A stretch of 64,000 nucleotides of DNA, taken from an uncultured Chloroflexia bacterium. Lineage in GTDB: Bacteria > Chloroflexota > Limnocylindria > Limnocylindrales > CSP1-4. The position numbers and the translations under genes are program-made. The stretch covers positions 135,214 through 199,213 of the forward strand of contig CAWDXT010000027.1 of the NCBI GenBank assembly GCA_963806265.1, written 5' to 3'. The notes under the pieces were generated by a model that saw nothing but the letters and a program-made list of their open reading frames with translations, was not told the origin of the DNA and ran no database searches. Positions 1-64,000 of this stretch are shown piece after piece (within the stretch, counting starts at the first letter, position 1; the number at the start of each line of letters is the position of its first letter).

Positions 1-1620
1 GTGGCGGTACCAGCTCATATCGTGAAGCCGAGGAGACGGACCTCTTCCTCCTGTGGGGCAGCAACGCCCGGGAGACGCATCCGATCTTCTTCCATCACCT
101 CCTGAAGGGGGTGCGGCGCGGTGCCCGCGTGATCGCGATCGACCCGCGGCGGAGCTCCACCGCGCAGTGGGCGGACCTGTGGCTGGGGCTCGACGTCGGC
201 TCCGACATCGCGCTCGCCAATGCCATGGCCCGCGAGATCATCCACGCCGGGCTCGCCAACGACGAGTTCATCGGGCGCGCGACCGCCAACTTCGAGGCGT
301 ACCGCGAGGCCGTCGAGCCCTGACGCTCGAACGCGGCGAGCGCGAGACCGGGGTTCCCGCCGAGCGCGATCCGCGAGGCGGCGCACGCCTATGCCACGCG
401 CCGACCGGGCGATGCTGTGCTGGACGCTGGGCATCACCGAGCACCACAACGCCGTCGACAACGTGCTGGCGCTGATCAATCTGTCGCTGCTGACCGGGCA
501 CATCGGCAGGTACGGGAGCGGGCTCAACCCGCTCCGCGGCCAGAACAACGTCCAGGGCGGCGGCGACATGGGTGCCCTGCCCGATCGCCTGGTCGGCTTC
601 CAGCACGTCGAGAACGACGAGCTCCGGGCTCGCTGCGACGACCTGTGGGGTGTGAGCGTCCCACCAAAGAAGGGCTGGCACCTGACCGGCATGTTCGAGG
701 CGATGGATCGCGGCGAGCTGACGGTGCTGTACGTGATCGGCGAGAACCCGGTGCAGTCCGAGGCGGACCGCGAGCTCACGGAGCGCCGGCTGCGCGGCCT
801 CGACCTGCTCGTCGTCCAGGACATCTTCCTGACCGCAACGGCCGAGATCGCCGACGTCGTGCTGCCCGCCGCCGCCGCCTGGGCCGAGAGCGAGGGCACG
901 GTCACCAACTCGGAGCGACGCGTCCAGCGCGTCCACAAGGCGCTCGAGCCACCGGGCGAGGCACGCGACGACCTGTGGATCATGTTCGAGATCGCGAAGC
1001 GCATGGGCGCCGACTGGGGCGAGGCGGACGCCGGAGACCGTCTGGAACGAGGTCCGGGCGCTGGCCCCCGCATTCGCCGGCATGAGCTATGCGCGGCTCG
1101 AGAGCCGAAGGTGGGCTCCAGTGGCCGTGCTACGACGAGAGCCACCCCGGCGAGCTGTTCCTGCACTCGCGTCTGTGGGAGGACCCGGTACCCGGCAACC
1201 GCGCGCCGTTCATGCCCGTGGAGCACGATCCGCCGGTGGACAGGCTGACCGAGGAGTTCCCGATCCGGCTGACCACGGGCCGCAGGCTCGACTCCTACAA
1301 CACGGGCGTCCAGTCGAACCGCTACGCGTATCCGCGGCGCCGGGGCGAGACGATCGACCTGTCGCCCGAGGATGTCGAGCGGCTGGGCCTCGCCGAGGGC
1401 GAGCGGGCTCGGGTCGTCTCGCGGCGTGGGGAGGTGGAGGCGCCGGTGCACATCGACGACGGCCTGCGGCCCGGGCTCGCGTTCATGACGCTTCCACTTC
1501 CAGGACGACGTCGCCGTCAACCGGCTGACGATTGATGCCACGGACCCGAAGGCCGGCACGGCCGAGTTCAAGGCCACCGCGATCCGGGTCGAGAAGCTGG
1601 GGGTGGCAGCGGGCACCTGA
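1..1620 (+). pseudogene. Molybdopterin oxidoreductase catalytic subunit, formate dehydrogenase alpha-like. The 5' end lies outside the window and the reading frame is broken about five times.
   Basis: One continuous homologous peptide has to be read across three frames. The segments in order are: RGARVIAIDPRRSSTAQWADLWLGLDVGSDIALANAM (111..323 frame); TLERGERETGVPAE; MLCWTLGITEHHNAVDNV...LNPLRGQNNVQGGGDMGALP...VLYVIGENPVQSEAD...VVQDIFLTATAEIADVVLPAAAAWAESEGTVTNSERRVQRV (220..1248 frame); GGLQWPCYDESHPGE...IRLTTGRRLDSYNTGVQS (1089..1535 frame); and FHFQDDVAVNRLTIDATDPKAGTAEFKATAIRVEKL, ending at TGA 1618-1620. Confidence 0.85.
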
Positions 1621-1770
1621 CCCGAACCGCGGGCATGATCCGGGTCGACCTCGCGGGCGCACGCTCGGTCGATGCCGGCAGGCGGCCTTGACGACGTCGA
1701 CGCGCGTCGCTGATGCTCGGTCGCGATGGAGCGATCGCCTTCCCCGTCCGAGGCCGGCAGCCTGGTGACG

Positions 1771-2843
1771 ATGCTCGGTCGCAAGGTGCTCGTCCTCGGC
1801 GGCATCGCGCTGATCGGCGTTGCGGTCACGATCCTGCTCAAGCTCACCGGTGCCGACGAGGTGCTCGGTGTTCGTGGTGACCGCGATCACGCTCGCCGGG
1901 TTGGCCGGGCTCGTCGGCGAGGGCACCGACCAGCTGGGCGACCGCTTCGGGCCAGGGGCAACCGGCGTCCTCCAGTCGGCGCTGGGCAACCTGCCCGAGC
2001 TGTTCATCTCGCTGTTCGCGCTCCAGCAGGGGCTGGTCGTCCTGGTTCAGACCGCGCTCATCGGCTCGATCCTGGGCAACAGCCTGCTCGTCCTGGGCCT
2101 CGCGTTCCTCGCCGGCGGTCTGCGCAACGGTCTCCAGCAATTCGACGCCGCACCGGTCCGAACGATCGCGGTGGTCCTGGTCCTCGCGGTCGCGTCGCTC
2201 GCCATCCCGACGATCTCGACCGCGCCCGGCGGACCCGACCAGGGACACGCGGTCGAGATCTCGGTGTTCGTCTCGATCGTGCTGCTGATCGTGTTCATCG
2301 CCTCGATCCCGTACTCGCTGGCCGGCGGCCAGGGGGCGTCACGGCTCGACGAGGCGACGAGCCACGCCTGGCCGCTGACGTTGACCCTCGGGCTGCTCGC
2401 CGTCTCCGGCGTCGGGGCAGCGCTCGTGTCCGACTGGTTCGTCGAGGCGTTGCAGCCGGCGATGGCGATCGCTCGGGCTGTCGGAGGCGTTCGTGGGCCT
2501 GATCGTCGTCGCGCTCGCGGGCAACGCGGTCGAGAACGTCGTCGGCATCCAGCAGGCCGTGCGCAACCGCATGGACCTGTCGATCAGCCTGATCCAGAAC
2601 TCGAGCCTGCAGGTCGCGATCGCCCTGACGCCGGTGCTCGTGCTGGCGAGCCTGGTCATCTCGCCAACGCCCCTGACGCTGGTCCTCGCTCCGACGCTCC
2701 TGGTCGGGCTGGCGCTGACCGCGATCCTCGGTGCCCTGGTCGTGTTCGACGGTGAGGCCACGTGGCTGGAGGGGCTGATGCTGCTCGGCCTCTACGCGAT
2801 CATCGCCGCGTCCGTGTGGTACGGACCACCGCTCACGCTCTGA
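1771..2843 (+). pseudogene. Ca2+/H+ antiporter (CaCA/ChaA-type cation exchanger) with about two frame breaks near 1865 and 2470.
   Basis: TM1 is MLGRKVLVLGGIALIGVAVTILL in the 1726 frame. Next comes LAGLVGEGTDQLGDRFGPGATGVLQSALGNLPELFISLFAL (alpha-1 repeat) in the 1820 frame. Then LSEAFVGLIVVALAGNAVENVVGIQQAVRNRMDLSISLIQNSSLQVAI (alpha-2 repeat) in the 2493 frame, running to stop 2843. Confidence 0.8.
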
Positions 2844-2861
2844 GGACGCTCGGGTGGCGGC

Positions 2862-3815
2862 TCAGCCTTCGATGAACGCGAGCGCCCGGTCCAGGACCTG
2901 GTCGAACGCCCCGGGAAACGCGTGCGCGAGGTCGGGCTGCTCCTCGAGCTCGCAGGGAATCCCGTGCGCCTCGAGGAATGGTGGGATCGCACGGATGATG
3001 CCCTGGCCTTCCGGCGACTCGAGGAGGCCCATGACGATGTAGCCTCGCAGCCCGCGTGCGGCGGCCGCTTCGACGTATGGCTCGAGCGCCGCCAGGTCGG
3101 GCAGGTACGGGCCGATGACGATGAAGCCGCTGGCGCCGATCGCCCCGGACACCGCCAGCTGGATGGCCAGCCCGCCACCCATCGAGAACCCGCCCAGGAC
3201 CACCCGCGCCGGGTCGACGGCACCGCCGATGTCGAGCACGCCGGCCAGCGCCCGCACGTCGTCGGCCCCTCGTGCCAGGTCGTTCCAGACGAAGGCATCG
3301 GTCGTCAGCACCTGCGTCGACTGGGCGCAGGCCAGCATCCAGCCCTTGTCCACGATCGGCGACCAGTCGGCGGCGGCAAGGCGGGCATTCTGCGAGTTTC
3401 CGTGCAACCCGAGGAGCAGCGGCGCGCGCGTCACGCGGGGCAACGCGGGCGGGATGACGATCAGCTCCGGACGCGCCCACCGCTCGACCTCGGCCATTCG
3501 CTCCAGGCTCCGCTGCGCCAGCTCCTCGAACGCCGCGATCCCCTGCAGCGAGGCCAGGTCCTCGTCGTCGCGGATCAGCGCAGCTGGGTAGGCATGTCCA
3601 CGCTCGATCGCATCCTGGAAGGCCCCGATCGCGAGCTCCGGCTCACCGGCACGGGCGGCGAGGCACATCCGCCAGTGGTAGAGCATGCTGGGCTGGGTCA
3701 GGGTCTCCGGGTGCCGATCGAGCAGGTCCAGCGCCTGCGTGTACTCGTGCTGGCTGTACAGCCGCCTGAGCTCGCGCTGGAGCGAGCCGATGCCAACGTC
3801 CGTCATGGAGCCCAT
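2862..3815 (-). CDS. Alpha/beta hydrolase (phospholipase/carboxylesterase-like) with a helical N-terminal domain.
   Basis: Intact 317-aa ORF. It has a nucleophile-elbow-like GFSMGG motif, LLLGLHGNSQN upstream of it, and a C-terminal acid/His region (PDLAHAF). Confidence 0.7.
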   Translation of the reverse strand: MGSMTDVGIGSLQRELRRLYSQHEYTQALDLLDRHPETLTQPSMLYHWRMCLAARAGEPELAIGAFQDAIERGHAYPAALIRDDEDLASLQGIAAFEELAQRSLERMAEVERWARPELIVIPPALPRVTRAPLLLGLHGNSQNARLAAADWSPIVDKGWMLACAQSTQVLTTDAFVWNDLARGADDVRALAGVLDIGGAVDPARVVLGGFSMGGGLAIQLAVSGAIGASGFIVIGPYLPDLAALEPYVEAAAARGLRGYIVMGLLESPEGQGIIRAIPPFLEAHGIPCELEEQPDLAHAFPGAFDQVLDRALAFIEG

Positions 3816-3927
3816 CTTGGCGGGACGATGCCGACGGTGTCCACAGGGTGGTGGCGGGCATCGCCGGGCTTCGCACCTGCGCGAGCGTCGCCAACCGCCT
3901 CCGGGCGCAAACGCCTACACTCGGGTC

Positions 3928-5885
3928 ATGGACCTCCACGTCGTGGGACCCGCCGCGACCCCCGGAGAGCGGGCCGCCGTCGACGCGGTGCTCGACCCGC
4001 TGATCGGCCCTGCGACGAGCGGCTGGGCGGGGGGTGTCCGTGACGCCTCGCTGGACGGGCACGTCGCCCGTGGTGGCCACGACGCCCGTGCACGACGGGA
4101 CCTGCTGCTGCCCGCCCTCGAGGCGGCGGTCGCCCGGACCGGCTGGCTCAGCCAGGGGGCCCTCAACCACGTCTGCCGCCGCCTGTCGGTGCCGCCCGCC
4201 GAGGCCTATGGCGTGGCAACGTTCTACGCGCTGCTGCCCACGACCGAGCGCCCGCCGGTGGTCGCGCACGTGTGCGACGACCTCGCCTGCCGGCTGGCCG
4301 GCGCGGAGCAGGTCTGCGAGGAGCTCGAGCGCACGCTCGGACCGGCCGGCGAGCCGACGCATGACGGGGCGGCAACCTGGCTCAGGAGCCCATGCCTTGG
4401 CCAGTGCGAGCGACCGACCGCGTCGCTGGTGACCATCGCCGGCGAGGAGGCAGGCTCTCTCGTGGTGGGTGAGATAACGGACGCGGACGGCGTGACGGAC
4501 ACGCTGGGCTGGGCGGTCGAGCTCGCCGCCGGCGACCCGGCCCGGGTGCGCCGGGAGCTGAGCACCAGCGGTCCCGACCCGATCGAATGGGTACGCGGGC
4601 TCGCTCCGCAGGCCGGCTCCGAGGACCTTCGACTGCTCGAGCGCGTTGGCCGCGTCGACCCCACGTCCCTCGACGCCTACCGCGCCGCGGGCGGCTACGT
4701 CGCGCTGCATCGAGCGTTCGATCATCGGCGCCGAGGCCGTGATCGACGAGGTCGTCAGGTCGCGGCTGGTCGGACGCGGCGGGGCAGCGTTCCCGACCGG
4801 ACGGAAGTGGGCGGCCGTCGCGGCGGAGTCGGATCTGCCGCGCTACGTGGTGTGCAACGCGGATGAGTCGGAGCCGGGCACGTTCAAGGACCGCGTGATC
4901 CTCGAGGAGGATCCGTTCGTGCTCATCGAGGCGATGACCATCGCCGGGTTCGCCGTCGGCGCAACGCGCGGCTTCGTGTACGTCCGCGGCGAGTACCCGG
5001 TCGCCCGGGATCGCATGGCCGGCGCGATCGACCAGGCTCGGCGCGCCGGGCTGCTTGGACCGCGTGTCGATGGCCGTGACGTTGCGTTCGACATCGAGCT
5101 CCGGATCGGCGCCGGAGCCTACATCGCCGGCGAGGAGACCGCGCTGTTCGAGTCGCTCGAGGGACGCAGGCCGGAGCCGCGCAACAAGCCCCCCTACCCG
5201 GTCGAGGTCGGCATGTTCGGCAAGCCAACCGTCATCGACAACGTCGAGACGCTCGCCAATGTGCCCCTGATCCTGCGCATGGGCGGTGAGCGCGTTCGCC
5301 TCGATCGGCACCGAAGGCTCGACGGGACCCAAGCTGTTCTGCGTCTCGGGGCACGTCGTCCGACCGGGCGTCTACGAGCTGCCGTTCGGCGCGACGCTGC
5401 GCGAGGTGATCGAGCTGGCGGGTGGCGTGCCCGAGGGTCGGGCGATCCAGGCGGTGCTGCTGGGTGGTGCCGCCGGGGCGTTCGTCGGACCCGACGAGCT
5501 CGATCTGCCGCTGACCTTCGAGGATGCACGGGCCGCCGGGGTCACGATCGGGTCGGGCGTCGTGATGGTGATGGACGAGACCACGGACCTGCCAGGCGTG
5601 CTGCGCCGTATCGCCGCCTTCTTCCGCGACGAGTCATGCGGTCAGTGCGTGCCCTGCCGGGTCGGAACGGTGCGCCAGGAGGAGCTCTTGGCCCGCCTCG
5701 CCTCGGGCAACACGCTCGGCTCCGTCGATGACGAGCTGGCCCTGTACGCGGACCTCGCGCATGCGATGCGCGATGCCTCGATCTGCGGTCTCGGCCAGAC
5801 CGCGTCCACGGCGATCGAGAGCGCGATCCGCGCCGGCCTGGTCCGGTTCGACGGCCCGCAGCAACACCGGGATGGGGAGGCCCGC
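3928..5885 (+). pseudogene. Fused NuoE-like (2Fe-2S) and NuoF-like (FMN/NAD, 4Fe-4S) diaphorase module, FdsG/FdsB-like. Two frame breaks, near 4720 and 5285.
   Basis: NuoE part: GVATFYALL...VAHVCDDLACRLAGAE...SPCLGQCERPTA. NuoF part: GRGGAAFPTGRKW...YVVCNADESEPGTFKDR...GAGAYIAGEETALFESLEG...NVETLANVP...FFRDESCGQCVPCRVGT...ASICGLGQTA. The start is ATG 3928. Confidence 0.85.
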
Positions 5886-6896
5886 ATGACAGCTGTCGAC
5901 CCCGAGCGGATCTTCCGCGAGCCTCCCGCACGCCCGTCGCGGCCACCGGTGGCGCCATCGGCGCCCGAGGTCCCGTCGGTCGAGCTCACGATCGATGGCA
6001 TGAGCGTCACCGTGCCCGCCGGCTCGACGATCCTCGATGCTGCGCGGTCGATCGGGATCGACACGCCGACGCTGTGCTACCTCGAGAGCCTCACGCCGGT
6101 CAACGCCTGCCGGGTATGCGTCGTCGAGGTCTCCGGCTCCCGTGCGCTGGTGCCCGCCTGCTCGCGGAAGGTCGAGCTGGGGATGGACGTCCAGACGAGC
6201 AGCGAGCGCGTCCGCCGCTCCCGGCGGATGGTGCTCGAGCTGCTCGGATCGTCAGTGGACGTGTCGCTCGCGGGTCCGTCGGCCCCGGATGGTGACCTGG
6301 CGCGCTACATGACCGAGTACCAGGCCGAGCCGGCACGCTTCGGAGATCCGGCTCCGGCCGGCAATGCCGATGCAGGCGGGCCGGGCGCGCAGACGCTTGC
6401 CCAGCCGGTTCGGGTCGACAACGACCTCTACGTCCGTGACTACGCGCGCTGCATCCTCTGCTACAAGTGCGTCGAGGCGTGCGGTGAGGATGCCCAGAAC
6501 ACGTTCGCGATCTCGGTCGCCGGCCGCGGCTTCGGGGCCACGATCTCGACCGAGTTCGACGTCCCGCTGCCCGAGTCGGCGTGCGTCTTCTGCGGCAACT
6601 GCATCGGTGTCTGCCCGACGGGAGCGCTGATGTTCCGGTCCGAGCACGAGATGCGCGAGGCCGGCACCTGGAACGAGGCGGCCCAGCACACGACCGACAC
6701 CATCTGCCCGTACTGCGGCGTGGGCTGCACCCTCACGCTCCATGAGCAGGACGGGGACATCGTCAAGGTCACGTCTCCGATCGAGTCCTCGGTCACGCAC
6801 GGTCACCTGTGCGTCAAGGGTCGGTTCGGGTTCGAGTTCGTCCAGCTTCGCCCGAAGGGGTCGGCGCGCGAGGACGGCCCGCCGGCCGGAGGCTGA
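5886..6896 (+). CDS. NuoG / formate-dehydrogenase-alpha N-terminal Fe-S module (2Fe-2S, 4Fe-4S clusters and the Mo-enzyme Fe4S4 domain). It ends right after the Fe4S4 domain and sits in the same frame as the NuoF part with no stop between them.
   Basis: Motifs: VELTIDGMSVTVPAGSTILDAARSIGIDTPTLCYLE...NACRVCVVEV...CILCYKCVEACGE...CVFCGNCIGVCPTGAL...ICPYCGVGCTLTLHEQDGDIVKVTSP...HGHLCVKGRFGFEFVQ. A non-homologous 16-aa tail and the stop at 6896 follow. Confidence 0.8.
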   Translation: MTAVDPERIFREPPARPSRPPVAPSAPEVPSVELTIDGMSVTVPAGSTILDAARSIGIDTPTLCYLESLTPVNACRVCVVEVSGSRALVPACSRKVELGMDVQTSSERVRRSRRMVLELLGSSVDVSLAGPSAPDGDLARYMTEYQAEPARFGDPAPAGNADAGGPGAQTLAQPVRVDNDLYVRDYARCILCYKCVEACGEDAQNTFAISVAGRGFGATISTEFDVPLPESACVFCGNCIGVCPTGALMFRSEHEMREAGTWNEAAQHTTDTICPYCGVGCTLTLHEQDGDIVKVTSPIESSVTHGHLCVKGRFGFEFVQLRPKGSAREDGPPAGG

Positions 6897-7149
6897 TCGC
6901 CGGCCGCTGATCCTGGCAGAGCCGCTGAGCGCCCGGAGGCTGAGCGCCCGGCGCGTGGCTCAGGCGACGGGAGGCGGCACCGATTGGTCCGTTCTGCGCT
7001 CGATGTGGGGGTGCCCGAACGCACCACCCGAAGCGCGTGTCACACGCCGACGCACACGTTCGGCCCGAACCTGTGGGCCGGTCGGTCCCGTGTGCGACGT
7101 GCCGGTCGGCCCTTCGCGGGCGTATGTATCGAACGGCACAGTCGGTGGC

Positions 7150-9042
7150 ATGCAGGAACCTGTGTCGTCCGAGCCAGAGACCGCCGGATCCGGCCACCGC
7201 TCGACGAGCGTGAATGACCGGTCGACGCCACGGCTTCCTGGCACCTCGAGCGTGCGCGACCTCAATCGGCTGCGCTGGGCAACGATGATCCTGCCGGTCG
7301 CGTTCGTGTGGGGGTTCGAGCTCGTTCGGTTCCTCGTCCTCGACCCACGTCTGACCGGCGACGAGGGGCACGTGGCGGCGGCGATGATCATGGGCGCTGC
7401 GATCGTCACGTTCGCCATGGTCGTATCGCTGTACCTCGACCGGACGCAGAAGCAGCTGGTGGCGCAGAACAAGGATCTGACCGTCACCCATGCCGTGAGC
7501 TCCGCCGTTCGCGGCGGCCTGGCGATGCCCGAGCTTCTGGAGCAGGCGCTCGATCGGCTGATGACCGAGACGGGCGCGTTGGCCGGCGTGATCTCGGTCC
7601 GGGATGGCGAGGCGGGTGTGCTCGACGTCCGGCAGCCGGCGGCGCTGGCACCCGGGCTGAGCTGGCTGCTGCCGCTGCTGGACGAGACGACCGATCCCGG
7701 TCAGGACGGCATCCGGTACACGTCGCGCGACGGCCTCGACACGGGGATCCTGGACCTGCCGCTGACCCGCGGCGGCGACCACCTCGGCCACCTGCGGCTG
7801 GTGTTCCATCCACCGATCGAGCCCGACATCTCCGAGGCCGCGCTCCTCGACATCGCCGGCGAGATCGCCGGGGCGGTCCAGCTGAGCCTGACCGTCGCCG
7901 ACCTGCACCGTCGCGAGCGGGAGCGCGAGGCCCTGTACGAGGTCGCGCTGCAGCTGACGCGGCGTGCCGAGCTGCCCGAGATGCTGGACACGATCACGCG
8001 TCATGCCCGCGAGCTGCTGGTCGCCGAGCGGGCCGTCGTATGCCTCTCGCCCCGGGATCAGGACCCGCGCGCCGGTGCGGTCCGGGAGGCGCGCTCCCAG
8101 GGCGATGGCACGGTGGTGTGCGAGGTCTCCCGGTCGATGACCAGCGCCAACCACGCCGGCAACCCGATCTGCCCGATGGTCTCCGGAGAGCCGGCGACGG
8201 CCTGGACCGTACGCTCGTTGCGCGGACCCGATGGCGCGCTGGGCGAGCTGTGCGCGATCCGGTCAGGGCGCCCGTTCACCGCATCCGAGCAGCATCTGCT
8301 CGGCGCCCTGGCCGACATGGCGGCGATCGCCGTCCGCACCGCACGCCTCCACGAGGCCGAGGAGCAGTGGACGATCCACGCCGAGCGGGACCGGATCGCA
8401 CGCGAGCTTCACGACAGCCTCGCCCAGGTCCTGGGCGTGATCCACCTCCAGCTGCGGGCGCTCGAGCTACGTGCCATGGACGAGGCCAGCCATACGATGG
8501 CCGGGGAGCTCTCACAGCTCGCCGAGACCGCCGACGAGGCCTACCAGGACGTGCGCGAGGCGATCCTCGGGCTGCGCGAGACGATCCGCGAGGACGGGGG
8601 GCTGGAGGGCTCGCTGCGCGAGTACCTCCGCAAGTACAGCCGCCAGACCGGCATCGCCACCGGCCTGACGTGCGAGGGAGACACGCGCGGGAGCCTGAGC
8701 CCGCGGGCCGAGGTGCAGCTGCTCCGCGTGGTGCAGGAGTCGCTGACCAACACCCGCAAGCACTCGCGCGCGAAGCGCGCCACGGTGACGATCGAGTGCC
8801 AGGGGCCGGCGACGACGCTGGTCATCGAGGACGATGGCGTGGGCTTCGATCCGGCGCTGGTCACCAGGTCGATGGACGGTGGCTTCGGGCTGGCGTCGAT
8901 GCGGGAACGCGTGGAGGGGATCGGTGGCACCCTCACCGTGCATACTGCCCCGAACGAGGGGACGCGAATCATCGTTCACCTCCAGGCTGAGGACACGCGT
9001 GGCACACCTGCCCCCCAAGCTTCGCGTCTTGCTGGTCGATGA
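7150..9042 (+). CDS. Sensor histidine kinase: two N-terminal TM helices, tandem GAF-like domains, then HisKA_3 and HATPase_c (NarX/LiaS-type).
   Basis: ERDRIARELHDSLAQVLG (H-box of the HisKA_3 type). C-terminal LLRVVQESLTNTRKHS...IEDDGVGFD...GGFGLASMRERVEGIGG. The start ATG 7150 is chosen inside ORF 6742..9042. Confidence 0.85.
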   Translation: MQEPVSSEPETAGSGHRSTSVNDRSTPRLPGTSSVRDLNRLRWATMILPVAFVWGFELVRFLVLDPRLTGDEGHVAAAMIMGAAIVTFAMVVSLYLDRTQKQLVAQNKDLTVTHAVSSAVRGGLAMPELLEQALDRLMTETGALAGVISVRDGEAGVLDVRQPAALAPGLSWLLPLLDETTDPGQDGIRYTSRDGLDTGILDLPLTRGGDHLGHLRLVFHPPIEPDISEAALLDIAGEIAGAVQLSLTVADLHRREREREALYEVALQLTRRAELPEMLDTITRHARELLVAERAVVCLSPRDQDPRAGAVREARSQGDGTVVCEVSRSMTSANHAGNPICPMVSGEPATAWTVRSLRGPDGALGELCAIRSGRPFTASEQHLLGALADMAAIAVRTARLHEAEEQWTIHAERDRIARELHDSLAQVLGVIHLQLRALELRAMDEASHTMAGELSQLAETADEAYQDVREAILGLRETIREDGGLEGSLREYLRKYSRQTGIATGLTCEGDTRGSLSPRAEVQLLRVVQESLTNTRKHSRAKRATVTIECQGPATTLVIEDDGVGFDPALVTRSMDGGFGLASMRERVEGIGGTLTVHTAPNEGTRIIVHLQAEDTRGTPAPQASRLAGR

Positions 9043-9691
9043 TCAGCCGCTGTTCAGGCGTGCCCTCGCGTCCCTGATCGGCAACCAGCTCGACATGACC
9101 GTCGTGGGGGAGGGCGAGAACGGGCGTGACGCGTTGGACAAGGTGCGCGCCCTCCAGCCCGACCTGGTCGTGATGGACGTCAACATGCCCGGGGCGTCCG
9201 GCGTGGACGGTGTGTCGGCCATCCGCGCCGCCGGGTTCACGACGCCGATCGTGATGCTCACCGTGTCCGAGGACGACGACGACCTGTTCGAGTCGATCAA
9301 GGCCGGCGCCAACGGCTACCTGCTCAAGAACGTCCGCCCGGAGCAGCTGTTCGAGGATCTGCGCGGCATGATGCGCGGCGAGGCGCCGATCGCGCCCGCC
9401 GTGGCGAGCAAGCTGCTCGACGCGCTGCGGACCGGCGGCATGCCGCCCCGCGGTCACGCGTCCATGCCGGCCGAGGACAGCGTGCTCACCAGGCGCGAGT
9501 CCGAGATCCTGGAGCTGGTCGCGGACGGCCTGTCCAACAAGGAGATCGCCAACGAGCTGTCGATCACCGAGGGCACGGTCAAGAACCACGTCCACAACGC
9601 GCTCGAGAAGCTCCACCTCAGCAACCGCGTCCAGGCCGCCGCCTACGCCGTCCGCAAGGGCCTCACGACGCCCGGCGCGACGGGCGACTGA
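8999..9691 (+). CDS. NarL/FixJ-family response regulator (REC plus LuxR-type HTH).
   Basis: LRVLLVDDQPLFRRAL...PDLVVMDVNMPG...LTVSEDD...IKAGANGYLLK, then LTRRESEILELVADGLSNKEIANELSITEGTVKNHVHNALEKL. The GTG 8999 start overlaps the kinase 3' end. Confidence 0.9.
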   Translation: MAHLPPKLRVLLVDDQPLFRRALASLIGNQLDMTVVGEGENGRDALDKVRALQPDLVVMDVNMPGASGVDGVSAIRAAGFTTPIVMLTVSEDDDDLFESIKAGANGYLLKNVRPEQLFEDLRGMMRGEAPIAPAVASKLLDALRTGGMPPRGHASMPAEDSVLTRRESEILELVADGLSNKEIANELSITEGTVKNHVHNALEKLHLSNRVQAAAYAVRKGLTTPGATGD

Positions 9692-9841
9692 CACGGCCGG
9701 GCCGATCGACAGGGCATCGTTCGGCACGATCCGCGCCTGAACCTTCGGATACAGCACGCTCTCGACGGGTATGCCGGGCGACGGATTGGAGACCGCGCGA
9801 CGCGCGCCTAGGATCGGGCCACCGGACCGGATTGGCCCGGT

Positions 9842-10288
9842 GTGTGCCGTGGGGAACCGCCCGTGTCAGCTCAGCCAGTGCAGGTCCTTGTCCTGTACAG
9901 CCACGCCCTGATGGGCGAGGGGCTGGAACGCATGCTCAGGGACGAGGTCGAGGTCGAGGTCACTGCCGTCGATGCGACATCGCCGGCGGCGGTCGACGCC
10001 GCCCTGGCGTGCGAGCCGCGCGTGATCGTGGTCGAGGAGGGCGCCGGCATCGATGCGATCGAGATCGCGCGCCGATCGAGGTGCTCGCTCGTGCTGGACG
10101 TCGACATCACCACGACCTGCGCCTGGACGCTCCGCCGTGAGTCGCTCTCGTCACGGCCCGACGAGTTCCTGGCGGCGGTTCGCGGCGCGATCTCCGGCCC
10201 GGCGGACGATGGCTCGACGGCTGCCGATCGGCCCGAGCTGCACGATGCCTCGGGCGCTCCTCTGCATCCCGCCGCGATTCCGGGCTAG
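9842..10288 (+). CDS. Hypothetical protein, possibly a degenerate receiver-like domain.
   Basis: ORF of 148 aa. VQVLVLYSHALMGEGLERML...PRVIVVEEG follows the beta-alpha pattern of a REC domain, but the acidic pocket and phospho-acceptor Asp positions are replaced. Coding status is uncertain. Confidence 0.35.
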   Translation: MCRGEPPVSAQPVQVLVLYSHALMGEGLERMLRDEVEVEVTAVDATSPAAVDAALACEPRVIVVEEGAGIDAIEIARRSRCSLVLDVDITTTCAWTLRRESLSSRPDEFLAAVRGAISGPADDGSTAADRPELHDASGAPLHPAAIPG

Positions 10289-10301
10289 TCTGGCGCCCGA
10301 C

Positions 10302-10817
10302 ATGGGCGCTGCACACGACCGACCCACGAGCGATCCTCCGTTCGATCCCCGTACCACGCCGGTGGCGCGCCGTCGCGTGCTGGTGCTGATGGGCGCCGGG
10401 GCGCTGGCTGCCGGCGGTGGTCTGAGCGTCCTGCTCGAGGCGTGCGCCGGACCGCCGATCCCGGTCACGCTCGACTTCGACCCTGCCAGCCTGGCACCCG
10501 AGACACCCACCGAGGTGCCGTTCACGCTCGATACCGGGGGATCGACGGTCCAGGGCTCGACGTGGCTGGTGCGCGAGGCCGGCGGCGACATCGTGGCCTT
10601 CGATCCCCGATGCACCCACGCCCTGTGCGCCTATGCCTGGTCGGAGGAGGACCGAGAGTTCCTGTGCCACTGCCACGATGGCGCGTTCGCGATCGACGGC
10701 AAGGTGCTTTATGGCCCGCCGCCGCGAGCCCTCGACCGGTTCCCGCTTCGGCTCGAGGGTGACGTGATCGAGGTCGATGTGCCGTCCGGGTTCCAGACGC
10801 CGAGGGAGTCGCTCTAG
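10302..10817 (+). CDS. Rieske (2Fe-2S) protein with a twin-arginine-like signal.
   Basis: ARRRVLVLMGAGALAAGG (Tat-like), CTHALC...CHCHDGAF (Rieske CXH / CXXH boxes). Confidence 0.85.
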   Translation: MGAAHDRPTSDPPFDPRTTPVARRRVLVLMGAGALAAGGGLSVLLEACAGPPIPVTLDFDPASLAPETPTEVPFTLDTGGSTVQGSTWLVREAGGDIVAFDPRCTHALCAYAWSEEDREFLCHCHDGAFAIDGKVLYGPPPRALDRFPLRLEGDVIEVDVPSGFQTPRESL

Positions 10818-10907
10818 CCAGATCCTGGCCACGCCCGCGTCGTGACGATGCCGGACAGTGGCGGACGGCACCCGGCGAGGCCTCACCGAGTCACCGGGTG
10901 AGCCACT

Positions 10908-10950
10908 CGATACAGGTCCGAGGCGCGTCCATGCACCGGGTCCTGTATCG
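10908..10950. promoter_or_regulatory. Inverted repeat CGATACAGG-N25-CCTGTATCG upstream of the TPR/NHL/cytochrome genes.
   Basis: Perfect 9-bp arms at 10908-10916 and 10942-10950, in the intergenic region between the Rieske gene and the TPR gene. Confidence 0.45.
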
Positions 10951-11037
10951 CAACTCTATCCCTCCATAGATGGGCACCAGCGCCCTCGCGCGTGAGCATG
11001 GACGCAGGTCGGCACGTCCAATTCAGCCGGCCATGGA

Positions 11038-12075
11038 GTGAAGGTGCCTTCAATGTTCCGGGTCACGTCCCTGGCCGAGATGCCCCAGGCGCAGCTCAAC
11101 CGCTGGATCAAGCGGCTGGCGCTGGTCCTGCTGATCGGCGTCATCGGGTTCATCGCGTTCTATGCCGTCGACCGCTTCCGGGCGCCTGCGGCGCCGTTCG
11201 TCGATCGCGAGACGGCCGCCATGGAGCAGGCCGTCCGTGACGATCCGACGGACATCGCGTCACGCGGGCGGCTTGCCGACCTGTACCTCGCGGCCAACCG
11301 ATACGACGACGCCATCACCCAGTACACCGAGATCATCAACACGGGCAAGGAGGACGAGCAGGCCTACGTGAGCCGCGGGCTCGCGTACCAGTTCAAGGGC
11401 GACCTCGATGCCGCGAATACCGACTTCGGGAAGGTCGTCGAGATCGCCGGTGACCTCGAGATGGCCAACGTCGACCCCATGCTTCAGACCGCCTACTACG
11501 GAATCGGCTGGATCGCGCTGCAGCAGGCCCGGCCGAGCGACGCGGTCGACAACCTGGAGAAGGCGCTCGCGATCAAGCGCACCGACGCCGACACCATGAA
11601 CCTGCTCGGTCAGGCCTACGTGCAGACGAGCCAGCCGGACAAGGCGATCGAACAGCTGCGCAAGGCAATCCTGTTCGTGCCCACCGGCTGGGCCGACCCG
11701 TACCAGGGTCTGGCCGACGCCTACACCGCCAAGAGCAACGGTGCCGAGGCCGAATGGGCAGCCGCGATGGCCCAGGCGATGAACGTGGTGGCCGGAGGCC
11801 AGGGCGACACCAGCGCAGCCGAGGCCCGACTCGAGGCCATCGCCGACGGCGACGCCGGGCTCGACGCCAGGATCGGGCTGGGGCTGCTTGCAGAGGTCCG
11901 TGGCGACAATCCCGCCGCCACCACCTGGTACACGAAGGCGCTCGAGCTCGACAGCGAGAACACCGCCGCGCAGCTCGGGCTGAGCCGCGTGAGCACGGGC
12001 ACCCAGGGGCATCCCGACGTCATGGCGTCGCCGGCTGGCGACCTGGCTTCGCCCAACACCGAAGGGAGCAACTGA
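11038..12075 (+). CDS. Membrane-anchored TPR-repeat protein.
   Basis: N-terminal TM helix LALVLLIGVIGFIAFYAV followed by repeated TPR-like helices (RGRLADLYLAANRYDDAITQYTEIIN; AYVSRGLAYQFKGDLDAANTDFGKVVEI; NLLGQAYVQTSQPDKAIEQLRKAI). ATG 11053 with the upstream GGAG is an alternative start. The stop overlaps the next start (ATGA at 12073-12077). Confidence 0.8.
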   Translation: MKVPSMFRVTSLAEMPQAQLNRWIKRLALVLLIGVIGFIAFYAVDRFRAPAAPFVDRETAAMEQAVRDDPTDIASRGRLADLYLAANRYDDAITQYTEIINTGKEDEQAYVSRGLAYQFKGDLDAANTDFGKVVEIAGDLEMANVDPMLQTAYYGIGWIALQQARPSDAVDNLEKALAIKRTDADTMNLLGQAYVQTSQPDKAIEQLRKAILFVPTGWADPYQGLADAYTAKSNGAEAEWAAAMAQAMNVVAGGQGDTSAAEARLEAIADGDAGLDARIGLGLLAEVRGDNPAATTWYTKALELDSENTAAQLGLSRVSTGTQGHPDVMASPAGDLASPNTEGSN

Positions 12076-13124
12076 TGACTGCGTCCCCCGCCACCGCCGA
12101 TACCGTCCCGCCCGAGGGCGCCGGTCCGGCCGGCGAGATCGACGACGAGGAGCCGGAGGGTCGTCGCCGGAGGATCCTGCTCCTGCTGTTCCTGCTCACT
12201 GCCCTCCTGATCCTGATCGGGCTTGCGATCTGGTACCTGCTGTTCCGGCAGCCCATTCCCGTGCCGACGATCCCGGGCGAGACGATCATGCCGGGCTACG
12301 TGACCTCGATCTACGGCCCATCGCGGCCGATGGGTGTCGCGGTGACCGCCGACGGCGGCCGGATCTATGTCGGCCAGACTGCGGGCGACCTGACGGCCCA
12401 GATGTACGGCGCCCAGGGCGATCTCGAGGGGCAGCTGCTGCCGCCCCTGTCCACGGGCGACGAGCACGTACCGGTCTACGCCGCGGTGAACCCTGCAACC
12501 GGCGACGTGTACGTGACCGACCGGCCGACGGGCTCGATCTTCGTCTACGACGCCGACGGACAGTACCTCAGCACGATCATGCCGCCCGCGGGCATCGCTG
12601 GGTGGCAGCCGCTCGGCGCTGCGTTCGACTCCTCCGGGAACCTTTACGTTACGGATGTCGGTGCCGATCCTCCGGTGGTGCGGGAGCTGGACGCATCGGG
12701 CACGCAGGTACGCGCCTTCGGCCAGGACGAGGACATGTCGTTCCCCAATGGCGTGGCGGTTGACGGGGCGGGGTACGCGTACGTGACCGACAGCAACAAC
12801 GGCCGGCTGCTCGTGTTCGACCCGAGCGGCGCGATGGTCGCCAGCATCGGGCGCGGCGCCGGCGAGGGCAACCTCGGGCTGCCGCGCGGCGTGGCGGTCG
12901 ATGGCCAGGGTCGGGTCTACGTCGTCGACACCAGCGGCCAGATGGTGTTCGTGTACGCGCAGTACCAGGCCGGGTCGTCGCAGCTCGACTTCCTCGGCTC
13001 GTTCGGGAGCCAGGGCGTCGCCAATGGCCAGTTCGCCTACCCCAACGGAATCGCCGTCGATGGACGCGGCCGGCTGTACATCGCCGACACGACCAACGAC
13101 CGCGTGCAGTTGTGGAGCTATTGA
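12075..13124 (+). CDS. Membrane-anchored NHL-repeat beta-propeller protein.
   Basis: TM helix ILLLLFLLTALLILIGLAIWYLL followed by about six NHL-like blades (PMGVAVTADGGRIYV; NLYVTDVG; FPNGVAVDGAGYAYVTDSNNGRLLVFD; LPRGVAVDGQGRVYVVDTSG; YPNGIAVDGRGRLYIADTTNDRVQLW). Confidence 0.85.
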   Translation: MTASPATADTVPPEGAGPAGEIDDEEPEGRRRRILLLLFLLTALLILIGLAIWYLLFRQPIPVPTIPGETIMPGYVTSIYGPSRPMGVAVTADGGRIYVGQTAGDLTAQMYGAQGDLEGQLLPPLSTGDEHVPVYAAVNPATGDVYVTDRPTGSIFVYDADGQYLSTIMPPAGIAGWQPLGAAFDSSGNLYVTDVGADPPVVRELDASGTQVRAFGQDEDMSFPNGVAVDGAGYAYVTDSNNGRLLVFDPSGAMVASIGRGAGEGNLGLPRGVAVDGQGRVYVVDTSGQMVFVYAQYQAGSSQLDFLGSFGSQGVANGQFAYPNGIAVDGRGRLYIADTTNDRVQLWSY

Positions 13125-13228
13125 GCCCAGGTCAGTGGGAGGGAGGTGGGATTCGGAGCCCTGCGATGCCGCCGATCGAGGCGGCCCCGTCAAGCACAGC
13201 TACCACAGAGAAAGGAGGTGAGGACAGT

Positions 13229-14448
13229 TTGAGAAGGCTGATGCTGCTCATCGCGGCCGGAAGTCTCTGGCTGTTCCTTGCCGCGGTCCCGGTCTTCGCG
13301 GACGGTGGACCGCATGTGGCTGCGATCAACAACGGCACCGGCGGCGTCAACGCCGACAGCTGTGCCGGCTGTCACCGCGCGCACACGGCGCAGGGCCTGT
13401 ATCTCCTCGTTGAGAGCTCAGGCACCGCGCTGTGCACGAGCTGCCACGGCGACTGCCGGCACCGGCGCGACGACCAACGTCGAGCGCGGCACCCAGTACA
13501 CCCTCGGCACGGCCGACGTGCGTGGCACCACGCTCCTCGGGTACCTGCGAGGGGGTGGCTTCGTTACGGCCCGTATCGGGTCCGGCCAGGTCGCACGCGC
13601 TGGCGTCGACGAGCACGTCACGGCGTCTCGCAGCGGGCCAAGGTCCCGGTGCGAACGGCCGGCTCGCAGCCCGTGACCTCCGCCCACCTGCCCAACGTGG
13701 GCGGCGTGGTCGGAGCGGCCGACGGCGTGGCCTGGGGCAACGGCCCCAACAGCGCCACCGCCTATGCCGGGCCCGAGGTCGAGCTCGAGTGCGGGACCTG
13801 CCACAACCCGCATGGCAACGGCCAGTATCGGATCCTGAACCCGATCCCGGCGCCGGTTTCGACCGGTACCGACGACATTCGTCGAGGCCGGCACCGAGGC
13901 CCCCGTCACCGACGCGGCGCTCCCGCCCGCCGGCGACACGCGCAACTACACCATCATCCAGACGCTGAACGGCACGGGCACGCTCCTCGCGAGCCAGGTT
14001 CAGGCCCTCGGCGTCGCGGCCACGGCCGGTGACTACTGGCGGCGGTACGTCCCGTGGAACGCGGCCAGCGGTGGCGTCACGACGCCCCCAACGGCGAGCC
14101 CGCGACGTTCACCACGCAGATCGCGACGTGGTGCCTCACGTGCCACTCCCGGTACCTCAGCCAGGGGTGGGACACGCAGGAAGACGACGCGATCTACACC
14201 TACCGGCACACCTCGACCAACACCACGCGCAACTGCGTCACGTGCCACGTTGCGCATGGCTCCAACGCCCAGATGACGGGCGACTACTCCGCGAACATGG
14301 ACTACCCGGGCGGCGCCGCCGCCCCGGTGGGCGACAGCCGACTCCTGAAGATCGACAACCGTGGCACCTGCCAGGCTTGTCACGATCCGACGGGGACGAT
14401 CGTCGTGGGACATTCGTCGGCCCTACGCCGGCGCCGTTCCTCCCCTAG
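13229..14448 (+). pseudogene. Secreted hexahaem c-type cytochrome (paired-CXXCH type) with about 4-5 frame breaks. The 3' end is either 14448 or 14527 depending on frame.
   Basis: RBS AAAGGAGG at 13211-13218, then TTG 13229 / ATG 13241. Signal peptide LMLLIAAGSLWLFLAAVPVFA. Haem motifs CAGCH, CTSCH, CGTCH, CLTCH, CVTCH and CQACH are spread over ORFs 13112..14032, 13278..13676 and 14054..14527, and the homologous-looking text continues across those frames. Confidence 0.75.
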
Positions 14449-14523
14449 CGACCACTCGGTGGTGGCCGGCGACGAACGTCACGGCCACCACCTCCCAACC
14501 AGGCACATCCAACCAGGATCACG

Positions 14524-16476
14524 ATGAGCACGTCCCGCCGCCACGAACATCGAACATCCCTGGTGCTCCTGCTCTCGATCGTGGTCGTTCTCGCCGCGTC
14601 CGGGCTGACGCCGCTCGTGCCTCACGTGCGCGCCGTCGATCCGAGCCCGACACCGGCCGGGAGCCCGTCTCCCGCTCCGAGCCCGACCCTGACCCCGAAC
14701 CCGACGCCGACGCCGCGACCTGATCCATCGCCCGATCCGGCCCCGACGTCGTCGCCGAGGTCAACCATTGCGCCGGCGACCTCTCCGTCGGTCGACCCCT
14801 GCGCATCGCCAGCCGCGAGCCCAGGCGCCACGGCTGAAGCGAGCCAGTCCGCCGACCCCTCCGCGAAGCCGTCGGCGTCCCCCTCAGGGTCGCCATCGGC
14901 GACACCGCCCGAGTGCCCCTCTCCATCGCCGACCTCGTCGCCGGTCGTTGACCCGTCGTCTCCACCCGCTTCCGTGCCGCCCTCGGCGAGCCCCTCGGTG
15001 CCGCCTGGGCCGTCGCCATCGCCCACGCCGGGCACGTCGATTGAGCCATCGCCGTCCGGCTCTGCCCTCCCATCCGAGTCGGCAATGCCATCCGAGTCCG
15101 CGGCGCCATCGGCGTCGCCGGAGCCCTCCGAGTCGATCGCCCCGTCGCCGTCCCCGGCGGCCCTGGGCATCGTGGTCGGACACAGATGGGTCGACGAGAT
15201 CGCGACGACCGGGAAGGTCGCCAAGGCCGGGGTGATGGACGCCGACCTGGGCGCGATGGACCGGTTCGTCGTCTATCGCGTCCGGTTCCAGGTGTCGAAC
15301 ACGAGCGACGAGGCGGTTGAACTCACGCCCGTCCTCGAGGCCGGGTACGGCGCCCAGCCCACGGGCTGGTTCACCGTTCCCGCCGTCGATCCCCTGTACG
15401 GCAACCCGTTCTACGTGGCATCCGATGACGGCAAGGTGTTCGTGGCCCGGTCGGCCGCCATCGCTGCCGCCAAGCTGCGGGACGCCAAGGGTCCGCCGGC
15501 CACCAGGAGCCAGACGCAGGATCTCGCCCCCGGCGATGCCAGCGCCGAGCCGGCCGGCAGCCCGCACACCCGACAGCACGCCGGCTCCGGATGCCAGCCC
15601 CGCACCGGAGCATGCATCCGGCGGCCCGGGGTTTCCAGCTCGGGCCTGAACCCGGCGCCCCCGATCACGCTGCCCGCCAACAGCTTCACCGAGGTCGAGT
15701 TCGCGGTGCGTGCCACCGTGAGCGCCGCGTGGTCAGGGGTGTACGCGTTCCGCCTCCAGCCCGTTGCCGAGACGATCGACCCTGGGCAGCCCCTCGTCGT
15801 CACGATGCGGGAGCGCCCGACGATCCAGCTCACGCTCCCGCGCTCGGCCACGAACGACGCTCGAACCTCGTTCGGGGGCAACCGGTACTCGCTTGCCACG
15901 CCCGTCGCCACCACCGGCCCGCAATACCGTCTGGTGGCCGACGTGCGTCTGGCGGCAACCGTCGATCCGACGTCGCCGCACATCGAAAGCTCGCTCGCCG
16001 ACGACGGCTGCGCGGCCTGCCATTCGGCCCATCGGGCCGCCCAGCAGCCGCTGATCATGAACACCTATCGCGCCGACCCGCTTCGATCGGCGACCGAGCC
16101 CTATGACGGGGCCGACTTCGCGCTGTGCATCCAGTGCCACCAGGAATCGCCGTTCGCCGACACCAGCGGGAGCGCGAACCCGCTCACCGACTTCCCCGGC
16201 CACGGGTATCACCTCGGCATGATCGAGAACGACGGCACCGGTGGCCTGGAGATCGACACCCCGGGCGACGGGCAGGGCAATGCCCTGTGCGCCGAGTGCC
16301 ACTACAACCTGCACGGTACCCCGAGCTCGGAGCGTGGCCTGGTGATCTTCGCGCCCGACGTTGAGCCCTTCAACGGTGTGCTCACGTACGACGCGCCGAC
16401 CCAGTCGTGCACGCTGACGTGCCACGGCCGGGACCACGACGGCCTCACCTTCGCGGTGCCCTCCTCGGGGAGCTGA
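14524..16476 (+). CDS. Secreted multihaem c-type cytochrome with a roughly 180-aa Pro/Ser/Thr/Ala-rich linker.
   Basis: Signal peptide MSTSRRHEHRTSLVLLLSIVVVLAASG. Low-complexity PSPTPAGSPSPAPSPTLTPNPTPTPRPDPSPDP... covers roughly 14640-15170. The C-terminal part carries CAACH, CIQCH and CAECH plus a CTLTCH (CX3CH) motif at 16408-16425. Confidence 0.8.
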   Translation: MSTSRRHEHRTSLVLLLSIVVVLAASGLTPLVPHVRAVDPSPTPAGSPSPAPSPTLTPNPTPTPRPDPSPDPAPTSSPRSTIAPATSPSVDPCASPAASPGATAEASQSADPSAKPSASPSGSPSATPPECPSPSPTSSPVVDPSSPPASVPPSASPSVPPGPSPSPTPGTSIEPSPSGSALPSESAMPSESAAPSASPEPSESIAPSPSPAALGIVVGHRWVDEIATTGKVAKAGVMDADLGAMDRFVVYRVRFQVSNTSDEAVELTPVLEAGYGAQPTGWFTVPAVDPLYGNPFYVASDDGKVFVARSAAIAAAKLRDAKGPPATRSQTQDLAPGDASAEPAGSPHTRQHAGSGCQPRTGACIRRPGVSSSGLNPAPPITLPANSFTEVEFAVRATVSAAWSGVYAFRLQPVAETIDPGQPLVVTMRERPTIQLTLPRSATNDARTSFGGNRYSLATPVATTGPQYRLVADVRLAATVDPTSPHIESSLADDGCAACHSAHRAAQQPLIMNTYRADPLRSATEPYDGADFALCIQCHQESPFADTSGSANPLTDFPGHGYHLGMIENDGTGGLEIDTPGDGQGNALCAECHYNLHGTPSSERGLVIFAPDVEPFNGVLTYDAPTQSCTLTCHGRDHDGLTFAVPSSGS

Positions 16477-16484
16477 TCCGCTCC

Positions 16485-16502
16485 CCTGTATCGCCCGATA
16501 CA
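16485..16502. promoter_or_regulatory. Palindrome CCTGTATCG-CC-CGATACA carrying the same half-site as 10908-10950.
   Basis: It lies 9 bp after the cytochrome stop (16476) and about 200 bp upstream of the TPR/resB operon start. The 2-nt spacer is too short for an RNA hairpin loop. Confidence 0.45.
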
Positions 16503-16706
16503 CGCCGCGGGCCGGATATCCACCGAACAGCCCTCCCGGGTCCCGGTCGAAATGTGCGGGCTGGCGGATGGGCCGCGGACCGATCTCCTCCGGACAATCT
16601 CATCAGGTGTCAGGCCGCGCGGTGCGCGGCACCAGATGAGGGATCCACAGATGAACCGGCTACCAGTGCGCAACCTGCGTTGCGCGCGCCCCACGGGAGG
16701 CCTTCG

Positions 16707-17957
16707 GTGAATGCGCGCGTGCTCCCGGCCACGGGTCGGGCCGCGGTGGAGAACGAGCTGCTCGCGCAGCTCGGGCTGCCGCCAAGCGCCTCGCCCGAGG
16801 ACATCGATTCAGTTCACCAATCCGCGAGCGAGTACCTCGCGGCTGCGCCCTCCGGCCTCCGTGGCTGGGCCCACGCCCAGGCCACGGCGCTCGATGCGGC
16901 GTACCTCCAGCTAACCGACCCGGTCGGTCTCCAGGGCTCGGCCCTCAGGAGCCCGGCGAGGCCGCCGACGGTCGTACCCGGCGGGCCGGCGACACCTCCG
17001 GCCCGCCGGGATTCCGTCCCGGCCGCAGAGCTCGCAACCGTCGCAGCGGCGGAAGCGGACGACGAACAGGAAGACGCACCTGTCTCCGACGCGAACGGGA
17101 CAGACTTCGACTCGCTGTATGCCTCGGTCACCCCCAGCGCCCACGCCGACATGGCCGGCGACGCGCAGCGCGTCGGCTCGCACAAGCCCCGGAAGGCGAC
17201 CGCCATCGCGGGCGCCGTCGCCGCCGAACCGGCCGCGACAACCGGACCAGCATCGGCGTCGGGTGGGATCTGGAAGCGGATCGCGCTGGCCGGTGCGGCG
17301 GTCGTGGCCGTGGTCGCCATCGCCGTTGGCGCCAACGCGGTCGTCAACGGCTCTCCGACCGATGCCACCGGGACCGACGGTGCCGCGGCACAGGCAACGG
17401 CTCCGGCGATCGACCAGGCGAAGGTCAGCAGCCTGATGGAGCAGTACCAGGCGAACCCCAAGGACACGACCGTGCTCCTGGCCCTGGCCGACGAGTTCTA
17501 CGCCGGGCAGGAGTACGACACCGCGGGTACCTGGCTGGACAAGCTGCTCGCCATCCAGCCCGAGAACGTGCAGGCGCTGCTTGCCCGGGGTGCCGTGAGC
17601 TTCAACCTGGGCGACCTGCCGGCCGCCGAGACGACCTGGAACAAGGTCGTCGCGATTGCCCCCGACAACGCGGAGGTCCACTACGACCTCGGCTTCCTGT
17701 ACCTGAACCAGACGACGCCCGACTGGGCGGGCGTTCAGCGCGAGTGGACGCTGGTGGTCAAGCTCGACCCCGGCTCCGATCTCGCTACGACCGTCCAGTC
17801 CCACCTCGACGCCCTTGCCGAGTCGTCGATGCTGCCGGCATCACCGGCCGCGTCAGGCTCGCCGGGCGGAGCGTCACCCGCTGTCTCACCCGTTGCGTCC
17901 CCGGTGGCAACGCCCGCGGCCTCGGCCGAGGCACCTGCCGCGAGCCCGCAGCCATGA
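16707..17957 (+). CDS. Single-pass membrane TPR protein with a Pro/Ala/Ser-rich C-terminal tail, possibly a cytochrome-biogenesis accessory protein.
   Basis: GGGAGG RBS at 16695-16700 and GTG 16707. TM helix IALAGAAVVAVVAIAVGANAVV. TPR-like region LALADEFYAGQEYDTAGTWLDKLLAIQPENVQALLARGAVSFNLGDLPAAETTWNKVVAIAPDNAEVHYDLGFLY. It lies immediately upstream of resB. The function is inferred only from this context. Confidence 0.65.
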   Translation: MNARVLPATGRAAVENELLAQLGLPPSASPEDIDSVHQSASEYLAAAPSGLRGWAHAQATALDAAYLQLTDPVGLQGSALRSPARPPTVVPGGPATPPARRDSVPAAELATVAAAEADDEQEDAPVSDANGTDFDSLYASVTPSAHADMAGDAQRVGSHKPRKATAIAGAVAAEPAATTGPASASGGIWKRIALAGAAVVAVVAIAVGANAVVNGSPTDATGTDGAAAQATAPAIDQAKVSSLMEQYQANPKDTTVLLALADEFYAGQEYDTAGTWLDKLLAIQPENVQALLARGAVSFNLGDLPAAETTWNKVVAIAPDNAEVHYDLGFLYLNQTTPDWAGVQREWTLVVKLDPGSDLATTVQSHLDALAESSMLPASPAASGSPGGASPAVSPVASPVATPAASAEAPAASPQP

Positions 17958-18050
17958 GCGGCCACGGTGGACGGGCAAGGATGCTCACCCATTCACGAAT
18001 CCGGCCGGTGACCGTTGTGTCGCCGCTGGGCCGGTAGGAGGTCGTCGGAC

Positions 18051-19517
18051 ATGACCCACGAGGTTGGCTCCCGGCCGCTGTCCAAGGCGACCCCACCGGC
18101 CGCCCGCCCGGCGGCCAAGCCGAGCGCAATGGATTACGTGGACCGCGGGCTCGAGGCGCTATGGTCGTTCCTGACCTCGATGCGGCTGGCCATGGTCCTG
18201 CTGCTCGCGCTCGCGGCGCTCGGCGTGATCGGGTCGATCGTCGTGCAGGCGCCCCAGGGCGTGCTGAGCGACTCGTCGGCCAAGGCCGACTTCCTGGCCG
18301 AGGTCCGCCCCAAGTACGGCGGCTGGACGGGGCTCATGGACACCTTCCAGCTGTTCGACATCTTCAACTCGCTGCTGTTCAGGATCCTGATGGCGGGGCT
18401 GACGATCAGCCTCATCGCGTGCTCCATTCACCGGACACCGGGCATCTGGCGCACGATCACCAGGCCGCGGCTGGACGTCGGCGCCGGCTTCTTCGAGCAC
18501 GCGCCCCAGCACGAGGCCGTGGTCGTGCGGCACACCCCGGCGGAGACCCTCTCGATCGTGACCGGCGTCCTGCGCCATCGCCGCTACCGCACGCTGTCGA
18601 GCGATGACGGCACCATCCACGTTTACGGCGACCGGTTCCGCTGGGCCCTGTTCTCGGGGCTGATCGGCCATCTCGCGTTGGTGGTCATCCTCGCGGGCGT
18701 GATCATCGGCGCCTACTTCGGCTACCGGAACTCGAACTTCACGATCGCCGAAGGCAGCACCCTCGCGGTGGGCGCCGAACCCGGGCTCGAGCTGCAGCTG
18801 ATCGACTTCACCGACAGCTACTACCCCGACACCGGTGCCCCCGAGGACTACGCGAGCCAGGTCGTCCTGTACAAGGACGGGGCCGAGGTCGCCCGCCAGA
18901 CCATCCGGGTCAACGACCCGCTCCACTACGGCGACACGACCTTCTACCAGGCGTACTTCGGCCCGGCGGCCGTGATGACGATCAAGGATGCGAGCGGGAA
19001 CGAGGTCTACAACGAAGGCGTCCCGCTGGCCTACTCGGCCGAGGGCGGCCGACGGGCCGCGATCTTCCTGATCCCCGGCACCAGCTACACGGGCGAGCTC
19101 GTGTCGACGCTCGGAACCACGGACGCGGACATCAAGCCGGGACAGATGCAGGTCACGCTGTATTCACGCGACAGCGGCTCGGTCGTCGACAGCCAGGTCG
19201 TCGATCAGGGCACGGCGGCGACGGTGGGCGACCTGACCGTGACCTTCGATCGCGAGAGCCAGTTCACGGGGCTCAGCGTGTCGCGGGACCCCGGTGTGAT
19301 GCTGGTCTGGCTGGGCGGCGCGCTGCTGTTCGGTGGGTTCGCCCTCCGGTTCCTCCTCCCGCACAAGCGCGTCTGGGCGCGCATCACCCCGCGCGGCAAG
19401 GACGGCGCCGTGCTCGCGATGGCGAGCCTCGGCAGCCGCGACGCGGCGCTGGGCACCGATTTCGAGAAGCTCGTCAGCGACGTCCGCGCGGCGCTCCAGG
19501 CGCCGGCGCGGGCCTGA
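18051..19517 (+). CDS. resB: Cytochrome c biogenesis protein ResB/CcsB (System II).
   Basis: AGGAGG RBS at 18036-18041. LWSFLTSMRLAMVLLLALAALGVIGSIVVQ matches the typical ResB N-terminus. It has a large extracytoplasmic domain and a C-terminal TM helix, and lies adjacent to ccsA. Confidence 0.85.
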   Translation: MTHEVGSRPLSKATPPAARPAAKPSAMDYVDRGLEALWSFLTSMRLAMVLLLALAALGVIGSIVVQAPQGVLSDSSAKADFLAEVRPKYGGWTGLMDTFQLFDIFNSLLFRILMAGLTISLIACSIHRTPGIWRTITRPRLDVGAGFFEHAPQHEAVVVRHTPAETLSIVTGVLRHRRYRTLSSDDGTIHVYGDRFRWALFSGLIGHLALVVILAGVIIGAYFGYRNSNFTIAEGSTLAVGAEPGLELQLIDFTDSYYPDTGAPEDYASQVVLYKDGAEVARQTIRVNDPLHYGDTTFYQAYFGPAAVMTIKDASGNEVYNEGVPLAYSAEGGRRAAIFLIPGTSYTGELVSTLGTTDADIKPGQMQVTLYSRDSGSVVDSQVVDQGTAATVGDLTVTFDRESQFTGLSVSRDPGVMLVWLGGALLFGGFALRFLLPHKRVWARITPRGKDGAVLAMASLGSRDAALGTDFEKLVSDVRAALQAPARA

Positions 19518-19530
19518 GGGAGTACCTGTC

Positions 19531-20610
19531 ATGGCAAAGATGTCCGAATACGCGTTCGTGGCGGCGATCCTGTCCACGGGCCTCGCGACGCTGCTCTACC
19601 TGATGTACGCGCTGTCAGGGCTGCGGGCGGCGCGGATGCAGACGGCCGGCGGCCCGGCCAACGGCGGGGTGCTGGGCTTCGTGTCCGGCCCGCGCACGGC
19701 GGTGATCGGCCGCTACGCGACGATCGTGGGATGGCTCGCGGTCCTGGCGATGTTCGCGAGCCTCGTGTTCCGCACCATCGCCACGGGCCATGGCCCGTTC
19801 GCCAACATGTACGAGTTCTCGATGGCGTTCGCGTTCGGCGTGCTGGCCACCTACATGTGGTTCGAGCGCCGCTACCACCAGCGGATCCTGGCGCTGGTCG
19901 CGCTGCCGGTCGCGCTGCTGATGATGATCTACGCGGCAACGATCCCGGCCGACATCGAGCCGCTCGTGCCCGCCCTCCAGAACAACCTGCTGCTGACCGT
20001 CCACGTTGCGGTCGCGATCGTCGCCTACGGCTCGTTCGCCATCGCGTTCGCGGCCTCCGCCCTGTACCTCGTTCAGACACGGTCCGGTCCCACGTTCCTG
20101 ATCGGTGCCGCGGTCGGGCTGGTGACCGGTGTCGCGTTCCTGTTCACGTCGGGCGTCGGGGAGGCGGTGTTCGCCGGCATCGCCATCTCGCTGGCCGCCT
20201 ACTTCGGAACCTGGCTCGTGCGCCGCTTCGTCCTTCGCTCGGACGCTGACGCTACCGAGGCGGGGCTCGAGGAGTCCGGCGGTCGCTGGGGCCTGCCCAG
20301 GCCGCAGGTGCTCGACGAGATCGGCTACCACGCGGTCGTGGTCGGCTTCCCGTTCCTGACCCTGACCATCATCCTCGGCGCGGTCTGGGCGAACGTCGCC
20401 TGGGGCTCCTACTGGAGCTGGGACCCCAAGGAGACGGCGTCGCTGGTGACCTGGTTCATCTACGGCGCCTACCTCCACGCGCGGGTCATGCGCGGCTGGC
20501 GCGGCAACCGTGCCGCCTGGCTGCTGGTGCTCGGCTTCGAGGCCACCCTGTTCACCTACTTCGGCAACTACTTCTTCGGCGGGCTCCACAGCTACGCCGG
20601 CCTGGGCTGA
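19531..20610 (+). CDS. ccsA: Cytochrome c assembly protein CcsA/ResC (System II haem handling).
   Basis: Polytopic membrane protein with the WWD-type motif WGSYWSWDPKETASLVTWFIYGAYLH. Confidence 0.9.
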   Translation: MAKMSEYAFVAAILSTGLATLLYLMYALSGLRAARMQTAGGPANGGVLGFVSGPRTAVIGRYATIVGWLAVLAMFASLVFRTIATGHGPFANMYEFSMAFAFGVLATYMWFERRYHQRILALVALPVALLMMIYAATIPADIEPLVPALQNNLLLTVHVAVAIVAYGSFAIAFAASALYLVQTRSGPTFLIGAAVGLVTGVAFLFTSGVGEAVFAGIAISLAAYFGTWLVRRFVLRSDADATEAGLEESGGRWGLPRPQVLDEIGYHAVVVGFPFLTLTIILGAVWANVAWGSYWSWDPKETASLVTWFIYGAYLHARVMRGWRGNRAAWLLVLGFEATLFTYFGNYFFGGLHSYAGLG

Positions 20611-20632
20611 GCCCGGCAGGGGAGCGATCGAG

Positions 20633-21235
20633 ATGAGCGCTGCTGGAGTCACGGTGCGGCACGATCGCAACGGGACCAGCCGGCTCCAGACGGTCGTCGT
20701 GGTCGTGATCACGGCGATCGTCATCGGGGCGGCGGCATGGTTCGTCAGCGGCCGGGGTGGCGACGATGGCGTCACGTCCGTCGACCTGTCGGGTGAAATC
20801 GCCGGGGCCGCCCCTGCCCTGGGCGCCATCCCGCCGGACTTCAGCGCGCAGACGTACGACGGCCAGAAGGTCGCCCTGTCGGACTACGCAGGGCAGCCGA
20901 TCTGGCTGACATTCGGCGCGTCGTGGTGCCCCGACTGCCGGACCGAGGCAACCGATGTCGAAGCCACCTACCAGGCGTACAGGGACCAGGGTCTGGTCGT
21001 GCTCGGCGTGTTCATCGACGAGAGCGCCGACGACATCGCCAGCTACGCGAAGCTGGCCGGTCTGACGTTCCCGATCGCGGTCGACCAGAACGAGCTGGTG
21101 GCCTCGACCTATCGAACGATGGGCATCCCGACCCACTTCTTCATCGGCGCCGACGGGCGGGTCAAGGAGATCCGCGTCGGGGCCCTGCCGAAGTCCGAGA
21201 TGGAGCGTGCCGTCTCGGAGATCATCAACCAGTAG
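20633..21235 (+). CDS. resA: Membrane-anchored thiol-disulfide oxidoreductase, TlpA/ResA family.
   Basis: TM anchor VVVVVITAIVIGAAAWFV, thioredoxin-fold motif WLTFGASWCPDCRTE, and GIPTHFFIGADGRV. Confidence 0.85.
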   Translation: MSAAGVTVRHDRNGTSRLQTVVVVVITAIVIGAAAWFVSGRGGDDGVTSVDLSGEIAGAAPALGAIPPDFSAQTYDGQKVALSDYAGQPIWLTFGASWCPDCRTEATDVEATYQAYRDQGLVVLGVFIDESADDIASYAKLAGLTFPIAVDQNELVASTYRTMGIPTHFFIGADGRVKEIRVGALPKSEMERAVSEIINQ

Positions 21236-21254
21236 CGACGTGACGGGTCCCAGC

Positions 21255-23087
21255 ATGCCCGGCGACGAGGGCCCCGAGGTGTCCGGGACCGATGCCGCCG
21301 ACACGCCGGGGCCGGACGCGCGCATGACCGACCCGCCGCCGGCCGTGCCGGCGGACACATCGGCGGTGGAATCGGCAGACGCTTCGCCGGCAACAGCCGG
21401 GGAATTGGCAGACGCGGCGCCGGCAGACGCGGCGCCGGCAGACGCGGCGCCGGCAACCGCCGCGTCGGAGACCTCCGGACCGGGGGCGCCCTCGACCGAG
21501 GTGTCGTCGGCCGACGCGTCGGAGCCGCCTCGACGTCGTCATCCGTTCTACCTGCGGGGACGACGCATGCGGCTGCCTCGGTCGCGCCGCGGCCTGTTCG
21601 CGCTGCTGCTCGTGCTGTCCGCGATGGGCGGCATCGCGACGTTCTCGGCGGTCACGTTGCTCAACTGGACCGAGACCGCCGACTTCTGTGGCCGCTGTCA
21701 CACCATGGCGCCCGAGCTCGCGGCCTATGAGGCCGGTCCGCACCGCGACGTCGCGTGCGCCGAATGCCACGTCGAGCCCGGTGTGGGGGGCTGGATCAAG
21801 GCCAAGCTCAATGGCACCCGCCAGCTGGTCGAGGTCGTGCTCGGCACCTTCCCGGAGCCGATCCCGCCGCCCGACCACTCGCTGCTGCCGGCGGCCTCCG
21901 ACACGTGCCAGAAGTGCCACTCGGTCGAGGCGCACCCGGTGACGACGCTCAAGACCGCCACCATCTACGCCGAGGACGAGGAGAACACGCGCCAGTTCGT
22001 CGGCCTGCTGGTCCGACCCAACGGCGGCAACCCGTTCGATGTGACCAAGAGCGTCCACTGGCACGTGCTGCGGAACGTCGGCTACTGGTCCCCCGATGTC
22101 AACGGCGCCCGGATCGACCTGGTCGAGGAGACCACCGAGGACGGGCACATCGACCAGTACATCAGCCAGGGCCAGATCACCGACAGCTCGAACGTCGACC
22201 CCGACATCGATGCCATCAAGGCCAGCCAGACGCAGACGACGATGTCCTGCTACGACTGTCACAACCGCGTCGGTCACCCGATCCCGAACCCGCGCGCCGG
22301 CCTCGACCAGGCGATGTTCACCGACGTGATCGACCCGACGCTCCCGTACATCAAGCGCGAGGGGATGCGGATCCTGTGGTCCAGCTACCCCGACGAGCAG
22401 GCGGCCGACGCGGCCGCGGACGAGCTGGCCAACTTCTACCGGGTGAACTACCCGGACGTTGCCGAGACCAGGGCCGACCAGATCGACGAGGCGATCAGCG
22501 AGATCAAGACGTTGTACCGGCTCACGGCCACGCCCGAGATGAAGGTCACGGCGAAGACCTATCCGGACAACCTCGGCCACCTCGACTTCCCGGGCTGCTT
22601 CCGATGCCACGACGGCGGCCATTTCCTGGTCGTCGACGGTGTCGCCACCAACAAGACCATCCCCGCGACCTGTGACACGTGCCATACCTTCCCGCAGCTG
22701 GGACCGGCCGTTGCCAGCCTGCCGCTTGGCGAGCCCCCGTCGACGCACGACGACGAGCTGTGGGTGTTCAACCACAAGAACGTGGCCGAGAGCCTCGATC
22801 CGGGTGGCACATCATGCGGCGAGTGCCACGCACGCGACTACTGCGTGAACTGTCACTCGACGGGTGCCGTAACGGTCGATCACGACGAGATGGCCACCAA
22901 CCACGCCAAGGTCATCCGTGACCAGGGCAACACGGCGTGTGCGTACTGCCATCAGCCGGTGTTCTGCGCCCGGTGCCACGACGAACCGGTGCTTCCGATC
23001 ACGACCCCCTTCTCCGAAGGCCCCGGGTCGAGCGCGCTGCCGGACCAACCGGCCGGCGTCAGCTGGCCGCTCACCCCGAGATCATGA
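21255..23087 (+). CDS. Membrane-anchored decahaem c-type cytochrome with a NapC/NirT-like N-terminal module.
   Basis: TM helix LFALLLVLSAMGGIATFSAVTLL, then CGRCH, CAECH, CQKCH, CYDCH, CFRCH, CDTCH, CGECH, CVNCH, CAYCH and CARCH. The layout TETADFCGRCHTMAPE...PHRDVACAECH is typical of NapC/NirT/CymA-type proteins. Alternative starts are GTG 21240 and ATG 21324. Confidence 0.85.
   Translation: MPGDEGPEVSGTDAADTPGPDARMTDPPPAVPADTSAVESADASPATAGELADAAPADAAPADAAPATAASETSGPGAPSTEVSSADASEPPRRRHPFYLRGRRMRLPRSRRGLFALLLVLSAMGGIATFSAVTLLNWTETADFCGRCHTMAPELAAYEAGPHRDVACAECHVEPGVGGWIKAKLNGTRQLVEVVLGTFPEPIPPPDHSLLPAASDTCQKCHSVEAHPVTTLKTATIYAEDEENTRQFVGLLVRPNGGNPFDVTKSVHWHVLRNVGYWSPDVNGARIDLVEETTEDGHIDQYISQGQITDSSNVDPDIDAIKASQTQTTMSCYDCHNRVGHPIPNPRAGLDQAMFTDVIDPTLPYIKREGMRILWSSYPDEQAADAAADELANFYRVNYPDVAETRADQIDEAISEIKTLYRLTATPEMKVTAKTYPDNLGHLDFPGCFRCHDGGHFLVVDGVATNKTIPATCDTCHTFPQLGPAVASLPLGEPPSTHDDELWVFNHKNVAESLDPGGTSCGECHARDYCVNCHSTGAVTVDHDEMATNHAKVIRDQGNTACAYCHQPVFCARCHDEPVLPITTPFSEGPGSSALPDQPAGVSWPLTPRS
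21407..21451 (+). repeat. 15-bp tandem repeat x3 (GGCAGACGCGGCGCC) inside the decahaem cytochrome N-terminal tail.
   Basis: Read directly. It encodes ADAAPADAAPADAAP. A degenerate copy lies at about 21374-21388. Confidence 0.9.
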
Positions 23088-23184
23088 GGCGCGGTCATCA
23101 TCGCTGACCGGCGCGCATCGCCAACCTGAACACCCCGCACGGCGGTCCGGATCGCGCCCGGATCCGCCGGCCCGAGGAGGAGCG

Positions 23185-24078
23185 CTACGCCCGCCCGACC
23201 GTGACCCGGTCCGGGCGGGCGTAGACGTTGAAACCGTCGCCGCGCAGGAACCCGACCAGGGTCACGCCCAGCCGCGCCGCCGCCTCCACCGCGAGGTCGC
23301 TGGGCGCCGACACGGAAGCCATGATCGGGATGCCGGCCACCGCTGCCTTCTGAACCAGCTCGAAGCTGGCCCGGCCGGAGACCAGCAGGATCCGGTCATG
23401 GAGCGGGAGCCGGCCATCGAGCAGCTGGCTGCCGATCAGCTTGTCCAGGGCGTTGTGGCGCCCGACGTCCTCGCGCAGCGCGATGAGCGCGCCAGCGTCA
23501 TCGAACAGGCCGGCAGCGTGCAGCCCTCCGGTCGCCTCGAACACCGCCTGCGCGTCGCGCAGCGCGCCGGGCAGCCCGAGCAGGACCTGGGGCGCCACCC
23601 GCGGTCCGTCCGGGATCGGCTCGCAGCGGACCTCCACGGCGTCGAGCGACGCCTTGCCGCAGATGCCGCACGACGCGGTCGCCACGAAGTGACGCTCGGC
23701 GACCAGTGACGCGTCGAACGGCCGAGCGAGGTGGACGGTGACCTCATCGTCGGGCTGGGCGTGCTCGCCGGGCTCGCCGATCGTGATCGCCTCGATGACA
23801 TCGGCCGCGTCGATCAGTCCCTCCGAGCACAGGAACCCGACCGCGAGCTCCGCCTCGTGCCCGGGCGTCCGCATCGTCACGGCAACGTCGACCGGTGGCT
23901 GGCCCGGACCGCACGCGCGGATCGCCATCGGCTCCTCGCCCGCGAGGCGATCGCTCCAGGTTGCGACCTTGCCGGCGCGATAGGTCGTGATCGTGACCGG
24001 GGACGCCTGGCGCGGGGTTGGGGCAGGGGCGCCGGGCGACCCGGGGGCGGGAAGGGCTGGATCGATGGGCGTGGCCAC
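23185..24078 (-). CDS. fdhD: Formate dehydrogenase accessory sulfurtransferase FdhD.
   Basis: MRTPGHEAELAVGFLCSEGL...ASCGICGKASLD...GGLHAAGLFD...EDVGRHNALDKLIG...LLVSGRASFELVQKAAVAGIP. The start is set at GTG 24078 because the longer ORF overlaps the convergent-frame gene at 24178. Confidence 0.9.
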   Translation of the reverse strand: MATPIDPALPAPGSPGAPAPTPRQASPVTITTYRAGKVATWSDRLAGEEPMAIRACGPGQPPVDVAVTMRTPGHEAELAVGFLCSEGLIDAADVIEAITIGEPGEHAQPDDEVTVHLARPFDASLVAERHFVATASCGICGKASLDAVEVRCEPIPDGPRVAPQVLLGLPGALRDAQAVFEATGGLHAAGLFDDAGALIALREDVGRHNALDKLIGSQLLDGRLPLHDRILLVSGRASFELVQKAAVAGIPIMASVSAPSDLAVEAAARLGVTLVGFLRGDGFNVYARPDRVTVGRA

Positions 24079-24177
24079 GACCGCGATCCTACTCGCGATG
24101 GCCCGCGAGGTCACCCTCCCCCATCCGGACACCGTGGTCGACGGGGGGCTGCGGGCGAGGCGGATACTGGGGGTCGC

Positions 24178-24663
24178 ATGAACGCCGATCGCTTTCCCCA
24201 GGGCGCCCAGCGGGCGTTCGTCGCCGCGGCGCGCCAGGCGGTGCTCGCGACGACCGGACCCACCGGGCGGCCGCGACCAGTGCCCGTGTGCTTCGTCCTG
24301 CTCGACCGCCCGGACCCGACGGGGGCCCCGAGCGTCACTCGTCTCTATACCCCGCTCGACGAGAAGCCCAAGCGAAGCGCCGACCCGCGCGCCCTGGCCC
24401 GCGTCCGGGACATCCTCGCCCGACCCGCGGTCTCGATCCTGTTCCCGCGCTGGGACGAGGACTGGAGCCGGCTCGGCTGGGTACGGATCGATGGCCTCGC
24501 CGCACTGGTCGAGCCACCGGCGAGGGCCGACGGGAGCGAGCATGCGGCTGCCATCACCGCCCTCCGGGCCAAGTACCCGCAGTACCTGGCGCAACGCCTC
24601 GAGCGCCGCCCCCTGATCCGAATCGAGATCCAGCGCACCGTCACCTGGGGCCGGCTCGACTGA
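24178..24663 (+). CDS. PPOX-class (pyridoxamine 5'-phosphate oxidase fold) probable F420-dependent enzyme.
   Basis: AVLATTGPTGRPRPVPVCFVL...LYTPLDEKPKRSADPRALARVRDILARPAVSILFPRWDEDWSRLGWVRIDG matches the pattern of the small actinobacterial PPOX/F420 family. Confidence 0.7.
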   Translation: MNADRFPQGAQRAFVAAARQAVLATTGPTGRPRPVPVCFVLLDRPDPTGAPSVTRLYTPLDEKPKRSADPRALARVRDILARPAVSILFPRWDEDWSRLGWVRIDGLAALVEPPARADGSEHAAAITALRAKYPQYLAQRLERRPLIRIEIQRTVTWGRLD

Positions 24664-24690
24664 TCGAACGTCGCCGCGGAAGCGTCGGGC

Positions 24691-26064
24691 TCAGGCGACC
24701 GGCGTTCGCTCCAGGTAGACCGCCTCCGCGACGGGACGCAGGCAGTGGGTCATCGACATCGCCTGCAGGTAGCCGCCGGCGTTGAGGATGGCGACGGTCT
24801 CGCCCTCGGCGAGGTCGGGCAGCGGATAGTCCTCCGCGAACACGTCACCCGCCTCGTTGATGTGGCCGGTGACGGTGACCAGCCGGGTCCGCTCGCGGAG
24901 CGGGGCCCGGACCGGCAGGATCTCCTGCGCGTAGCGATAGATGAAGTACGCGCAGTTGACGTTCCAGCCGAGATCGAGACCGACGAACGTGAGCTCGCCG
25001 CGACGCTCGATCGACACCACCTCGCCCAGCAGCACCGCCGCATCCTTGAGCAGGTAGTCGCCGGGCTCGAACGCGGCCGTCACCTGGTACGGCGCGAGAT
25101 GACGGCGGACGATCGCGGCATAGGCATCGAGATCGACCGGCATCTCGCCCGCCCGTGCGATCCGGCCCAGGCCACCGCCGACGTTGACCTCTCGGATCGG
25201 ACAGCCCGCCGCCAGCAGCCGGTCCAGGAGCCGTGTCGCCGCCGCCAGCGCCGCTTCGAACCCATCGAGCTGGTCGCCGAGCCAGCCCGACCCCGCATGG
25301 AAGTGCAGCGTGTCGACGACCAGGCGGTGGCGCCGAACGACGCCGATCGCATCGTCAACCCGGTCCGGCGTCACACCGAACTTGGTCGGCCGCCCACCCG
25401 AGTACGCCAGGTGCTCGGTGTAGCCGGCGCCTGCACCGGGATCGATGCGTATGCCCACCGTTCGGCCCGGGGCCCGCCGGCCCACGCGCTCGAGCTGGCT
25501 GACCGCGTCGAGGTTGAGGCGGATCGGGTGCGCGAGCAGCACGTCGAGATCACGCTCGGAGACGTTCGTCCCGGTGTGGCTGATCTCGTCCGGCCGCCAG
25601 CCGTTGGCCAGGGCGTGGAGCACCTCGCCGGGCGAGCAGGCGTCGATGCCGATGCTGCCCGGCTCGCCCGGCGCGCCGAGCGAGCGCAGGACGGCCAGGA
25701 TCCTGGGGTCCGGGTTGGCCTTGAGCGCGAAACGGACCACGAACGGGATGCCGGACCGCTCGAGAGCGGCCTGGAGCGTGCGCGCGTTCTCGACGGGCCG
25801 TGCAAGGTCGTACGCGAACAGGGGCGTGCCACGCTCGCGGGCCAGCGCCTCGAGATCGGTTCCGTTGAGCGACAGGCGATCGCCGACCACGTCGAGACCG
25901 GGCCGGCGCCACCAGGTGGGAGCCGTGGCAGGAGCCCGTGGAGCCTCTGCCGGTGAGGCCTCTGCCGGTGAGGCCTCTGCCGGTGAGGCCTCTGCCGGTG
26001 AGGCCTTCGCCCATGAGGTCGCGGCCCGCGAGGTCTCCGCCTGTGAGCCCTCGCCGAGGGTCAT
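24691..26064 (-). CDS. PLP-dependent group IV decarboxylase (diaminopimelate/ornithine/arginine decarboxylase family) with a repetitive N-terminal extension.
   Basis: GTPLFAYD...VRFALKANPDP...GIDACSPGEV...LHFHAGSG...NVGGGLG...EPGDYL...NAGGYL. ATG 26064 overlaps the upstream stop (ATGA). GTG 25890 is an alternative start that would exclude the repeat. Confidence 0.8.
   Translation of the reverse strand: MTLGEGSQAETSRAATSWAKASPAEASPAEASPAEASPAEAPRAPATAPTWWRRPGLDVVGDRLSLNGTDLEALARERGTPLFAYDLARPVENARTLQAALERSGIPFVVRFALKANPDPRILAVLRSLGAPGEPGSIGIDACSPGEVLHALANGWRPDEISHTGTNVSERDLDVLLAHPIRLNLDAVSQLERVGRRAPGRTVGIRIDPGAGAGYTEHLAYSGGRPTKFGVTPDRVDDAIGVVRRHRLVVDTLHFHAGSGWLGDQLDGFEAALAAATRLLDRLLAAGCPIREVNVGGGLGRIARAGEMPVDLDAYAAIVRRHLAPYQVTAAFEPGDYLLKDAAVLLGEVVSIERRGELTFVGLDLGWNVNCAYFIYRYAQEILPVRAPLRERTRLVTVTGHINEAGDVFAEDYPLPDLAEGETVAILNAGGYLQAMSMTHCLRPVAEAVYLERTPVA
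25941..26060 (-). repeat. 15-bp periodic tandem repeat: about 4 near-perfect copies of GCCTCTGCCGGTGAG, then degenerate copies.
   Basis: Read directly on the plus strand. On the minus strand it encodes (ASPAE)n at the N-terminus of the PLP decarboxylase ORF. Confidence 0.85.
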
Positions 26065-26360
26065 GCGCGAGCCCCGCGCCGGTCGCGGGGCGGCCTGGCG
26101 GCCAGGATCGCGCGCCGCGTGACGGGGTCAGCGAACGGATCAGGACCATCGGCAACCGGTGTCCCGATGGCGGCCAGGAGTCGCTCGGTCGCACCGGCGA
26201 TCTCGTCCACCGCGGCCCGGAACGCCTCCTCGTTCCGTCCCGACGGTGTTCGGTAGCCGCTGATCTTGCGCACGTACTGGAGGGCTGCGGCCTGGGCCTC
26301 GCCCGTGGTGGCGGGTCCGGCGTCCCCGGGACGCCGGAGCTGGCGAATGCTGCGACACAT
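26061..26360 (-). CDS. DUF2277-family small protein.
   Basis: MCRSIRQLRRPGDAGPATTGEAQAAALQYVRKISGYRTPSGRNEEAFRAAVDEIAGAT resembles the conserved MCRNI...AALQ(Y/F)VRK pattern of that family. Confidence 0.65.
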   Translation of the reverse strand: MCRSIRQLRRPGDAGPATTGEAQAAALQYVRKISGYRTPSGRNEEAFRAAVDEIAGATERLLAAIGTPVADGPDPFADPVTRRAILAARPPRDRRGARA

Positions 26361-26572
26361 GCGCGCAGCGTAGCGCGCCGGAAAGCGGTGCGCGGGCGGC
26401 AACACGGCGCTGGACGAACCGGCCCGCGGGGCGCATCATCTGCCACGGCCACATTGGCCGGGGATTTCATCGAGACCGGGCCCACGCATCGGGTCCGGTC
26501 TCATTCGTTCCGGCGCCGTGGACCCCGATCGCGGATCGCCGCGGCCGGTGAGTGCGGGTATCCTCGGCTGCG

Positions 26573-27961
26573 ATGGACCGCTGGCAGACGATCATCGAGC
26601 CGTTCCGGATCCATGCGGTCGAGCCCATCCGACTGACCACGGAAGCCGAGCGCGAGCGAGCGCTCGAGGCGGCCGGCTGGAACCTGTTCAACCTCCATGC
26701 CGACGACGTGCTGATCGACCTGCTCACCGATTCCGGTACCGGCGCGATGAGCCGTGACCAGTGGGCCGCGGTCCAGCATGGCGATGAGAGCTACGCGGGC
26801 AGCCCGTCGTGGTACGCGTTCCTCGAGGCCGTCCAGGACCTGTTCCCCTTCCGGCACGTGATCCCCACCCACCAGGGGCGGGCCGCCGAGAAGATCCTGT
26901 TCAGCGTCGTCGGCGGCGCGGGCAGGATCGTGCCCAACAACACCCACTTCGACACGACCCGCGCCAACGTCGAATGGTCGGGCGCCGAGGCGGTCGACCT
27001 GGTGATCCCCGAGGGCCACCAGCCGGCCGCGATCCATCCGTTCAAGGGCAACATGGACGTCGCCGCGCTCGAGGCGCTGCTCGCGGAACGGGCCGACGAG
27101 GTGCCCGTGGTGTTCGTGACCATCACCAACAACTCCGGTGGCGGCCAGCCCGTTTCGCTCGACAACCTGCGTCAGGTCCGGGCGGTCTGCGACCGATACC
27201 GGAAGCCGCTGTTTCTCGACGCCTGCCGGTTCGCCGAGAACGCCTGGTTCATCAGGATGCGCGAGCCCGGTCAGGCGGACCGACCCGTGATCGACATCGT
27301 GCGCGAGATCGGCTCGCTGGCCGACGGCATGACCATGTCGGCCAAGAAGGACGGCCTGGCCAACATCGGCGGCTGGCTGGCGATGAACGACGACGCGCTC
27401 GCGGCGCAGTGCCGCAACCTGCTGATCCTGACCGAGGGCTTCATCACCTACGGCGGGCTGGCCGGACGCGACCTGGAGGCGATCGCCCAGGGGCTGCGCG
27501 AGGTGGTCGACGAGGACTACCTGCGCTACCGGATCCGGTCGACCGCCTACCTGGGCGAGGCGCTCGACGCCGCCGGGATCCCCCTCGTCAAGCCCATCGG
27601 CGGACACGCGGTCTATCTCGATGCCCGGGCGCTGCTGCCCCACATCCCGCCGCTCGAGTACCCCGGCCAGTCGCTCGCGGTCGAGCTGTACCGGGCGGGC
27701 GGCATCCGCGGCTGCGAGATCGGGAGCGTCATGTTCGGTCGCCATCCCGACGGCAGCGAGACGCCCGCGGCGATGGAGCTCGTGCGCCTCGCGATCCCGC
27801 GCCGGACGTACACGCAGAGCCACATCGACTACGTGATCGAGGTGGTTCGTGATGTCGCCGCGCGGGCAGGCGATCTTCGGGGGTACCGGATCGTGGACGA
27901 GCCGGCGGCGCTCCGTCACTTCACCGCATCCTTCGCCCCGGTCGAGACCGCGTCTCGTTGA
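26573..27961 (+). CDS. Beta-eliminating lyase (tryptophanase / tyrosine phenol-lyase family).
   Basis: IIEPFRIHAVEPIRLTT...NLFNLHADDVLIDLLTDSGTGAMS...PTHQGRAAE...HFDTTRAN...MSAKKDGLANIGGWLAM (PLP lysine context). Confidence 0.85.
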   Translation: MDRWQTIIEPFRIHAVEPIRLTTEAERERALEAAGWNLFNLHADDVLIDLLTDSGTGAMSRDQWAAVQHGDESYAGSPSWYAFLEAVQDLFPFRHVIPTHQGRAAEKILFSVVGGAGRIVPNNTHFDTTRANVEWSGAEAVDLVIPEGHQPAAIHPFKGNMDVAALEALLAERADEVPVVFVTITNNSGGGQPVSLDNLRQVRAVCDRYRKPLFLDACRFAENAWFIRMREPGQADRPVIDIVREIGSLADGMTMSAKKDGLANIGGWLAMNDDALAAQCRNLLILTEGFITYGGLAGRDLEAIAQGLREVVDEDYLRYRIRSTAYLGEALDAAGIPLVKPIGGHAVYLDARALLPHIPPLEYPGQSLAVELYRAGGIRGCEIGSVMFGRHPDGSETPAAMELVRLAIPRRTYTQSHIDYVIEVVRDVAARAGDLRGYRIVDEPAALRHFTASFAPVETASR

Positions 27962-28824
27962 CCGTGCCCGACCTCTCGCAGCTGTCCGACGTCAGCGGCT
28001 GGCTCAGCACCAACGGCCTCCTGCTGGCGATCGGCGCCATCGTCCTGCTCATCGTCTACCGCCTGGCACGACCGAGGATCCACCGCCTGCTGGTCCACGC
28101 GATGGCTCGCCAGGAGGGCCTTCTCGGCGGCGACCCCGCACGCACCGACGAGGTGGAGCGCCGCGCGGCCACGGTCGAGGACCTGCTGGCGAAGCTGCTG
28201 CGGATCGCGGTGATCGGAACCCTGCTGGTGCTCGTGCTGGGATTGTTCGACCTGTGGTCGGTGCTCGCGGGCCTCGGGCTCGTTCTCGCGGCCATCACGC
28301 TCGCCGGCCAGGACATCGTGCTCGACTACCTGATGGGCCTGCTGATCCTGCTCGAGGGCCAGTACTTCAAGGGCGACATCGTGACCATCAACGGCATCAG
28401 CGGCACGGTCGAGGAGGTCGGTCTCCGGCGGACGGTGCTGCGGGACTATGGCGGGATCGTCCACTCGATCTCCAACGGCACCATCCGGACGTCGTCCAAC
28501 ATGACGCGCACCTACGCAGTCGCGATCGTGCTCGTCGAGGGGATCGCCGATCAGGACATCGAGGCGGCCATCGAAGCGCTGGAGAAGGTCGCGCGGGACA
28601 TGGCCGGCGACGAGGTCCTCGCGAGCTCGTTCATCGAACCCCCGGCGTACACGGGGACGACCAGCCTCAGCGCCCTCGGGGCGACGTTGCGACTGTCCGC
28701 CCGGGTGCAGCCCGACGCTCGCTTCCGGACCGAGCTCGAGATGCGGCGGCGGGTCGCAGCGGGGTTGGCAGCCGCCGGGATCCAGCCGATCCGACCGGTG
28801 CGCACTCCCGACGTCGGCCCCTAG
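27958..28824 (+). CDS. Small-conductance mechanosensitive channel (MscS family).
   Basis: Three TM helices, then LLILLEGQYFKGDIVTINGISGTVEEVGLRRTVLRDYGGIVHSISNGTI (MscS beta-domain signature). The start is TTG 27958 or GTG 27964. Confidence 0.8.
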   Translation: MTVPDLSQLSDVSGWLSTNGLLLAIGAIVLLIVYRLARPRIHRLLVHAMARQEGLLGGDPARTDEVERRAATVEDLLAKLLRIAVIGTLLVLVLGLFDLWSVLAGLGLVLAAITLAGQDIVLDYLMGLLILLEGQYFKGDIVTINGISGTVEEVGLRRTVLRDYGGIVHSISNGTIRTSSNMTRTYAVAIVLVEGIADQDIEAAIEALEKVARDMAGDEVLASSFIEPPAYTGTTSLSALGATLRLSARVQPDARFRTELEMRRRVAAGLAAAGIQPIRPVRTPDVGP

Positions 28825-28845
28825 ACCGGCCGATCGGGCGCGCCG

Positions 28846-30123
28846 TCACGCCTGCAGGCTGATCGTCCCCGCCTGCTTGTCGATCACGATCGGCAGCTGG
28901 GTCAGCGGTCGTCGAGTCGGTCCGCCCAGCACCGCACCATGGTTCGCGGGGTCGAAGGCTGCGCCGTGGCAGGGACACAGCAGGACCTGGTCTCGCGCGT
29001 CCCAGCCGACGGGGCAGCCCTGGTGGGTACAGGTCGCGTCGTAGGCCACGTACTTGCCGCTGTTGAGCCTGATGATGATCGCGGGATCCCCGCCGATGTA
29101 GGGCGACGGGGCGTCGAACGGGATCGCGACCTCGGTCGCACCCCGTCGATCCACGGCCTGCGTCGTGGTCAGCTTCACGCCGGCGGCGGTGCCGGAGCCG
29201 CCCCCGGACACGGGGGCCGCCGACGCTCCGGCGTCGGGCGCGCTCGACGGCGCCGCGGAACCGGCACCACCTGCCGTGCCGTCGCTGCCACCGGCGACCG
29301 TGCCGTTGCCATTGTCGGCCGGCCCGACGGCACCGACGGCACCCGCGTCGCCCAGACCCAGGGCGGTCGTCGGCGGCGAGCTCGGCCGCAGGAATCGGAG
29401 CGGGACGGCGAGCGAGGACAGCGCGATGGCGAAGGCGCCCAGCGCCCCCGCCTGGAGCATCGTTCGTCGCATCGGCGAGGCCTCGACCTCGACGCCGCGC
29501 CGGCTCCAGCCGTCGTAGCGCACGTTCAGCCAGTCCTCGTTGACCCACGCGCCCAGCTCGCGAACGGACCGGTGCACCAGCAACCCGGCGTCGCCGGCCA
29601 GCGCGAGCGTTATCCAGCCGAAGGCGTATGGAAGATCCGGCCCGTAGTAGTAGGGCGTGGTCGACCACGAGGCAGTGAGCCAGAACATCAGCGACAGCAC
29701 GGCTCCGCCGATGGCAGACAGGCGGAACGCCAGCCCGGTCAGCGCCCCGAGACCGATCGCGATCTCGGCCAGTGCGATGAGCAGCCCGATCTCGAACGCG
29801 AACGGCTCCATCGCCCTGACCAGCGGCGACAGCGGCGAGATGCGGACGAAGTCGGCCATCTGGCCGTAGATGGAGGCCGGGTTCGCGGAATCGAAGAAGG
29901 TCGGGTCGATGAGCTTGTCGAAGCCCGCATAGACGAACGTGATCCCGAAGAAGAACCGGAGCGGGAGCAGCGCGAGCGCAGGCACCGTCGCCTGCTCGAG
30001 CTGCTCCCGGAGCGACGGTCCGGGCTCGTCGCTCACAGGTGATCCGCCTGACCAGGCTGGCTGTCCCCCGCTGCCGGATGGACGGTACTGGGTGCGCCGC
30101 GACCCTCGTTGTCGACGGCTCAT
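28846..30123 (-). CDS. DoxX/DoxD-like membrane domain fused to a C-terminal Rieske (2Fe-2S) domain.
   Basis: N-terminal part: LLPLRFFFGITFVYAGFDKL plus 4 TM helices. An internal Tat-like RRTMLQAGALGAFAIA follows, then a Gly/Ala/Ser linker. C-terminal part: CTHQGCPV...CPCHGAAFD. Confidence 0.75.
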   Translation of the reverse strand: MSRRQRGSRRTQYRPSGSGGQPAWSGGSPVSDEPGPSLREQLEQATVPALALLPLRFFFGITFVYAGFDKLIDPTFFDSANPASIYGQMADFVRISPLSPLVRAMEPFAFEIGLLIALAEIAIGLGALTGLAFRLSAIGGAVLSLMFWLTASWSTTPYYYGPDLPYAFGWITLALAGDAGLLVHRSVRELGAWVNEDWLNVRYDGWSRRGVEVEASPMRRTMLQAGALGAFAIALSSLAVPLRFLRPSSPPTTALGLGDAGAVGAVGPADNGNGTVAGGSDGTAGGAGSAAPSSAPDAGASAAPVSGGGSGTAAGVKLTTTQAVDRRGATEVAIPFDAPSPYIGGDPAIIIRLNSGKYVAYDATCTHQGCPVGWDARDQVLLCPCHGAAFDPANHGAVLGGPTRRPLTQLPIVIDKQAGTISLQA

Positions 30124-30291
30124 TGCAGGCGGAGCTCGATGCGCGTCACGCGTGGACCTCAGATGAAACGGGGGCGCCTACCGGACTGGGCGCCCCCGTG
30201 ATGCAACCGTAGGTCGGGACCACACGACACAGATGTGTCCTCGATGAGGAAACTCACATCTGGGCGGCACGTTTGCGGTGGCCGGCAGGCG

Positions 30292-31560
30292 TCAGGCCGG
30301 CGGGAGGTGCAGGCCCTGGACCCGCCGCCACGCCCGGTCGATCTGCGTCTCCTTGAGGCGGCCATCGTCCACCGCCGCGGCGACCGCGTCGACGACGCGG
30401 CCGATGATCGCCTCGTCGTACGTCTGCTGGTTCGCGATCAGGAGCAGATCGTTGCCGGCGTCCAGCGCGAGGACCGCCGCCTCCTCGGTGCCGTACGCGG
30501 CCGAGATCGCCTTCGCCTGCAGGTCGTCGGTGATCACGGCACCGTCCCAGCCAAGCTGGTCGCGAAGCAGGCCGGTCACGACCGCATGCGAAAGCGAGGT
30601 CGGTCGATCCGCGGCAAGCCGCTGATCGATGACGTGGGCAGCCATGACGACGTCGGCGAGTCCTGCGGCGATCAGCCGCCGGAATGGCTCGAGCTCAACC
30701 CGGCTCCAGGTTGCCGACACGTCCACCGTGCCGTCATCGGTGTTGCCGGTCGCGCTGCCGATGCCCGGGAAGTGCTTGAGCGTCGTGCGAACCCGAGCGG
30801 CGCGATGTGCCCGGCACTCGATCGAGGCCATCCGGACGACCACGTCCGGGTCTGCCGAGAACGAGCGCCCCAGCGCGCCGATGGCAGGGTTCTGCGGGTT
30901 CAGGTCGAGGTCGACGACGGGCGCCAGGTTGAGGTTGATCCCGGCGTCCGCGAGCGTGCCGGCGATCGTCCGTGCCCAGCGACGAGCGCGGGCCGAGGTG
31001 CCCTGCCCGATCTCGGCCTCCGAGGCCACGGCCGGAAACCCGTAGCGCGGCGAGAGCCGGGTGACGAGCCCGCCTTCCTGGTCGACCGCGATCAGGATGT
31101 CGCGACCCGCGGCCGACCGCAGCTCGGCACACAGTCGCGCGACCTGTGACGGCGACGTGACGTTCCGCACGCCGCCCGACGCCTGGTCCCGATCGAACAG
31201 GATCACCCCGCCCAGGCCGCGTCGGGCCAGGGCCTCGGCCACCCACGGCGCATCGGACAGCCGCCGACCCTGGAACCCGACCACGATCAGCCCCCCGATC
31301 TTGTGCCGGAGCGACGGCGCCGGGCTCGGTGACGGGGAGAACTCGGACGGCGGCGGCAGGCTGGGGGTGGTGACAGGAGTGGCGCTCGACGTACCCGACG
31401 GGCTCGGCGAAGCGGACGGTCGAGCCGGCGTTTGCTGGCCCGACGGTGCGGCCGACCCGGGCTCGGGTATCACGCCGCACGCCGCCAGCAACCAGGCGAC
31501 GGTCGCCGCCGCCATGCCCGACAGGACCTGCCGGCGAGAGAGACGCGGGGACGGGCTCAC
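30292..31560 (-). CDS. Glycoside hydrolase family 3 N-terminal-domain lipoprotein (NagZ-like beta-N-acetylhexosaminidase).
   Basis: Tat/lipobox-like N-terminus SRRQVLSGMAAATVAWLLAAC, GGVILFDRD, AVDQEGG, KHFPGIGSATGNTDDG. Confidence 0.8.
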   Translation of the reverse strand: MSPSPRLSRRQVLSGMAAATVAWLLAACGVIPEPGSAAPSGQQTPARPSASPSPSGTSSATPVTTPSLPPPSEFSPSPSPAPSLRHKIGGLIVVGFQGRRLSDAPWVAEALARRGLGGVILFDRDQASGGVRNVTSPSQVARLCAELRSAAGRDILIAVDQEGGLVTRLSPRYGFPAVASEAEIGQGTSARARRWARTIAGTLADAGINLNLAPVVDLDLNPQNPAIGALGRSFSADPDVVVRMASIECRAHRAARVRTTLKHFPGIGSATGNTDDGTVDVSATWSRVELEPFRRLIAAGLADVVMAAHVIDQRLAADRPTSLSHAVVTGLLRDQLGWDGAVITDDLQAKAISAAYGTEEAAVLALDAGNDLLLIANQQTYDEAIIGRVVDAVAAAVDDGRLKETQIDRAWRRVQGLHLPPA

Positions 31561-31617
31561 GGCGGGATTGTGCGGCCACCGGGTCCTTCGCGTCGCGGAC
31601 GAGCTGGGTGGGCAGCC

Positions 31618-32221
31618 TCAGTGGCTGCCGAGCCGCCACGAGATCGAGCCCGTATAGCAGTGCCCGAGGGCGGTGCACAGGCCGCGCGTCATGTCCCAGG
31701 TTCGACCCGCGACATACGGCCCTCGATCCACGACGGGCGCCGTGACCTGCCGCCCGTTGGCCGGGTTGCGGAAGGTGACCAGGGTGCCGCAGGGCAGCGT
31801 TCGATGGGCCACGCCGATCAGCGTCCTGGTGAAGCAGCTGCCCACACGCCGTGTGATGGCCGATGAACCCCGGGCCATACCAGCTGATGTTCGGATCGAA
31901 GTGCCACACGTTCTTGTGAACAACGCCTGCATTCGGCGCCGGCTGCACCACCCTGGGCCGCGTGGGCACCGAGCTGCCCTGTCCGCGTTCCTCGAACGTC
32001 GAATCACGCCCGAGCCGGTTGGCCGAGCGCTGCGCTGGGTCGAGTTGTGGAATCGTCGTCGCCGGCGAACCGGCGGGCAGAGACAGCGACACTGCGCGCA
32101 TGGACGCAGGATCGATGGTCCGGGCGGAGCTCGGGGCACTCGAGCCCGCGGGTTCTGGTACGGCGACCAGGGCGCTCGCGGCCATGAGTGCCGCGATCGC
32201 GACGATGAACCTGGTTCGCAC
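31618..32221 (-). pseudogene. RlpA-like double-psi beta-barrel (DPBB) secreted protein with one frame break near 31830.
   Basis: Signal peptide MRTRFIVAIAALMAASALVA...ISWYGPGFIGHHTACGQLL is in the 32221 frame. It continues as TRTLIGVAHRTLPCGTLVTFRNPANGRQVTAPVVDRGPYVAGR in the 31618..32139 frame. Confidence 0.75.
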
Positions 32222-32455
32222 GATGCCCGGACAGGCTACCCGAGGCTGTCAAATCGCGCACGCGATCGATCAAGGCCGTTGTGCGCGCTGGCTCCTATGC
32301 GTGCGATTCCAGCTCGAGCACGGCGTCCAGGGCAAGTCGGAGCAGCAGGTCGCGACCGGAGATGTGACGCTGCCAACCCCGATGCTCCCACGCGTCTCCC
32401 GACAGATCGTCACCCGCACGAGCCTGCCGCGGTGGGATCGACGTACGCTACGCCG

Positions 32456-33403
32456 ATGACGGCCGTCGAGCGCATCGTCGCCCCAGACGCGGAGCGGTCG
32501 CTCCCCATCGACGTGCCGCTCGACCTGCGCCGCACGCTCGGCATCCATCGACGGGGACGCGGGGATCCCGCGCTCCGGATCGAGGCGTCAGGGTCGACCT
32601 GGCGCGCGACCCGGACGCCGGACGGGCCAGCCACATTGCTGGTGGGGATGCATGGTGGCGCCGTTCGCGGGCGGGCGTGGGGACCCGGTGCGGGCTGGGT
32701 CCTGGAGCACCTGCCGGAGCTGGTCGGGCTCGACGATCGGCCGCAGGACCTGGTGCCGGTGCATCCCCCCGTCGCGGAGGCAGCGAGGCGGCTCGCGGGG
32801 ATGCGCCTCGGTCGAACGCTCGCGGTGCTCGAGGCGCTGGTACCCGCGATCCTCGAGCAGAAGGTCACGGGCGAGGAGGCCCGACGCGCGTACCGCGCCC
32901 TGCTGTGGACCTACGGCGAGCCGGCACCCGGCCCGCCGGGACTCCGGCTGCCACCGGCGGCGAGCACCCTGGCGGCGCTCCCGTACCACGCCTTCCACCC
33001 GCTTGGGCTCGAGCGCCGCCGGGCCGATCTCATTCGGGCCGTCGCGCGGGAGGCCCCACGCCTGGAGCGGCTCGCGGTCGCGGCCGGCGGACCCGACGGC
33101 AATCCCGGCGCCGCCTACGCGATGCTGCGGGCGTTCCCCGGGATCGGGCCATGGACGGCCGCCGAGGTGGGGATCCGCGCGTTCGGCGATCCGGACGCGG
33201 TGAGCGTCGGCGACTACCACCTGCCGAGCATGGTGACCTGGACGCTGGCCGGTGAGCGACGGGGAACCGACGAGCGCATGCTGGAGCTGCTCGAGCCGTA
33301 CCGTGGCCAGCGGGGCCGGGTCCTGCGGCTGCTCGAGCTGGCAGGCATGACGGCGCCGCGGCGTGGGCCACGGTTGGCCGCCCGCCGCATCGACCGCATC
33401 TGA
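32456..33403 (+). CDS. HhH-GPD superfamily DNA glycosylase (AlkA-like 3-methyladenine glycosylase II).
   Basis: LEALVPAILEQKVTGEEARRAYRAL...LRAFPGIGPWTAAEVGIRAFGDPDAVSVGDYHL (helix-hairpin-helix and catalytic Asp region). Confidence 0.75.
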   Translation: MTAVERIVAPDAERSLPIDVPLDLRRTLGIHRRGRGDPALRIEASGSTWRATRTPDGPATLLVGMHGGAVRGRAWGPGAGWVLEHLPELVGLDDRPQDLVPVHPPVAEAARRLAGMRLGRTLAVLEALVPAILEQKVTGEEARRAYRALLWTYGEPAPGPPGLRLPPAASTLAALPYHAFHPLGLERRRADLIRAVAREAPRLERLAVAAGGPDGNPGAAYAMLRAFPGIGPWTAAEVGIRAFGDPDAVSVGDYHLPSMVTWTLAGERRGTDERMLELLEPYRGQRGRVLRLLELAGMTAPRRGPRLAARRIDRI

Positions 33404-33440
33404 TCTCGCGAGCGAGACCGTGCCGGGGACCGCGCTCGCC

Positions 33441-34661
33441 TCAGCCCGCGGGTGGCGCCTCCTCGCGCATGCCCCACGGTGAGCCGTAGGCCCTGAGCAG
33501 GTCGAGGAACGGGACGGGATCGAACGCCTCGGGACCCAGCACCCCGGCACCCGACCAGGTTCCGGTGGCCAGCAGCTCGAAGGCGACGATCGGGTTGATC
33601 GCGGTCTGCCACACGACGGCCTGCGCACCGTACTCGGCCATGCAGGTCTCGTTGTCGACCACGTGGTACAGGTAGACGGCCCTCGGGGAACCATCCTTGC
33701 CCCTGCCCGTGACCCACGTGCCGGCGCACGTCTTGCCGTGCATCCGGTCGCCCAGGCCGGCGGGATCCGGCAGGCACGCCGCCACCACGTCGCGCGGCGA
33801 GACCTCGACCCCGCCGACCTTGACCTTCTCGGTGCGGTCGAGGCCCAGCAGGTGGAGCGTCCTGAGCACGCCGATGAACTCGTCGCCCAGGCCGTACTTG
33901 AACGTGACCCGTTTCGCGTTCACCCAGCGCGGCACGAGCAGGACCTCCTCGTGCTCGACGTTGACGCATTCGACCGGACCGATCCCGTCCGGGAACTCGA
34001 ACGTCTCGGCCTCGCTGAACGGCGGGGTCGTGTGCCAGTTGCCGTTCTCCCAGATCACCGGAGGGTTCAGGCACTCCTCGATCGTGGTCCAGATCGAGAA
34101 CGAAGGTGCGAAGTCGTAGCCATCGACGGTCAGGTTCGCCCCGTCGCGGATGCCAACCTCGTCGATCTCGCTGAACAGGTGGTCCTGCGCGTAGCGCGCG
34201 AACACATCCGACAGACCGGGCTCGACGCCCATGCCGACCAGCGCCAGCCGGCCGGCGGCCTCCCAGTCGGCGGCCTTCGCAAACTGCGCATCGCCCAGCT
34301 TCTCGCCGCTCAGCTCGTAGGGGCGATCCGGGTGTGGATGCGAGAGCGACATCGCCATGTCCATGTAGTCGACACCGGCCGCGAGGCTGGCGTCGAAGAT
34401 GGGCATCACGAAGCGCGGATCGACCGCGTTGAGCACATGCGTGATCCGATGCTCGCGGATCAGGGCGACCATCGCATCGACATCGGAGGCATCGACGCGG
34501 GCACCCGAGAACCGGGCGTCACCGGCGACCTGTGTCAGCGCGTGCTCGAGCCTCGCCGGGTCGTAGTCGGCGATCACGATGTGCTCGAAGAAGTCGCGTC
34601 GTGCGGCGATTCCAACCGCGGCGCTGCCCACCCCACCGGCGCCGATGATCAGGATGCGCAT
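33441..34661 (-). CDS. Saccharopine dehydrogenase family (NAD(P)-binding) protein.
   Basis: MRILIIGAGGVGSAAVGIAA Rossmann start. The length and the C-terminal Sacchrp_dh-like region fit the family. The ORF is intact at 406 aa. Confidence 0.75.
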   Translation of the reverse strand: MRILIIGAGGVGSAAVGIAARRDFFEHIVIADYDPARLEHALTQVAGDARFSGARVDASDVDAMVALIREHRITHVLNAVDPRFVMPIFDASLAAGVDYMDMAMSLSHPHPDRPYELSGEKLGDAQFAKAADWEAAGRLALVGMGVEPGLSDVFARYAQDHLFSEIDEVGIRDGANLTVDGYDFAPSFSIWTTIEECLNPPVIWENGNWHTTPPFSEAETFEFPDGIGPVECVNVEHEEVLLVPRWVNAKRVTFKYGLGDEFIGVLRTLHLLGLDRTEKVKVGGVEVSPRDVVAACLPDPAGLGDRMHGKTCAGTWVTGRGKDGSPRAVYLYHVVDNETCMAEYGAQAVVWQTAINPIVAFELLATGTWSGAGVLGPEAFDPVPFLDLLRAYGSPWGMREEAPPAG

Positions 34662-35029
34662 CTGGTCACCTCAGTTCGTGCTGCCTTGACGCCGGCCCCG
34701 GACTGCGGGCGGGATGCGGCCGGCTGGATGCCTGGCTCCATGATGTCAGGGCGATCACCTTCCGGTGGTGTCCGTTCCGGGTGCCGGCGCCAGGGTCGAC
34801 GCCTCCGGCTCGAGACCCCTGCCGTCGGACCCCTGATCGCCGCCCGGCGCCCGCGCGACGGCAGCCATCGGCCAGCTCTCCGCAATCGGGTACGCGCCGC
34901 GATGGGACAGCCGGCGCCTGTCGCTCAAAAGGGCCGTCATGCCGGCGTCCGGCGTCCGGCGTCGGGACGGCATGCATCGAGGGGCGCCGTGGTTGATTCG
35001 GCAACGTACGCTGGGACCCAGGCAACCTG

Positions 35030-35845
35030 ATGCAAACCGGCCTGCGAACCGTCACGATCCTCCTGACCGTCTCGCTCCTGCTGGCCTGCGCGCCCGTGGC
35101 CGGAGCAAGTCCGATGCCCGCGTGGTCTTCGGGAATGTCGCGGCCCGTTTCCGCGGCGCCGCGGCCGTCCGGCCCGTTCCGTCTCGACCTCGCCCGGCCG
35201 AGCGACTTCGTCGCGCAGACGAGCTTCGTGCGCTGCGTTGGCGCGAGCGTGCAGATGATGCTCAACATCGAGCGACCCGGCACCGACCGCTCCTCACGCA
35301 CCCAGGGCCGGCTGCAGAGGCTGGCTCGGTCGCTCAGCGGGCCGGCGCCGGCCGGCTTCGTGCGCCACGGAGCCAGCATCCGCGGCTGGACCGCCGCGCT
35401 CAACATCGAGAGCAGCGAGCCATACCGCATGGTGGGCGCCGACAGCCTGCAGGAGGCGATGCAGCTCGCGGCCAGGGCGATCCGAACATGGAACCGTCCG
35501 GTCGGCCTGCTCGTGTGGCGAGGCCGCCATGCCTGGGTGATGAGCGGCTTCGTGGCAACGGCGGATCCGGCGCTGACCGATGACTTCCGGGTGACTCGCG
35601 CCTACATCCTCGACCCGCTCTATCCACACGGCTCGTCGGTCTGGGGTGCCAGCCCGCAGCCGGGGACGGCAATCCCGGTCTCGAGAGTCGGCGCGCAGTT
35701 CGTGCGCCGGGATACGTCGAGCATCTGGAGCGGACTGCCGCTGATGGGCGCGCTGGCCGGCCGGTACGCGCTGGTCGTGCCCGTCGCGCCAGGGCCGCCC
35801 GTCGCATGGCTGGATCACATGGCGCTGGCCACGATCGACCTGTAG
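35030..35845 (+). CDS. Secreted or lipoprotein hypothetical, possibly with a papain/C39-like cysteine peptidase fold.
   Basis: Signal/lipobox ILLTVSLLLACAP. Candidate Cys context FVRCVGASVQMML and His context WRGRHAWVMSG. I recognise no confident family. Confidence 0.5.
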   Translation: MQTGLRTVTILLTVSLLLACAPVAGASPMPAWSSGMSRPVSAAPRPSGPFRLDLARPSDFVAQTSFVRCVGASVQMMLNIERPGTDRSSRTQGRLQRLARSLSGPAPAGFVRHGASIRGWTAALNIESSEPYRMVGADSLQEAMQLAARAIRTWNRPVGLLVWRGRHAWVMSGFVATADPALTDDFRVTRAYILDPLYPHGSSVWGASPQPGTAIPVSRVGAQFVRRDTSSIWSGLPLMGALAGRYALVVPVAPGPPVAWLDHMALATIDL

Positions 35846-35866
35846 CCGTCCCGCATGCGGCGCCGG

Positions 35867-35915
35867 GATCGCCGGCAGATCGGCGGATCGCCGGCAGATC
35901 GGCGGGATCGCCGGC
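35867..35915. repeat. Direct repeat (GATCGCCGGCAGATCGGCG, two copies plus a partial copy) in the 100-bp spacer upstream of metH.
   Basis: Read directly: gatcgccggcagatcggcg gatcgccggcagatcggcgg gatcgccggcgg. Confidence 0.7.
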
Positions 35916-35945
35916 GGCCGCCCGAGCGGTAGCATCTAGCGCACC

Positions 35946-38900
35946 ATGGTGGCCGCCGCCGCTCACCCCCCGCTGACCCGCGCCGCGCGCATCGACGCGC
36001 TGCCCGCGCTGCTGACTCAGCGCATCCTCGTCCTGGACGGGGCGATGGGCACGATGCTCCAGCAGCACCGGTTCTCCGAGGCCGACTTCCGCGGCGCCCG
36101 ATTCGCCGACCACGCGCGGGACCTGGTGGGCGACAACGACCTCCTGTGCCTGACCCAGCCCGACGCCGTGCGGGCGGTCCACGCCGCCTATCTGGCGGCA
36201 GGTGCCGACATGGTCACGACGAACTCGTTCACGGCAACCCGGATCGCCCAGGCCGACTACGGCCTGTCCGACGTCGCGGGCGAGCTCAACGAGGCGGCGG
36301 CAACCCTGGCCAGGGCGGCGGCCGACGACGCCGAGATGCGCGACGGTCGACCACGCTACGTGGCGGGTTCCCTGGGACCGACCAATCGCACCGCCTCGAT
36401 CTCTCCCGACGTCAACGATCCCGCTGCCCGCAACGTCACGTTCGAGGACCTGGCTGCTGCCTACCGCGAGTCGGCCATGGGGCTGATCGCCGGTGGCGCC
36501 GATCTGCTGCTGGTCGAGACCGTGTTCGACACGCTCAACGCCAAGGCGGCGATCTTCGCCGTCGAGGGCGCGTTCGAGACGCTCGGCCTCCGGCTGCCGG
36601 TCGTGATCAGCGGCACGATCGTGGATGCCTCGGGCCGGACGCTGTCGGGGCAAACCCTGGAGGCGTTCTGGACCAGCATCAGGCACGCCGATCCGATGCT
36701 CGTTGGACTCAACTGCGCGCTCGGCGCGAGGCAGCTGCGCGAGCACGTCGAGGAGCTGGGCCGGATCGCGGACGTGCCGGTCGCGGCGTACCCGAACGCC
36801 GGCCTGCCCAATGAGCTCGGTGGTTACGACGAGACGCCGGATCAGACCGCGACGGCGCTGGGCGAATGGGCGCGTGCCGGGCTGGTCAACGTCGCCGGCT
36901 CGTGCTGCGGCAGCACGCCGGAGCACACCGCGGCGATCGCAGCCGCGGTGGCGGGTGTGCCGCCCCGCGTCGTACCCGAGGTGCCGGCGAAGACCCATCT
37001 CTCGGGCCTCGAGCCGCTCGCGATCCCGATGCCCGGCAACGCGTTCGTCAACATCGGGGAGCGGACCAACGTCACCGGATCGCGCAAGTTCGCGCGGCTG
37101 ATGACGACCGCCCTGGGCGGTGACGCCGATGCCGCTGCAGCCGAGGACGAAGCGGTTGCGATCGCACGCGAGCAGGTGGCGAACGGCGCGGTGATCATCG
37201 ACGTCAACCTCGACGAGGCGATGCTGGACGGGGTCGCCGCGATGACCCGCTTCCTGCGCCGGCTGGGCAGCGAGCCCGACGTCGCCAGGGTGCCGGTCAT
37301 GATCGACAGCTCGCGCTGGCCGGTGATCGAGGCCGGGCTTCAACAGCTTCAGGGTCGCGGCGTGGTCAACTCGATCTCGCTCAAGGAGGGCGAGGACGAG
37401 TTCCTGCGCCAGGCTCGCCTGTGCCGCCGATACGGGGCCGCCGCGGTCGTCATGGCGTTCGACGAAAAGGGCCAGGCCGACTCCGTGGAGCACCGGGTCG
37501 CCGTGCTCACCCGCGCCCACCGGCTGCTGACCGAGCAGGCCGGGTTCACGCCCGAGGACATCATCCTCGACCCCAACATCTTCGCCATCGCAACCGGCAT
37601 CGAGGAGCACGCGGGCTACGCCGTCGACTACTTCGAGGCCACGCGGCGGCTCAAGGCCACGCTTCCCGGTGCCCGCATCAGCGGCGGCGTCTCGAACGTG
37701 TCGTTCGCGTTCCGCGGCAACAACCCGGTGCGGGAGGCGATCCACGCCGTGTTCCTGTACCACGCGATCGCAGCCGGCCTGGACATGGCGATCGTCAACG
37801 CCGGCGTGATCCCCCAGTACGACGACATCGAGGAGGACCTCCGCGCGCGAGTGGAGGACGTCGTGCTCAATCGACGTCCCGACGCGACGGACCGCCTGCT
37901 GGAGATCGCGCCCCGGTACGCGGGTGGTGTCGCGATGAGCCGTGCCGAGGACGACCTCGGATGGCGCGAGCTGCCCGTCAACGAGCGCCTCACGCATGCG
38001 CTGGTCGAGGGGATCGACGCCTGGATCGAGGAGGACACCGAGCTCGCACGCTTCCAGGCGACCCGTCCGCTGGACGTCATCGAGGGACCGCTGATGGCGG
38101 GCATGAACGTCGTCGGTGACCGGTTCGGCGCCGGCAGGATGTTCCTGCCCCAGGTCGTCAAGTCGGCCCGCGTGATGAAGAAGGCCGTCGCCTACCTCAC
38201 GCCCTACCTGGAGGAGGAGCGGTCGGGCACGGGACGACGAGCCGGCACGATCGTGATGGCCACGGTCAAGGGCGACGTGCATGACATCGGCAAGAACATC
38301 GTGGGCGTCGTGCTGGGCTGCAACGACTACGAGGTGATCGACCTCGGTGTCATGGTGCCCGCGGCACGGATCCTCGAGACGGCGCGCGAGGTGAACGCCG
38401 ACCTGATCGGGCTGTCGGGCCTCATCACGCCCTCGCTCGACGAGATGGTCCACGTCGCCGGGCTGATGGAGCGCGAGGGCATGACCACGCCGCTGCTGAT
38501 CGGAGGTGCGACGACGTCCCGGGCGCACACCGCGGTCCGGATCGAGCCCGCCTACTCCTCGCCGGTGGTGCACGTGACCGACGCGTCGCGTGCGGTCGGC
38601 GTGGCCGGCGCGCTGGTCGACGCGACGGCTCGTGACGCGTTCGCCTCGAGGGTGCGCGACGAGTACGCGGCGATCCGCGACGAGCGTGCCGGGCGCAACC
38701 AACGGGAGGAGCGGCTCTCGATCGCGGACGCCCGGGCCAACCGGCTTCGCCTGACGTGGCCGCGCGGAACCGCCCCGTCCCAGCTTCCTGGGTGTCCGGA
38801 CCTTCGACCGCTACCCGCTCGCAGAGCTCGTTGCCCGCATCGACTGGACGCCGTTCCTCGCCACCTGGGAGCTGCGGGGCCGCTACCCCGCGGTCCTCGA

Positions 38901-39681
38901 TGACCCACGGATCGGCGCTGTCGCCCGCGACCTTCACGCCGACGCCCTGCGCCTCCTCGACCGCATCCTCGCCGAGGACCTGCTGACGGCATCCGCCGCG
39001 GTCGGCTTCTGGCCAGCAAACGCGACGCCGGACGACGATATCGTGCTGTGGACCGACGAGTCTCGCACCATCGAGCTCGCTCGCATCCCGGCGCTGCGGC
39101 AGCAGATGTCCAAGCGGGACGGCCGGCCCAACCTGTCGATCGCCGACTTCGTGGCACCCGGCGGGATCCCGGACCACATCGGCGCGTTCGCCGTCACGGC
39201 GGGCACGGGCGTCGACGACCTGGTCCGCTCGTTCGAGGCGGCACACGATGACTACAGCGCGATCATGGTCAAGGCGCTCGCCGATCGCCTGGCCGAGGCG
39301 TTCGCCGAGCGGATGCACGAGCAGGTGCGGCGTGAGCTGTGGGGCTATGCCCCCGACGAGTCGCTTTCCAACGACGACCTGATCGCGGAGCGGTTCCAGG
39401 GCATCCGGCCGGCGCCCGGCTACCCGGCCACGCCCGATCACACGGTCAAGGGAACGCTGTTTCGCCTCCTGGAGGCCGAGACGCGCGCGGGCATTCGCCT
39501 CACGGAGACGTTCGCGATGCTGCCGGCGGCATCGGTCTCCGGCCTCTACCTGTGGCATCCGGACAGCCACTACTTCGGAATCGGACGAATGGGCGCCGAC
39601 CAGCTCGAGGACTACGCTCGCCGGGCCGGGATGTCCGTCGAGGATGCGGCACGCTGGCTGGCACCGAACCTCGCGAGCTGA
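35946..39681 (+). pseudogene. metH: Cobalamin-dependent methionine synthase MetH with one frame break near 38760.
   Basis: Hcy-binding module ([13 protein letters not shown]...GLNCALG...[11 protein letters not shown]). Pterin module ([11 protein letters not shown]). B12 module ([23 protein letters not shown]...GLSGLITPS). The AdoMet activation module continues in the +1 frame ([24 protein letters not shown]...IRPAPGYPATPDH...YFGIG). Confidence 0.9.
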
Positions 39682-39719
39682 GCCCATCTGCCCATACGGC
39701 GCGTAGCCGGGAGAACAGG

Positions 39720-40076
39720 ATGCCCAGGATGCCGACCTTCGAGAAGTCGCCGCCCGAGCTCGTCGCGCGCTTCGACGCAGCGTGCGACCGTCACCCGCAG
39801 GGAGCGCGCCGCAAGATGTTCGGCTACCCGGCCCTGTTCGTGGGCGGCAACCTGGCCACCAGCCTGTACCAGGAACGCTGGGTCGTCCGGCTCGGGCCGG
39901 CAGACATCGAGGCCCTGCGGGCCATCCCGGGCGCCGGTGACTTCGCCCCGGTGCCCGGCCGGACGATGCGCGGTTGGGCGACGCTGCCGGGCAGCGTGGT
40001 CGAGGACGAGGGGCAGCTCGACCTGTGGCTGGGGCGGGCCCTGGCGTTCGCCGAATTGCTGCCGCCCAAGCGTTGA
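39720..40076 (+). CDS. TfoX N-terminal-domain family protein.
   Basis: RKMFGYPALFVGGNLATSLYQERWVVRL...MRGWATLP pattern. The RBS GGGAGAACAGGA precedes ATG 39720. Confidence 0.6.
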   Translation: MPRMPTFEKSPPELVARFDAACDRHPQGARRKMFGYPALFVGGNLATSLYQERWVVRLGPADIEALRAIPGAGDFAPVPGRTMRGWATLPGSVVEDEGQLDLWLGRALAFAELLPPKR

Positions 40077-40230
40077 CGGCGGCGCCCGGGATGGCTTGCG
40101 CTGCTCGCCTATGCTTATGGCAGGCCCGTCGTCGGGCAGAGCACGTTACGGCATTCTCGATCCACCCCTGTGCGGAACTCCTCCGTGGTCGATCGCGGTA
40201 CCGTCGAAACCATAGGAGCGGATCGATCCC

Positions 40231-40596
40231 ATGAACGTCGACAAGACGCTCACCTGCGCCGATTGCGGCCAGACCTTCACCTTCACCGCCAGCGAGCAGG
40301 ACTTCTACGCGGAGCGCGGATTCACCGAGCCCAAGCGCTGCCCGGCGTGTCGCGCAGCCCGCAAGGCGGCCCGCAACGCCGAGGGCGGCTACGGCGGCTA
40401 CGGCGCCGGTGGTGGCTACAGCGCCGGTGGCGCGTACAGCGCGGGCGGCTACGGCGATGCCGCGCCGCGGCGGGGCCCGCGCGAGATGTTCCCCGCGACC
40501 TGCTCATCGTGCGGGCAGGAGACAGAGGTTCCCTTCCGGCCGACGTCCGGCAAGCCGGTGTACTGCAGCACCTGCTTCGCGCAGCGCCGGGCCTGA
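40231..40596 (+). CDS. Double zinc-ribbon protein (CxxC...CxxC at each end) with a Gly/Tyr-rich low-complexity linker.
   Basis: LTCADCGQTFTFTASEQDFYAERGFTEPKRCPACR, then GGYGGYGAGGGYSAGGAYSAGGYG, then ATCSSCGQETEVPFRPTSGKPVYCSTCF. Confidence 0.7.
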   Translation: MNVDKTLTCADCGQTFTFTASEQDFYAERGFTEPKRCPACRAARKAARNAEGGYGGYGAGGGYSAGGAYSAGGYGDAAPRRGPREMFPATCSSCGQETEVPFRPTSGKPVYCSTCFAQRRA

Positions 40597-40600
40597 GCGG

Positions 40601-40804
40601 ATGACCGACCCACGTAGATCGGGACTTCCGTCCCGCCGCCCGAACCCGGAGCCTGATCGCCTTCGGCACGTCATCGCCGAGTACAAGCACCGCGCCCAGC
40701 GCATCACGTGCGAGTGCGGCTGGACGGGCAGCTCGGAGATGCACGACGGGCGGACGTCCGAGTGGAGCCGCCACGTCGCGGAGATGCGACAGGCCTCGGC
40801 CTGA
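40601..40804 (+). CDS. Hypothetical small protein (67 aa).
   Basis: ORF directly downstream of the zinc-ribbon gene, in GC-typical codon usage. No recognisable family. Confidence 0.35.
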   Translation: MTDPRRSGLPSRRPNPEPDRLRHVIAEYKHRAQRITCECGWTGSSEMHDGRTSEWSRHVAEMRQASA

Positions 40805-40829
40805 TCAGGAGGCGGCGCGTTTGCGCCGC

Positions 40830-42062
40830 CTACTGATTGTTCGCGAGAACCGCCAGCGCCTTGAGCAGCTGCGTGTCCTGTGACGACGCCAGCTGCGATG
40901 CGGTCATCGACTGCACGTCACCCGGGAACTCGATCGACGCGTTGTCCGGCAGCGCCACCGTGATGTCGGGCTCAAGGCCCTCGTGCCAGATCGGGCGGCC
41001 GTCGCGGGTCAGCCACTTCTCGACGCCGATCCGGAGCGAGGATCCGTCGGCCAGGTCGAACCGGCCGAGCACGGTGCCGGTCCCGAACGTCTTCTCGCCG
41101 ACCACGGTTCCACGACCGGCATCCTGGATGGCCCCGGTGACGATCTCGGCCGAGCTCGCGGTGTTGCCGTCGGTCAGCACGACCAGCGGCCCGCTCGTCC
41201 AGAGCCCGCCGGGCTCCACGGGAATGTCCTTCTCCACGCCGCTCGCGTCGACGCTCCGATAGACGATCCCGTCGCCCACGAACTGGCTCGCCACGCCCAC
41301 GGCCTCGTTCACGTACCCACCGGGGTTACCCCGCAGGTCGAGGATGATCGCCGTGGCTCCGTCCGCCTTCGCCGCCTTGATCGCGTCCTGGACGCCCTTC
41401 GTGGCACCGGTGGCGAACTGGTCGAGGCGGATGAGGGCGGTCTTCTGGCCGGGCACCATCGACCACTCCACCAGCGGCAGGTCGAACTTGCGCCGCACGA
41501 TCGTGACGTCGAACGGCTTGCTGCCCGCGCGGTCGATCGTGAGCGTCACCGACTCACCCTCGGGCCCGCGGATGCTGCTGATCACCTGGTCGATCGACTG
41601 GCCCTCGGTCGTGGTGCCATTGACCGCCGCGATCCGGTCGCCACGCATCAGCCCCGCCTCCTCGGCAGGCGTGTTGGGGATCACCGTGTTCACGACCGGC
41701 CCGTTGCTGTCGTTGGTGCTGACCTGGATGCCAATGCCCACGAAGGTCCCGGACAGCGACTGGTCGACCGCCTTCGACTCGGCGGCGGTGAGGAACGTGG
41801 TGTGACCCTCGTCCCCGACCGCCTTGGTCATGCCATCGATCGCCGCATAGGCCATCGCCTGGTTGTCGAGGCTGGGAGCATCCACGTAGTGCTCCTGGAT
41901 GATCTTCCACGCCTCGTTGATCAGGTCGATCTCCTGGCCCGCGCTCGTCCCTGACTCCGATGTCGAGGCCGACGTGCCCGGAGGCGTTGCCTCCGGGGCG
42001 ATGGTCGCGTGACCGACCGCGATGCCGCCCGCAAACAGCGCGACGCCCAGCACGGCCGCCAT
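40830..42062 (-). CDS. S41 carboxy-terminal processing peptidase with a PDZ domain. The N-terminus probably extends to about 42298 through a frame break near 42130.
   Basis: TFVGIGIQV...PAEEAGLMRGDRIAAVNG (PDZ), LDLRGNPGGY, TDGNTASSAEIV (Ser nucleophile context), GEKTFGTGTV. The upstream ORF 41921..42298 (MTDSADPTAGLPP...) joins the in-frame RRFVTGAMAAVLGV membrane anchor if one indel is assumed. Confidence 0.85.
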   Translation of the reverse strand: MAAVLGVALFAGGIAVGHATIAPEATPPGTSASTSESGTSAGQEIDLINEAWKIIQEHYVDAPSLDNQAMAYAAIDGMTKAVGDEGHTTFLTAAESKAVDQSLSGTFVGIGIQVSTNDSNGPVVNTVIPNTPAEEAGLMRGDRIAAVNGTTTEGQSIDQVISSIRGPEGESVTLTIDRAGSKPFDVTIVRRKFDLPLVEWSMVPGQKTALIRLDQFATGATKGVQDAIKAAKADGATAIILDLRGNPGGYVNEAVGVASQFVGDGIVYRSVDASGVEKDIPVEPGGLWTSGPLVVLTDGNTASSAEIVTGAIQDAGRGTVVGEKTFGTGTVLGRFDLADGSSLRIGVEKWLTRDGRPIWHEGLEPDITVALPDNASIEFPGDVQSMTASQLASSQDTQLLKALAVLANNQ

Positions 42063-42419
42063 GGCCCCGGTGACGAAGCGGCGTGCGCCCCGCCGGCCCC
42101 TGGCCTTCGCTGGCGGCGGGGTGGGAGCGCGGGTCCCGGCGCTGGCGGTGGCGCCACCGGCGCGGCGCCGGCCAGGCCGTCCGCGACTGGCCTGGTGCTG
42201 GAGGTGGTACCTGGGGCGCCGGCCGGCTCGAGCGTGGGCTGGGGCGTGGGCGCGGGATCCGGCGGCAAGCCGGCAGTGGGATCAGCTGAGTCGGTCATGG
42301 GCCTCGTGGTTTGCGGGCGCGCCGGGCCGGCGGGCGTTGCACAGCATGACGCCTCAGGTTTCAGCCCGGGTGGCGGACGGGTGAAGTTGCCTTACTGGCG
42401 CCGCTCGGACCAGGCTGAC

Positions 42420-43184
42420 TCAGCGGTCGTCACGGACGAGTCGCCTGGCCGCGCGGGTGGCACGAACGAAGTGCCGCAGATGCGAGATCGGCCGGACGTG
42501 GCTCGGCTCGCCCGCGTAGATGGTGGAGATCGGTACCCAGTCGAGCGTCCAGCCCCGGCGAAGGCAGACGGCGATCATCTCGACCTCGAACTCGAACCCG
42601 GTTTCCGCGCTGTCGAGCGTGGCCGTCATGAGCCGCCGACCGAGCAGCCGGTACCCGGACTGGTTGTCGGCGATCGGCTGACCGACCGCCCACGAGAAGG
42701 CCGCGGTCCCGAGGCGGTTCGACAGGCGGCGAACGGGCGGCATCCGGTCGAAGTCGCGACGGCCGATGATCAGCTCCGGGCGTGGCCCGGCAGCGCCGGG
42801 AGCGGCGAACGCGGCCACGAACCGCGGGATCTCGTCCGGGTCGTGCTGACCATCGGCATCGAGCGTGACCACGGCGTCCCAACCGCCATCGAGCGCATAC
42901 CGGAACCCGGCCCGCAGGGCGGCCCCCTTGCCCTGGTTGGGTCGCTGCCGGATGACCTCCGCCCCGGCGGATTCCGCGACATCGGCCGTGTCGTCGGTCG
43001 AGCCGTCGTCGACGACCACGACCGGCAGGTGGCGGGACGCGGCCTCGACCACGTTCCCGATCCGCGGCCCCTCCTGGTACCCCGGGACCAGGGCAAGGAT
43101 GCGGCCCGCGGCGTTGGCTGCGCTCCGCTCGGTGCTGGCTGGGCTCCGCGACGGTGCGGACGGACGGTGGCCTGATGTGGGCAC
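42420..43184 (-). CDS. Family 2 glycosyltransferase (polyprenol-phosphate sugar transferase-like).
   Basis: VVVVDDGSTDDT...NQGKGAALRAGF...VTLDADGQHDP...NQSGYRLL. Confidence 0.8.
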   Translation of the reverse strand: MPTSGHRPSAPSRSPASTERSAANAAGRILALVPGYQEGPRIGNVVEAASRHLPVVVVDDGSTDDTADVAESAGAEVIRQRPNQGKGAALRAGFRYALDGGWDAVVTLDADGQHDPDEIPRFVAAFAAPGAAGPRPELIIGRRDFDRMPPVRRLSNRLGTAAFSWAVGQPIADNQSGYRLLGRRLMTATLDSAETGFEFEVEMIAVCLRRGWTLDWVPISTIYAGEPSHVRPISHLRHFVRATRAARRLVRDDR

Positions 43185-43260
43185 GTCGTCAGGTCACGTT
43201 GGTTTCGCGCTCGCCGAGGGTTGCACGGTGCTTCATCGACATGGCCTCGGCACCAAGGTA

Positions 43261-44466
43261 TCAACCGGCGGCGTCGCCTCGCTGGCGCGGGAGCCACACG
43301 CTGATCGCTGACGGGTGCATCGTCTCCCGGACGACGGACTCCAGGTTCTCGGTCAGGTGATCCACCTCGACCCCTTCCTGAAGGTGGTTCGCCAGGCGGC
43401 GAACGACGCGCTCGGACTCGTAGCCCGATCGATGGAAGCGTCGGTCCACTCGGCGCAGGACGCGACGACGGACCGGGTTGAACAGCGCGGCCGCCAGCAG
43501 CGTGGATCCCGCGACGAACAGCGGCGGCTGCTCGCCCAGCAGCTGGGTGGGCAGCCACACGGCGCCGGCGACGTAGACGACGCCCAGCGTCAGGATCACC
43601 AGCGCGTATCCGACGGTCCGGGAGATGATCCGATCGATCTCGAACAGCCGGTAGCGGGCGATCGCGATCGTGATCGAGATCGGGATGAAGTACAGCGACA
43701 CAACCAGCGCAAGGGAATACAGCCCGGGCAGGAGATCCGGCACGAAGAGGCCGCTGGCCAGCACGACCGCGAACATGGTCGTGGCGAACAGCACCCACTT
43801 GATCTGCGTCCGAACCAGGGATCCGGCTCGCCGGTAGCGGACCACGACTGCTGCGATCCCGCCGACCAGCAGCGACACGAGCCCCAGCCCGAACAGGGAC
43901 CAGAACGGACTCTCTTCCACGTCCGCCGCGGGCAGGAAGCCGATCGGGTTCGCGATCGTCCAGTCTCCCGACTCCGACGTGAGCTCGGTCGAGAAGACCG
44001 CGGAGACGACCGCCTGCGCGGCATACACCACCGCCACCACCCCGGCCCAACGCCAGCGCGAGGAGGGAAACCGGCCGGTCGGGAACAGGAACAGCAACAG
44101 GAGCAGCGGCAGCAGGATCCCGATCCACCAGCCGAGGGACTCCCACATCACCGCGAACGCCTCAGCCGCCGAAAGTGATACCGGCGGCTCCGTCGGGGTG
44201 ATCACCTGGGACACGGCGGACACCATGCCGGCCGCCCCGAATGCGAGCAGCAGCCAGCCGATCCTCTGCCCGTCCCGGCGCGTGATGATCAGGGAGCCCA
44301 ACGCCGAGTACAGGGTTGGCAGCCCGAGAAACGCCGCATCCTCGAACCCGACTGCCGGACCGCCATACCAGAGCACAAACAGGACGAGACTGCCCACGGC
44401 CACCACCGCGGTCCAGCCCCAGAGGAACGGCCGCACGACGTCATGCATCGGCGGCAAGGGTCGCAC
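43261..44466 (-). CDS. Polytopic membrane protein resembling the sensor portion of actinobacterial histidine kinases. No kinase domain is present.
   Basis: About 9-10 TM helices, then IARYRLFEIDRIISRTVGYALV and a short cytoplasmic tail. No H-box or HATPase motifs occur before the stop. Confidence 0.55.
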   Translation of the reverse strand: MRPLPPMHDVVRPFLWGWTAVVAVGSLVLFVLWYGGPAVGFEDAAFLGLPTLYSALGSLIITRRDGQRIGWLLLAFGAAGMVSAVSQVITPTEPPVSLSAAEAFAVMWESLGWWIGILLPLLLLLFLFPTGRFPSSRWRWAGVVAVVYAAQAVVSAVFSTELTSESGDWTIANPIGFLPAADVEESPFWSLFGLGLVSLLVGGIAAVVVRYRRAGSLVRTQIKWVLFATTMFAVVLASGLFVPDLLPGLYSLALVVSLYFIPISITIAIARYRLFEIDRIISRTVGYALVILTLGVVYVAGAVWLPTQLLGEQPPLFVAGSTLLAAALFNPVRRRVLRRVDRRFHRSGYESERVVRRLANHLQEGVEVDHLTENLESVVRETMHPSAISVWLPRQRGDAAG

Positions 44467-44566
44467 GCCACCGTGACGGTAGCGTTACGAGGCGGGGCCG
44501 CGAGTCATTCGCGTGGCGCGCGAGCCGCGTGATCCAGCTGCGGCCAGCCGTTCCTGGCCGGCCCTG

Positions 44567-45246
44567 TCAGGAGGCGAGCTGGAACGAGTTCACGACCGAC
44601 ATCGCGTCCGGCAGGAACTGCTCGAACTGGCTGCCCTCGAAGTCATCGATGTCCACGATCAGCGTCCCACCGTCGGGAAGATCGAGCGCGAACAGCCGCA
44701 GCCGCTCGTCACCGGCGATCACCCAGCGCAGCCCCGTCCCCGAGTTGACGAGGAGCGGCACCGTGGGCAGGCCGTTGGCAAACGAGCACGACTGGGTCCA
44801 GCCGTTGCGGATCCTGATGTCGACGGAGCTGCCGATCAGGCCACCGACCTGGACCATGGCGGGGCTCGTGACGGTGAGCCCGTCCAGGCCGCGGATCCAG
44901 CTCATCAGCTCGACCGACGACGTTCCCACGGAGGGCTCCGCCTCCACCGGGCACGACGGATCCTGGGAGGCTGCGCTCACGCCCCGGAACAGGTGGATGC
45001 CGAGCAGGTCCTGGCCGGCCGGCCGGAGCTGCAGGTAGTCGGCGGTGTCAGTGGCCAGGGCCCAGCCATCGGGCACGGTGAACGTGACGCCCGGCTGGAA
45101 CACCGCCGAGGCATGTGTTCCGGCCGGCAGCGGCGAATTCGAACGGGCCCGGTCGGTGCCTGGGTCGCGGACGACCCACACGCCGAGGCAAGGACGCTGG
45201 TGAGCAGCACGAGGATCAGGGCAAGGGTCCGGGAACCACGACGCAT
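44567..45246 (-). pseudogene. Lipoprotein of unknown function with one frame break near 45145.
   Basis: MRRGSRTLALILVLLTSVLASACGSSATQAPTGP (lipobox) is in the 45327 frame. It continues as ARSNSPLPAGTHASAVFQPGVTFTVPDGWALATD... in the 44567..45478 frame. The break lies at a GGGCCC run. Confidence 0.65.
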
Positions 45247-45359
45247 GCGGCACGCTCCGGGGCAGATGCTGGCGGACGCCCGAGCATTGTGCCCAACACT
45301 GCGCCGCCGTGCCCGCGGTGGGTGCACACTTTCGGAACCGCTGCAGGAGGAGATCGCCC

Positions 45360-46946
<1,587 letters not shown>

Positions 46947-46971
46947 CGCCGGCCCTGCGAGCCCGGGTGGC

Positions 46972-48006
46972 TCAGGCGCCTGCCGACGTCCCCAGCGCTG
47001 CGGCGATGCCGGCGATCTGGCCAGGCGTGACGCGGCAGCAGCCACCGATCAACGAGGCGCCACGCGCCCTCCATTCCAGCGCCGCGGCAGGATCGACGTC
47101 GGTGCCGATCGCGGGCGTCCAGCGGCGCGCGGTCGAGTCCCAGGCCTCGCCGCTGTTCGGATAGACGACGATGGGCAGCGTCGTGGTCACCCGGATCCGA
47201 TCCACGAGCTCGTCGACATGCTCGGGCGCCGTGCAGTTGACACCGATCGCGGCCACCGCGCTGGACGCCGCCGCAGCGGCGACGGCCTCCTCGATCGGCG
47301 CCCCGCTTCGAAGACGAGCTCCATCGGCGCACGAGACGCTGACCCAGGCCACCGCCCCGGGCAGCGAATTGAGGAGCCCCGTGATCGCCGTGACCTCGTC
47401 CAGGTCGGGGATCGTCTCGACCGCCAGCAGATCGGCGTCGGTTGCCGCCAGACTCTCCAGCCGCTCCCGGTGGAAGTCGGTCAGCTGGGTCACCGAGAGC
47501 CCGTAGCGGCCCCGGTACTCCGAGCCGTCCGCGAGCATCGCGCCATACGGTCCGACCGAGGCGGCGACGAGCAGCGGCTCCCGTGCCTCCCCGCCGGCTG
47601 CGGCGATCTCCGACCGATACCGGCTGCGCGCCGTTGCGGCGAGGGTCACGCTCCGCCGGAGCACCTCGATGGCCTCGCCATGGTCGATCCCGCGCTCGGC
47701 AAGCCCCTCGAACGTGGCCTGGTAGCTGGCCGAGATCGCAACCTGCGCGCCGGCACGGTAGTAGGCCAGGTGGGCCGCGACGATCGCCTCTGGATTCTCG
47801 AGCAGCAGGCGCGCGGACCACAGGCGATCGGCAAGGCTCTCGCCCTGCGCCTCCAGCTGGGTGGCGAGCCCACCGTCCAGCACGAGCGGTGCCCCGCTCG
47901 CCAGTGCCTCCCGGAATGCCCGTCCGTGCATGTCGCGGATCGTGCCACGAACCATTCGCGGGCGCGACAGGATGCGCGACGGAGGCATGCTCGATCGGGT
48001 GCCCAT
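46972..48006 (-). CDS. mmuM: Homocysteine S-methyltransferase.
   Basis: LVLDGGLATQLE...LWSARLLLENPEAIVAAHLAYYRAGAQVAISASYQA...GVNCTAPEH...LIGGCCRVTPGQI. The start is uncertain (Met codons at 48006, 47988, 47955 and 47931). Confidence 0.85.
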   Translation of the reverse strand: MGTRSSMPPSRILSRPRMVRGTIRDMHGRAFREALASGAPLVLDGGLATQLEAQGESLADRLWSARLLLENPEAIVAAHLAYYRAGAQVAISASYQATFEGLAERGIDHGEAIEVLRRSVTLAATARSRYRSEIAAAGGEAREPLLVAASVGPYGAMLADGSEYRGRYGLSVTQLTDFHRERLESLAATDADLLAVETIPDLDEVTAITGLLNSLPGAVAWVSVSCADGARLRSGAPIEEAVAAAAASSAVAAIGVNCTAPEHVDELVDRIRVTTTLPIVVYPNSGEAWDSTARRWTPAIGTDVDPAAALEWRARGASLIGGCCRVTPGQIAGIAAALGTSAGA

Positions 48007-48073
48007 CCGTCCCCTCGAGGCACTGCGCGGCGGGGCGCGTCCCGGATTGACCCGGCCGGGTGCATGACCTATT

Positions 48074-48092
48074 CTCGATAATCGATGATCAG
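48074..48092. promoter_or_regulatory. Candidate operator C: the same heptad repeat, upstream of the SDR-MBL operon.
   Basis: CTCGATA ATCGATG ATCAG. It shares the exact 12-mer TCGATAATCGAT with operator A (62835-62846) and the exact 11-mer AATCGATGATC with operator B (62900-62910). Confidence 0.6.
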
Positions 48093-48891
48093 CGGAGGAA
48101 CGACGGTGCCCCTACTCGACAGGTTCAGGCTCGACGATCGCGTCGCCCTCATCGCCGGCGGCGGGGGCGCCATCGGGTCCGCGATCGGCACGGCGCTCGC
48201 GAGCGCCGGCGCCAGGGTGGTGGTCTGTGACCACTCGGAGGAGCGTGCACAGGCCGCGGCCGACCGGGTCTGCCGGGCCGGTGGCACCTGCCTGGGCGTC
48301 CATGCAGACGTGACCCGGGAGGCCGATGCCGAGCGGATCGTCAGGGAGGCCGTCGACGCGTACGGGCGCCTGGACATCATCGTCAACGCCGTCGGTGGCG
48401 GCGCCGGCAAGGTCCTGTTCGACGCGGAGGCCTACCCACGCGACGCATGGGACTGGATCATGGAGCTCAACGTCCGGAGCACGCTGGTCGCCACCCAGGC
48501 GGCGGTGCGCCAGATGATCGAGAGTGGCAACGGTGGCCGCGTGCTCAACATCTCGTCGGTCCGCGCCCTGCTGGGGATCAACGCCGGCTACTCCGCGTAT
48601 GTCGCCGCCAAGGGCGCGGTCGCCTCGCTGACCCGGCAATGGGCGACCGAGTGGGCGAAGCACGGCATCACGGTCAACGCGATCTCGCCCACGTTCGTCG
48701 ACACGCCGCAGGTGGCGATGCTGCTGGACGACCCGGCATTCAAGTCCGGCATCGAGAGCCGCATCCCGATCGGCCGGATCGGCACCACCGACGACCTGGT
48801 GGGCGCGGCGTTGTTCCTGTGCTCGGATGCGTCGTCGTTCATCACGGGCCAGATCCTGGGCATCGACGGCGGCCTGACCGCGACCCAGTAG
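48085..48891 (+). CDS. Short-chain dehydrogenase/reductase (SDR).
   Basis: ALIAGGGGAIGSAIG, NAVGG, YSAYVAAKGAV (YxxxK). GTG 48106, preceded by GGAGGA at 48094-48099, is the more likely start. Confidence 0.85.
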   Translation: MISGGTTVPLLDRFRLDDRVALIAGGGGAIGSAIGTALASAGARVVVCDHSEERAQAAADRVCRAGGTCLGVHADVTREADAERIVREAVDAYGRLDIIVNAVGGGAGKVLFDAEAYPRDAWDWIMELNVRSTLVATQAAVRQMIESGNGGRVLNISSVRALLGINAGYSAYVAAKGAVASLTRQWATEWAKHGITVNAISPTFVDTPQVAMLLDDPAFKSGIESRIPIGRIGTTDDLVGAALFLCSDASSFITGQILGIDGGLTATQ

Positions 48892-48956
48892 CCCGGACAC
48901 GAACAGGAGGCTCGGGCAGCGCGCGCGAAGCGTCGCCCGGCGCTCGGAGGAGACAG

Positions 48957-49874
48957 ATGCAGACGAGCATCGCGCTCGAGATGGAGCAGGTCACCGGCAA
49001 GGTGTTCACGAACACCCGGCTGCGGGGCTGCAACCCGAGCTTCGTGACCACCTCGGAGGGCGTCGTCGTGATCGACACGCCGCAGCTGCCGACCAAGGCG
49101 GTCGCCATGCGCCAGCTGGCCGAAACGCACGGACCCATCCGGTACCTGATCAACACCGAGCACCACGTCGACCACATCTTCGGCAACTACTTCTTCAAGG
49201 GCGCCGGCACGGTCGTCAACCACCGGGCCCTCTGGGAGCGGTTCATGGTGGTGTTCCCCGACCTCGACCCGTTCGCCTATGCGTACGAGTCGATCCCGGG
49301 CGACAACCCCAAGGGCACGGATCTCGACGATCCGGGCGCGGTGGACCTGTGGCCGGATCGCGACGAGTACTACGCGGATCCGAACAAGGGCAAGATCGTG
49401 TTCACCGGCGACCTGACGCTCCACGTCGGCGACCACACGTTCAACCTGCTGCACACGCCGGGCCACACCCCCGGCCAGCTCGCCGTCCACGTGCCCGAGG
49501 AGGGCGTCGTGTTCACGGGTGACACGATCTTCTCGGGCTGCCAGACCTGGCTCATGACCTCCGACGTGGCCCAGTGGCTCGACGCCCTGGAGCGGATCCG
49601 GACGCTCGACTTCGAGACGATCGTGCCGGGGCACGGACCGGTGGTCAGCAGGGACTACCTCGACGTCCAGCGCTCGGTGCTCATGGAGTGGAAGACGGCC
49701 GTCGCCACGGCGATCGCGAAGGGGTGGTCACGGGAGGAGACGATGGAGCGCGTCCACTTCCGCGACCGCTTCGGCCCCGTGGACATCGGGCAGGGCTACA
49801 TGATGGATCACATCCAGACCCTGAACGCGGCGTCGCTCTACGACAAGCTCACCGGGGCGATCCCCGGCGCCTGA
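48957..49874 (+). CDS. MBL-fold metallo-hydrolase.
   Basis: VVIDTPQ...LINTEHHVDHIFGN...LLHTPGHTPGQLAVHVPEEGVVFTGD...VPGHG. GGAGGA RBS lies at 48946-48951. Confidence 0.85.
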   Translation: MQTSIALEMEQVTGKVFTNTRLRGCNPSFVTTSEGVVVIDTPQLPTKAVAMRQLAETHGPIRYLINTEHHVDHIFGNYFFKGAGTVVNHRALWERFMVVFPDLDPFAYAYESIPGDNPKGTDLDDPGAVDLWPDRDEYYADPNKGKIVFTGDLTLHVGDHTFNLLHTPGHTPGQLAVHVPEEGVVFTGDTIFSGCQTWLMTSDVAQWLDALERIRTLDFETIVPGHGPVVSRDYLDVQRSVLMEWKTAVATAIAKGWSREETMERVHFRDRFGPVDIGQGYMMDHIQTLNAASLYDKLTGAIPGA

Positions 49875-49922
49875 GCAGGCGGGACCATGCGCCAAGCGGG
49901 TGACTGCGCAGTCGCCCCGGAC

Positions 49923-49938
49923 CTGCCGTCGACGGCAG
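49923..49938. terminator. Perfect 16-bp palindrome CTGCCGTCGACGGCAG between the convergent MBL and PPDK-like genes. Possible bidirectional terminator stem.
   Basis: Read directly. No U-tract is present, so intrinsic-terminator status is uncertain. Confidence 0.35.
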
Positions 49939-49941
49939 CCC

Positions 49942-52119
49942 CTACGCTCGGCCGGCAGCAACCTCGTCGGCCCGGTTTCGGCCGGCCAGTCGAATGAGGT
50001 CCTCGTGGAGCTCGAACCACACCGAGTGGTAGCTGTCCACCCGTGGTGACGCCACGAACCGGCCGTCACCGCCCTGGGCGGCCTCGTTGGCGCGGTCCAG
50101 CCGGGAGCGGTAGATGCGGAGCCGCGCCGGGCCTCCTTCGAGGCCATCGAGCCACGAACCGGCGTCGGCGTGGAGGGCGGCGAGGTCGGCCATGACGCTG
50201 GCGTCGTAGTCGGCGTCGCCGTGGTCGTTGAACACCTGCTCGCCGTCGATCTCGCGCATCTGCCAGGCCGTGACGGTGGCCTTCATGCGCTGGTCCATGG
50301 CGAGGAACGCGTCGAGCGCGGCGGCTGCTCGCTCGGCACCCCAGGCTGCCGCGTCCCCTGCCAGGCGCTCGCCGGCGGCAGACTTGCCGCGATCGGTCAG
50401 CCGGAACGAGCCGGCGGCTGCCTCCGCGAGCCCATCTGACACCAGGTCGTCGAGGAGTCCGGTCGCGGTTGCCTCGTCGCCGCCGATCGCGGCCGCGAGC
50501 GCGTCGGGCGCCGCATAGCCCTTGATCGCGAGCGCGCGAATGGCGGCGTCAAGCGGGTCGCCGTCGATCGCGCCCGGCTCGTCGGGCGCGGCCGTTGTCC
50601 GCGGGCTCACGGCGGCTGGCTCGGTCGCGGAGGCTGGCTGCTCGGTCGCGGAGGCCGCATCGATCTCGATCCCGAGCTCACGGGCCCAGGCCAGCAGCGT
50701 GGCCGCCTCGGGCACCACCTCGACCCGGCCCCCGACCGCGCCCTCGAACACGTCGCCGGTTGCGCCATCGATCGTGATCGTCTCGCCCGCGGCGAGACGC
50801 CGCCCGTCGATCTCGATGTGATCTCCCGACACCACCAGGTGAGAGGCTCCCACCACCGCGGGGATCCCCCAGCCGCGTGCAACCACCGCCGCGTGGCTGG
50901 CGAGGCCGCCGCTCGCGGTGAGGATCCCGGCCGCTCGCGCCATGCCGTGCACGTCGTCGGGCGAGGTCTCGGCCCGGACGAGGACCACGGCTCGGCCGGC
51001 GTCGGCGGCCTCGATCGCGCCATCGGGCGTGGTGACGATCTCGCCCGTGGCCACGCCGGGCGATGCCGGCAGGCCCCTGGCCAGCGGCACCGCATCATCG
51101 CGGCCGATCATCGTGGTCGGCGGATCGGCGAGGATGGCGGCGACACGCCGCACCGCCTCGTCGCGCGTCACCGGGAGCTCGTCATCCTCGGCCATGTCGC
51201 GCGCGATCCGGAGCGCAGCCTGGGGGCTGCGCTTGCCGACCCGGCACTGGAGCATCCACAGGCGCCCGTGCTCGACCGTGAACTCGATGTCGCACAGGTC
51301 CGCGTTGTGCCGCTCGAGCCGCGCCGCGTGCGCCCGCAGCTGCGCTGCCACGTCGGGCATCCGCTCGTCGAGGACCGCGAGCGGCTCGGTCTGATGGGCT
51401 CCCGCCACGACGTCCTCGCCCTGCGCATTGAACATGAAGTCGCCGTACGGCTCCGGGGCACCGGTAGCCGGGTTGCGCGTGAACAGGACCCCGGTGCCCG
51501 AGTCCACGCTGCGGTTCCCGAACACCATGGCCTGGACGGTGACCGCCGTGCCCAGCTCGTCCGGGATCCCCTCCCGCTGGCGGTAGGTGCGTGCCCGGGG
51601 GCTGTTCCAGGACCGGAACACGGCCTCGATCGCGCCCCGCAGCTGGACCCACGGGTCGGCCGGCACGTCGGCCACGCCCACGATCTCGCGGTACATGGCC
51701 TCGAACCGCTTGCGGCAGTTGGCGGCGAACTTCGGGCTCGACGCCCGATCGGCCAGACCGTCGGTGGTCGCGTCGTTGAGCCCGAGGTTGAGGATCGTGT
51801 CCATCATCCCCGGCATCGACACCGCGGCCCCGGAGCGCACGCTGACCAGCAGCGGGTCGGACGGGTCACCGAATCGATGGCCCACCACCTGCTCGATGTG
51901 CGTCATGTGCTCGCGCAGCTCCGCATCGAGGCCATCCGGCCAGCCATGCGCGAGGTACTCGTTGCAGGCGTGGGTGGAGATCGTGAACGCCGGCGGCACC
52001 GGCAGCCCGAGCTCGGCGGCCATGACCGACAGGTTCGCTGCCTTGCCTCCCAGCAACGACCTGACCTCCGCGAAGGTCATGTCGTCGAGGCGGTCGTCGC
52101 AGTCGAACACGTAGGTCAC
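49942..52119 (-). CDS. Pyruvate,phosphate dikinase-like protein. It has the ATP-grasp nucleotide domain and the swivel phospho-His domain, but the PEP/pyruvate TIM-barrel is replaced by an unrelated domain of about 200 aa.
   Basis: LLGGKAANLSVMAAELGLPVPPAFTIST...LLVSVRSGAAVSMPGMMDTILNLGLND...GTAVTVQAMVFGN...GTGVLFTRNP...GEDVVAG...IEFTVEHGRLWMLQCRVGKR. The swivel is TASGGLASHAAVVARGWGIPAVVG (His about residue 409). Residues about 520-725 (LAIKGYAAPDALAAAIGGDEATATGLLDDLVSDGLAE...WFELHEDLIRLAG) have no PPDK barrel motifs. Confidence 0.8.
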   Translation of the reverse strand: MTYVFDCDDRLDDMTFAEVRSLLGGKAANLSVMAAELGLPVPPAFTISTHACNEYLAHGWPDGLDAELREHMTHIEQVVGHRFGDPSDPLLVSVRSGAAVSMPGMMDTILNLGLNDATTDGLADRASSPKFAANCRKRFEAMYREIVGVADVPADPWVQLRGAIEAVFRSWNSPRARTYRQREGIPDELGTAVTVQAMVFGNRSVDSGTGVLFTRNPATGAPEPYGDFMFNAQGEDVVAGAHQTEPLAVLDERMPDVAAQLRAHAARLERHNADLCDIEFTVEHGRLWMLQCRVGKRSPQAALRIARDMAEDDELPVTRDEAVRRVAAILADPPTTMIGRDDAVPLARGLPASPGVATGEIVTTPDGAIEAADAGRAVVLVRAETSPDDVHGMARAAGILTASGGLASHAAVVARGWGIPAVVGASHLVVSGDHIEIDGRRLAAGETITIDGATGDVFEGAVGGRVEVVPEAATLLAWARELGIEIDAASATEQPASATEPAAVSPRTTAAPDEPGAIDGDPLDAAIRALAIKGYAAPDALAAAIGGDEATATGLLDDLVSDGLAEAAAGSFRLTDRGKSAAGERLAGDAAAWGAERAAAALDAFLAMDQRMKATVTAWQMREIDGEQVFNDHGDADYDASVMADLAALHADAGSWLDGLEGGPARLRIYRSRLDRANEAAQGGDGRFVASPRVDSYHSVWFELHEDLIRLAGRNRADEVAAGRA

Positions 52120-52183
52120 GGAAGGTCCTCCTCGCTGTGCGCACGACGCCGGTCGCCGACGGCCCCGTGCCCGGACACAGGCG

Positions 52184-53228
52184 TCACGGGTGGACGATGA
52201 TCTTGATCGCGTGCTGCCCCCGGTCGCCGAAGGTCTCGATCGCCGCCGGGTAGTCGGCGAGGTCGAAGGTGTGCGTGATCAGCTCGCGAACGCGCATCCG
52301 GCCCCCGACGATGAGCGGCATCACGTGGCGCATCTCGCCCGCCGACGCACGCGACCCGACCAGCTCGAGCTCGTCGAGCACCAGGCGCTGCAGGCCAAGC
52401 CCGACGTCGGTGGTCGGGATGCCCACCACGCGCGCAGCGGCCACCACGACGCAGCATGTCGAGCCCCCAGCGGATCGTCTCGGGCACCCCGGCGCACTCG
52501 AGGACGACGTCGACGCCCAGGCCACCGGTGCGTTCCCGGATCTCGGCCGCGGGATCGCCGGCCTCCGAGTCCACGATCTCGAAGCCGAGCTCGGCCGCCC
52601 GGGACAGTCGCCAGCCGCGGCCCACGACGATCACGCGCCCGGCCCCGCGAATGCGAGCCGCGTCCGCGGACAGCAGCCCGATCGAGCCGGCGCCGATGAT
52701 CGCGACCGTGTCACCCGGCCGGTTGCCGCCGCGGTTGGCGACGTGGAGCGCGATCGACGCCGGATCGACGAGGGCGCCCTCGTCGAACGAGAGCTCGTCG
52801 GGCAGCGGGAACACCGCCTTCACGCCGTGCACCACGTAGGTCGCGTCGGAGCCCTGGACGTTGTGCCCGTACTGGCGGTGCAGCCCTGGCTTGCCGTAGC
52901 TCTCGCACAGGTTGTAGCGGCCTTCGACGCACATCCGGCACACGCCGCACGCGTCGTGGCTGGTGCCCGCCACCCGGTCGCCGACCTTCCAGCCGTATCG
53001 CTCCGCGCCCGGACCCAGCGCGACCAGCTCACCGGCCCACTCGTGGCCCGGGATGAACGGGAACGACGGCGGCCAGAAGCCCGGATAGTCGCCGTGGATC
53101 AGGTGGACGTCGGTGCCGCAGATCGACACCGCCCGAACCCGGGCCATGACCTGGTCGCGGCCGGGGCTGGGGACCGGGACGTCCTGGATCTCGAGCCGCC
53201 CGGGCCCGGCGACGACCAGCGCCCGCAT
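52184..53228 (-). pseudogene. Zinc-dependent medium-chain alcohol/polyol dehydrogenase with one frame break near 52440.
   Basis: MRALVVAGPGRLEIQDVPVP...ICGTDVHL...GHEWAGELV...CGVCRMCVEGRYNLC...IIGAGSIGLL. It continues as VVGIPTTDVGLGLQRLVLDELELVGSRA...ITHTFDLADYPAAIETF in ORF 52184..52525. Confidence 0.85.
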
Positions 53229-53307
53229 CGTGCCCGGCGTGGGAGTTCCGGGCGTTGGGGTCTTGGGCGTAGGCCCTTCGGACGCGCTGGCTCCGGGCGT
53301 GGTCACG

Positions 53308-55572
53308 TCACGCCACCTCGCCCGTGCGGTCCCGCTCCTGGATGGCTCGCCACACGCGCTCCGGCGTGAGCGGCAGGTCACGGATCACGGCGCCGCACGC
53401 CTCGCGCACCGCGGCGGCCACGGCCGGCGCGGTGCACAGCAGCGCACCCTCGCTCATCCCCTTGGCACCGAACGGCCCCGGCCCGTCGGCGTTCTCGACC
53501 GTCTCGCTGACCATCTCGAGCGGCAGGTCCATCGAGGTCGGGATCCGGTAGTCGATGGCGCCCAGGTTCCGGATCCGTCCGGCATCGTCGTAGATGTAGT
53601 GCTCCATCAGGGTGTGACCGAGGCCCATGATCGCGGCCCCCTCGTCCTGCATCCGGACCTGGAGCGGGTTGATCGAGCGCCCCACGTCGGACACCGTCAC
53701 GTGCTTCACCAGCGTGACGTCGCCGGTGTCCTCGTCGACCCTCGCCTCGATCGCGGTGCAGTTGAACTCGAAGAACGCCGGAGCGCCGCCCAGCGGGTGA
53801 CCGGGCTCCGCCTCCTTGCGCGCCTCGCCGTTGCCGATCAGCTCGCCGCCCAGGCGACCGAGCCCCGGCTTGAGCACCTCGAGCACGGTGAGCTCCCGGT
53901 CCGGCAGGTGAATCACGCCACCCTCGACCGTGATCTGCGATTCGTCGAGCTCGTGGAGCCGCGCCGCCATCGCGCGCAGCTGTGCCTGGATCGAGCGGCA
54001 GGCGCTCAGGACGGCATTGCCCATGAGCACGGTCGAACGGCTGGCCGAGGTCTGCTGGTCGTAGGGCACGACCGCGGTGTCGCCCATGACCACCGTGACC
54101 CAGTCGAGCGGGGCGCCCAGCTCCTGGGCGGCGATCTGGGCCAGCACGGTCCGGGCCCCCTGGCCCATGTCGGAGGTGCCTGCGAACACGACCACGCTGC
54201 CGTCGGCGAGCAGCCGGACGGTCGAGTACGACAGGCCGGTCGTCGGGCCCGACTTGATGCCCACGGCGATCCCCCGCCCGTGGCCTGCCGGCAGGGGCGT
54301 GTCCCAGCCGATCAGCTCGGCTGCCTTCTGAACGCTCTGCTCCCACTCGCCGTCCGCGGGGGTGTCGAACGGGATGAAGGCATCGCCCCTGTGCGCGAGG
54401 TTCATCAGGCGCAGCTCGAGCCGGTCGATGCCCAGGGCGCGGGCACCCTCGTCGAGGTTCGACTCCACGCCCCAGTTCACCTGCGGGTAGCCAAAGCCGC
54501 GGAACGCGGTCGAGGGCGTGGTGTGCGAGAGCACGCTGCGGGCGGCGATCCGGGCGGCGGGCACGTTGTACGGGCCGCAGGCGGGATAGCTGCCCTTGCC
54601 CACCACCCGGTCCGCGATGTCCGCGTAGGCCCCGATCAGGTAGTCGGCCTTGATGTCCTGGAAGGCCAGCGTGCCGTCCGCCTGGAACCCGGTGCGGACG
54701 CGGACCTCGCACGCGGCGCGACGCACGGCCTGGAACGTCTGCTCCAGGGTCAGCACGAGGCGGACGGGTCGACCGGTGCGAAGCGCGGCGAACGCCACCA
54801 GCGGCTCGTACTTCGCGTGCTGCTTGCCGCCGAACCCGCCACCCGGGTCGGGAGCGATCACGCGCACCCGCGACAGCGGCAGGCGGAGCACCTCGGCGAT
54901 CACGCGCTGGAGCCAGTTCGGATGCTGGATCGAGCTCCAGACGCGGATGCCGTCCCCGTCCGGCGCGGCCATGAACGCGTGCGGCTCGATGGCGAACTGG
55001 GTGACCATCGGGAAGGTGTAGCTGTTGTCGATGACGAGGTCGGCCGTCGCCGCATCGACATCGCCCCATCCGACGCGGTGCTCGCGCAGGACGTTGGTCG
55101 CGGCCAGCGGATCGTCGGGACGCAGCGCCGGGTCCTGGACGAGCGGCGCATCCGGCGCGAGCGCGGCCGCGACCGTGAACACCGCCGGCAGCTCCTCGTG
55201 GTCGACCGCGACCAGGCCGGCCGCCTCCTCGGCCGCGTCTCTCGTGTCCGCGACCACGATCGCGACCGGGTCGCCGTGGTACTTGGTCTCGCCCACGGCG
55301 ATCACGGGCCGATCGGTGAACTGGGGACCGAAGCGCGGCACCGGCTGGGGCAGGTCGCCGGCGGTCAGGACCGCCCGGCAGCCGGGCACCCGTAGCGCAG
55401 CGGCGGTGTCGATCGCGTTGATACGAGCCCGGGCGACGTCGAGCGTCACGAGCTTCGCCTCGAGCATGTCCGTGGGGCGGATGTCGGCAACGTACGGCTG
55501 GGCGCCGGTCACCCGGCCGATCCCGCCGACCCGGTTGGGCGAGCTGCCGACGCGACCCTCGAGCACGCTCAT
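53308..55572 (-). CDS. Xanthine dehydrogenase-family molybdopterin-binding large subunit (CoxL/aldehyde-oxidase-like).
   Basis: RVTGAQPYVADI...AVGETKYHGDPVAIVVA...DPGGGFGGKQ...FRGFGYPQ...GTSDMGQGARTVLAQIAA...PFGAKGMSEGAL. There is no CODH-type VAYRCSFR loop. The start ATG 55572 overlaps the small-subunit stop. Confidence 0.9.
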   Translation of the reverse strand: MSVLEGRVGSSPNRVGGIGRVTGAQPYVADIRPTDMLEAKLVTLDVARARINAIDTAAALRVPGCRAVLTAGDLPQPVPRFGPQFTDRPVIAVGETKYHGDPVAIVVADTRDAAEEAAGLVAVDHEELPAVFTVAAALAPDAPLVQDPALRPDDPLAATNVLREHRVGWGDVDAATADLVIDNSYTFPMVTQFAIEPHAFMAAPDGDGIRVWSSIQHPNWLQRVIAEVLRLPLSRVRVIAPDPGGGFGGKQHAKYEPLVAFAALRTGRPVRLVLTLEQTFQAVRRAACEVRVRTGFQADGTLAFQDIKADYLIGAYADIADRVVGKGSYPACGPYNVPAARIAARSVLSHTTPSTAFRGFGYPQVNWGVESNLDEGARALGIDRLELRLMNLAHRGDAFIPFDTPADGEWEQSVQKAAELIGWDTPLPAGHGRGIAVGIKSGPTTGLSYSTVRLLADGSVVVFAGTSDMGQGARTVLAQIAAQELGAPLDWVTVVMGDTAVVPYDQQTSASRSTVLMGNAVLSACRSIQAQLRAMAARLHELDESQITVEGGVIHLPDRELTVLEVLKPGLGRLGGELIGNGEARKEAEPGHPLGGAPAFFEFNCTAIEARVDEDTGDVTLVKHVTVSDVGRSINPLQVRMQDEGAAIMGLGHTLMEHYIYDDAGRIRNLGAIDYRIPTSMDLPLEMVSETVENADGPGPFGAKGMSEGALLCTAPAVAAAVREACGAVIRDLPLTPERVWRAIQERDRTGEVA

Positions 55573-56135
55573 TGGTCCAACCCGTCCGCGCTGCTGCGCG
55601 CGCCGGCACGTGCGCCACCGGCGGTCGCGGCGGCGTCGACGGCCATCGTTCTGGAGGGGTCCACCGAGCCCGCAGCGACGGCCTGCACGGCCTCGGTGAT
55701 CTGCTCGTACCCGGCGCACCGGCACAGGTTGCCGGCCAGCCCTTCCTGGATCTGGTCGACCGTCGGGTCGGAGACGCGGCGCAGCAGGTCGTCCGCGGCC
55801 ATCAGCTGGCCCGGGATGCAGAAGCCGCACTGGGTAGCGCCGTAGTCGAGGAACGCCTGCTGGATCGGGGACAGCTGCCCGTCGGGACGGGCGAGGCCCT
55901 CGACCGTGGTGATCGCCCCACCGTCGGCTTCCACCGCGAGGACCAGGCACGAGTCGACGATGTGGTCGTTGAGCCGGACGGTGCACGCCCCGCACTCGCC
56001 GACCAGGCAGCACTCCTTGGTCCCGGTCAGCGCGAGGTCGTCGCGCAGGACCTCGAGCAGGGTATGGTGCGCGGCCACCTCGAGCGAGCGGACGCGTCCG
56101 TTCACGGTCATCTCGATCGGGATCAGCTCGGTCAT
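55569..56135 (-). CDS. (2Fe-2S)-binding small subunit of the molybdenum hydroxylase.
   Basis: TGTKECCLVGECGACTV...CLVLAVEADG...TQCGFCIPG...LCRCAGY. Confidence 0.9.
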   Translation of the reverse strand: MTELIPIEMTVNGRVRSLEVAAHHTLLEVLRDDLALTGTKECCLVGECGACTVRLNDHIVDSCLVLAVEADGGAITTVEGLARPDGQLSPIQQAFLDYGATQCGFCIPGQLMAADDLLRRVSDPTVDQIQEGLAGNLCRCAGYEQITEAVQAVAAGSVDPSRTMAVDAAATAGGARAGARSSADGLDQ

Positions 56136-57004
56136 CGTGCTCGCTCCTCGGCCGCCAGCCGGCTGGTCGCTGTCGCCAGCGCCCGCCAGCCGAGCACGCG
56201 CAGCATCGCGAGCCGGTAGTCGGGGCCGGCCCGCATCGAACGTGGGGACGGGCTGGCGTCGACGAACATGCGCTCCAGGATCGAGGCGCGGTCGACATCG
56301 GGCGCCGATGGGTCCGCGAGGACGCCCGTCGTGTCGGTGACCAGGAGCGGTCGCGGTCCGACGCTGCCGTAGGCGAGTCGCGTGACCCCGGCCGCATCGA
56401 CGCCACAGGCCAGCGTGACCGACGCCAGGTCGTGCCCACGGCGCCGCGTCCGCCGCTGGTGCGCCGAGCCCATGCGCGGCCAGTCGAGCGGCAGCTCGAT
56501 CGAGGTGACCAGCTCGCCACGCCCGAGCGTGGTCACGCCCGAGCGCACGAACAGCTCGTCGATCGGGATCCTGCGGCGGCCGTCGGGACCCGTCACCACG
56601 ACCTCGGCCCCGTAGACGAGCAGCGAGGGCGCGGTGTCCGCGGCGGGCGACGCGTTGCACAGGTTTCCGGCAAGCGTCGCGCGATTTCGGATCTGGACGG
56701 AGCCGACCACGGCGGCCGCCTCGGCCAGCGCCGTGAACCGGCGCCGGACCCGCACGTCGGCAGCGATGTCGGTCATCACCGTGGTTGCCCCGATCACCAG
56801 CCGCCCGTCAACCTCGCGGATCGCCGGATCGAGCTCGCGTATGCGCTTGACGTCGATCACGACCGACGGGCGGGCCGAGCCGTCCCGAAGCCGGATGATC
56901 AGGTCCGTGCCGCCCGCGATCAGCCGTGCGTCGGTGCCGTGCTCGGCGAGCAGGGCCACGGCGTCCGCCATGGCCCTGGGTCGCTGGTAGCTGAACGCCC
57001 GCAT
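56132..57004 (-). CDS. FAD-binding medium subunit of the molybdenum hydroxylase (CoxM-like).
   Basis: ARLIAGGTDLIIRL...IRNRATLAGNLCNASPAADTAP... Confidence 0.9.
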   Translation of the reverse strand: MRAFSYQRPRAMADAVALLAEHGTDARLIAGGTDLIIRLRDGSARPSVVIDVKRIRELDPAIREVDGRLVIGATTVMTDIAADVRVRRRFTALAEAAAVVGSVQIRNRATLAGNLCNASPAADTAPSLLVYGAEVVVTGPDGRRRIPIDELFVRSGVTTLGRGELVTSIELPLDWPRMGSAHQRRTRRRGHDLASVTLACGVDAAGVTRLAYGSVGPRPLLVTDTTGVLADPSAPDVDRASILERMFVDASPSPRSMRAGPDYRLAMLRVLGWRALATATSRLAAEERAR

Positions 57005-57015
57005 CGCCGCCGCTC

Positions 57016-57909
57016 CTACAGGATCCGATCGACCTCATCCAGGAGAACCTGGGGGGTCGCCGCGCGGATGAAGAAGAACGGCCGCTCGCAGAAGCTGGCC
57101 ACGAAGGCCGCGCGCCGCTGGCGCAGATGATCGTTGTCGAGCATCGGGATCACGTGCCCGGGCGCCAGCAGCTCGTTGGTCAGGAAGTAGTTCTGGAGGC
57201 TGTGCAGGAACTGGAACTGCGCCTCGAACGGGATCAGCTCGTTGGCCGCGGCATCGAAGTTGCCGTCGATGGCGGGCACGATGACCAGGTCGATGTTCGG
57301 CGCCTCGCCCTCGTACATCGCCCAGGTCGGCATCACCGGGCCCCAGAACTTCTCGACGCCCTTGTTGGGTGCGGCCTTGTCGGAGCGCTCGGTGCCCTCG
57401 GTGCGCTTGACGAGGAACGGCTCGACCGAGCCCATCACCGCCCGGCCGTCCTCGCTGACGACCGTGGTCTCCGAGGCAACCTGGAGCCCACCGCGAACGC
57501 CGGCCTCGATGAGGCCCATCGACTTGCCATGGTTGGACTCGCCGCCCAGGAACAGGAAGGTCCTGCCGCGGTACTGGACGGCTGCGCTGTGCGAGGGGTG
57601 GAGGCCCACGTCCTCCATGCGCAGCGCGAGGACCGCCACGATCACCTTCTGGAGGGGGCCCGCGGGCCAGGGCCCGGTGAACGTCACCGTCCGCCCGTCG
57701 TAGCGCACCGCCTTCTCGCCGTCCTGGTGCCACGTGATGTCCGGGGCCGCCAGCGTGATCTCGGGCGAGATCCGAACGTCGGCGAGGCGGTAGTTGAGGA
57801 ACGTCAGGTCGTCGAGCACGTGGTCACGGGGCGCGCCGCCGTAGACGTCCACGCGGAGGCGTGCGGCGCCGGCCGAGAACTCCTCCGTCAGTTGCAGCTG
57901 ATCGTTCAT
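57016..57909 (-). CDS. HPr kinase/phosphorylase C-terminal-domain-like P-loop protein.
   Basis: LHPSHSAAVQYRGRTFLFLGGESNHGKSMGLIEAGVRGGLQVASETTVV lines up with the HprK-type pattern H-A-S-x-V...G-x-S-G-x-GKS...G...L-V-x-D-D. The start ATG 57909 is chosen inside ORF 57016..58167. Confidence 0.6.
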   Translation of the reverse strand: MNDQLQLTEEFSAGAARLRVDVYGGAPRDHVLDDLTFLNYRLADVRISPEITLAAPDITWHQDGEKAVRYDGRTVTFTGPWPAGPLQKVIVAVLALRMEDVGLHPSHSAAVQYRGRTFLFLGGESNHGKSMGLIEAGVRGGLQVASETTVVSEDGRAVMGSVEPFLVKRTEGTERSDKAAPNKGVEKFWGPVMPTWAMYEGEAPNIDLVIVPAIDGNFDAAANELIPFEAQFQFLHSLQNYFLTNELLAPGHVIPMLDNDHLRQRRAAFVASFCERPFFFIRAATPQVLLDEVDRIL

Positions 57910-57952
57910 GCGGTCCTTTCGGGGTCGGGTTGCGGGTCGACGGGCACGCAGA

Positions 57953-58705
57953 TCATGGGGCGGGCGCCGCCTGCCGGTCTCGCCGGTCACCGGCGGCCGG
58001 CCTGCGCGGCGGCGACGGTGGTCGCTGTGGCGCGAGCGGGGCCGTGGCGGCCGAGTCCCAGGCCGCCCGAAGACGGTCTGCCGTGGTGGCGAAGTGCTCG
58101 CGATACGTGCGATCGGCCTCGATCGGATCCCGGCGCCGGAGCGCGTCCAGGATCGGCTGGTGCTCATCGGCCACCGAGCGACGTTCCCCGCCCGGGACCG
58201 CGAGCGTGATGTACGTGCGTGACGACGGCTCGAGCGTGCGCCAAACGCGGTTCAGAGTCTGGTTGCCGGACAGGACGATCACGCGCCCGTGGAACTCGGC
58301 GTCGGCCGCCGCCTCGGCCCGCGCATCGCCGGCGTCGGCGGCTGCTCGCATCGCGGCGATCATCGCCTCGAGCCCGTCGATGTCCTTCTGTGTCAGATGC
58401 GGGATCGCGAGTCGAGCGCCGAGCGACTCGAGCTCGGCACGGATCGCGAACCCCTCGAGCAGCTCGTCCGTCGTGGGACGGCGGACGCGGGCTCCCCGGA
58501 AGGCCGTGGTCTCCACGACCCCCAGCGCCTCGAGGTCACGTAGTGCCTCGCGGACGGGCGCCTGGCTGGTGCCCAGGTCACGGGCGACCCGCGTCTCGAC
58601 GATCCGGTCTCCGGGCGCATAGCGGCCGTCGATGATCGCCTCCAGCAGGTGGTCCTTGACCTGGTCGCTCAGGACGCTGCGTGAGATCGAGGGCTGGGGG
58701 GGCAT
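57953..58705 (-). CDS. GntR-family transcriptional regulator (FadR/FCD subfamily).
   Basis: LSDQVKDHLLEAIIDGRYAPGDRIVETRVARDLGTSQAPVREALRDLEALGVVE (wHTH), followed by an all-helical FCD-like domain (EFHGRVIVLSGNQTL...ADEHQPILDAL). Confidence 0.85.
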   Translation of the reverse strand: MPPQPSISRSVLSDQVKDHLLEAIIDGRYAPGDRIVETRVARDLGTSQAPVREALRDLEALGVVETTAFRGARVRRPTTDELLEGFAIRAELESLGARLAIPHLTQKDIDGLEAMIAAMRAAADAGDARAEAAADAEFHGRVIVLSGNQTLNRVWRTLEPSSRTYITLAVPGGERRSVADEHQPILDALRRRDPIEADRTYREHFATTADRLRAAWDSAATAPLAPQRPPSPPRRPAAGDRRDRQAAPAP

Positions 58706-58715
58706 GATCGGCGCC

Positions 58716-60497
58716 CTAGGAACCGACGCCCACGAGCGGGCGGTCCGGAGCCGTTGACAGGATGGTGACGACACCCTTCCTGGGGTTGCTGGCGTCGACC
58801 CGGATCCGGTCCCCGGTCTTGATGCGCGTGGTCCCCATCGAGGTGCCGACGACGGCAGGGATGCCGTACTCGCGCGCCAGGACGGCCGGATGGGACGCGG
58901 TGCCGCCGGCGTCGGTCACCACCGCGATGATCTTGCCGTACAGCACCTGCCAGGCCGGGTTGGTCATCTCGCACACCAGGATCTCCCCGTCCTGCAGGCC
59001 GTCGAACTCGCTCTCGGACAGGACGACGCGGGCGACCCCTTCGATCACGCCGGGAGACCCGGCGATGCCTTCGACCGTGTCCTGCTGTCCTTCGGCCGAG
59101 CGATGGAACTTCTCGGGGAAGCCCCACAGACCGAGGTACGGGAACGCCAGCTGGGTCTCGGTCGCCGTGCCGACCCAATCGCGCGGACGCGTCCGCTCCG
59201 CCTCGGCGCGCCTGGCCCGCGCCGCAGCGACGATCGCGCGGCCGTCGATCCCGGTCGGATCGCCGATGAACGCTCGCAGCTCGTTGTAGTGGAACATGAT
59301 CACGTCGTCGGGGCGGTCGAGCACCCCCATGTCGACCAGCTTCTCGCCGAGCGCGATGAGCACCAGGCGGACGTGCGCGTTGGCACCCTGGTCGATGTAG
59401 AAGTGATGGTCCGGCGTGAGCGGCGCCATCCGAAGGTTGATCTCGTTGGCGGCGCGCATCTCCTCGAGCGCCTCACCCTCGAGCCCCTCGAGGATCTCCG
59501 TGGCCGCCGCGTCGATGTCGGCCTTCAGCTTCGCAACGGCGCGCGGATAGTCGTAGCCCGACGCGTACTGGTCGCGGACGAGCTGGATCACCGGCGTCAT
59601 GTCCTCCCGGAAGCTGGGGAAGATGAACTCGTGGCTCCAGACGGCGTGCCAGCCGAACTCGTTCTGATACGGCACCACCCGCTCGTCGATGAAGCGGCGA
59701 CCCCTGTCGCTGGCCTTGAGCGCCGGGATGATCTCGACCGCGGACGGGCTCCCGAACGCCGCCGCGAGCTCGGCGTCCGCCTTGACCTCCTCCTTCATCT
59801 CCCACAACGCCCGGATCTTGTCCCAGTTGCGGTCGCTCGCCGATGCCTGCAGCCGGCCCAGGAGGACCTCGTCGATGCTGCCATGGGTCTTCTCCATGAC
59901 CGCCCGGAGGTTGAGGGTGGCGCTCAGCTGCGCGAAGTTCAGCATCCAGTGGATCTTCCAGTGGCGATCGTGCATGTCGATCGCGTCCTCGAGCAGGACC
60001 GCGACCTCCGCGAGGCTCATCTCGTCCTTTCGATCGAGCATGCTCTCGAGGTAGTCGAAGTTGCGCTGCATCTCGGGCACGAACCGCGTCCGCCACCACT
60101 CGACGAACCGTTGGCCGTAGACGGGCAGGACCGCGCCGAGGTAGGCCCCGATCCGTCCCGCGTACGCATCGTCCCGGGGCACGATCGCCCGAGTGGCAAG
60201 GTCGTACTCCTGGGTCACGACCTCGAGGCCGTTCTCGGCAGGGATCGCCGCCGTGTACAGGTAGCCGTTGACGTTCTTGTAGATCCAGTCCGTCGCGAAC
60301 GGCGTCCCGAAGCGCCGGAACATGTGGTCGCAGCTCAGCCACCAGCCACCGATGTCCTCGTACATCGGGCTCAGCGGCTTGGGGCAGTGGAGATCGTCGT
60401 AGACCCAGAACAGGAGCTGCTCGGTCTCCGACGACCATTCGATGGGGAACGACGCATCCCCCAGGAACTGGTCGAGGACTTTCTCCTTCAGGGGCAC
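58716..60497 (-). CDS. PEP-utilising-enzyme mobile (swivel phospho-His) domain protein with a helical N-terminal region of about 450 aa and unknown function.
   Basis: C-terminus GVIEGVARVV...GEILVCEMTNPAWQVLYGKIIAVVTDAGGTASHPAVLAREYGIPAVVGT. The N-terminal region has no ATP-grasp motifs. The overall layout recalls the His-carrying subunit of phenylphosphate-synthase-type enzymes. Confidence 0.7.
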   Translation of the reverse strand: MPLKEKVLDQFLGDASFPIEWSSETEQLLFWVYDDLHCPKPLSPMYEDIGGWWLSCDHMFRRFGTPFATDWIYKNVNGYLYTAAIPAENGLEVVTQEYDLATRAIVPRDDAYAGRIGAYLGAVLPVYGQRFVEWWRTRFVPEMQRNFDYLESMLDRKDEMSLAEVAVLLEDAIDMHDRHWKIHWMLNFAQLSATLNLRAVMEKTHGSIDEVLLGRLQASASDRNWDKIRALWEMKEEVKADAELAAAFGSPSAVEIIPALKASDRGRRFIDERVVPYQNEFGWHAVWSHEFIFPSFREDMTPVIQLVRDQYASGYDYPRAVAKLKADIDAAATEILEGLEGEALEEMRAANEINLRMAPLTPDHHFYIDQGANAHVRLVLIALGEKLVDMGVLDRPDDVIMFHYNELRAFIGDPTGIDGRAIVAAARARRAEAERTRPRDWVGTATETQLAFPYLGLWGFPEKFHRSAEGQQDTVEGIAGSPGVIEGVARVVLSESEFDGLQDGEILVCEMTNPAWQVLYGKIIAVVTDAGGTASHPAVLAREYGIPAVVGTSMGTTRIKTGDRIRVDASNPRKGVVTILSTAPDRPLVGVGS

Positions 60498-60576
60498 CGG
60501 TGCTACCTCCTTGCCTGCCTTGCGTCGTCCCGGCGACGTGTTCCCAGCCGTTGGCCAGTGCGTTCCCGGCCGTTGG

Positions 60577-61416
60577 TCAGTGCGCCGGGGGCGCGGCGCG
60601 CGTGATCATCTTGAAGCGCTGCATGTTCTCGGTGATCGCCACCTCCGTCGGGAGCCGCTCCATGCTCGAGGCGCCGAAGAACCCGGCCACACCGTTCGTA
60701 TGGTCGAGGATGAACTGCGCGTCATCCGGCTCCGCGATCGGGCCACCGTGGCAGAGCACGATGACGTCCGGGTTGACCGCCACCGCAGCATCCCGGATCG
60801 CCTGCACCCGCTCGGCCGACGCCCCGAGCGTGAGCGCGGTGGTGGCACCGATCGCGCCCTTGGTGGTCAGGCCCATGTGGGCCACGACGACGTCGGCCCC
60901 TGCCCCGGTCATCGCCGTCGCCTGCTCCGGGTCGAACACGTAGGGCGTCGTGAGCAGCCCGGCGGCATGCGCCGCTCGGATCATCTCGACCTCGAGCCCG
61001 TAGCCCATGCCGGTCTCCTCGAGGTTCTGGCGGAACTGCCCGTCGCACAGGCCAACCGTCGGGAAGTTCTGGACGCCGGAGAAGCCGACCCGTCTGATCT
61101 CTTCGAGGAACACCGGCATCAGCCGGAACGGATCGGTGCCGCACACGCCGGCCAGCACGGGCGTCTCGCGAACGACGGGCAGCACCTCGCCCGCCATCTC
61201 CATCACGATCGCGTTGGCGTCGCCATAGGGCATCATCCCGGCCAGGGATCCCCGGCCGGCCATCCGGTAGCGACCCGAGTTGTAGATGATGATCAGGTCG
61301 GCGCCGCCGGCCTCGGCACATTTCGCCGACAGCCCGGTCCCGGCACCCGCACCCATGATCACGCCGCCATCGGCGAGCGTCCTCCGCAGCCGCGCGAGCG
61401 CCTCCTGGCCGGTCAT
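60577..61416 (-). CDS. PEP-hydrolase-like TIM-barrel protein (TIM-br_sig_trns family; Tm-1 C-terminal-domain homologue).
   Basis: [51 protein letters not shown]...[12 protein letters not shown]...[11 protein letters not shown]...[12 protein letters not shown] 61416 overlaps the upstream stop (ATGA). Confidence 0.75.
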
Positions 61417-62672
61417 GCTCCTCCTCCATGGATCGAGGCCGTGGCCGGATGAGTCTCCGACCACGCCCGGTACAGCTCGTCGAGCCGGTCCGCCATCGCT
61501 CCTGCAAACGCCGGGTCGTTGATGTCGGTCGCCATCTCGACCACCTCGACGTCCCCGCGGAGACCGGCCCTGAGCTCCCTGACCAGCGCCGCATCGGCGG
61601 CCGGGTCGTGGAACGGCGCATCGGGCACGTCGATCATCGACACGCCGGCCGTCGGGATGAACACCGCCAGCGGACCGCCCGCGGCGTTGAGCTTGCGGGC
61701 CAGGATGCGACCCAGCTCGGCACATTCCGCCTCGGTGGTCCGCATCAACGTGACGGACGCGTTGTGGCGATACAGGTTGCGGTCGCGGAACCGGTCGGGG
61801 ACCGTGTCGAGCGGCCCGAAGTTGACCATGTCCAGCGCGCCCAGCGACACCACCTGGGGCAGCCCCAGCGCTCCGGCGGCCTCCAGCCGGTCGGGCCCGG
61901 CCGACAGCACGCCGCCCACGAGCTCGTCGGCCAGCTCGGTGGTCGTGATGTCGAGCGCCCCCGTGATGAACCCGGCGCGCATCAGCGCCTCCATCGCCTG
62001 GCCACCGGCACCCGTGGCGTGGAACACCAGCACCTCGTAGCCGCGCGCCTCGAGGAGCTCGCGCGCGACCGTGACGCATGGCGTCGTGACGCCGAACATG
62101 GTCGCGCCGATGAGCGGCCTGCCGGGAGCCTGCGTGCCGCGCGACGATGCCGAGCGTGCCATGCCTGCGATCGCGGCCGCGGCATTGTCCAGGATCCGCT
62201 CGGAGATCGCGTTGAGGCCCGCGATATCGACCACCGAGTACAGCATCGCGATGTCGCTGGTGCCGACGTAGGCGCGCGTGTCGCCCGAGGCCATCGTCGA
62301 CACGAGCAGCTTCGGGACGCCGATCGGCAGAGCCCGCATCGCGGCCGAGATGAGCGACGAGCCTCCCGACCCACCGAGACCCACGATCCCGTCGAGCCGA
62401 CCCTCGGCGTGGAGCCGTCGCGCAACCTCCACCGCGCCCCGGGTCATCGCCTCGACGGCCGGGCCACGGTCGCCCGCCGCGGCCAGCGCTGCCCGGTTCT
62501 CGCCCGCGGCGGCTGCCACCGCGTCGGCCGTGATGTCGGCACCCGTCGATGACCCCATCACGCCCGCGTCGACGACGAGCGCGTCGCAGCCGAGCTCGCG
62601 GATCCGGTCGCGGAGGAACTCGTGCTCGGCAGCCTTGGTGTCGAGCGTTCCGAGGACCACGACGACCGCCAT
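61413..62672 (-). CDS. UPF0261 family protein (Tm-1 N-terminal-like ATP-binding domain).
   Basis: [24 protein letters not shown]...[34 protein letters not shown]...[12 protein letters not shown]...[16 protein letters not shown]...[16 protein letters not shown]. Confidence 0.75.
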
Positions 62673-62833
62673 TCGCCACCTTTCCCCGCACGATCCGGCC
62701 CGGCCGGGCCCCGCCTGCGGCACACGTTCGGGCACCCTCGCAGCGCCTGCGCCCCCGGCCCCGGGCACCGAACGCAGCCGTCCGGGCCGGGTGCCTTGCT
62801 GCCGGGTCCTCGGCGCGCTGGTACCCTCGTGAC

Positions 62834-62856
62834 ATCGATAATCGATTGTCGATAAC
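62834..62856. promoter_or_regulatory. Candidate operator A: three tandem 7-bp units built on the palindromic hexamer ATCGAT.
   Basis: ATCGATA ATCGATT GTCGATA AC sits in the 307-bp divergent intergenic region between the UPF0261 operon (minus) and the transaldolase gene (plus). It is AT-rich in a very GC-rich background. Confidence 0.6.
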
Positions 62857-62897
62857 GGTAGGTCGGCCGGCCCGGTCAGTCAAGCCGAACCGGGCGT

Positions 62898-62926
62898 ACA
62901 ATCGATGATCGATGATACCCGATCGG
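62898..62926. promoter_or_regulatory. Candidate operator B: the same heptad repeat.
   Basis: ACA ATCGATG ATCGATG ATACCCG ATCGG, 42 bp downstream of operator A. Confidence 0.55.
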
Positions 62927-62979
62927 CGTCACCCGGAAGGCTGGCCGGTCAGCCGCACGCGAGCGCTGAGGTGCCTTCG

Positions 62980-64000
62980 ATGAGCCCAGCCCCGACGGCA
63001 GCAGGAAGCCCCCTCCTGCGCATGACGCAGACGACCCCGACCCAGTACTGGAACGACTCCTGTGCCGCGGACGACCTCGAGTACGCGATCGATCGCGGGG
63101 CGACCGGCGCCACGTCCAATCCCAGCATCGTGCTCGAGGTGATGCGCTGCGAGCGCGAGCGCTGGGAACCTCGCGTCTTCGAGCTTGCGGCCGCGCACCC
63201 CACGTGGTCCGAGGTTGAGCTCGCGTGGGCCATCAGCGAGGAGATCGCGGTCCGCGCCGCCGGCGTGCTTGCGCCCGTCTTCGAGCGAGCGGAACACCGG
63301 GCCGGGCGGCTGTCATTCCAGGTGGACCCGGCCGACCACCGGGATCCCGATCGCATGCTCGAGCAGGCCGTCCGGTTCGCTGCGCTGGCGCCCAACATCC
63401 AGGTCAAGTTCCCGGTGACGGCTGCCGGCCTCGTGGCGATCGAGGAGGCAACCGCGCGCGGCATCAACATCACGGCCACGGTCTCGTTCACGGTCGCCCA
63501 GGCGATCGCCGCCGCCGAGGCGGTGGAGCGTGGCCTCGACCGGCGCCCGGGCGGCGGCGACGACGGCCATGTGATGGCACCGATGGTCGTGCTCATGATC
63601 GGCAGGCTCGACGACTGGATGAAGGTCCTGGTCGAGCGCGACGCGCTGGCCGTTCATCCGGCGGCGCCGGCGTGGGCCGGGATCGCGGTGTTCAAGCGAG
63701 CGTATGCGCAGTTCCGCGAACGCGGCTATCGGTCGCGTCTGCTGGCGGCTGCCTATCGACACCGGCTCCACTGGACCGAGCTTGTCGGCGCGGACGCCAG
63801 CCTCACGCTGACCCATGCCTGGCAGGTGCGCTTCAATCGCAGCGGAATCGATCCCGGATCCGCGGATCGACATCCCGGTGGATCCGGCGCTCGTCGACGA
63901 CCTGTACCGCCGCGTCCCCGACTTCCGCCGCGCCTACGACCCGGACGGCATGACGCCGGACGAGTTCGAAGGCTACGGTGCGAGCGCCCGGACGCTGCGT
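62980..64000 (+). pseudogene. Transaldolase-family protein. The 3' end lies outside the window and there is one frame break near 63855.
   Basis: This open frame is not in the ORF track because it has no stop inside the window. MTQTTPTQYWNDSCAADDLEYAIDRGATGATSNPSIV...LSFQVDP...IQVKFPVTAAGLVAIEEATARGINITATVSF. After GIDP the homologous text (RIDIPVDPALVDDLYRRVPDFRRAYDPDGMTPDEFEGYGA) continues in another frame. Confidence 0.75.

Follow-up and report, generated by a model that had tools for sequence, protein, structure and literature searches.

The nearest described relative of the gene examined here is VadK (Rv1127c) of Mycobacterium tuberculosis, a barrel-less 'truncated PPDK' whose operonic partner is Rv1126c (PMC13400623, EMBO Rep 2026). 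VadK undergoes ATP- and Mg-dependent autophosphorylation on a swivel histidine, His422; its solubility is raised by Rv1126c, and separating the two proteins takes 2 M NaCl (PMC13400623). It has been described as a stand-alone, virulence-linked, non-canonical regulatory histidine kinase: Rv1126c was removed before the assays and given no function, the published model invokes binding to PrpC/PrpD and no small-molecule acceptor, and VadK has no known phosphoryl acceptor (PMC13400623). Deletion of vadK leaves transcription of the methylcitrate-cycle genes of M. tuberculosis unchanged (PMC13400623). In TnSeq data, Rv1126c and ppdK receive the same essentiality calls in seven conditions, and a mycobactin-toxicity class is common to Rv1126c, ppdK, Rv2047c and pks12; Rv2047c comprises an epimerase domain and a swivel domain (PMC7058343).

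Also pertinent are the two-component dikinases HpeHI, PpsAB and CreHI, in which one protein holds the acceptor-binding and swivel domains and another the ATP-grasp domain; the ATP-grasp-only partner charges the acceptor half directly, with no His-to-His relay, and HpeHI-type dikinases need low concentrations of Mn2+ (PMC12167813). Swapping of the acceptor domain is the rule in this superfamily, as in RPH, glucan water dikinase and PpsA (PMC4844700, PMC12167813).

The stretch of DNA that we analysed (64,000 nt; hereafter, the window) yielded a single ATP-grasp domain, which lies in a gene that continues, in one open reading frame, into a C-terminal module that we call the tail:

49942..52119, minus strand: the fusion gene; 725 aa, GTG start, TAG stop; ATP-grasp, swivel-His, linker and tail
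51100..52119, minus strand: PPDK-type ATP-grasp (nucleotide-binding) domain, residues 1-340 (Pfam PPDK_N, E 1.5e-46)
50662..51099, minus strand: swivel phospho-His domain and the conserved helix after it, residues 341-486 (Pfam PEP-utilizers, E 1.1e-22)
50893..50895, minus strand: codon of the catalytic His409, within GGLASH409AAVVARGWGIPAVVG
50563..50661, minus strand: disordered low-complexity linker, residues 487-519 (33 aa; rich in Ala/Pro/Thr/Ser; AF2 pLDDT <50)
49945..50562, minus strand: codons of residues 520-725, the 206-aa tail
50395..50562, minus strand: first part of the tail, a degenerate winged helix, residues 520-575 (tail 1-56)
49945..50394, minus strand: second part of the tail, a helical bundle with a beta-hairpin, in which nearly all the family invariants lie; residues 576-725 (tail 57-206)

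A fusion residue number is the tail number plus 519. The ATP-grasp domain aligns with C. symbiosum PPDK (1ggo/1kbl) at E ~1e-122, and AF2 models the swivel-His region (341-486) confidently. The motif GGLASHAAVVARGWGIPAVVG is found in the 725-aa fusion, with its histidine at residue 409; by family alignment this residue should match the autophosphorylating His422 of VadK. The fusion scores 525.2 bits against the NCBIfam model for short PPDK (NF004531, PRK05878; cutoff 456), which covers residues 15-466, and its 523.9 bits against canonical PPDK (TIGR01828) are below that model's cutoff of 843.45. Alignments to solved PPDKs end at about residue 480-498, and a Pfam scan of the fusion finds no PEP/pyruvate TIM barrel. 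These results uphold much of a preliminary description of this DNA, which had placed a phospho-His at about residue 409, followed by a Pro/Ala/Thr linker and then, instead of the barrel, a C-terminal domain of about 200 aa: the histidine is 409 exactly, the linker occupies residues 487-519, and the barrel gives way to the conserved 206-aa tail. The same description had mentioned short, barrel-less PPDK-like proteins from mycobacteria, of which VadK is one (PMC13400623). The linker shows no conservation among 72 fused relatives, in which it measures 20-55 aa (median 27) and is rich in Ala/Pro/Gly/Asp. Being a single ORF, the window gene is not of the stand-alone short-PPDK form (~480-560 aa) that has a separate ~200-aa partner gene, and an exact-sequence lookup returned no record of the 725-aa protein.

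AF2 models the tail with high confidence (pLDDT 96.9, pTM 0.91) as a winged helix (tail numbering: H3-14, H19-26, H30-42, E46-49, E52-55) followed by a helical bundle (pLDDT >90). A winged helix had indeed been proposed for the first part, and it is this part that finds structural neighbours: Foldseek aligns it locally with MarR/DtxR/GntR winged helices (64-80 columns, rmsd 1.4-2.8 Å), and the family profile matches PDB sequences of IdeR/MntR-type winged helices (E 5e-4 at best, to 0.1) over positions 9-74 only. Foldseek, suggested in the preliminary description and run against the PDB, aligned only the winged helix and gave nothing at E<=1e-3; the helical bundle has no PDB match by fold (Foldseek), nor by sequence profile past position 74. 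Pfam and NCBIfam contain no significant match to the tail. HTH family matches all fall below curated cutoffs (the best, HVO_A0261_N, has 17.7 bits versus 35); in per-member Pfam scans, MarR_2 and HTH_IclR matches are sub-threshold, and DUF6586 is weakly matched in 8 of 53 members.

Twenty-six positions, rich in His/Asp/Glu/Arg/Lys, are invariant across tail-family members at 32-68% identity, nearly all of them in the helical bundle. They are present in full in the window protein, by construction of the alignment, and are retained in free actinobacterial tails. Residues invariant in 38 diverse members are K613, W619, Q620, N631, H633, D635, Y638, R666, D695 and S696, together with Y697, H698, W701, F702, E703, H705, E706, R716 and E719. 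Column entropy averages 0.82 bits over tail residues 166-206 and 2.1 bits over the winged helix. In the window protein, the C-terminal family motifs read K..VT.WQ, NDHxDxxYD and P..DSYH..WFELHE[DE]L; NDHxD and DSYHTVWFELHE are tail motifs. The preliminary description had not remarked that conservation sits in the bundle rather than in the winged helix.

A winged helix invites the idea of a DNA-binding output, by which the protein would be a one-component, phosphorylation-controlled transcription factor. The fold is there (AF2, Foldseek), and some free members carry 'MarR family transcriptional regulator' labels. However, the putative recognition helix has 0 of 13 columns conserved and is acidic, its net charge averaging -2.1 and being zero or negative in 97% of members; the average over the whole module is -10.7. 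Furthermore, the HTH matches are all sub-threshold, the gene cluster already has a GntR/FCD regulator, and methylcitrate-cycle transcription is indifferent to vadK deletion (PMC13400623). Because the winged helix is variable and acidic, the tail is unlikely to read DNA, and we regard the transcription-factor reading as very improbable. The preliminary description had envisaged a regulatory or docking role, for example phosphorylation-dependent binding of DNA or of a partner: docking or partner binding is plausible, and the DNA-binding element of that proposal is not supported.

The same fold could instead belong to a regulatory or metal-binding accessory, DtxR/MntR-like with its DNA binding lost, that senses a metal or a metabolite or delivers Mn2+. 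Such a tail would switch or stimulate the dikinase as the 24-kDa PpsC does phenylphosphate synthase; Schmeling et al. 2004 reportedly observed that a small third protein stimulates the latter enzyme. The winged helix is nearest to the Fe/Mn-dependent repressors IdeR, DR2539 and MntR (E 5e-4 to 0.03; Foldseek), its combination with a His/Asp/Glu-rich helical domain resembles the layout of those regulators, and HpeHI-type dikinases are Mn2+-dependent (PMC12167813). On the other hand, the similarity to DtxR/MntR ends at position ~74, their metal-ligand positions are not aligned with the tail invariants, and regulation alone fails to account for the tail's association with two swivel domains, described below. 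We consider an accessory of this kind doubtful.

The tail is a real, widespread conserved module and not an assembly artefact. A word-index search recovers 640 homologues at E<=1e-3 (best 7.7e-80), and an exhaustive search 1,867 representative clusters at E<=1e-3. Protein lengths are bimodal, at ~200 and ~705-800 aa, and the tail is C-terminal in all. A rival reading is that a frameshift or misassembly merged a short PPDK gene with the one that follows it: in its favour, the window has at least one frameshifted gene (the Zn-dependent alcohol dehydrogenase listed below), and some relatives in long-read MAGs (L001, L002) are two gene calls with frame changes. The comparative data refute this reading, to which we attach practically no weight, because in-frame fusion is recurrent: an unbroken ORF joins His domain and tail in 72 of 82 related loci, Nocardia included, and these are independent genomes that span several phyla and sequencing platforms; of the 150 best representative proteins, 22-26 are fused as well. 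The check for a frameshifted or misassembled 3' end that the preliminary description had proposed thereby excludes that error. L001 and L002 were considered as natural two-gene forms and rejected, as their PPDK-N matches lie in more than one frame or in another frame than the tail; given the mixed reading frames in these long-read MAG loci, indel errors are likely. Some database pipelines name free tail members 'MarR family transcriptional regulator'.

Four architectures are found, in which the tail is either free or directly after a swivel-His domain. The first, ATP-grasp-His-tail, is that of the window and the majority form outside Actinomycetes. The second is a free ~200-aa tail gene beside or near a short PPDK gene (Mycobacterium, Gordonia, Nocardia): the tail gene directly follows the short PPDK gene in M. 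parmense and Mycobacterium sp. 1164966.3 (tails of 201-204 aa), and the two are ~2 kb apart in loci L081 and L091. The third, X-His-tail, places the tail on a different, RPH/HpeH-like half-enzyme; in locus L088, an X-His-tail gene is followed by an overlapping, tail-less ATP-grasp-His gene of 479 aa. The fourth, X-His-ATP-grasp-His-tail, is a single 1,256-aa polypeptide in locus L089. X-His-tail proteins keep 26 of the 26 invariants, and each of two triple fusions keeps 23. Fully separate genes also occur: tail, ATP-grasp-His and X-His are three consecutive genes in a gammaproteobacterium (L090), and all three lie inside 6 kb in Nocardia farcinica (L092). A PPDK-type half comprising ATP-grasp and swivel His accompanies the tail in every architecture and locus examined; this barrel-less half is fused to the tail, or at most ~2.2 kb away, in all loci with enough flank.

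In the window, an X-His protein (X-His593) is encoded 6.6 kb upstream of the fusion, in the same cluster:

58716..60497, minus strand: X-His593; RPH/HpeH-like acceptor-binding region and swivel-His domain (His536), without ATP-grasp
57953..58705, start approximate, minus strand: GntR/FCD transcription regulator of the cluster (Pfam GntR, FCD); position conserved
57016..57909, start approximate, minus strand: conserved protein of ~297 aa with no family match; homologue in 38 of 82 loci
56132..57004, minus strand: Mo-hydroxylase FAD subunit, CoxM-like (Pfam FAD_binding_5, CO_deh_flav_C); 55 of 82 loci
55569..56135, start approximate, minus strand: Mo-hydroxylase 2Fe-2S subunit, CoxS-like (Pfam Fer2, Fer2_2)
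53308..55572, minus strand: Mo-hydroxylase molybdopterin subunit, CoxL/XdhA-like, 754 aa (Pfam Ald_Xan_dh_C, MoCoBD_1, MoCoBD_2)
52116..53381, minus strand: Zn-dependent alcohol dehydrogenase (Pfam ADH_N, ADH_zinc_N); 28 of 82 loci
48957..49874, plus strand: metallo-beta-lactamase-fold hydrolase (Pfam Lactamase_B), convergent with the fusion gene; 42 of 82 loci
48085..48891, plus strand: short-chain dehydrogenase/reductase (Pfam adh_short_C2); 47 of 82 loci

Upstream of X-His593 are genes for a UPF0261 protein and a PEP-hydrolase-like protein. The molybdopterin subunit, whose NCBIfam matches are all below cutoff, recurs in 57 of 82 loci, mostly directly upstream of the fusion gene; the alcohol dehydrogenase is apparently frameshifted near 52500, its C-terminal part going on in the ORF at 52184-52525; and the L002 equivalent of the ~297-aa protein has 295 aa and no Pfam match. 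In X-His593, residues 502-570 match Pfam PEP-utilizers, NCBIfam matches are to PRK08296/PigC/RedH/RPH-like entries, and the similarity to RPH structures (5fbs/5hv1) reaches E 8e-23. Both catalytic histidines of the window, His409 in the fusion and His536 in X-His593, are retained, and no HpeI-like ATP-grasp-only gene is present near X-His593. An X-His gene is found in 36 of the 82 related loci (7 of 7 where the flank suffices), and it adjoins the fusion gene even where loci are rearranged. It accompanies tail and ATP half in Chloroflexota-type clusters and in the sampled Nocardia, gammaproteobacterial and fused loci; none lies within 7-9 kb in Mycobacterium, Gordonia, three Nocardia fusions and some Acidimicrobiia loci. 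The tail's free form, its second half-enzyme carrier and the partner 6.6 kb upstream are all additions to the preliminary description.

That the tail travels with a second half-enzyme suggests a machine of three parts for phosphate transfer and not a regulator that binds DNA. We hypothesize that a split swivelling-His dikinase has the tail as its dedicated third module, which does not bind DNA and couples the two swivel-His domains, and we hold this to be an evenly balanced proposition. The first part would be the PPDK-derived, VadK-type half (residues 1-486), with ATP-grasp and its own swivel His. The second would be the RPH/HpeH-like X-His593, contributing acceptor binding and another swivel His but no ATP site. 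The third would be the tail, in which a degenerate winged helix precedes a bundle with a putative pocket of invariant His/Asp/Glu/Arg/Lys; a floppy linker tethers it behind one of the swivel-His domains, or it is supplied as a free ~200-aa subunit. ATP bound at the ATP-grasp domain would charge His409; the tail would then dock the charged swivel domain and link it with His536, the second swivel His, on the acceptor half. In doing so it would serve as a docking platform or carry the phosphoryl group transiently, probably with the help of a divalent metal. Finally, the acceptor half would phosphorylate a small hydroxylated molecule that may be made or used by the neighbouring Mo-hydroxylase catabolic cluster; this catabolic gene context is suggestive of ATP-dependent phosphorylation of a phenolic or hydroxylated small molecule by the paired system, with AMP as a product. 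The two-component dikinases are a precedent for such a system (PMC12167813), and the M. tuberculosis data agree with it, namely the tight association of Rv1126c with VadK (PMC13400623) and the TnSeq phenotype common to Rv1126c, ppdK, Rv2047c and pks12 (PMC7058343). Several considerations weigh against a split dikinase: known two-component dikinases manage without a His-to-His relay (PMC12167813), many loci have no X-His gene inside 7-9 kb, and the published VadK model invokes PrpC/PrpD binding (PMC13400623). In addition, the AF2 model of His domain, linker and tail, though confident within the domains, has a disordered linker and a pTM of 0.60 and so provides no reliable inter-domain geometry.

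The chief alternative is that the tail is a replacement acceptor or catalytic domain that takes the phosphoryl group directly from His409, as the PPDK barrel does, independently of X-His; the acceptor would be a small molecule or water bound by the tail. The tail does occupy the barrel's place directly after the swivel domain, it has numerous invariant residues (polar, His, Arg, Lys) of the kind typical of an active site, many actinobacterial loci have short PPDK and tail only with no X-His nearby, and acceptor swapping is usual in the superfamily (PMC4844700, PMC12167813). Yet the tail is also found behind X-His swivel domains that already have an RPH-like acceptor-binding domain, and a disordered tether of 20-55 aa differs from the rigid helical linkers that place the PPDK barrel. 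We judge a replacement domain unlikely.

The split-dikinase reading can be carried over to mycobacteria if Rv1126c, which we take to be 201 aa long, belongs to the tail family. We infer that it does from its gene position and length, which are like those of the M. parmense and Mycobacterium sp. 1164966.3 tails, and from its co-purification and shared TnSeq phenotype with VadK; a word-index search seeded with mycobacterial tail homologues returned no M. tuberculosis protein among its best 120 matches. A more speculative proposal, which we advance only tentatively, has two elements that stand together. The tail would relay the phosphoryl group, or act as the coupling station, between two swivelling-His domains, which would amount to a three-part, PTS-like His-to-His phosphorelay in a metabolic small-molecule dikinase; and one split dikinase would likewise be assembled in M. 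tuberculosis from VadK as ATP half, Rv1126c as tail and Rv2047c as acceptor half. If so, the trio would act on a small molecule or lipid, such as the mycoketide alcohol of mannosyl-phosphomycoketide, Rv2047c, in an operon with pks12, would be the acceptor half, and VadK would not be a protein-regulating histidine kinase.

Seen in this light, VadK-type enzymes would not be simply truncated: their barrel appears to have been swapped for a conserved ~200-aa module, fused in most lineages and a separate subunit, most likely Rv1126c, in mycobacteria. The ATP half and the tail usually travel with an RPH/HpeH-like acceptor half, which provides a concrete biochemical hypothesis for VadK, in which it would operate together with Rv1126c and an X-His partner, for example Rv2047c. 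The tail itself defines a new domain family; its representative clusters, about 1,900 in number, are at present mis-annotated as "PPDK" or "MarR regulator".

The comparison with known systems is as follows. The fusion shares with canonical PPDK the ATP-grasp and swivel domains and a conserved catalytic His motif; unlike canonical PPDK, it has no PEP/pyruvate TIM barrel, and it cannot synthesize PEP by known chemistry. Residues 1-486 resemble VadK in having ATP-grasp and swivel His, in lacking a barrel and in passing NF004531. In contrast to VadK/Rv1126c, the ATP half and the tail form one polypeptide, and the gene is in a Mo-hydroxylase catabolic cluster instead of beside prp genes. With DtxR/IdeR/MntR and MarR regulators, the tail has in common a winged-helix fold over its first ~70 residues with a weak sequence signal, and with T. 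acidophilum IdeR (4o5v) a 'KGYAT' motif; unlike those regulators, its recognition helix is acidic and unconserved, its remainder finds no match among them, and it occurs as part of an enzyme or alongside one. X-His593 and the X region of X-His-tail proteins match the RIF-binding and swivel regions of rifampin phosphotransferase (RPH) and PigC/RedH, and the triple fusions, like RPH, unite ATP-grasp, acceptor and swivel domains in a single chain; RPH, however, has one swivel domain at its extreme C-terminus, no tail, and an ATP-grasp of PEP-synthase rather than PPDK type (PMC4844700). As in HpeHI, CreHI and PpsAB, the acceptor-binding and swivel-His half is separate from the ATP-grasp protein, the genes are sited in a cluster for the catabolism of aromatic compounds, and the predicted chemistry is that of a swivelling-His dikinase. 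The ATP-grasp partner in those systems is a ~40-kDa RPH-type protein without His domain or tail, whereas here the ATP half is PPDK-type, with its own swivel His and a tail. Because that half brings its own catalytic swivel His, the window system has two swivel domains, and the two-component dikinases of aromatic catabolism would thus gain a double-swivel variant, one widespread in soil Chloroflexota.

The subject here is the C-terminal part (the 'tail') of a protein that otherwise comprises a PPDK-type ATP-grasp, a swivel domain with the catalytic histidine, and a linker (together with the tail, the 'fusion'):

49942..52119, minus strand: fusion ORF, 725 aa
49945-50562, minus strand: tail, last 206 residues of the fusion

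Pfam recognizes two domains in the fusion, PPDK_N (E 1.5e-46) and, for the swivel, PEP-utilizers (E 1.1e-22), and finds no PEP/pyruvate barrel. The NCBIfam short-PPDK model NF004531/PRK05878 covers residues 15-466, with 525 bits against a cutoff of 456; the protein fails the canonical PPDK model (524 bits; cutoff 843). Alignments to solved PPDKs (E ~1e-122) stop at about residue 480-498, and the linker, rich in Ala, Pro, Thr and Ser, spans residues 487-519. The tail itself has no significant match in Pfam or NCBIfam. The preliminary description of a protein whose barrel has given way to some 200 C-terminal residues of unknown type was accurate; its estimate for the catalytic His, about residue 409, is exact.

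A search using the tail alone returned 640 homologues at E<=1e-3 (top 7.7e-80). When each species was represented by a single genome, a scan placed relatives in at least 581 genomes, mostly Chloroflexota (Limnocylindria-type), Acidimicrobiia and Dormibacterota; those of Nocardia, Nocardioides and Mycobacterium are ~40-43% identical. The closest relative, 82% identical, is that of a Chloroflexia MAG (L003). An exhaustive profile search yielded 1,867 representative clusters (429 of them at E<=1e-30), in which protein lengths have maxima at ~200 and ~705-800 aa, and the tail invariably forms the C-terminus. The family's motifs include NDHxD and DSYHTVWFELHE. A frameshifted or misassembled 3' end, raised earlier as a possible origin of the tail, is ruled out: the frame stays open between His domain and tail, with no stop, in 72 of 82 loci, and the few split loci lie in long-read MAGs and show frame changes that resemble indel errors. 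The tail is thus a conserved module, not an artefact, and it represents a widespread, uncharacterized domain family. Database labels for the free tail proteins of ~200 aa (P0001-P0275) are inconsistent, being 'pyruvate, orthophosphate dikinase' at JGI and 'MarR family transcriptional regulator' or 'hypothetical protein' at NCBI and UniRef; none reflects a tested function.

AlphaFold2 modelled the tail, from a 53-sequence alignment, with a pLDDT of 96.9 and a pTM of 0.91: a winged helix (tail residues 3-55) is followed by long helices, a β-hairpin (102-111) and further helices to the C-terminus. Foldseek gave no PDB match at E<=1e-3; its top matches, which were limited to the winged helix, were MarR, DtxR/IdeR/MntR, GntR and O-methyltransferase dimerization domains, and a family-profile search of PDB sequences aligned only positions 9-74 (top E 5e-4). 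The 38 members compared (32-68% identical) share 26 invariant positions, of which only G15 does not lie downstream of the winged helix; G59 is just past it, and others include K94, W100, Q101, N112, H114, D116, Y119, R147, D176, S177, Y178, H179, W182, F183, E184, H186, E187, R197 and E200. This pattern is the inverse of that in DNA-binding proteins. Furthermore, no column is conserved in the putative recognition helix, whose net charge averages -2.1; for the whole module the average is about -10. We therefore reject DNA reading, which had been proposed for the tail, as its main function, and consider DNA binding unlikely. Our rejection fits the report that deletion of vadK, which encodes the barrel-less short PPDK of Mycobacterium tuberculosis (Rv1127c/ppdK), leaves transcription of methylcitrate-cycle genes unchanged (PMC13400623).

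The window also encodes the partner half-enzyme of the fusion, X-His593, an RPH/HpeH-like acceptor-binding and swivel-His protein that lacks an ATP-grasp (we refer to its counterparts elsewhere as X-His); the only ATP-grasp in the window is that of the fusion. Among the neighbouring genes are:

52116-53381, minus strand: Zn-dependent alcohol dehydrogenase (Zn-ADH), apparent frameshift near 52500
57016-57909, minus strand: conserved protein of ~297 aa, between the GntR/FCD regulator and CoxM
58716-60497, minus strand: X-His593, swivel His536, RPH match at E 8e-23
~60577-61416, minus strand: PEP-hydrolase-like TIM-barrel protein, PF09370 at E 1e-129
61413-62768, minus strand: UPF0261 protein, PF06792 at E 1e-64 and PF23189 at E 3e-94

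The minus-strand order is X-His593, GntR/FCD regulator, ~297-aa protein, CoxM-, CoxS- and CoxL-like genes (subunits of a Mo-hydroxylase), Zn-ADH and fusion gene, on which MBL-fold hydrolase and SDR genes converge from the opposite side. Around the fusion gene, CoxL recurs in 57/82 loci, CoxM and CoxS in 55/82, SDR in 47/82, MBL in 42/82 and X-His in 36/82, this last count being held down by flank length; X-His is present in 7/7 loci with enough sequence past CoxM, and in rearranged loci it still adjoins the fusion gene. The actinobacterial loci lack the window-type cluster. The ~297-aa protein has no match in Pfam or NCBIfam, and its homologues (up to 91% identical) occur in 38/82 loci. As to the Zn-ADH, ORF 52184-52525 continues it to its true C-terminus, and an out-of-frame Arg/Pro-rich stretch closes the called ORF. 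Either the gene is a pseudogene or the assembly has an indel here; the frameshift suggests that the window derives from an error-prone (long-read MAG) assembly. The UPF0261 gene and then the PEP-hydrolase-like gene (60577-62768) lie directly upstream of X-His593; homologues of the two occur with the fusion gene at just ~6/82 loci. UPF0261 is the family of tomato Tm-1 and of MarK, which was recently described as an ATP-dependent aromatic kinase (PMC12624787).

We assigned architecture classes to the best 150 of the family's representatives.

Architectures among the best 150 representatives
Tail only (fragments or free-standing proteins): 103
ATP-grasp(-His)-tail: 26
His-tail: 18
X-His-ATP-grasp-His-tail (triple fusion): 2

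Among the 18 His-tail proteins, seven, 651-783 aa long, lack an ATP-grasp and carry in front an RPH/PigC/PRK06241-like region of ~330-450 aa. This region, X, is similar to the part of rifampin phosphotransferase and related enzymes that binds the acceptor. The tail therefore sits after the swivel-His domains of two different half-enzymes. All 26 invariants are kept in the X-His-tail proteins, and 23 of the 26 in each triple fusion; linkers are 20-55 aa (median 27), of low complexity and unconserved. The parts are also variously divided among genes: an X-His-tail gene followed by an overlapping, tail-less ATP-grasp-His gene (479 aa; L088), a single 1,256-aa protein with all parts within an aromatic-catabolism cluster (L089), three consecutive genes in a gammaproteobacterium (L090), and three parts inside 6 kb in Nocardia farcinica (L092). 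At this last locus, which holds short PPDK and X-His genes, a His_Phos_1 (histidine-phosphatase superfamily) gene adjoins the tail gene divergently (6308-6886). In the gammaproteobacterium, a molybdopterin oxidoreductase of the DMSO-reductase family is encoded beside the three-module system (11276-13474); in our Chloroflexota window that place is taken by the CoxLMS enzyme, of the xanthine-dehydrogenase family (53308-57004). These different molybdoenzymes by phylum hint at a recurrent functional partnership between the dikinase and Mo-dependent oxidation.

The tail bears directly on the function of VadK, which autophosphorylates at His422; its 'operonic partner' Rv1126c raises VadK solubility and needs a 2 M NaCl wash for its removal, and was given no function and no place in the VadK working model (PMC13400623). 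In M. parmense and Mycobacterium sp. 1164966.3, a tail homologue (204 or 201 aa) directly follows the short PPDK, and we infer that Rv1126c belongs to the tail family. M. pinniadriaticum (L081, 4422-9355) and Gordonia terrae (L091, 3362-8367) represent an alternative layout, conserved in some Actinomycetes, in which GntR/FCD and acyl-CoA dehydrogenase genes separate short PPDK from tail gene, and an enoyl-CoA hydratase gene follows; this pair has an acyl-CoA-type context, and no X-His gene was found nearby. Published genetics fit the VadK-Rv1126c pairing: TnSeq calls for Rv1126c equal those for ppdK in seven conditions (NE, ES, GD, NE, NE, ES, NE), and both genes fall with Rv2047c and pks12 into one mycobactin-toxicity class, with a 'high MBT/low MBT' requirement (PMC7058343). 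This suggests that VadK/Rv1126c is functionally linked to the pks12-rv2047c (mycoketide) operon, a link discussed in neither PMC13400623 nor PMC7058343. Rv2047c combines an NAD-epimerase domain with a swivel 'PEP-utilizing' domain, and no ATP-grasp is described (PMC7058343). The top NCBIfam match of one X-His-tail protein (P0353), far below the model's cutoff, is NF004520/PRK05865, a 'sugar epimerase family protein' model of 854 aa with a swivel domain at its end. Its architecture matches that published for Rv2047c, on which we presume the model was built.

In every case examined, the tail is accompanied by a VadK-type ATP-grasp and swivel-His half, and there are two swivel domains per system wherever an X-His gene is also seen. 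These associations favour a coupling or relay role. The mechanism that we infer is one in which the tail would dock the charged swivel domain and would then hand it on to the second swivel domain; an AlphaFold2 construct gave no usable inter-domain geometry. Two alternatives are live: the tail could be a self-contained acceptor site, or its role could be purely regulatory. Returning to coupling or relay, our preferred reading is of a double-swivel split dikinase with the tail as its third module. In the established two-component dikinases HpeHI, CreHI and PpsAB, an ATP-grasp-only protein charges a separate acceptor-binding and swivel protein; here, in contrast, the ATP half derives from PPDK and retains a catalytic swivel His of its own, and the tail is added.

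Follow-up and report, generated by a model that had tools for sequence, protein, structure and literature searches.

Conserved ATCGAT repeats as probable operators of an FCD-type GntR repressor over three core promoters of a Limnocylindria gene cluster

Genes and repeat sites of the locus

The window (the whole stretch of DNA analysed, 64,000 nt from an uncultured Limnocylindria lineage) contains three putatively co-regulated gene units and three sites built of ATCGAT repeats (Table 1). The SDR-MBL unit on the forward strand and the main operon on the reverse strand converge on each other, and the window ends inside the transaldolase gene of the third unit. The PPDK-like protein encoded at the end of the main operon comprises 725 aa, with residues 1-480 matching pyruvate phosphate dikinase (E=1e-122); the 297-aa protein yielded no Pfam or PDB match. 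Recent work identified the UPF0261 domain as an aromatic kinase, MarK, and the PEP-utiliser/PPDK_N pair of the cluster recalls the AcvAB/HpeHI dikinases mentioned in the same study (PMC12624787).

Table 1 Genes, predicted promoters and putative operators in the window (MBL, metallo-beta-lactamase-fold protein).
Feature	Position	Strand	Description and basis
Predicted sigma-70-type promoter of SDR-MBL	48047..48075	+	-35 TTGACC 48047-48052, 17-nt spacer, -10 TATTCT 48070-48075
Operator A (putative)	48074..48090		CTCGAT-A-ATCGAT-GATC, centre 48080, on SDR-MBL promoter; sequence and enrichment
SDR	48106-48891 (GTG)	+	Pfam; RBS GGAGGA 48094-48099
MBL	about 48957-49874	+	Pfam; putative regulated unit 1 (48106..49874) with SDR
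Main operon, putative regulated unit 2	49942..62672	-	12.7 kb; Pfam, frame analysis, synteny in 39 loci
PPDK-like protein	49942-52119	-	Last gene of main operon
Zn-ADH (Zn-dependent alcohol dehydrogenase)	52116 to about 53200	-	After Mo-hydroxylase genes, main operon
CoxM/S/L-type Mo-hydroxylase	53308-57004	-	After 297-aa protein gene, main operon
297-aa protein	57016-57909	-	Fifth gene of main operon; no Pfam match
GntR family, candidate repressor gene	57953..58705	-	Fourth gene of main operon; wHTH and FCD effector domain; 250 aa, start Met-24 of ORF
PEP-utiliser mobile-domain protein	58716-60497	-	Third gene of main operon
PEP-hydrolase-like TIM barrel	60577-61416	-	Second gene of main operon
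UPF0261	61413-62672	-	First gene of main operon
Operator B (putative)	62834..62854		ATCGAT-A-ATCGAT-T-GTCGAT-A, three hexamers, 7-bp period, palindrome centres 62840 and 62847
Predicted main-operon promoter	62855..62883	-	-35 TTGACT 62878-62883, 17-nt spacer, -10 TACCGT 62855-62860
Operator C (putative)	62897..62917		TACA-ATCGAT-G-ATCGAT-GATA, core 62901-62913, centre 62907, on transaldolase promoter
Transaldolase, putative regulated unit 3	62980..64000	+	Pfam TAL_FSA; runs past window end

An earlier note on this DNA had drawn an operon from 48085 to 49874. The unit stands, but the ATG at 48085 lies within the repeat site, and GTG 48106 is the likelier start. We place the SDR start most likely at this GTG, behind its ribosome-binding site, because all 80 SDR orthologues recovered from metagenomes (80/80) align from it as residue 1.

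Re-reading of the window reproduced every repeat string on which the earlier note had built its case, namely ATCGATA-ATCGATT-GTCGATA (62834-62854), ATCGATG-ATCGATG (62901-62914) and CTCGATA-ATCGATG-ATC (48074-48090), together with the exact 12-mer TCGATAATCGAT at 48075 and 62835 and the exact 11-mer AATCGATGATC at 48080 and 62900. These two words are the longest AT-rich matches common to the two intergenic regions; all other words common to both are GC-rich 8-10-mers, which indicates a short common site rather than a longer repeat. Two further heptads that had been read after the first pair at 62901-62928, ATACCCG and ATCGGCG, are without conservation in relatives and probably reflect chance. 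In full, site A (48070-48092) reads TATTCTCGATAATCGATGATCAG, site B (62832-62856) reads ACATCGATAATCGATTGTCGATAAC, and site C (62897-62917) reads TACAATCGATGATCGATGATA.

The A+T content of the sites is 64-67%, in surrounding DNA of ~70% G+C, and the suspicion that such AT-rich strings are highly unexpected here was borne out by the counts. TCGATNDTCGAT has 6 matches on both strands of the 64-kb window (only at 48074-48090, 62834-62854 and 62901-62913), compared with an expectation of 0.17 from dinucleotide-preserving shuffles. When up to one mismatch is allowed, the 13-mer ATCGATNATCGAT has 4 window matches, all intergenic (0.15 expected), with centres at 48080, 62840, 62847 and 62907 and none elsewhere in the 64 kb. 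The single ATCGAT hexamer is not enriched in the window (25 vs 18 expected).

The core unit, hereafter the box, spans 13 bp and reads ATCGAT-N-ATCGA(T), an odd palindrome whose TCGA half-sites occupy positions -5..-2 and +2..+5. The symmetrised count matrix reads A-T-C-G-A-T-N-A-T-C-G-A-T, with extra preference for A at ±9, T at ±8 and A/T at the centre. Two hexamers are present in 78 of 110 operators and three in the other 32, at a strict 7-bp period; the third hexamer, placed 7 bp further on, often extends the palindrome and is weaker. Two other readings of the sequence were rejected at this level: a LacI-like even palindrome with its centre at the CG of a single hexamer, as the flanks are asymmetric there in two-hexamer sites and the axis is the base between the hexamers; and a ClaI/Dam-type methylation target, as ATCGAT alone is not enriched and GATC occurs in only some variants.

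Conservation of the box and the units that carry it

Species-representative genomes were searched with the cluster GntR, yielding 39 orthologous loci (57-85% identity) and 9 distant GntR loci. All 39 orthologous loci are Chloroflexota MAGs labelled Limnocylindria/Limnocylindrales or 'uncultured Chloroflexia', which rules out an actinomycete origin of the window; they keep the gene order PEP-utiliser, GntR, 297-aa protein, CoxMSL, (cyclase), Zn-ADH, PPDK-like, with the UPF0261/TIM-barrel pair present in about half. The transaldolase gene is usually divergent from the main operon in relatives, and both sites are kept in the transaldolase/operon intergenic region of nearly every one of the 39 loci.

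We then compared the equivalent intergenic regions of related genomes, a check the earlier note had proposed. In an alignment of the transaldolase/operon intergenic region from the window and 8 species (A1; mean identity 46%), the complete list of invariant blocks is TATCATCGATCATCGAT at site C, CTTGAC, and CTA…TT-ATCGACAATCGATTATCGAT, the last spanning the -10 hexamer plus site B; besides the -35/-10 hexamers, only the boxes are invariant, as a 17-nt block at operator C (TATCATCGATCATCGAT) and a 20-nt block at operator B. The proposed test of intergenic enrichment, counting boxes with ≤2 mismatches over 39 species-level loci (724 kb), gave 1.72 per kb in intergenic DNA vs 0.077 per kb in called ORFs, a 22-fold difference. 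Box matches in coding DNA mostly fall on conserved protein motifs (..VSMIDV.., ..GSMVDP..). Two candidate operators were discarded as conserved coding sequence: one inside UPF0261 (TCGATGATCGAC, 61629-61641 of the window), and, in relatives, a would-be fourth operator in the CoxL/Zn-ADH interval (TCGATGGTCGAY), which is the end of the cyclase gene. The comparison confirms the ATCGAT repeats as real, evolutionarily conserved and putatively protein-binding sites.

The box occurs at six or more promoter types: transaldolase/transketolase, main operon, SDR-MBL, Liv-type ABC transporter, EamA exporter and DUF1097/C_GCAxxG. In relatives, the transaldolase unit with its box continues into aldehyde dehydrogenase, cupin and split-transketolase genes, and some species have a second box directly 5' of the cupin/transketolase genes. 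The box also stands 5' of a Liv-type ABC transporter, with the EamA exporter divergent, and 5' of a DUF1097 membrane protein, with a divergent C_GCAxxG gene followed in several loci by a second GntR paralogue. It precedes the functionally linked units wherever these have moved in different genomes.

Site 48074 was tested independently on 80 metagenome contigs carrying SDR orthologues (64-93% identity), 76 of which have enough upstream DNA. A box lies ≤110 nt upstream of the SDR gene in 34 of these 76, almost always in the form TA[T/G]NCT-CGAT-A-ATCGAT-GAT, and a TAnnCT-CGAT-A-ATCGAT-GAT layout also stands upstream of the SDR orthologue in one of the genomic loci (L009). In most of the remaining contigs the SDR gene directly follows an aldehyde dehydrogenase gene, and is accordingly internal to an operon. 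The proposal of a shared operator joining the flanking units into one regulon is thus strongly supported by comparative genomics (39 species' loci and 34 metagenome SDR loci). Judged by sequence, the regulon extends beyond the two bracketing promoters first proposed, and the site at 62901-62913 is the putative control site of the transaldolase(-transketolase) unit. The earlier note had described site A as a divergent promoter region of mmuM and SDR-MBL: the SDR-MBL half holds, with the box on the SDR promoter, but mmuM adjoins the box in the window only and in no relative, and nothing in these loci indicates its membership in the regulon.

Promoters and the candidate regulator

We searched for promoter elements around the boxes. 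The scan for SDR-MBL returned 1 promoter against 0.0 expected, and operator A begins in the last bases of its predicted -10, a fusion of -10 and box that is conserved in the metagenome loci. Operator B lies immediately downstream of the predicted main-operon -10; CTTGAC and CTA..TT of this predicted promoter are invariant in A1 at constant spacing, and the TTGAC-17-TAnnnT layout recurs in other loci. Operator C overlaps the candidate -10 hexamers TACAAT (62897-62902) and GATGAT (62911-62916), and in more distant loci its box stands between a conserved TTGCnn -35 and a GAT[GT]AT -10. Across the 110 operators, TAnnnT occupies exactly -10..-5 of the box centre in 48, and -13..-8 in 18 more. Given this position on core promoters, the sites are best read as repressor operators; a box that abuts or overlaps the -10 hexamer implies that repression would act by promoter occlusion.

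The GntR gene of the main operon encodes an N-terminal wHTH and a C-terminal FCD domain (Pfam for 57953-58774(-): GntR 5e-14, FCD 6e-28), and the identical 250-aa protein exists in public databases. Pfam places the beginning of the GntR domain at residue 12 of the 250-aa protein, equivalent to residue 35 when the ORF is translated from 58774. Its PDB relatives are all FCD-GntR regulators (7xp0 at 2e-23; also McbR, NanR and PdhR), and the best 120 matches of the homologue search are all orthologues with at least 67% identity. Of the gene families that travel with the box, GntR alone is a recognised transcription factor, and box B heads the operon that contains it in 39/39 orthologous loci (its gene frameshifted in L037), although the presence of GntR in all of them follows from sampling, since the loci were retrieved with this protein (GntR-A) itself. 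In alignment A1, the GntR promoter region contains no conserved block besides the box that could serve as a GntR operator.

The reading head of this GntR, …ETRVARDLGTSQAPVREAL… (E-T-R-V-A-R-D-L-G-T-S-Q-A-P-V-R-E-A-L), has Thr at HTH position 28 and Gln at 38 (numbering per PMC4494728). FadR Arg35 and Arg45, the family's G-reading arginines (PMC4494728), correspond to these residues in the PDB-match alignment. The Thr/Gln head is consistent with an altered, non-GT operator specificity, of which it may be the protein counterpart.

The window has one GntR copy, whereas relatives have a second and sometimes a third paralogue, next to the transketolase genes. Paralogues A and B share 78% identity in the HTH and 56% in the FCD domain, and their recognition helices are identical; on that basis the second paralogue would be expected to read the box as well.

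Proposed mechanism, rival explanations and known operator systems

Taken together, the ATCGAT repeats are probably operators of a local repressor, the FCD-type GntR of the cluster, over three core promoters. A dimer of this GntR would occupy each box, and RNA polymerase would be blocked by the bound box; a small-molecule inducer on the FCD domain would then make the repressor let go and lift repression from all units of the regulon. The repressor's own gene would be among those derepressed, a case of negative autoregulation. In relatives, the paralogue beside the transketolase genes may be a further binder, given its identical recognition helix. The existence, conservation and promoter position of the motif, and the units it joins, are read directly from the genomes; from these we infer which protein binds, in which direction it controls transcription, and its release by an effector.

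The three-hexamer operators add a complication to this scheme. Their two 13-bp palindromes overlap in the middle hexamer, so that two ordinary dimers cannot read both at once and would account for the heptad phasing only in part. Possibilities are alternative registers, a weak auxiliary box as in the family, or a multi-dimer assembly of the kind seen with NanR. We also considered, as a rather unlikely variant, that one operator type is common to several sensors, with homodimers competing for alternative registers or with heterodimers, which would integrate at least two metabolite signals at each regulon promoter. This reading arises because a self-palindromic hexamer at strict 7-bp period coincides with 2-3 paralogues that have the same recognition helices and diverged effector domains; if true, such sharing would amount to a mode of binding for which the GntR family has no described example.

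The sites could be true operators of the same regulon bound by another protein, either the wHTH-like C-terminal tail of the PPDK-like protein (an enzyme-regulator fusion) or a regulator encoded elsewhere, and we regard this as unlikely. The tail, at about residues 530-585, gives wHTH matches (HVO_A0261_N at E=0.004, HTH_IclR at 0.11 and a DtxR-type PDB repressor at 0.07) that fall far under the Pfam thresholds, at 17 bits vs a cutoff of 35, and the protein co-occurs with the box in most loci, but its residues 1-480 are a bona fide enzyme. Because the tail yields only such sub-threshold matches, GntR is clearly favoured of the two proposed binders, its link to the box being by co-localisation and geometry only. 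The box does lack the GT/AC hallmark of GntR operators, and tandem palindromic boxes are typical of other repressor classes too, such as MetJ with its metboxes. Against an unlinked factor, a dedicated GntR lies behind box B in every locus, and its promoter would be left without a conserved operator; across the 64 kb + 724 kb, the sites keep to a single functionally coherent set of genes, as expected of a locally encoded regulator; and the orthologous loci show no conserved ORF of at least 70 aa for another regulator.

The alternative that the repeats are promoter parts, either alternative-sigma elements or an extended -10/discriminator, is very improbable. The box always lies within the core promoter and is fused to the -10 hexamer in many promoters, yet ordinary TTGAC-17-TAnnnT elements are already conserved beside it, and its position varies: fused to the -10, 3 nt after the -10, or in the -35/-10 spacer (transaldolase promoter). 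Furthermore, a dyad-symmetric site usable in both orientations is typical of dimeric regulators and not of sigma elements. We give almost no weight to action at the RNA level (a leader hairpin or a protein site in the 5' UTR), or to a generic dispersed repeat or chance. At operators A and B the box would be mostly transcribed, being 3' of the -10, and its sequence is self-complementary; however, no hairpin can form from a 6-nt stem closed by a 1-nt loop, the box of many relatives lies upstream of the -10 in the transaldolase promoter and would hence be untranscribed, and the leaders that follow the box span ~45 to 160 nt with no conservation. A riboswitch or leader RNA was rejected on the variable leader and on Rfam, which gave no match in 47000-64000 even at E<=1. 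The statistics given above exclude chance and a dispersed repeat, as does the absence of any similarity beyond the box.

Having weighed these alternatives, we return to the GntR reading and what it would mean for the cluster. Control here is most likely of an ordinary kind, with an unusual recognition sequence. The box offers a dependable marker of co-regulation in a lineage without cultured, genetically tractable members. It would join an unusual enzyme cluster (the MarK-like UPF0261 kinase, two PEP-utiliser/PPDK-like proteins, the CoxLMS-type molybdenum hydroxylase and the 297-aa protein) into one inducible pathway, to which the box also assigns transaldolase and transketolase, the SDR-MBL pair and, in relatives, an ABC importer and an exporter. 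Such joint regulation narrows the substrate hypotheses, and the purified GntR with a 21-bp probe would make a possible inducer screen.

We compared the system with known operators built of repeats. MetJ metboxes are tandem 8-bp palindromic boxes bound by ribbon-helix-helix dimers. Like them, the sites described here place a short palindromic unit head-to-tail two or three times over a promoter; unlike them, they have a period of 7 rather than 8 bp and a candidate binder of another fold, so the analogy is one of site architecture only, and no ribbon-helix-helix gene was seen in the loci. NanR of E. coli is an FCD-type GntR with a (GGTATA)3 operator, two or three tandem hexamers over the promoter, to which three dimers bind cooperatively by way of an N-terminal extension of 32 residues, and it is released by a metabolite of the pathway under its control (PMC8012715). 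Among FCD-GntR regulators it offers the clearest precedent for an operator built of repeats, but its repeats are direct and non-palindromic, whereas the box hexamers are palindromic and their pairs form a dyad; likewise, the cluster GntR has about 11 residues before its HTH domain vs ~32 in NanR. The period of the NanR repeats, 8-9 bp, is longer than the 7 bp of the box.

The closest likeness is to the FadR-subfamily repressors (FadR, LldR, PdhR, ExuR/UxuR, DgoR), which share with the cluster GntR the wHTH + FCD architecture and a gene within a catabolic cluster. Operators of this subfamily are A/T-rich palindromes with TKGT/ACMA boxes, usually 3 nt apart between GT and AC (PMC4494728); the family consensus is NyGTM-N0-1-KACNy, with a GT-AC spacing of 3 nt and sometimes 2 (PMC4494728). 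These operators often have an additional, weaker box at 7-12 nt from the centre, and in divergent promoter regions with double sites each tends to sit near its own operon (PMC4494728). Similarly, the box is A/T-rich, forms an odd palindrome and carries T at ±5 and G/C at ±3, the G at -3 and C at +3 being spaced as in GT-N3-AC, the half-site spacing of TKGT-N3-ACMA; it lies on core promoters (predicted here), a weaker additional box follows 7 nt from the centre, and the divergent region has two sites, each near its own operon. In the window and the 39 relatives, box B heads the operon containing GntR; the other boxes precede linked units. The earlier note had called a 7-bp phasing unusual for GntR operators, which proved half right: the geometry is classical for the FadR subfamily, where extra boxes are common, and the unusual part is the TCGA half-site.

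This half-site departs from TKGT. The GT/AC hallmark is absent, position ±2 is A/T-inverted (A for T), position ±4 has C instead of K, and the box hexamer is itself palindromic and so chainable at a 7-bp period; the reading head differs as well, with Thr and Gln for FadR Arg35 and Arg45, and the host lineage, uncultured Limnocylindria, sets the system apart. All four variants of ATCGAT-N-ATCGA were absent from the searchable text site tables of the 2015 GntR survey (PMC4494728). On sequence grounds the system is best filed as one that would work like a FadR-subfamily GntR repressor and operator with a non-canonical half-site, and a non-GT TCGA half-site paired with a Thr/Gln reading head would be an addition to the catalogue of GntR-family specificities.

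Operon head and predicted leader

We compared the head of the main operon across L001–L039, the 39 orthologous loci from other species that carry an in-operon GntR, and observed the pair formed by UPF0261 and the PEP-hydrolase-like TIM-barrel gene in only about half of them; in loci without this pair, the box (the predicted operator, ATCGAT-N-ATCGA(T)) and the promoter lie directly before the PEP-utiliser gene. According to a 2025 paper (PMC12624787), one UPF0261 protein, MarK, has aromatic-kinase activity. From operator B, the box at the main operon promoter, to the UPF0261 start, the predicted leader is G+C-rich; its length is ~160 nt in the window and the relatives closest to it, and only ~45 nt in others. 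Comparison of the leader with those of relatives revealed no conservation, and an Rfam search of the same stretch returned no match.

Features of the main operon and related loci
Feature	Location	Strand	Remarks
UPF0261 + PEP-hydrolase-like TIM-barrel gene pair	window 60577-62672	(-)	operon head
Predicted leader, operator B to UPF0261 start	window 62673-62830		
297-aa protein	window 57016-57909	(-)	directly after GntR gene
PPDK-like protein tail, residues ~480-725	window 49942-50700	(-)	
Putative cyclase	L001:15441-16340, equivalents in 28 other loci		Pfam PF04199, ~296 aa
Second FCD-GntR paralogue	L001:1583-2275, equivalents in 15 other loci		

Gene content downstream of the regulator

Conservation of the 297-aa protein extends to 38 loci, where its gene directly follows the GntR gene. 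The protein contains a P-loop-like motif (GGESNHGKS); neither Pfam, at a cutoff as loose as E<=10, nor a sequence search of the PDB gave a match. The usual C-terminal PEP/pyruvate-binding domain is missing from the PPDK-like protein and is replaced by a 245-residue tail containing a wHTH-like stretch with sub-threshold family matches only.

A putative cyclase gene lies between the CoxL-type and Zn-ADH genes in 29 related loci. Comparing window positions 53100-53420 with the gene in these loci, we found no such cyclase gene between CoxL and Zn-ADH, nor was there one elsewhere in the 64 kb; the Zn-ADH reading frame in the window starts directly at the CoxL stop codon.

Lineage and GntR paralogues

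Window G+C is ~70%, from which an actinomycete-like affinity had been assumed; this was ruled out, since every close relative of the GntR cluster belongs to a Chloroflexota (Ca. Limnocylindria) MAG. A public contig of 277,527 bp encodes a GntR protein identical to that of the window.

The second FCD-GntR paralogue, absent from the window, adjoins transketolase genes in all 16 of its loci, and a third was observed beside transketolase genes in L031 and L036. The recognition helix of the second paralogue is identical to that of the in-operon GntR, whereas the effector domains are only 56% identical. In several loci, the same box precedes either the gene for this paralogue or the C_GCAxxG gene that lies before it.
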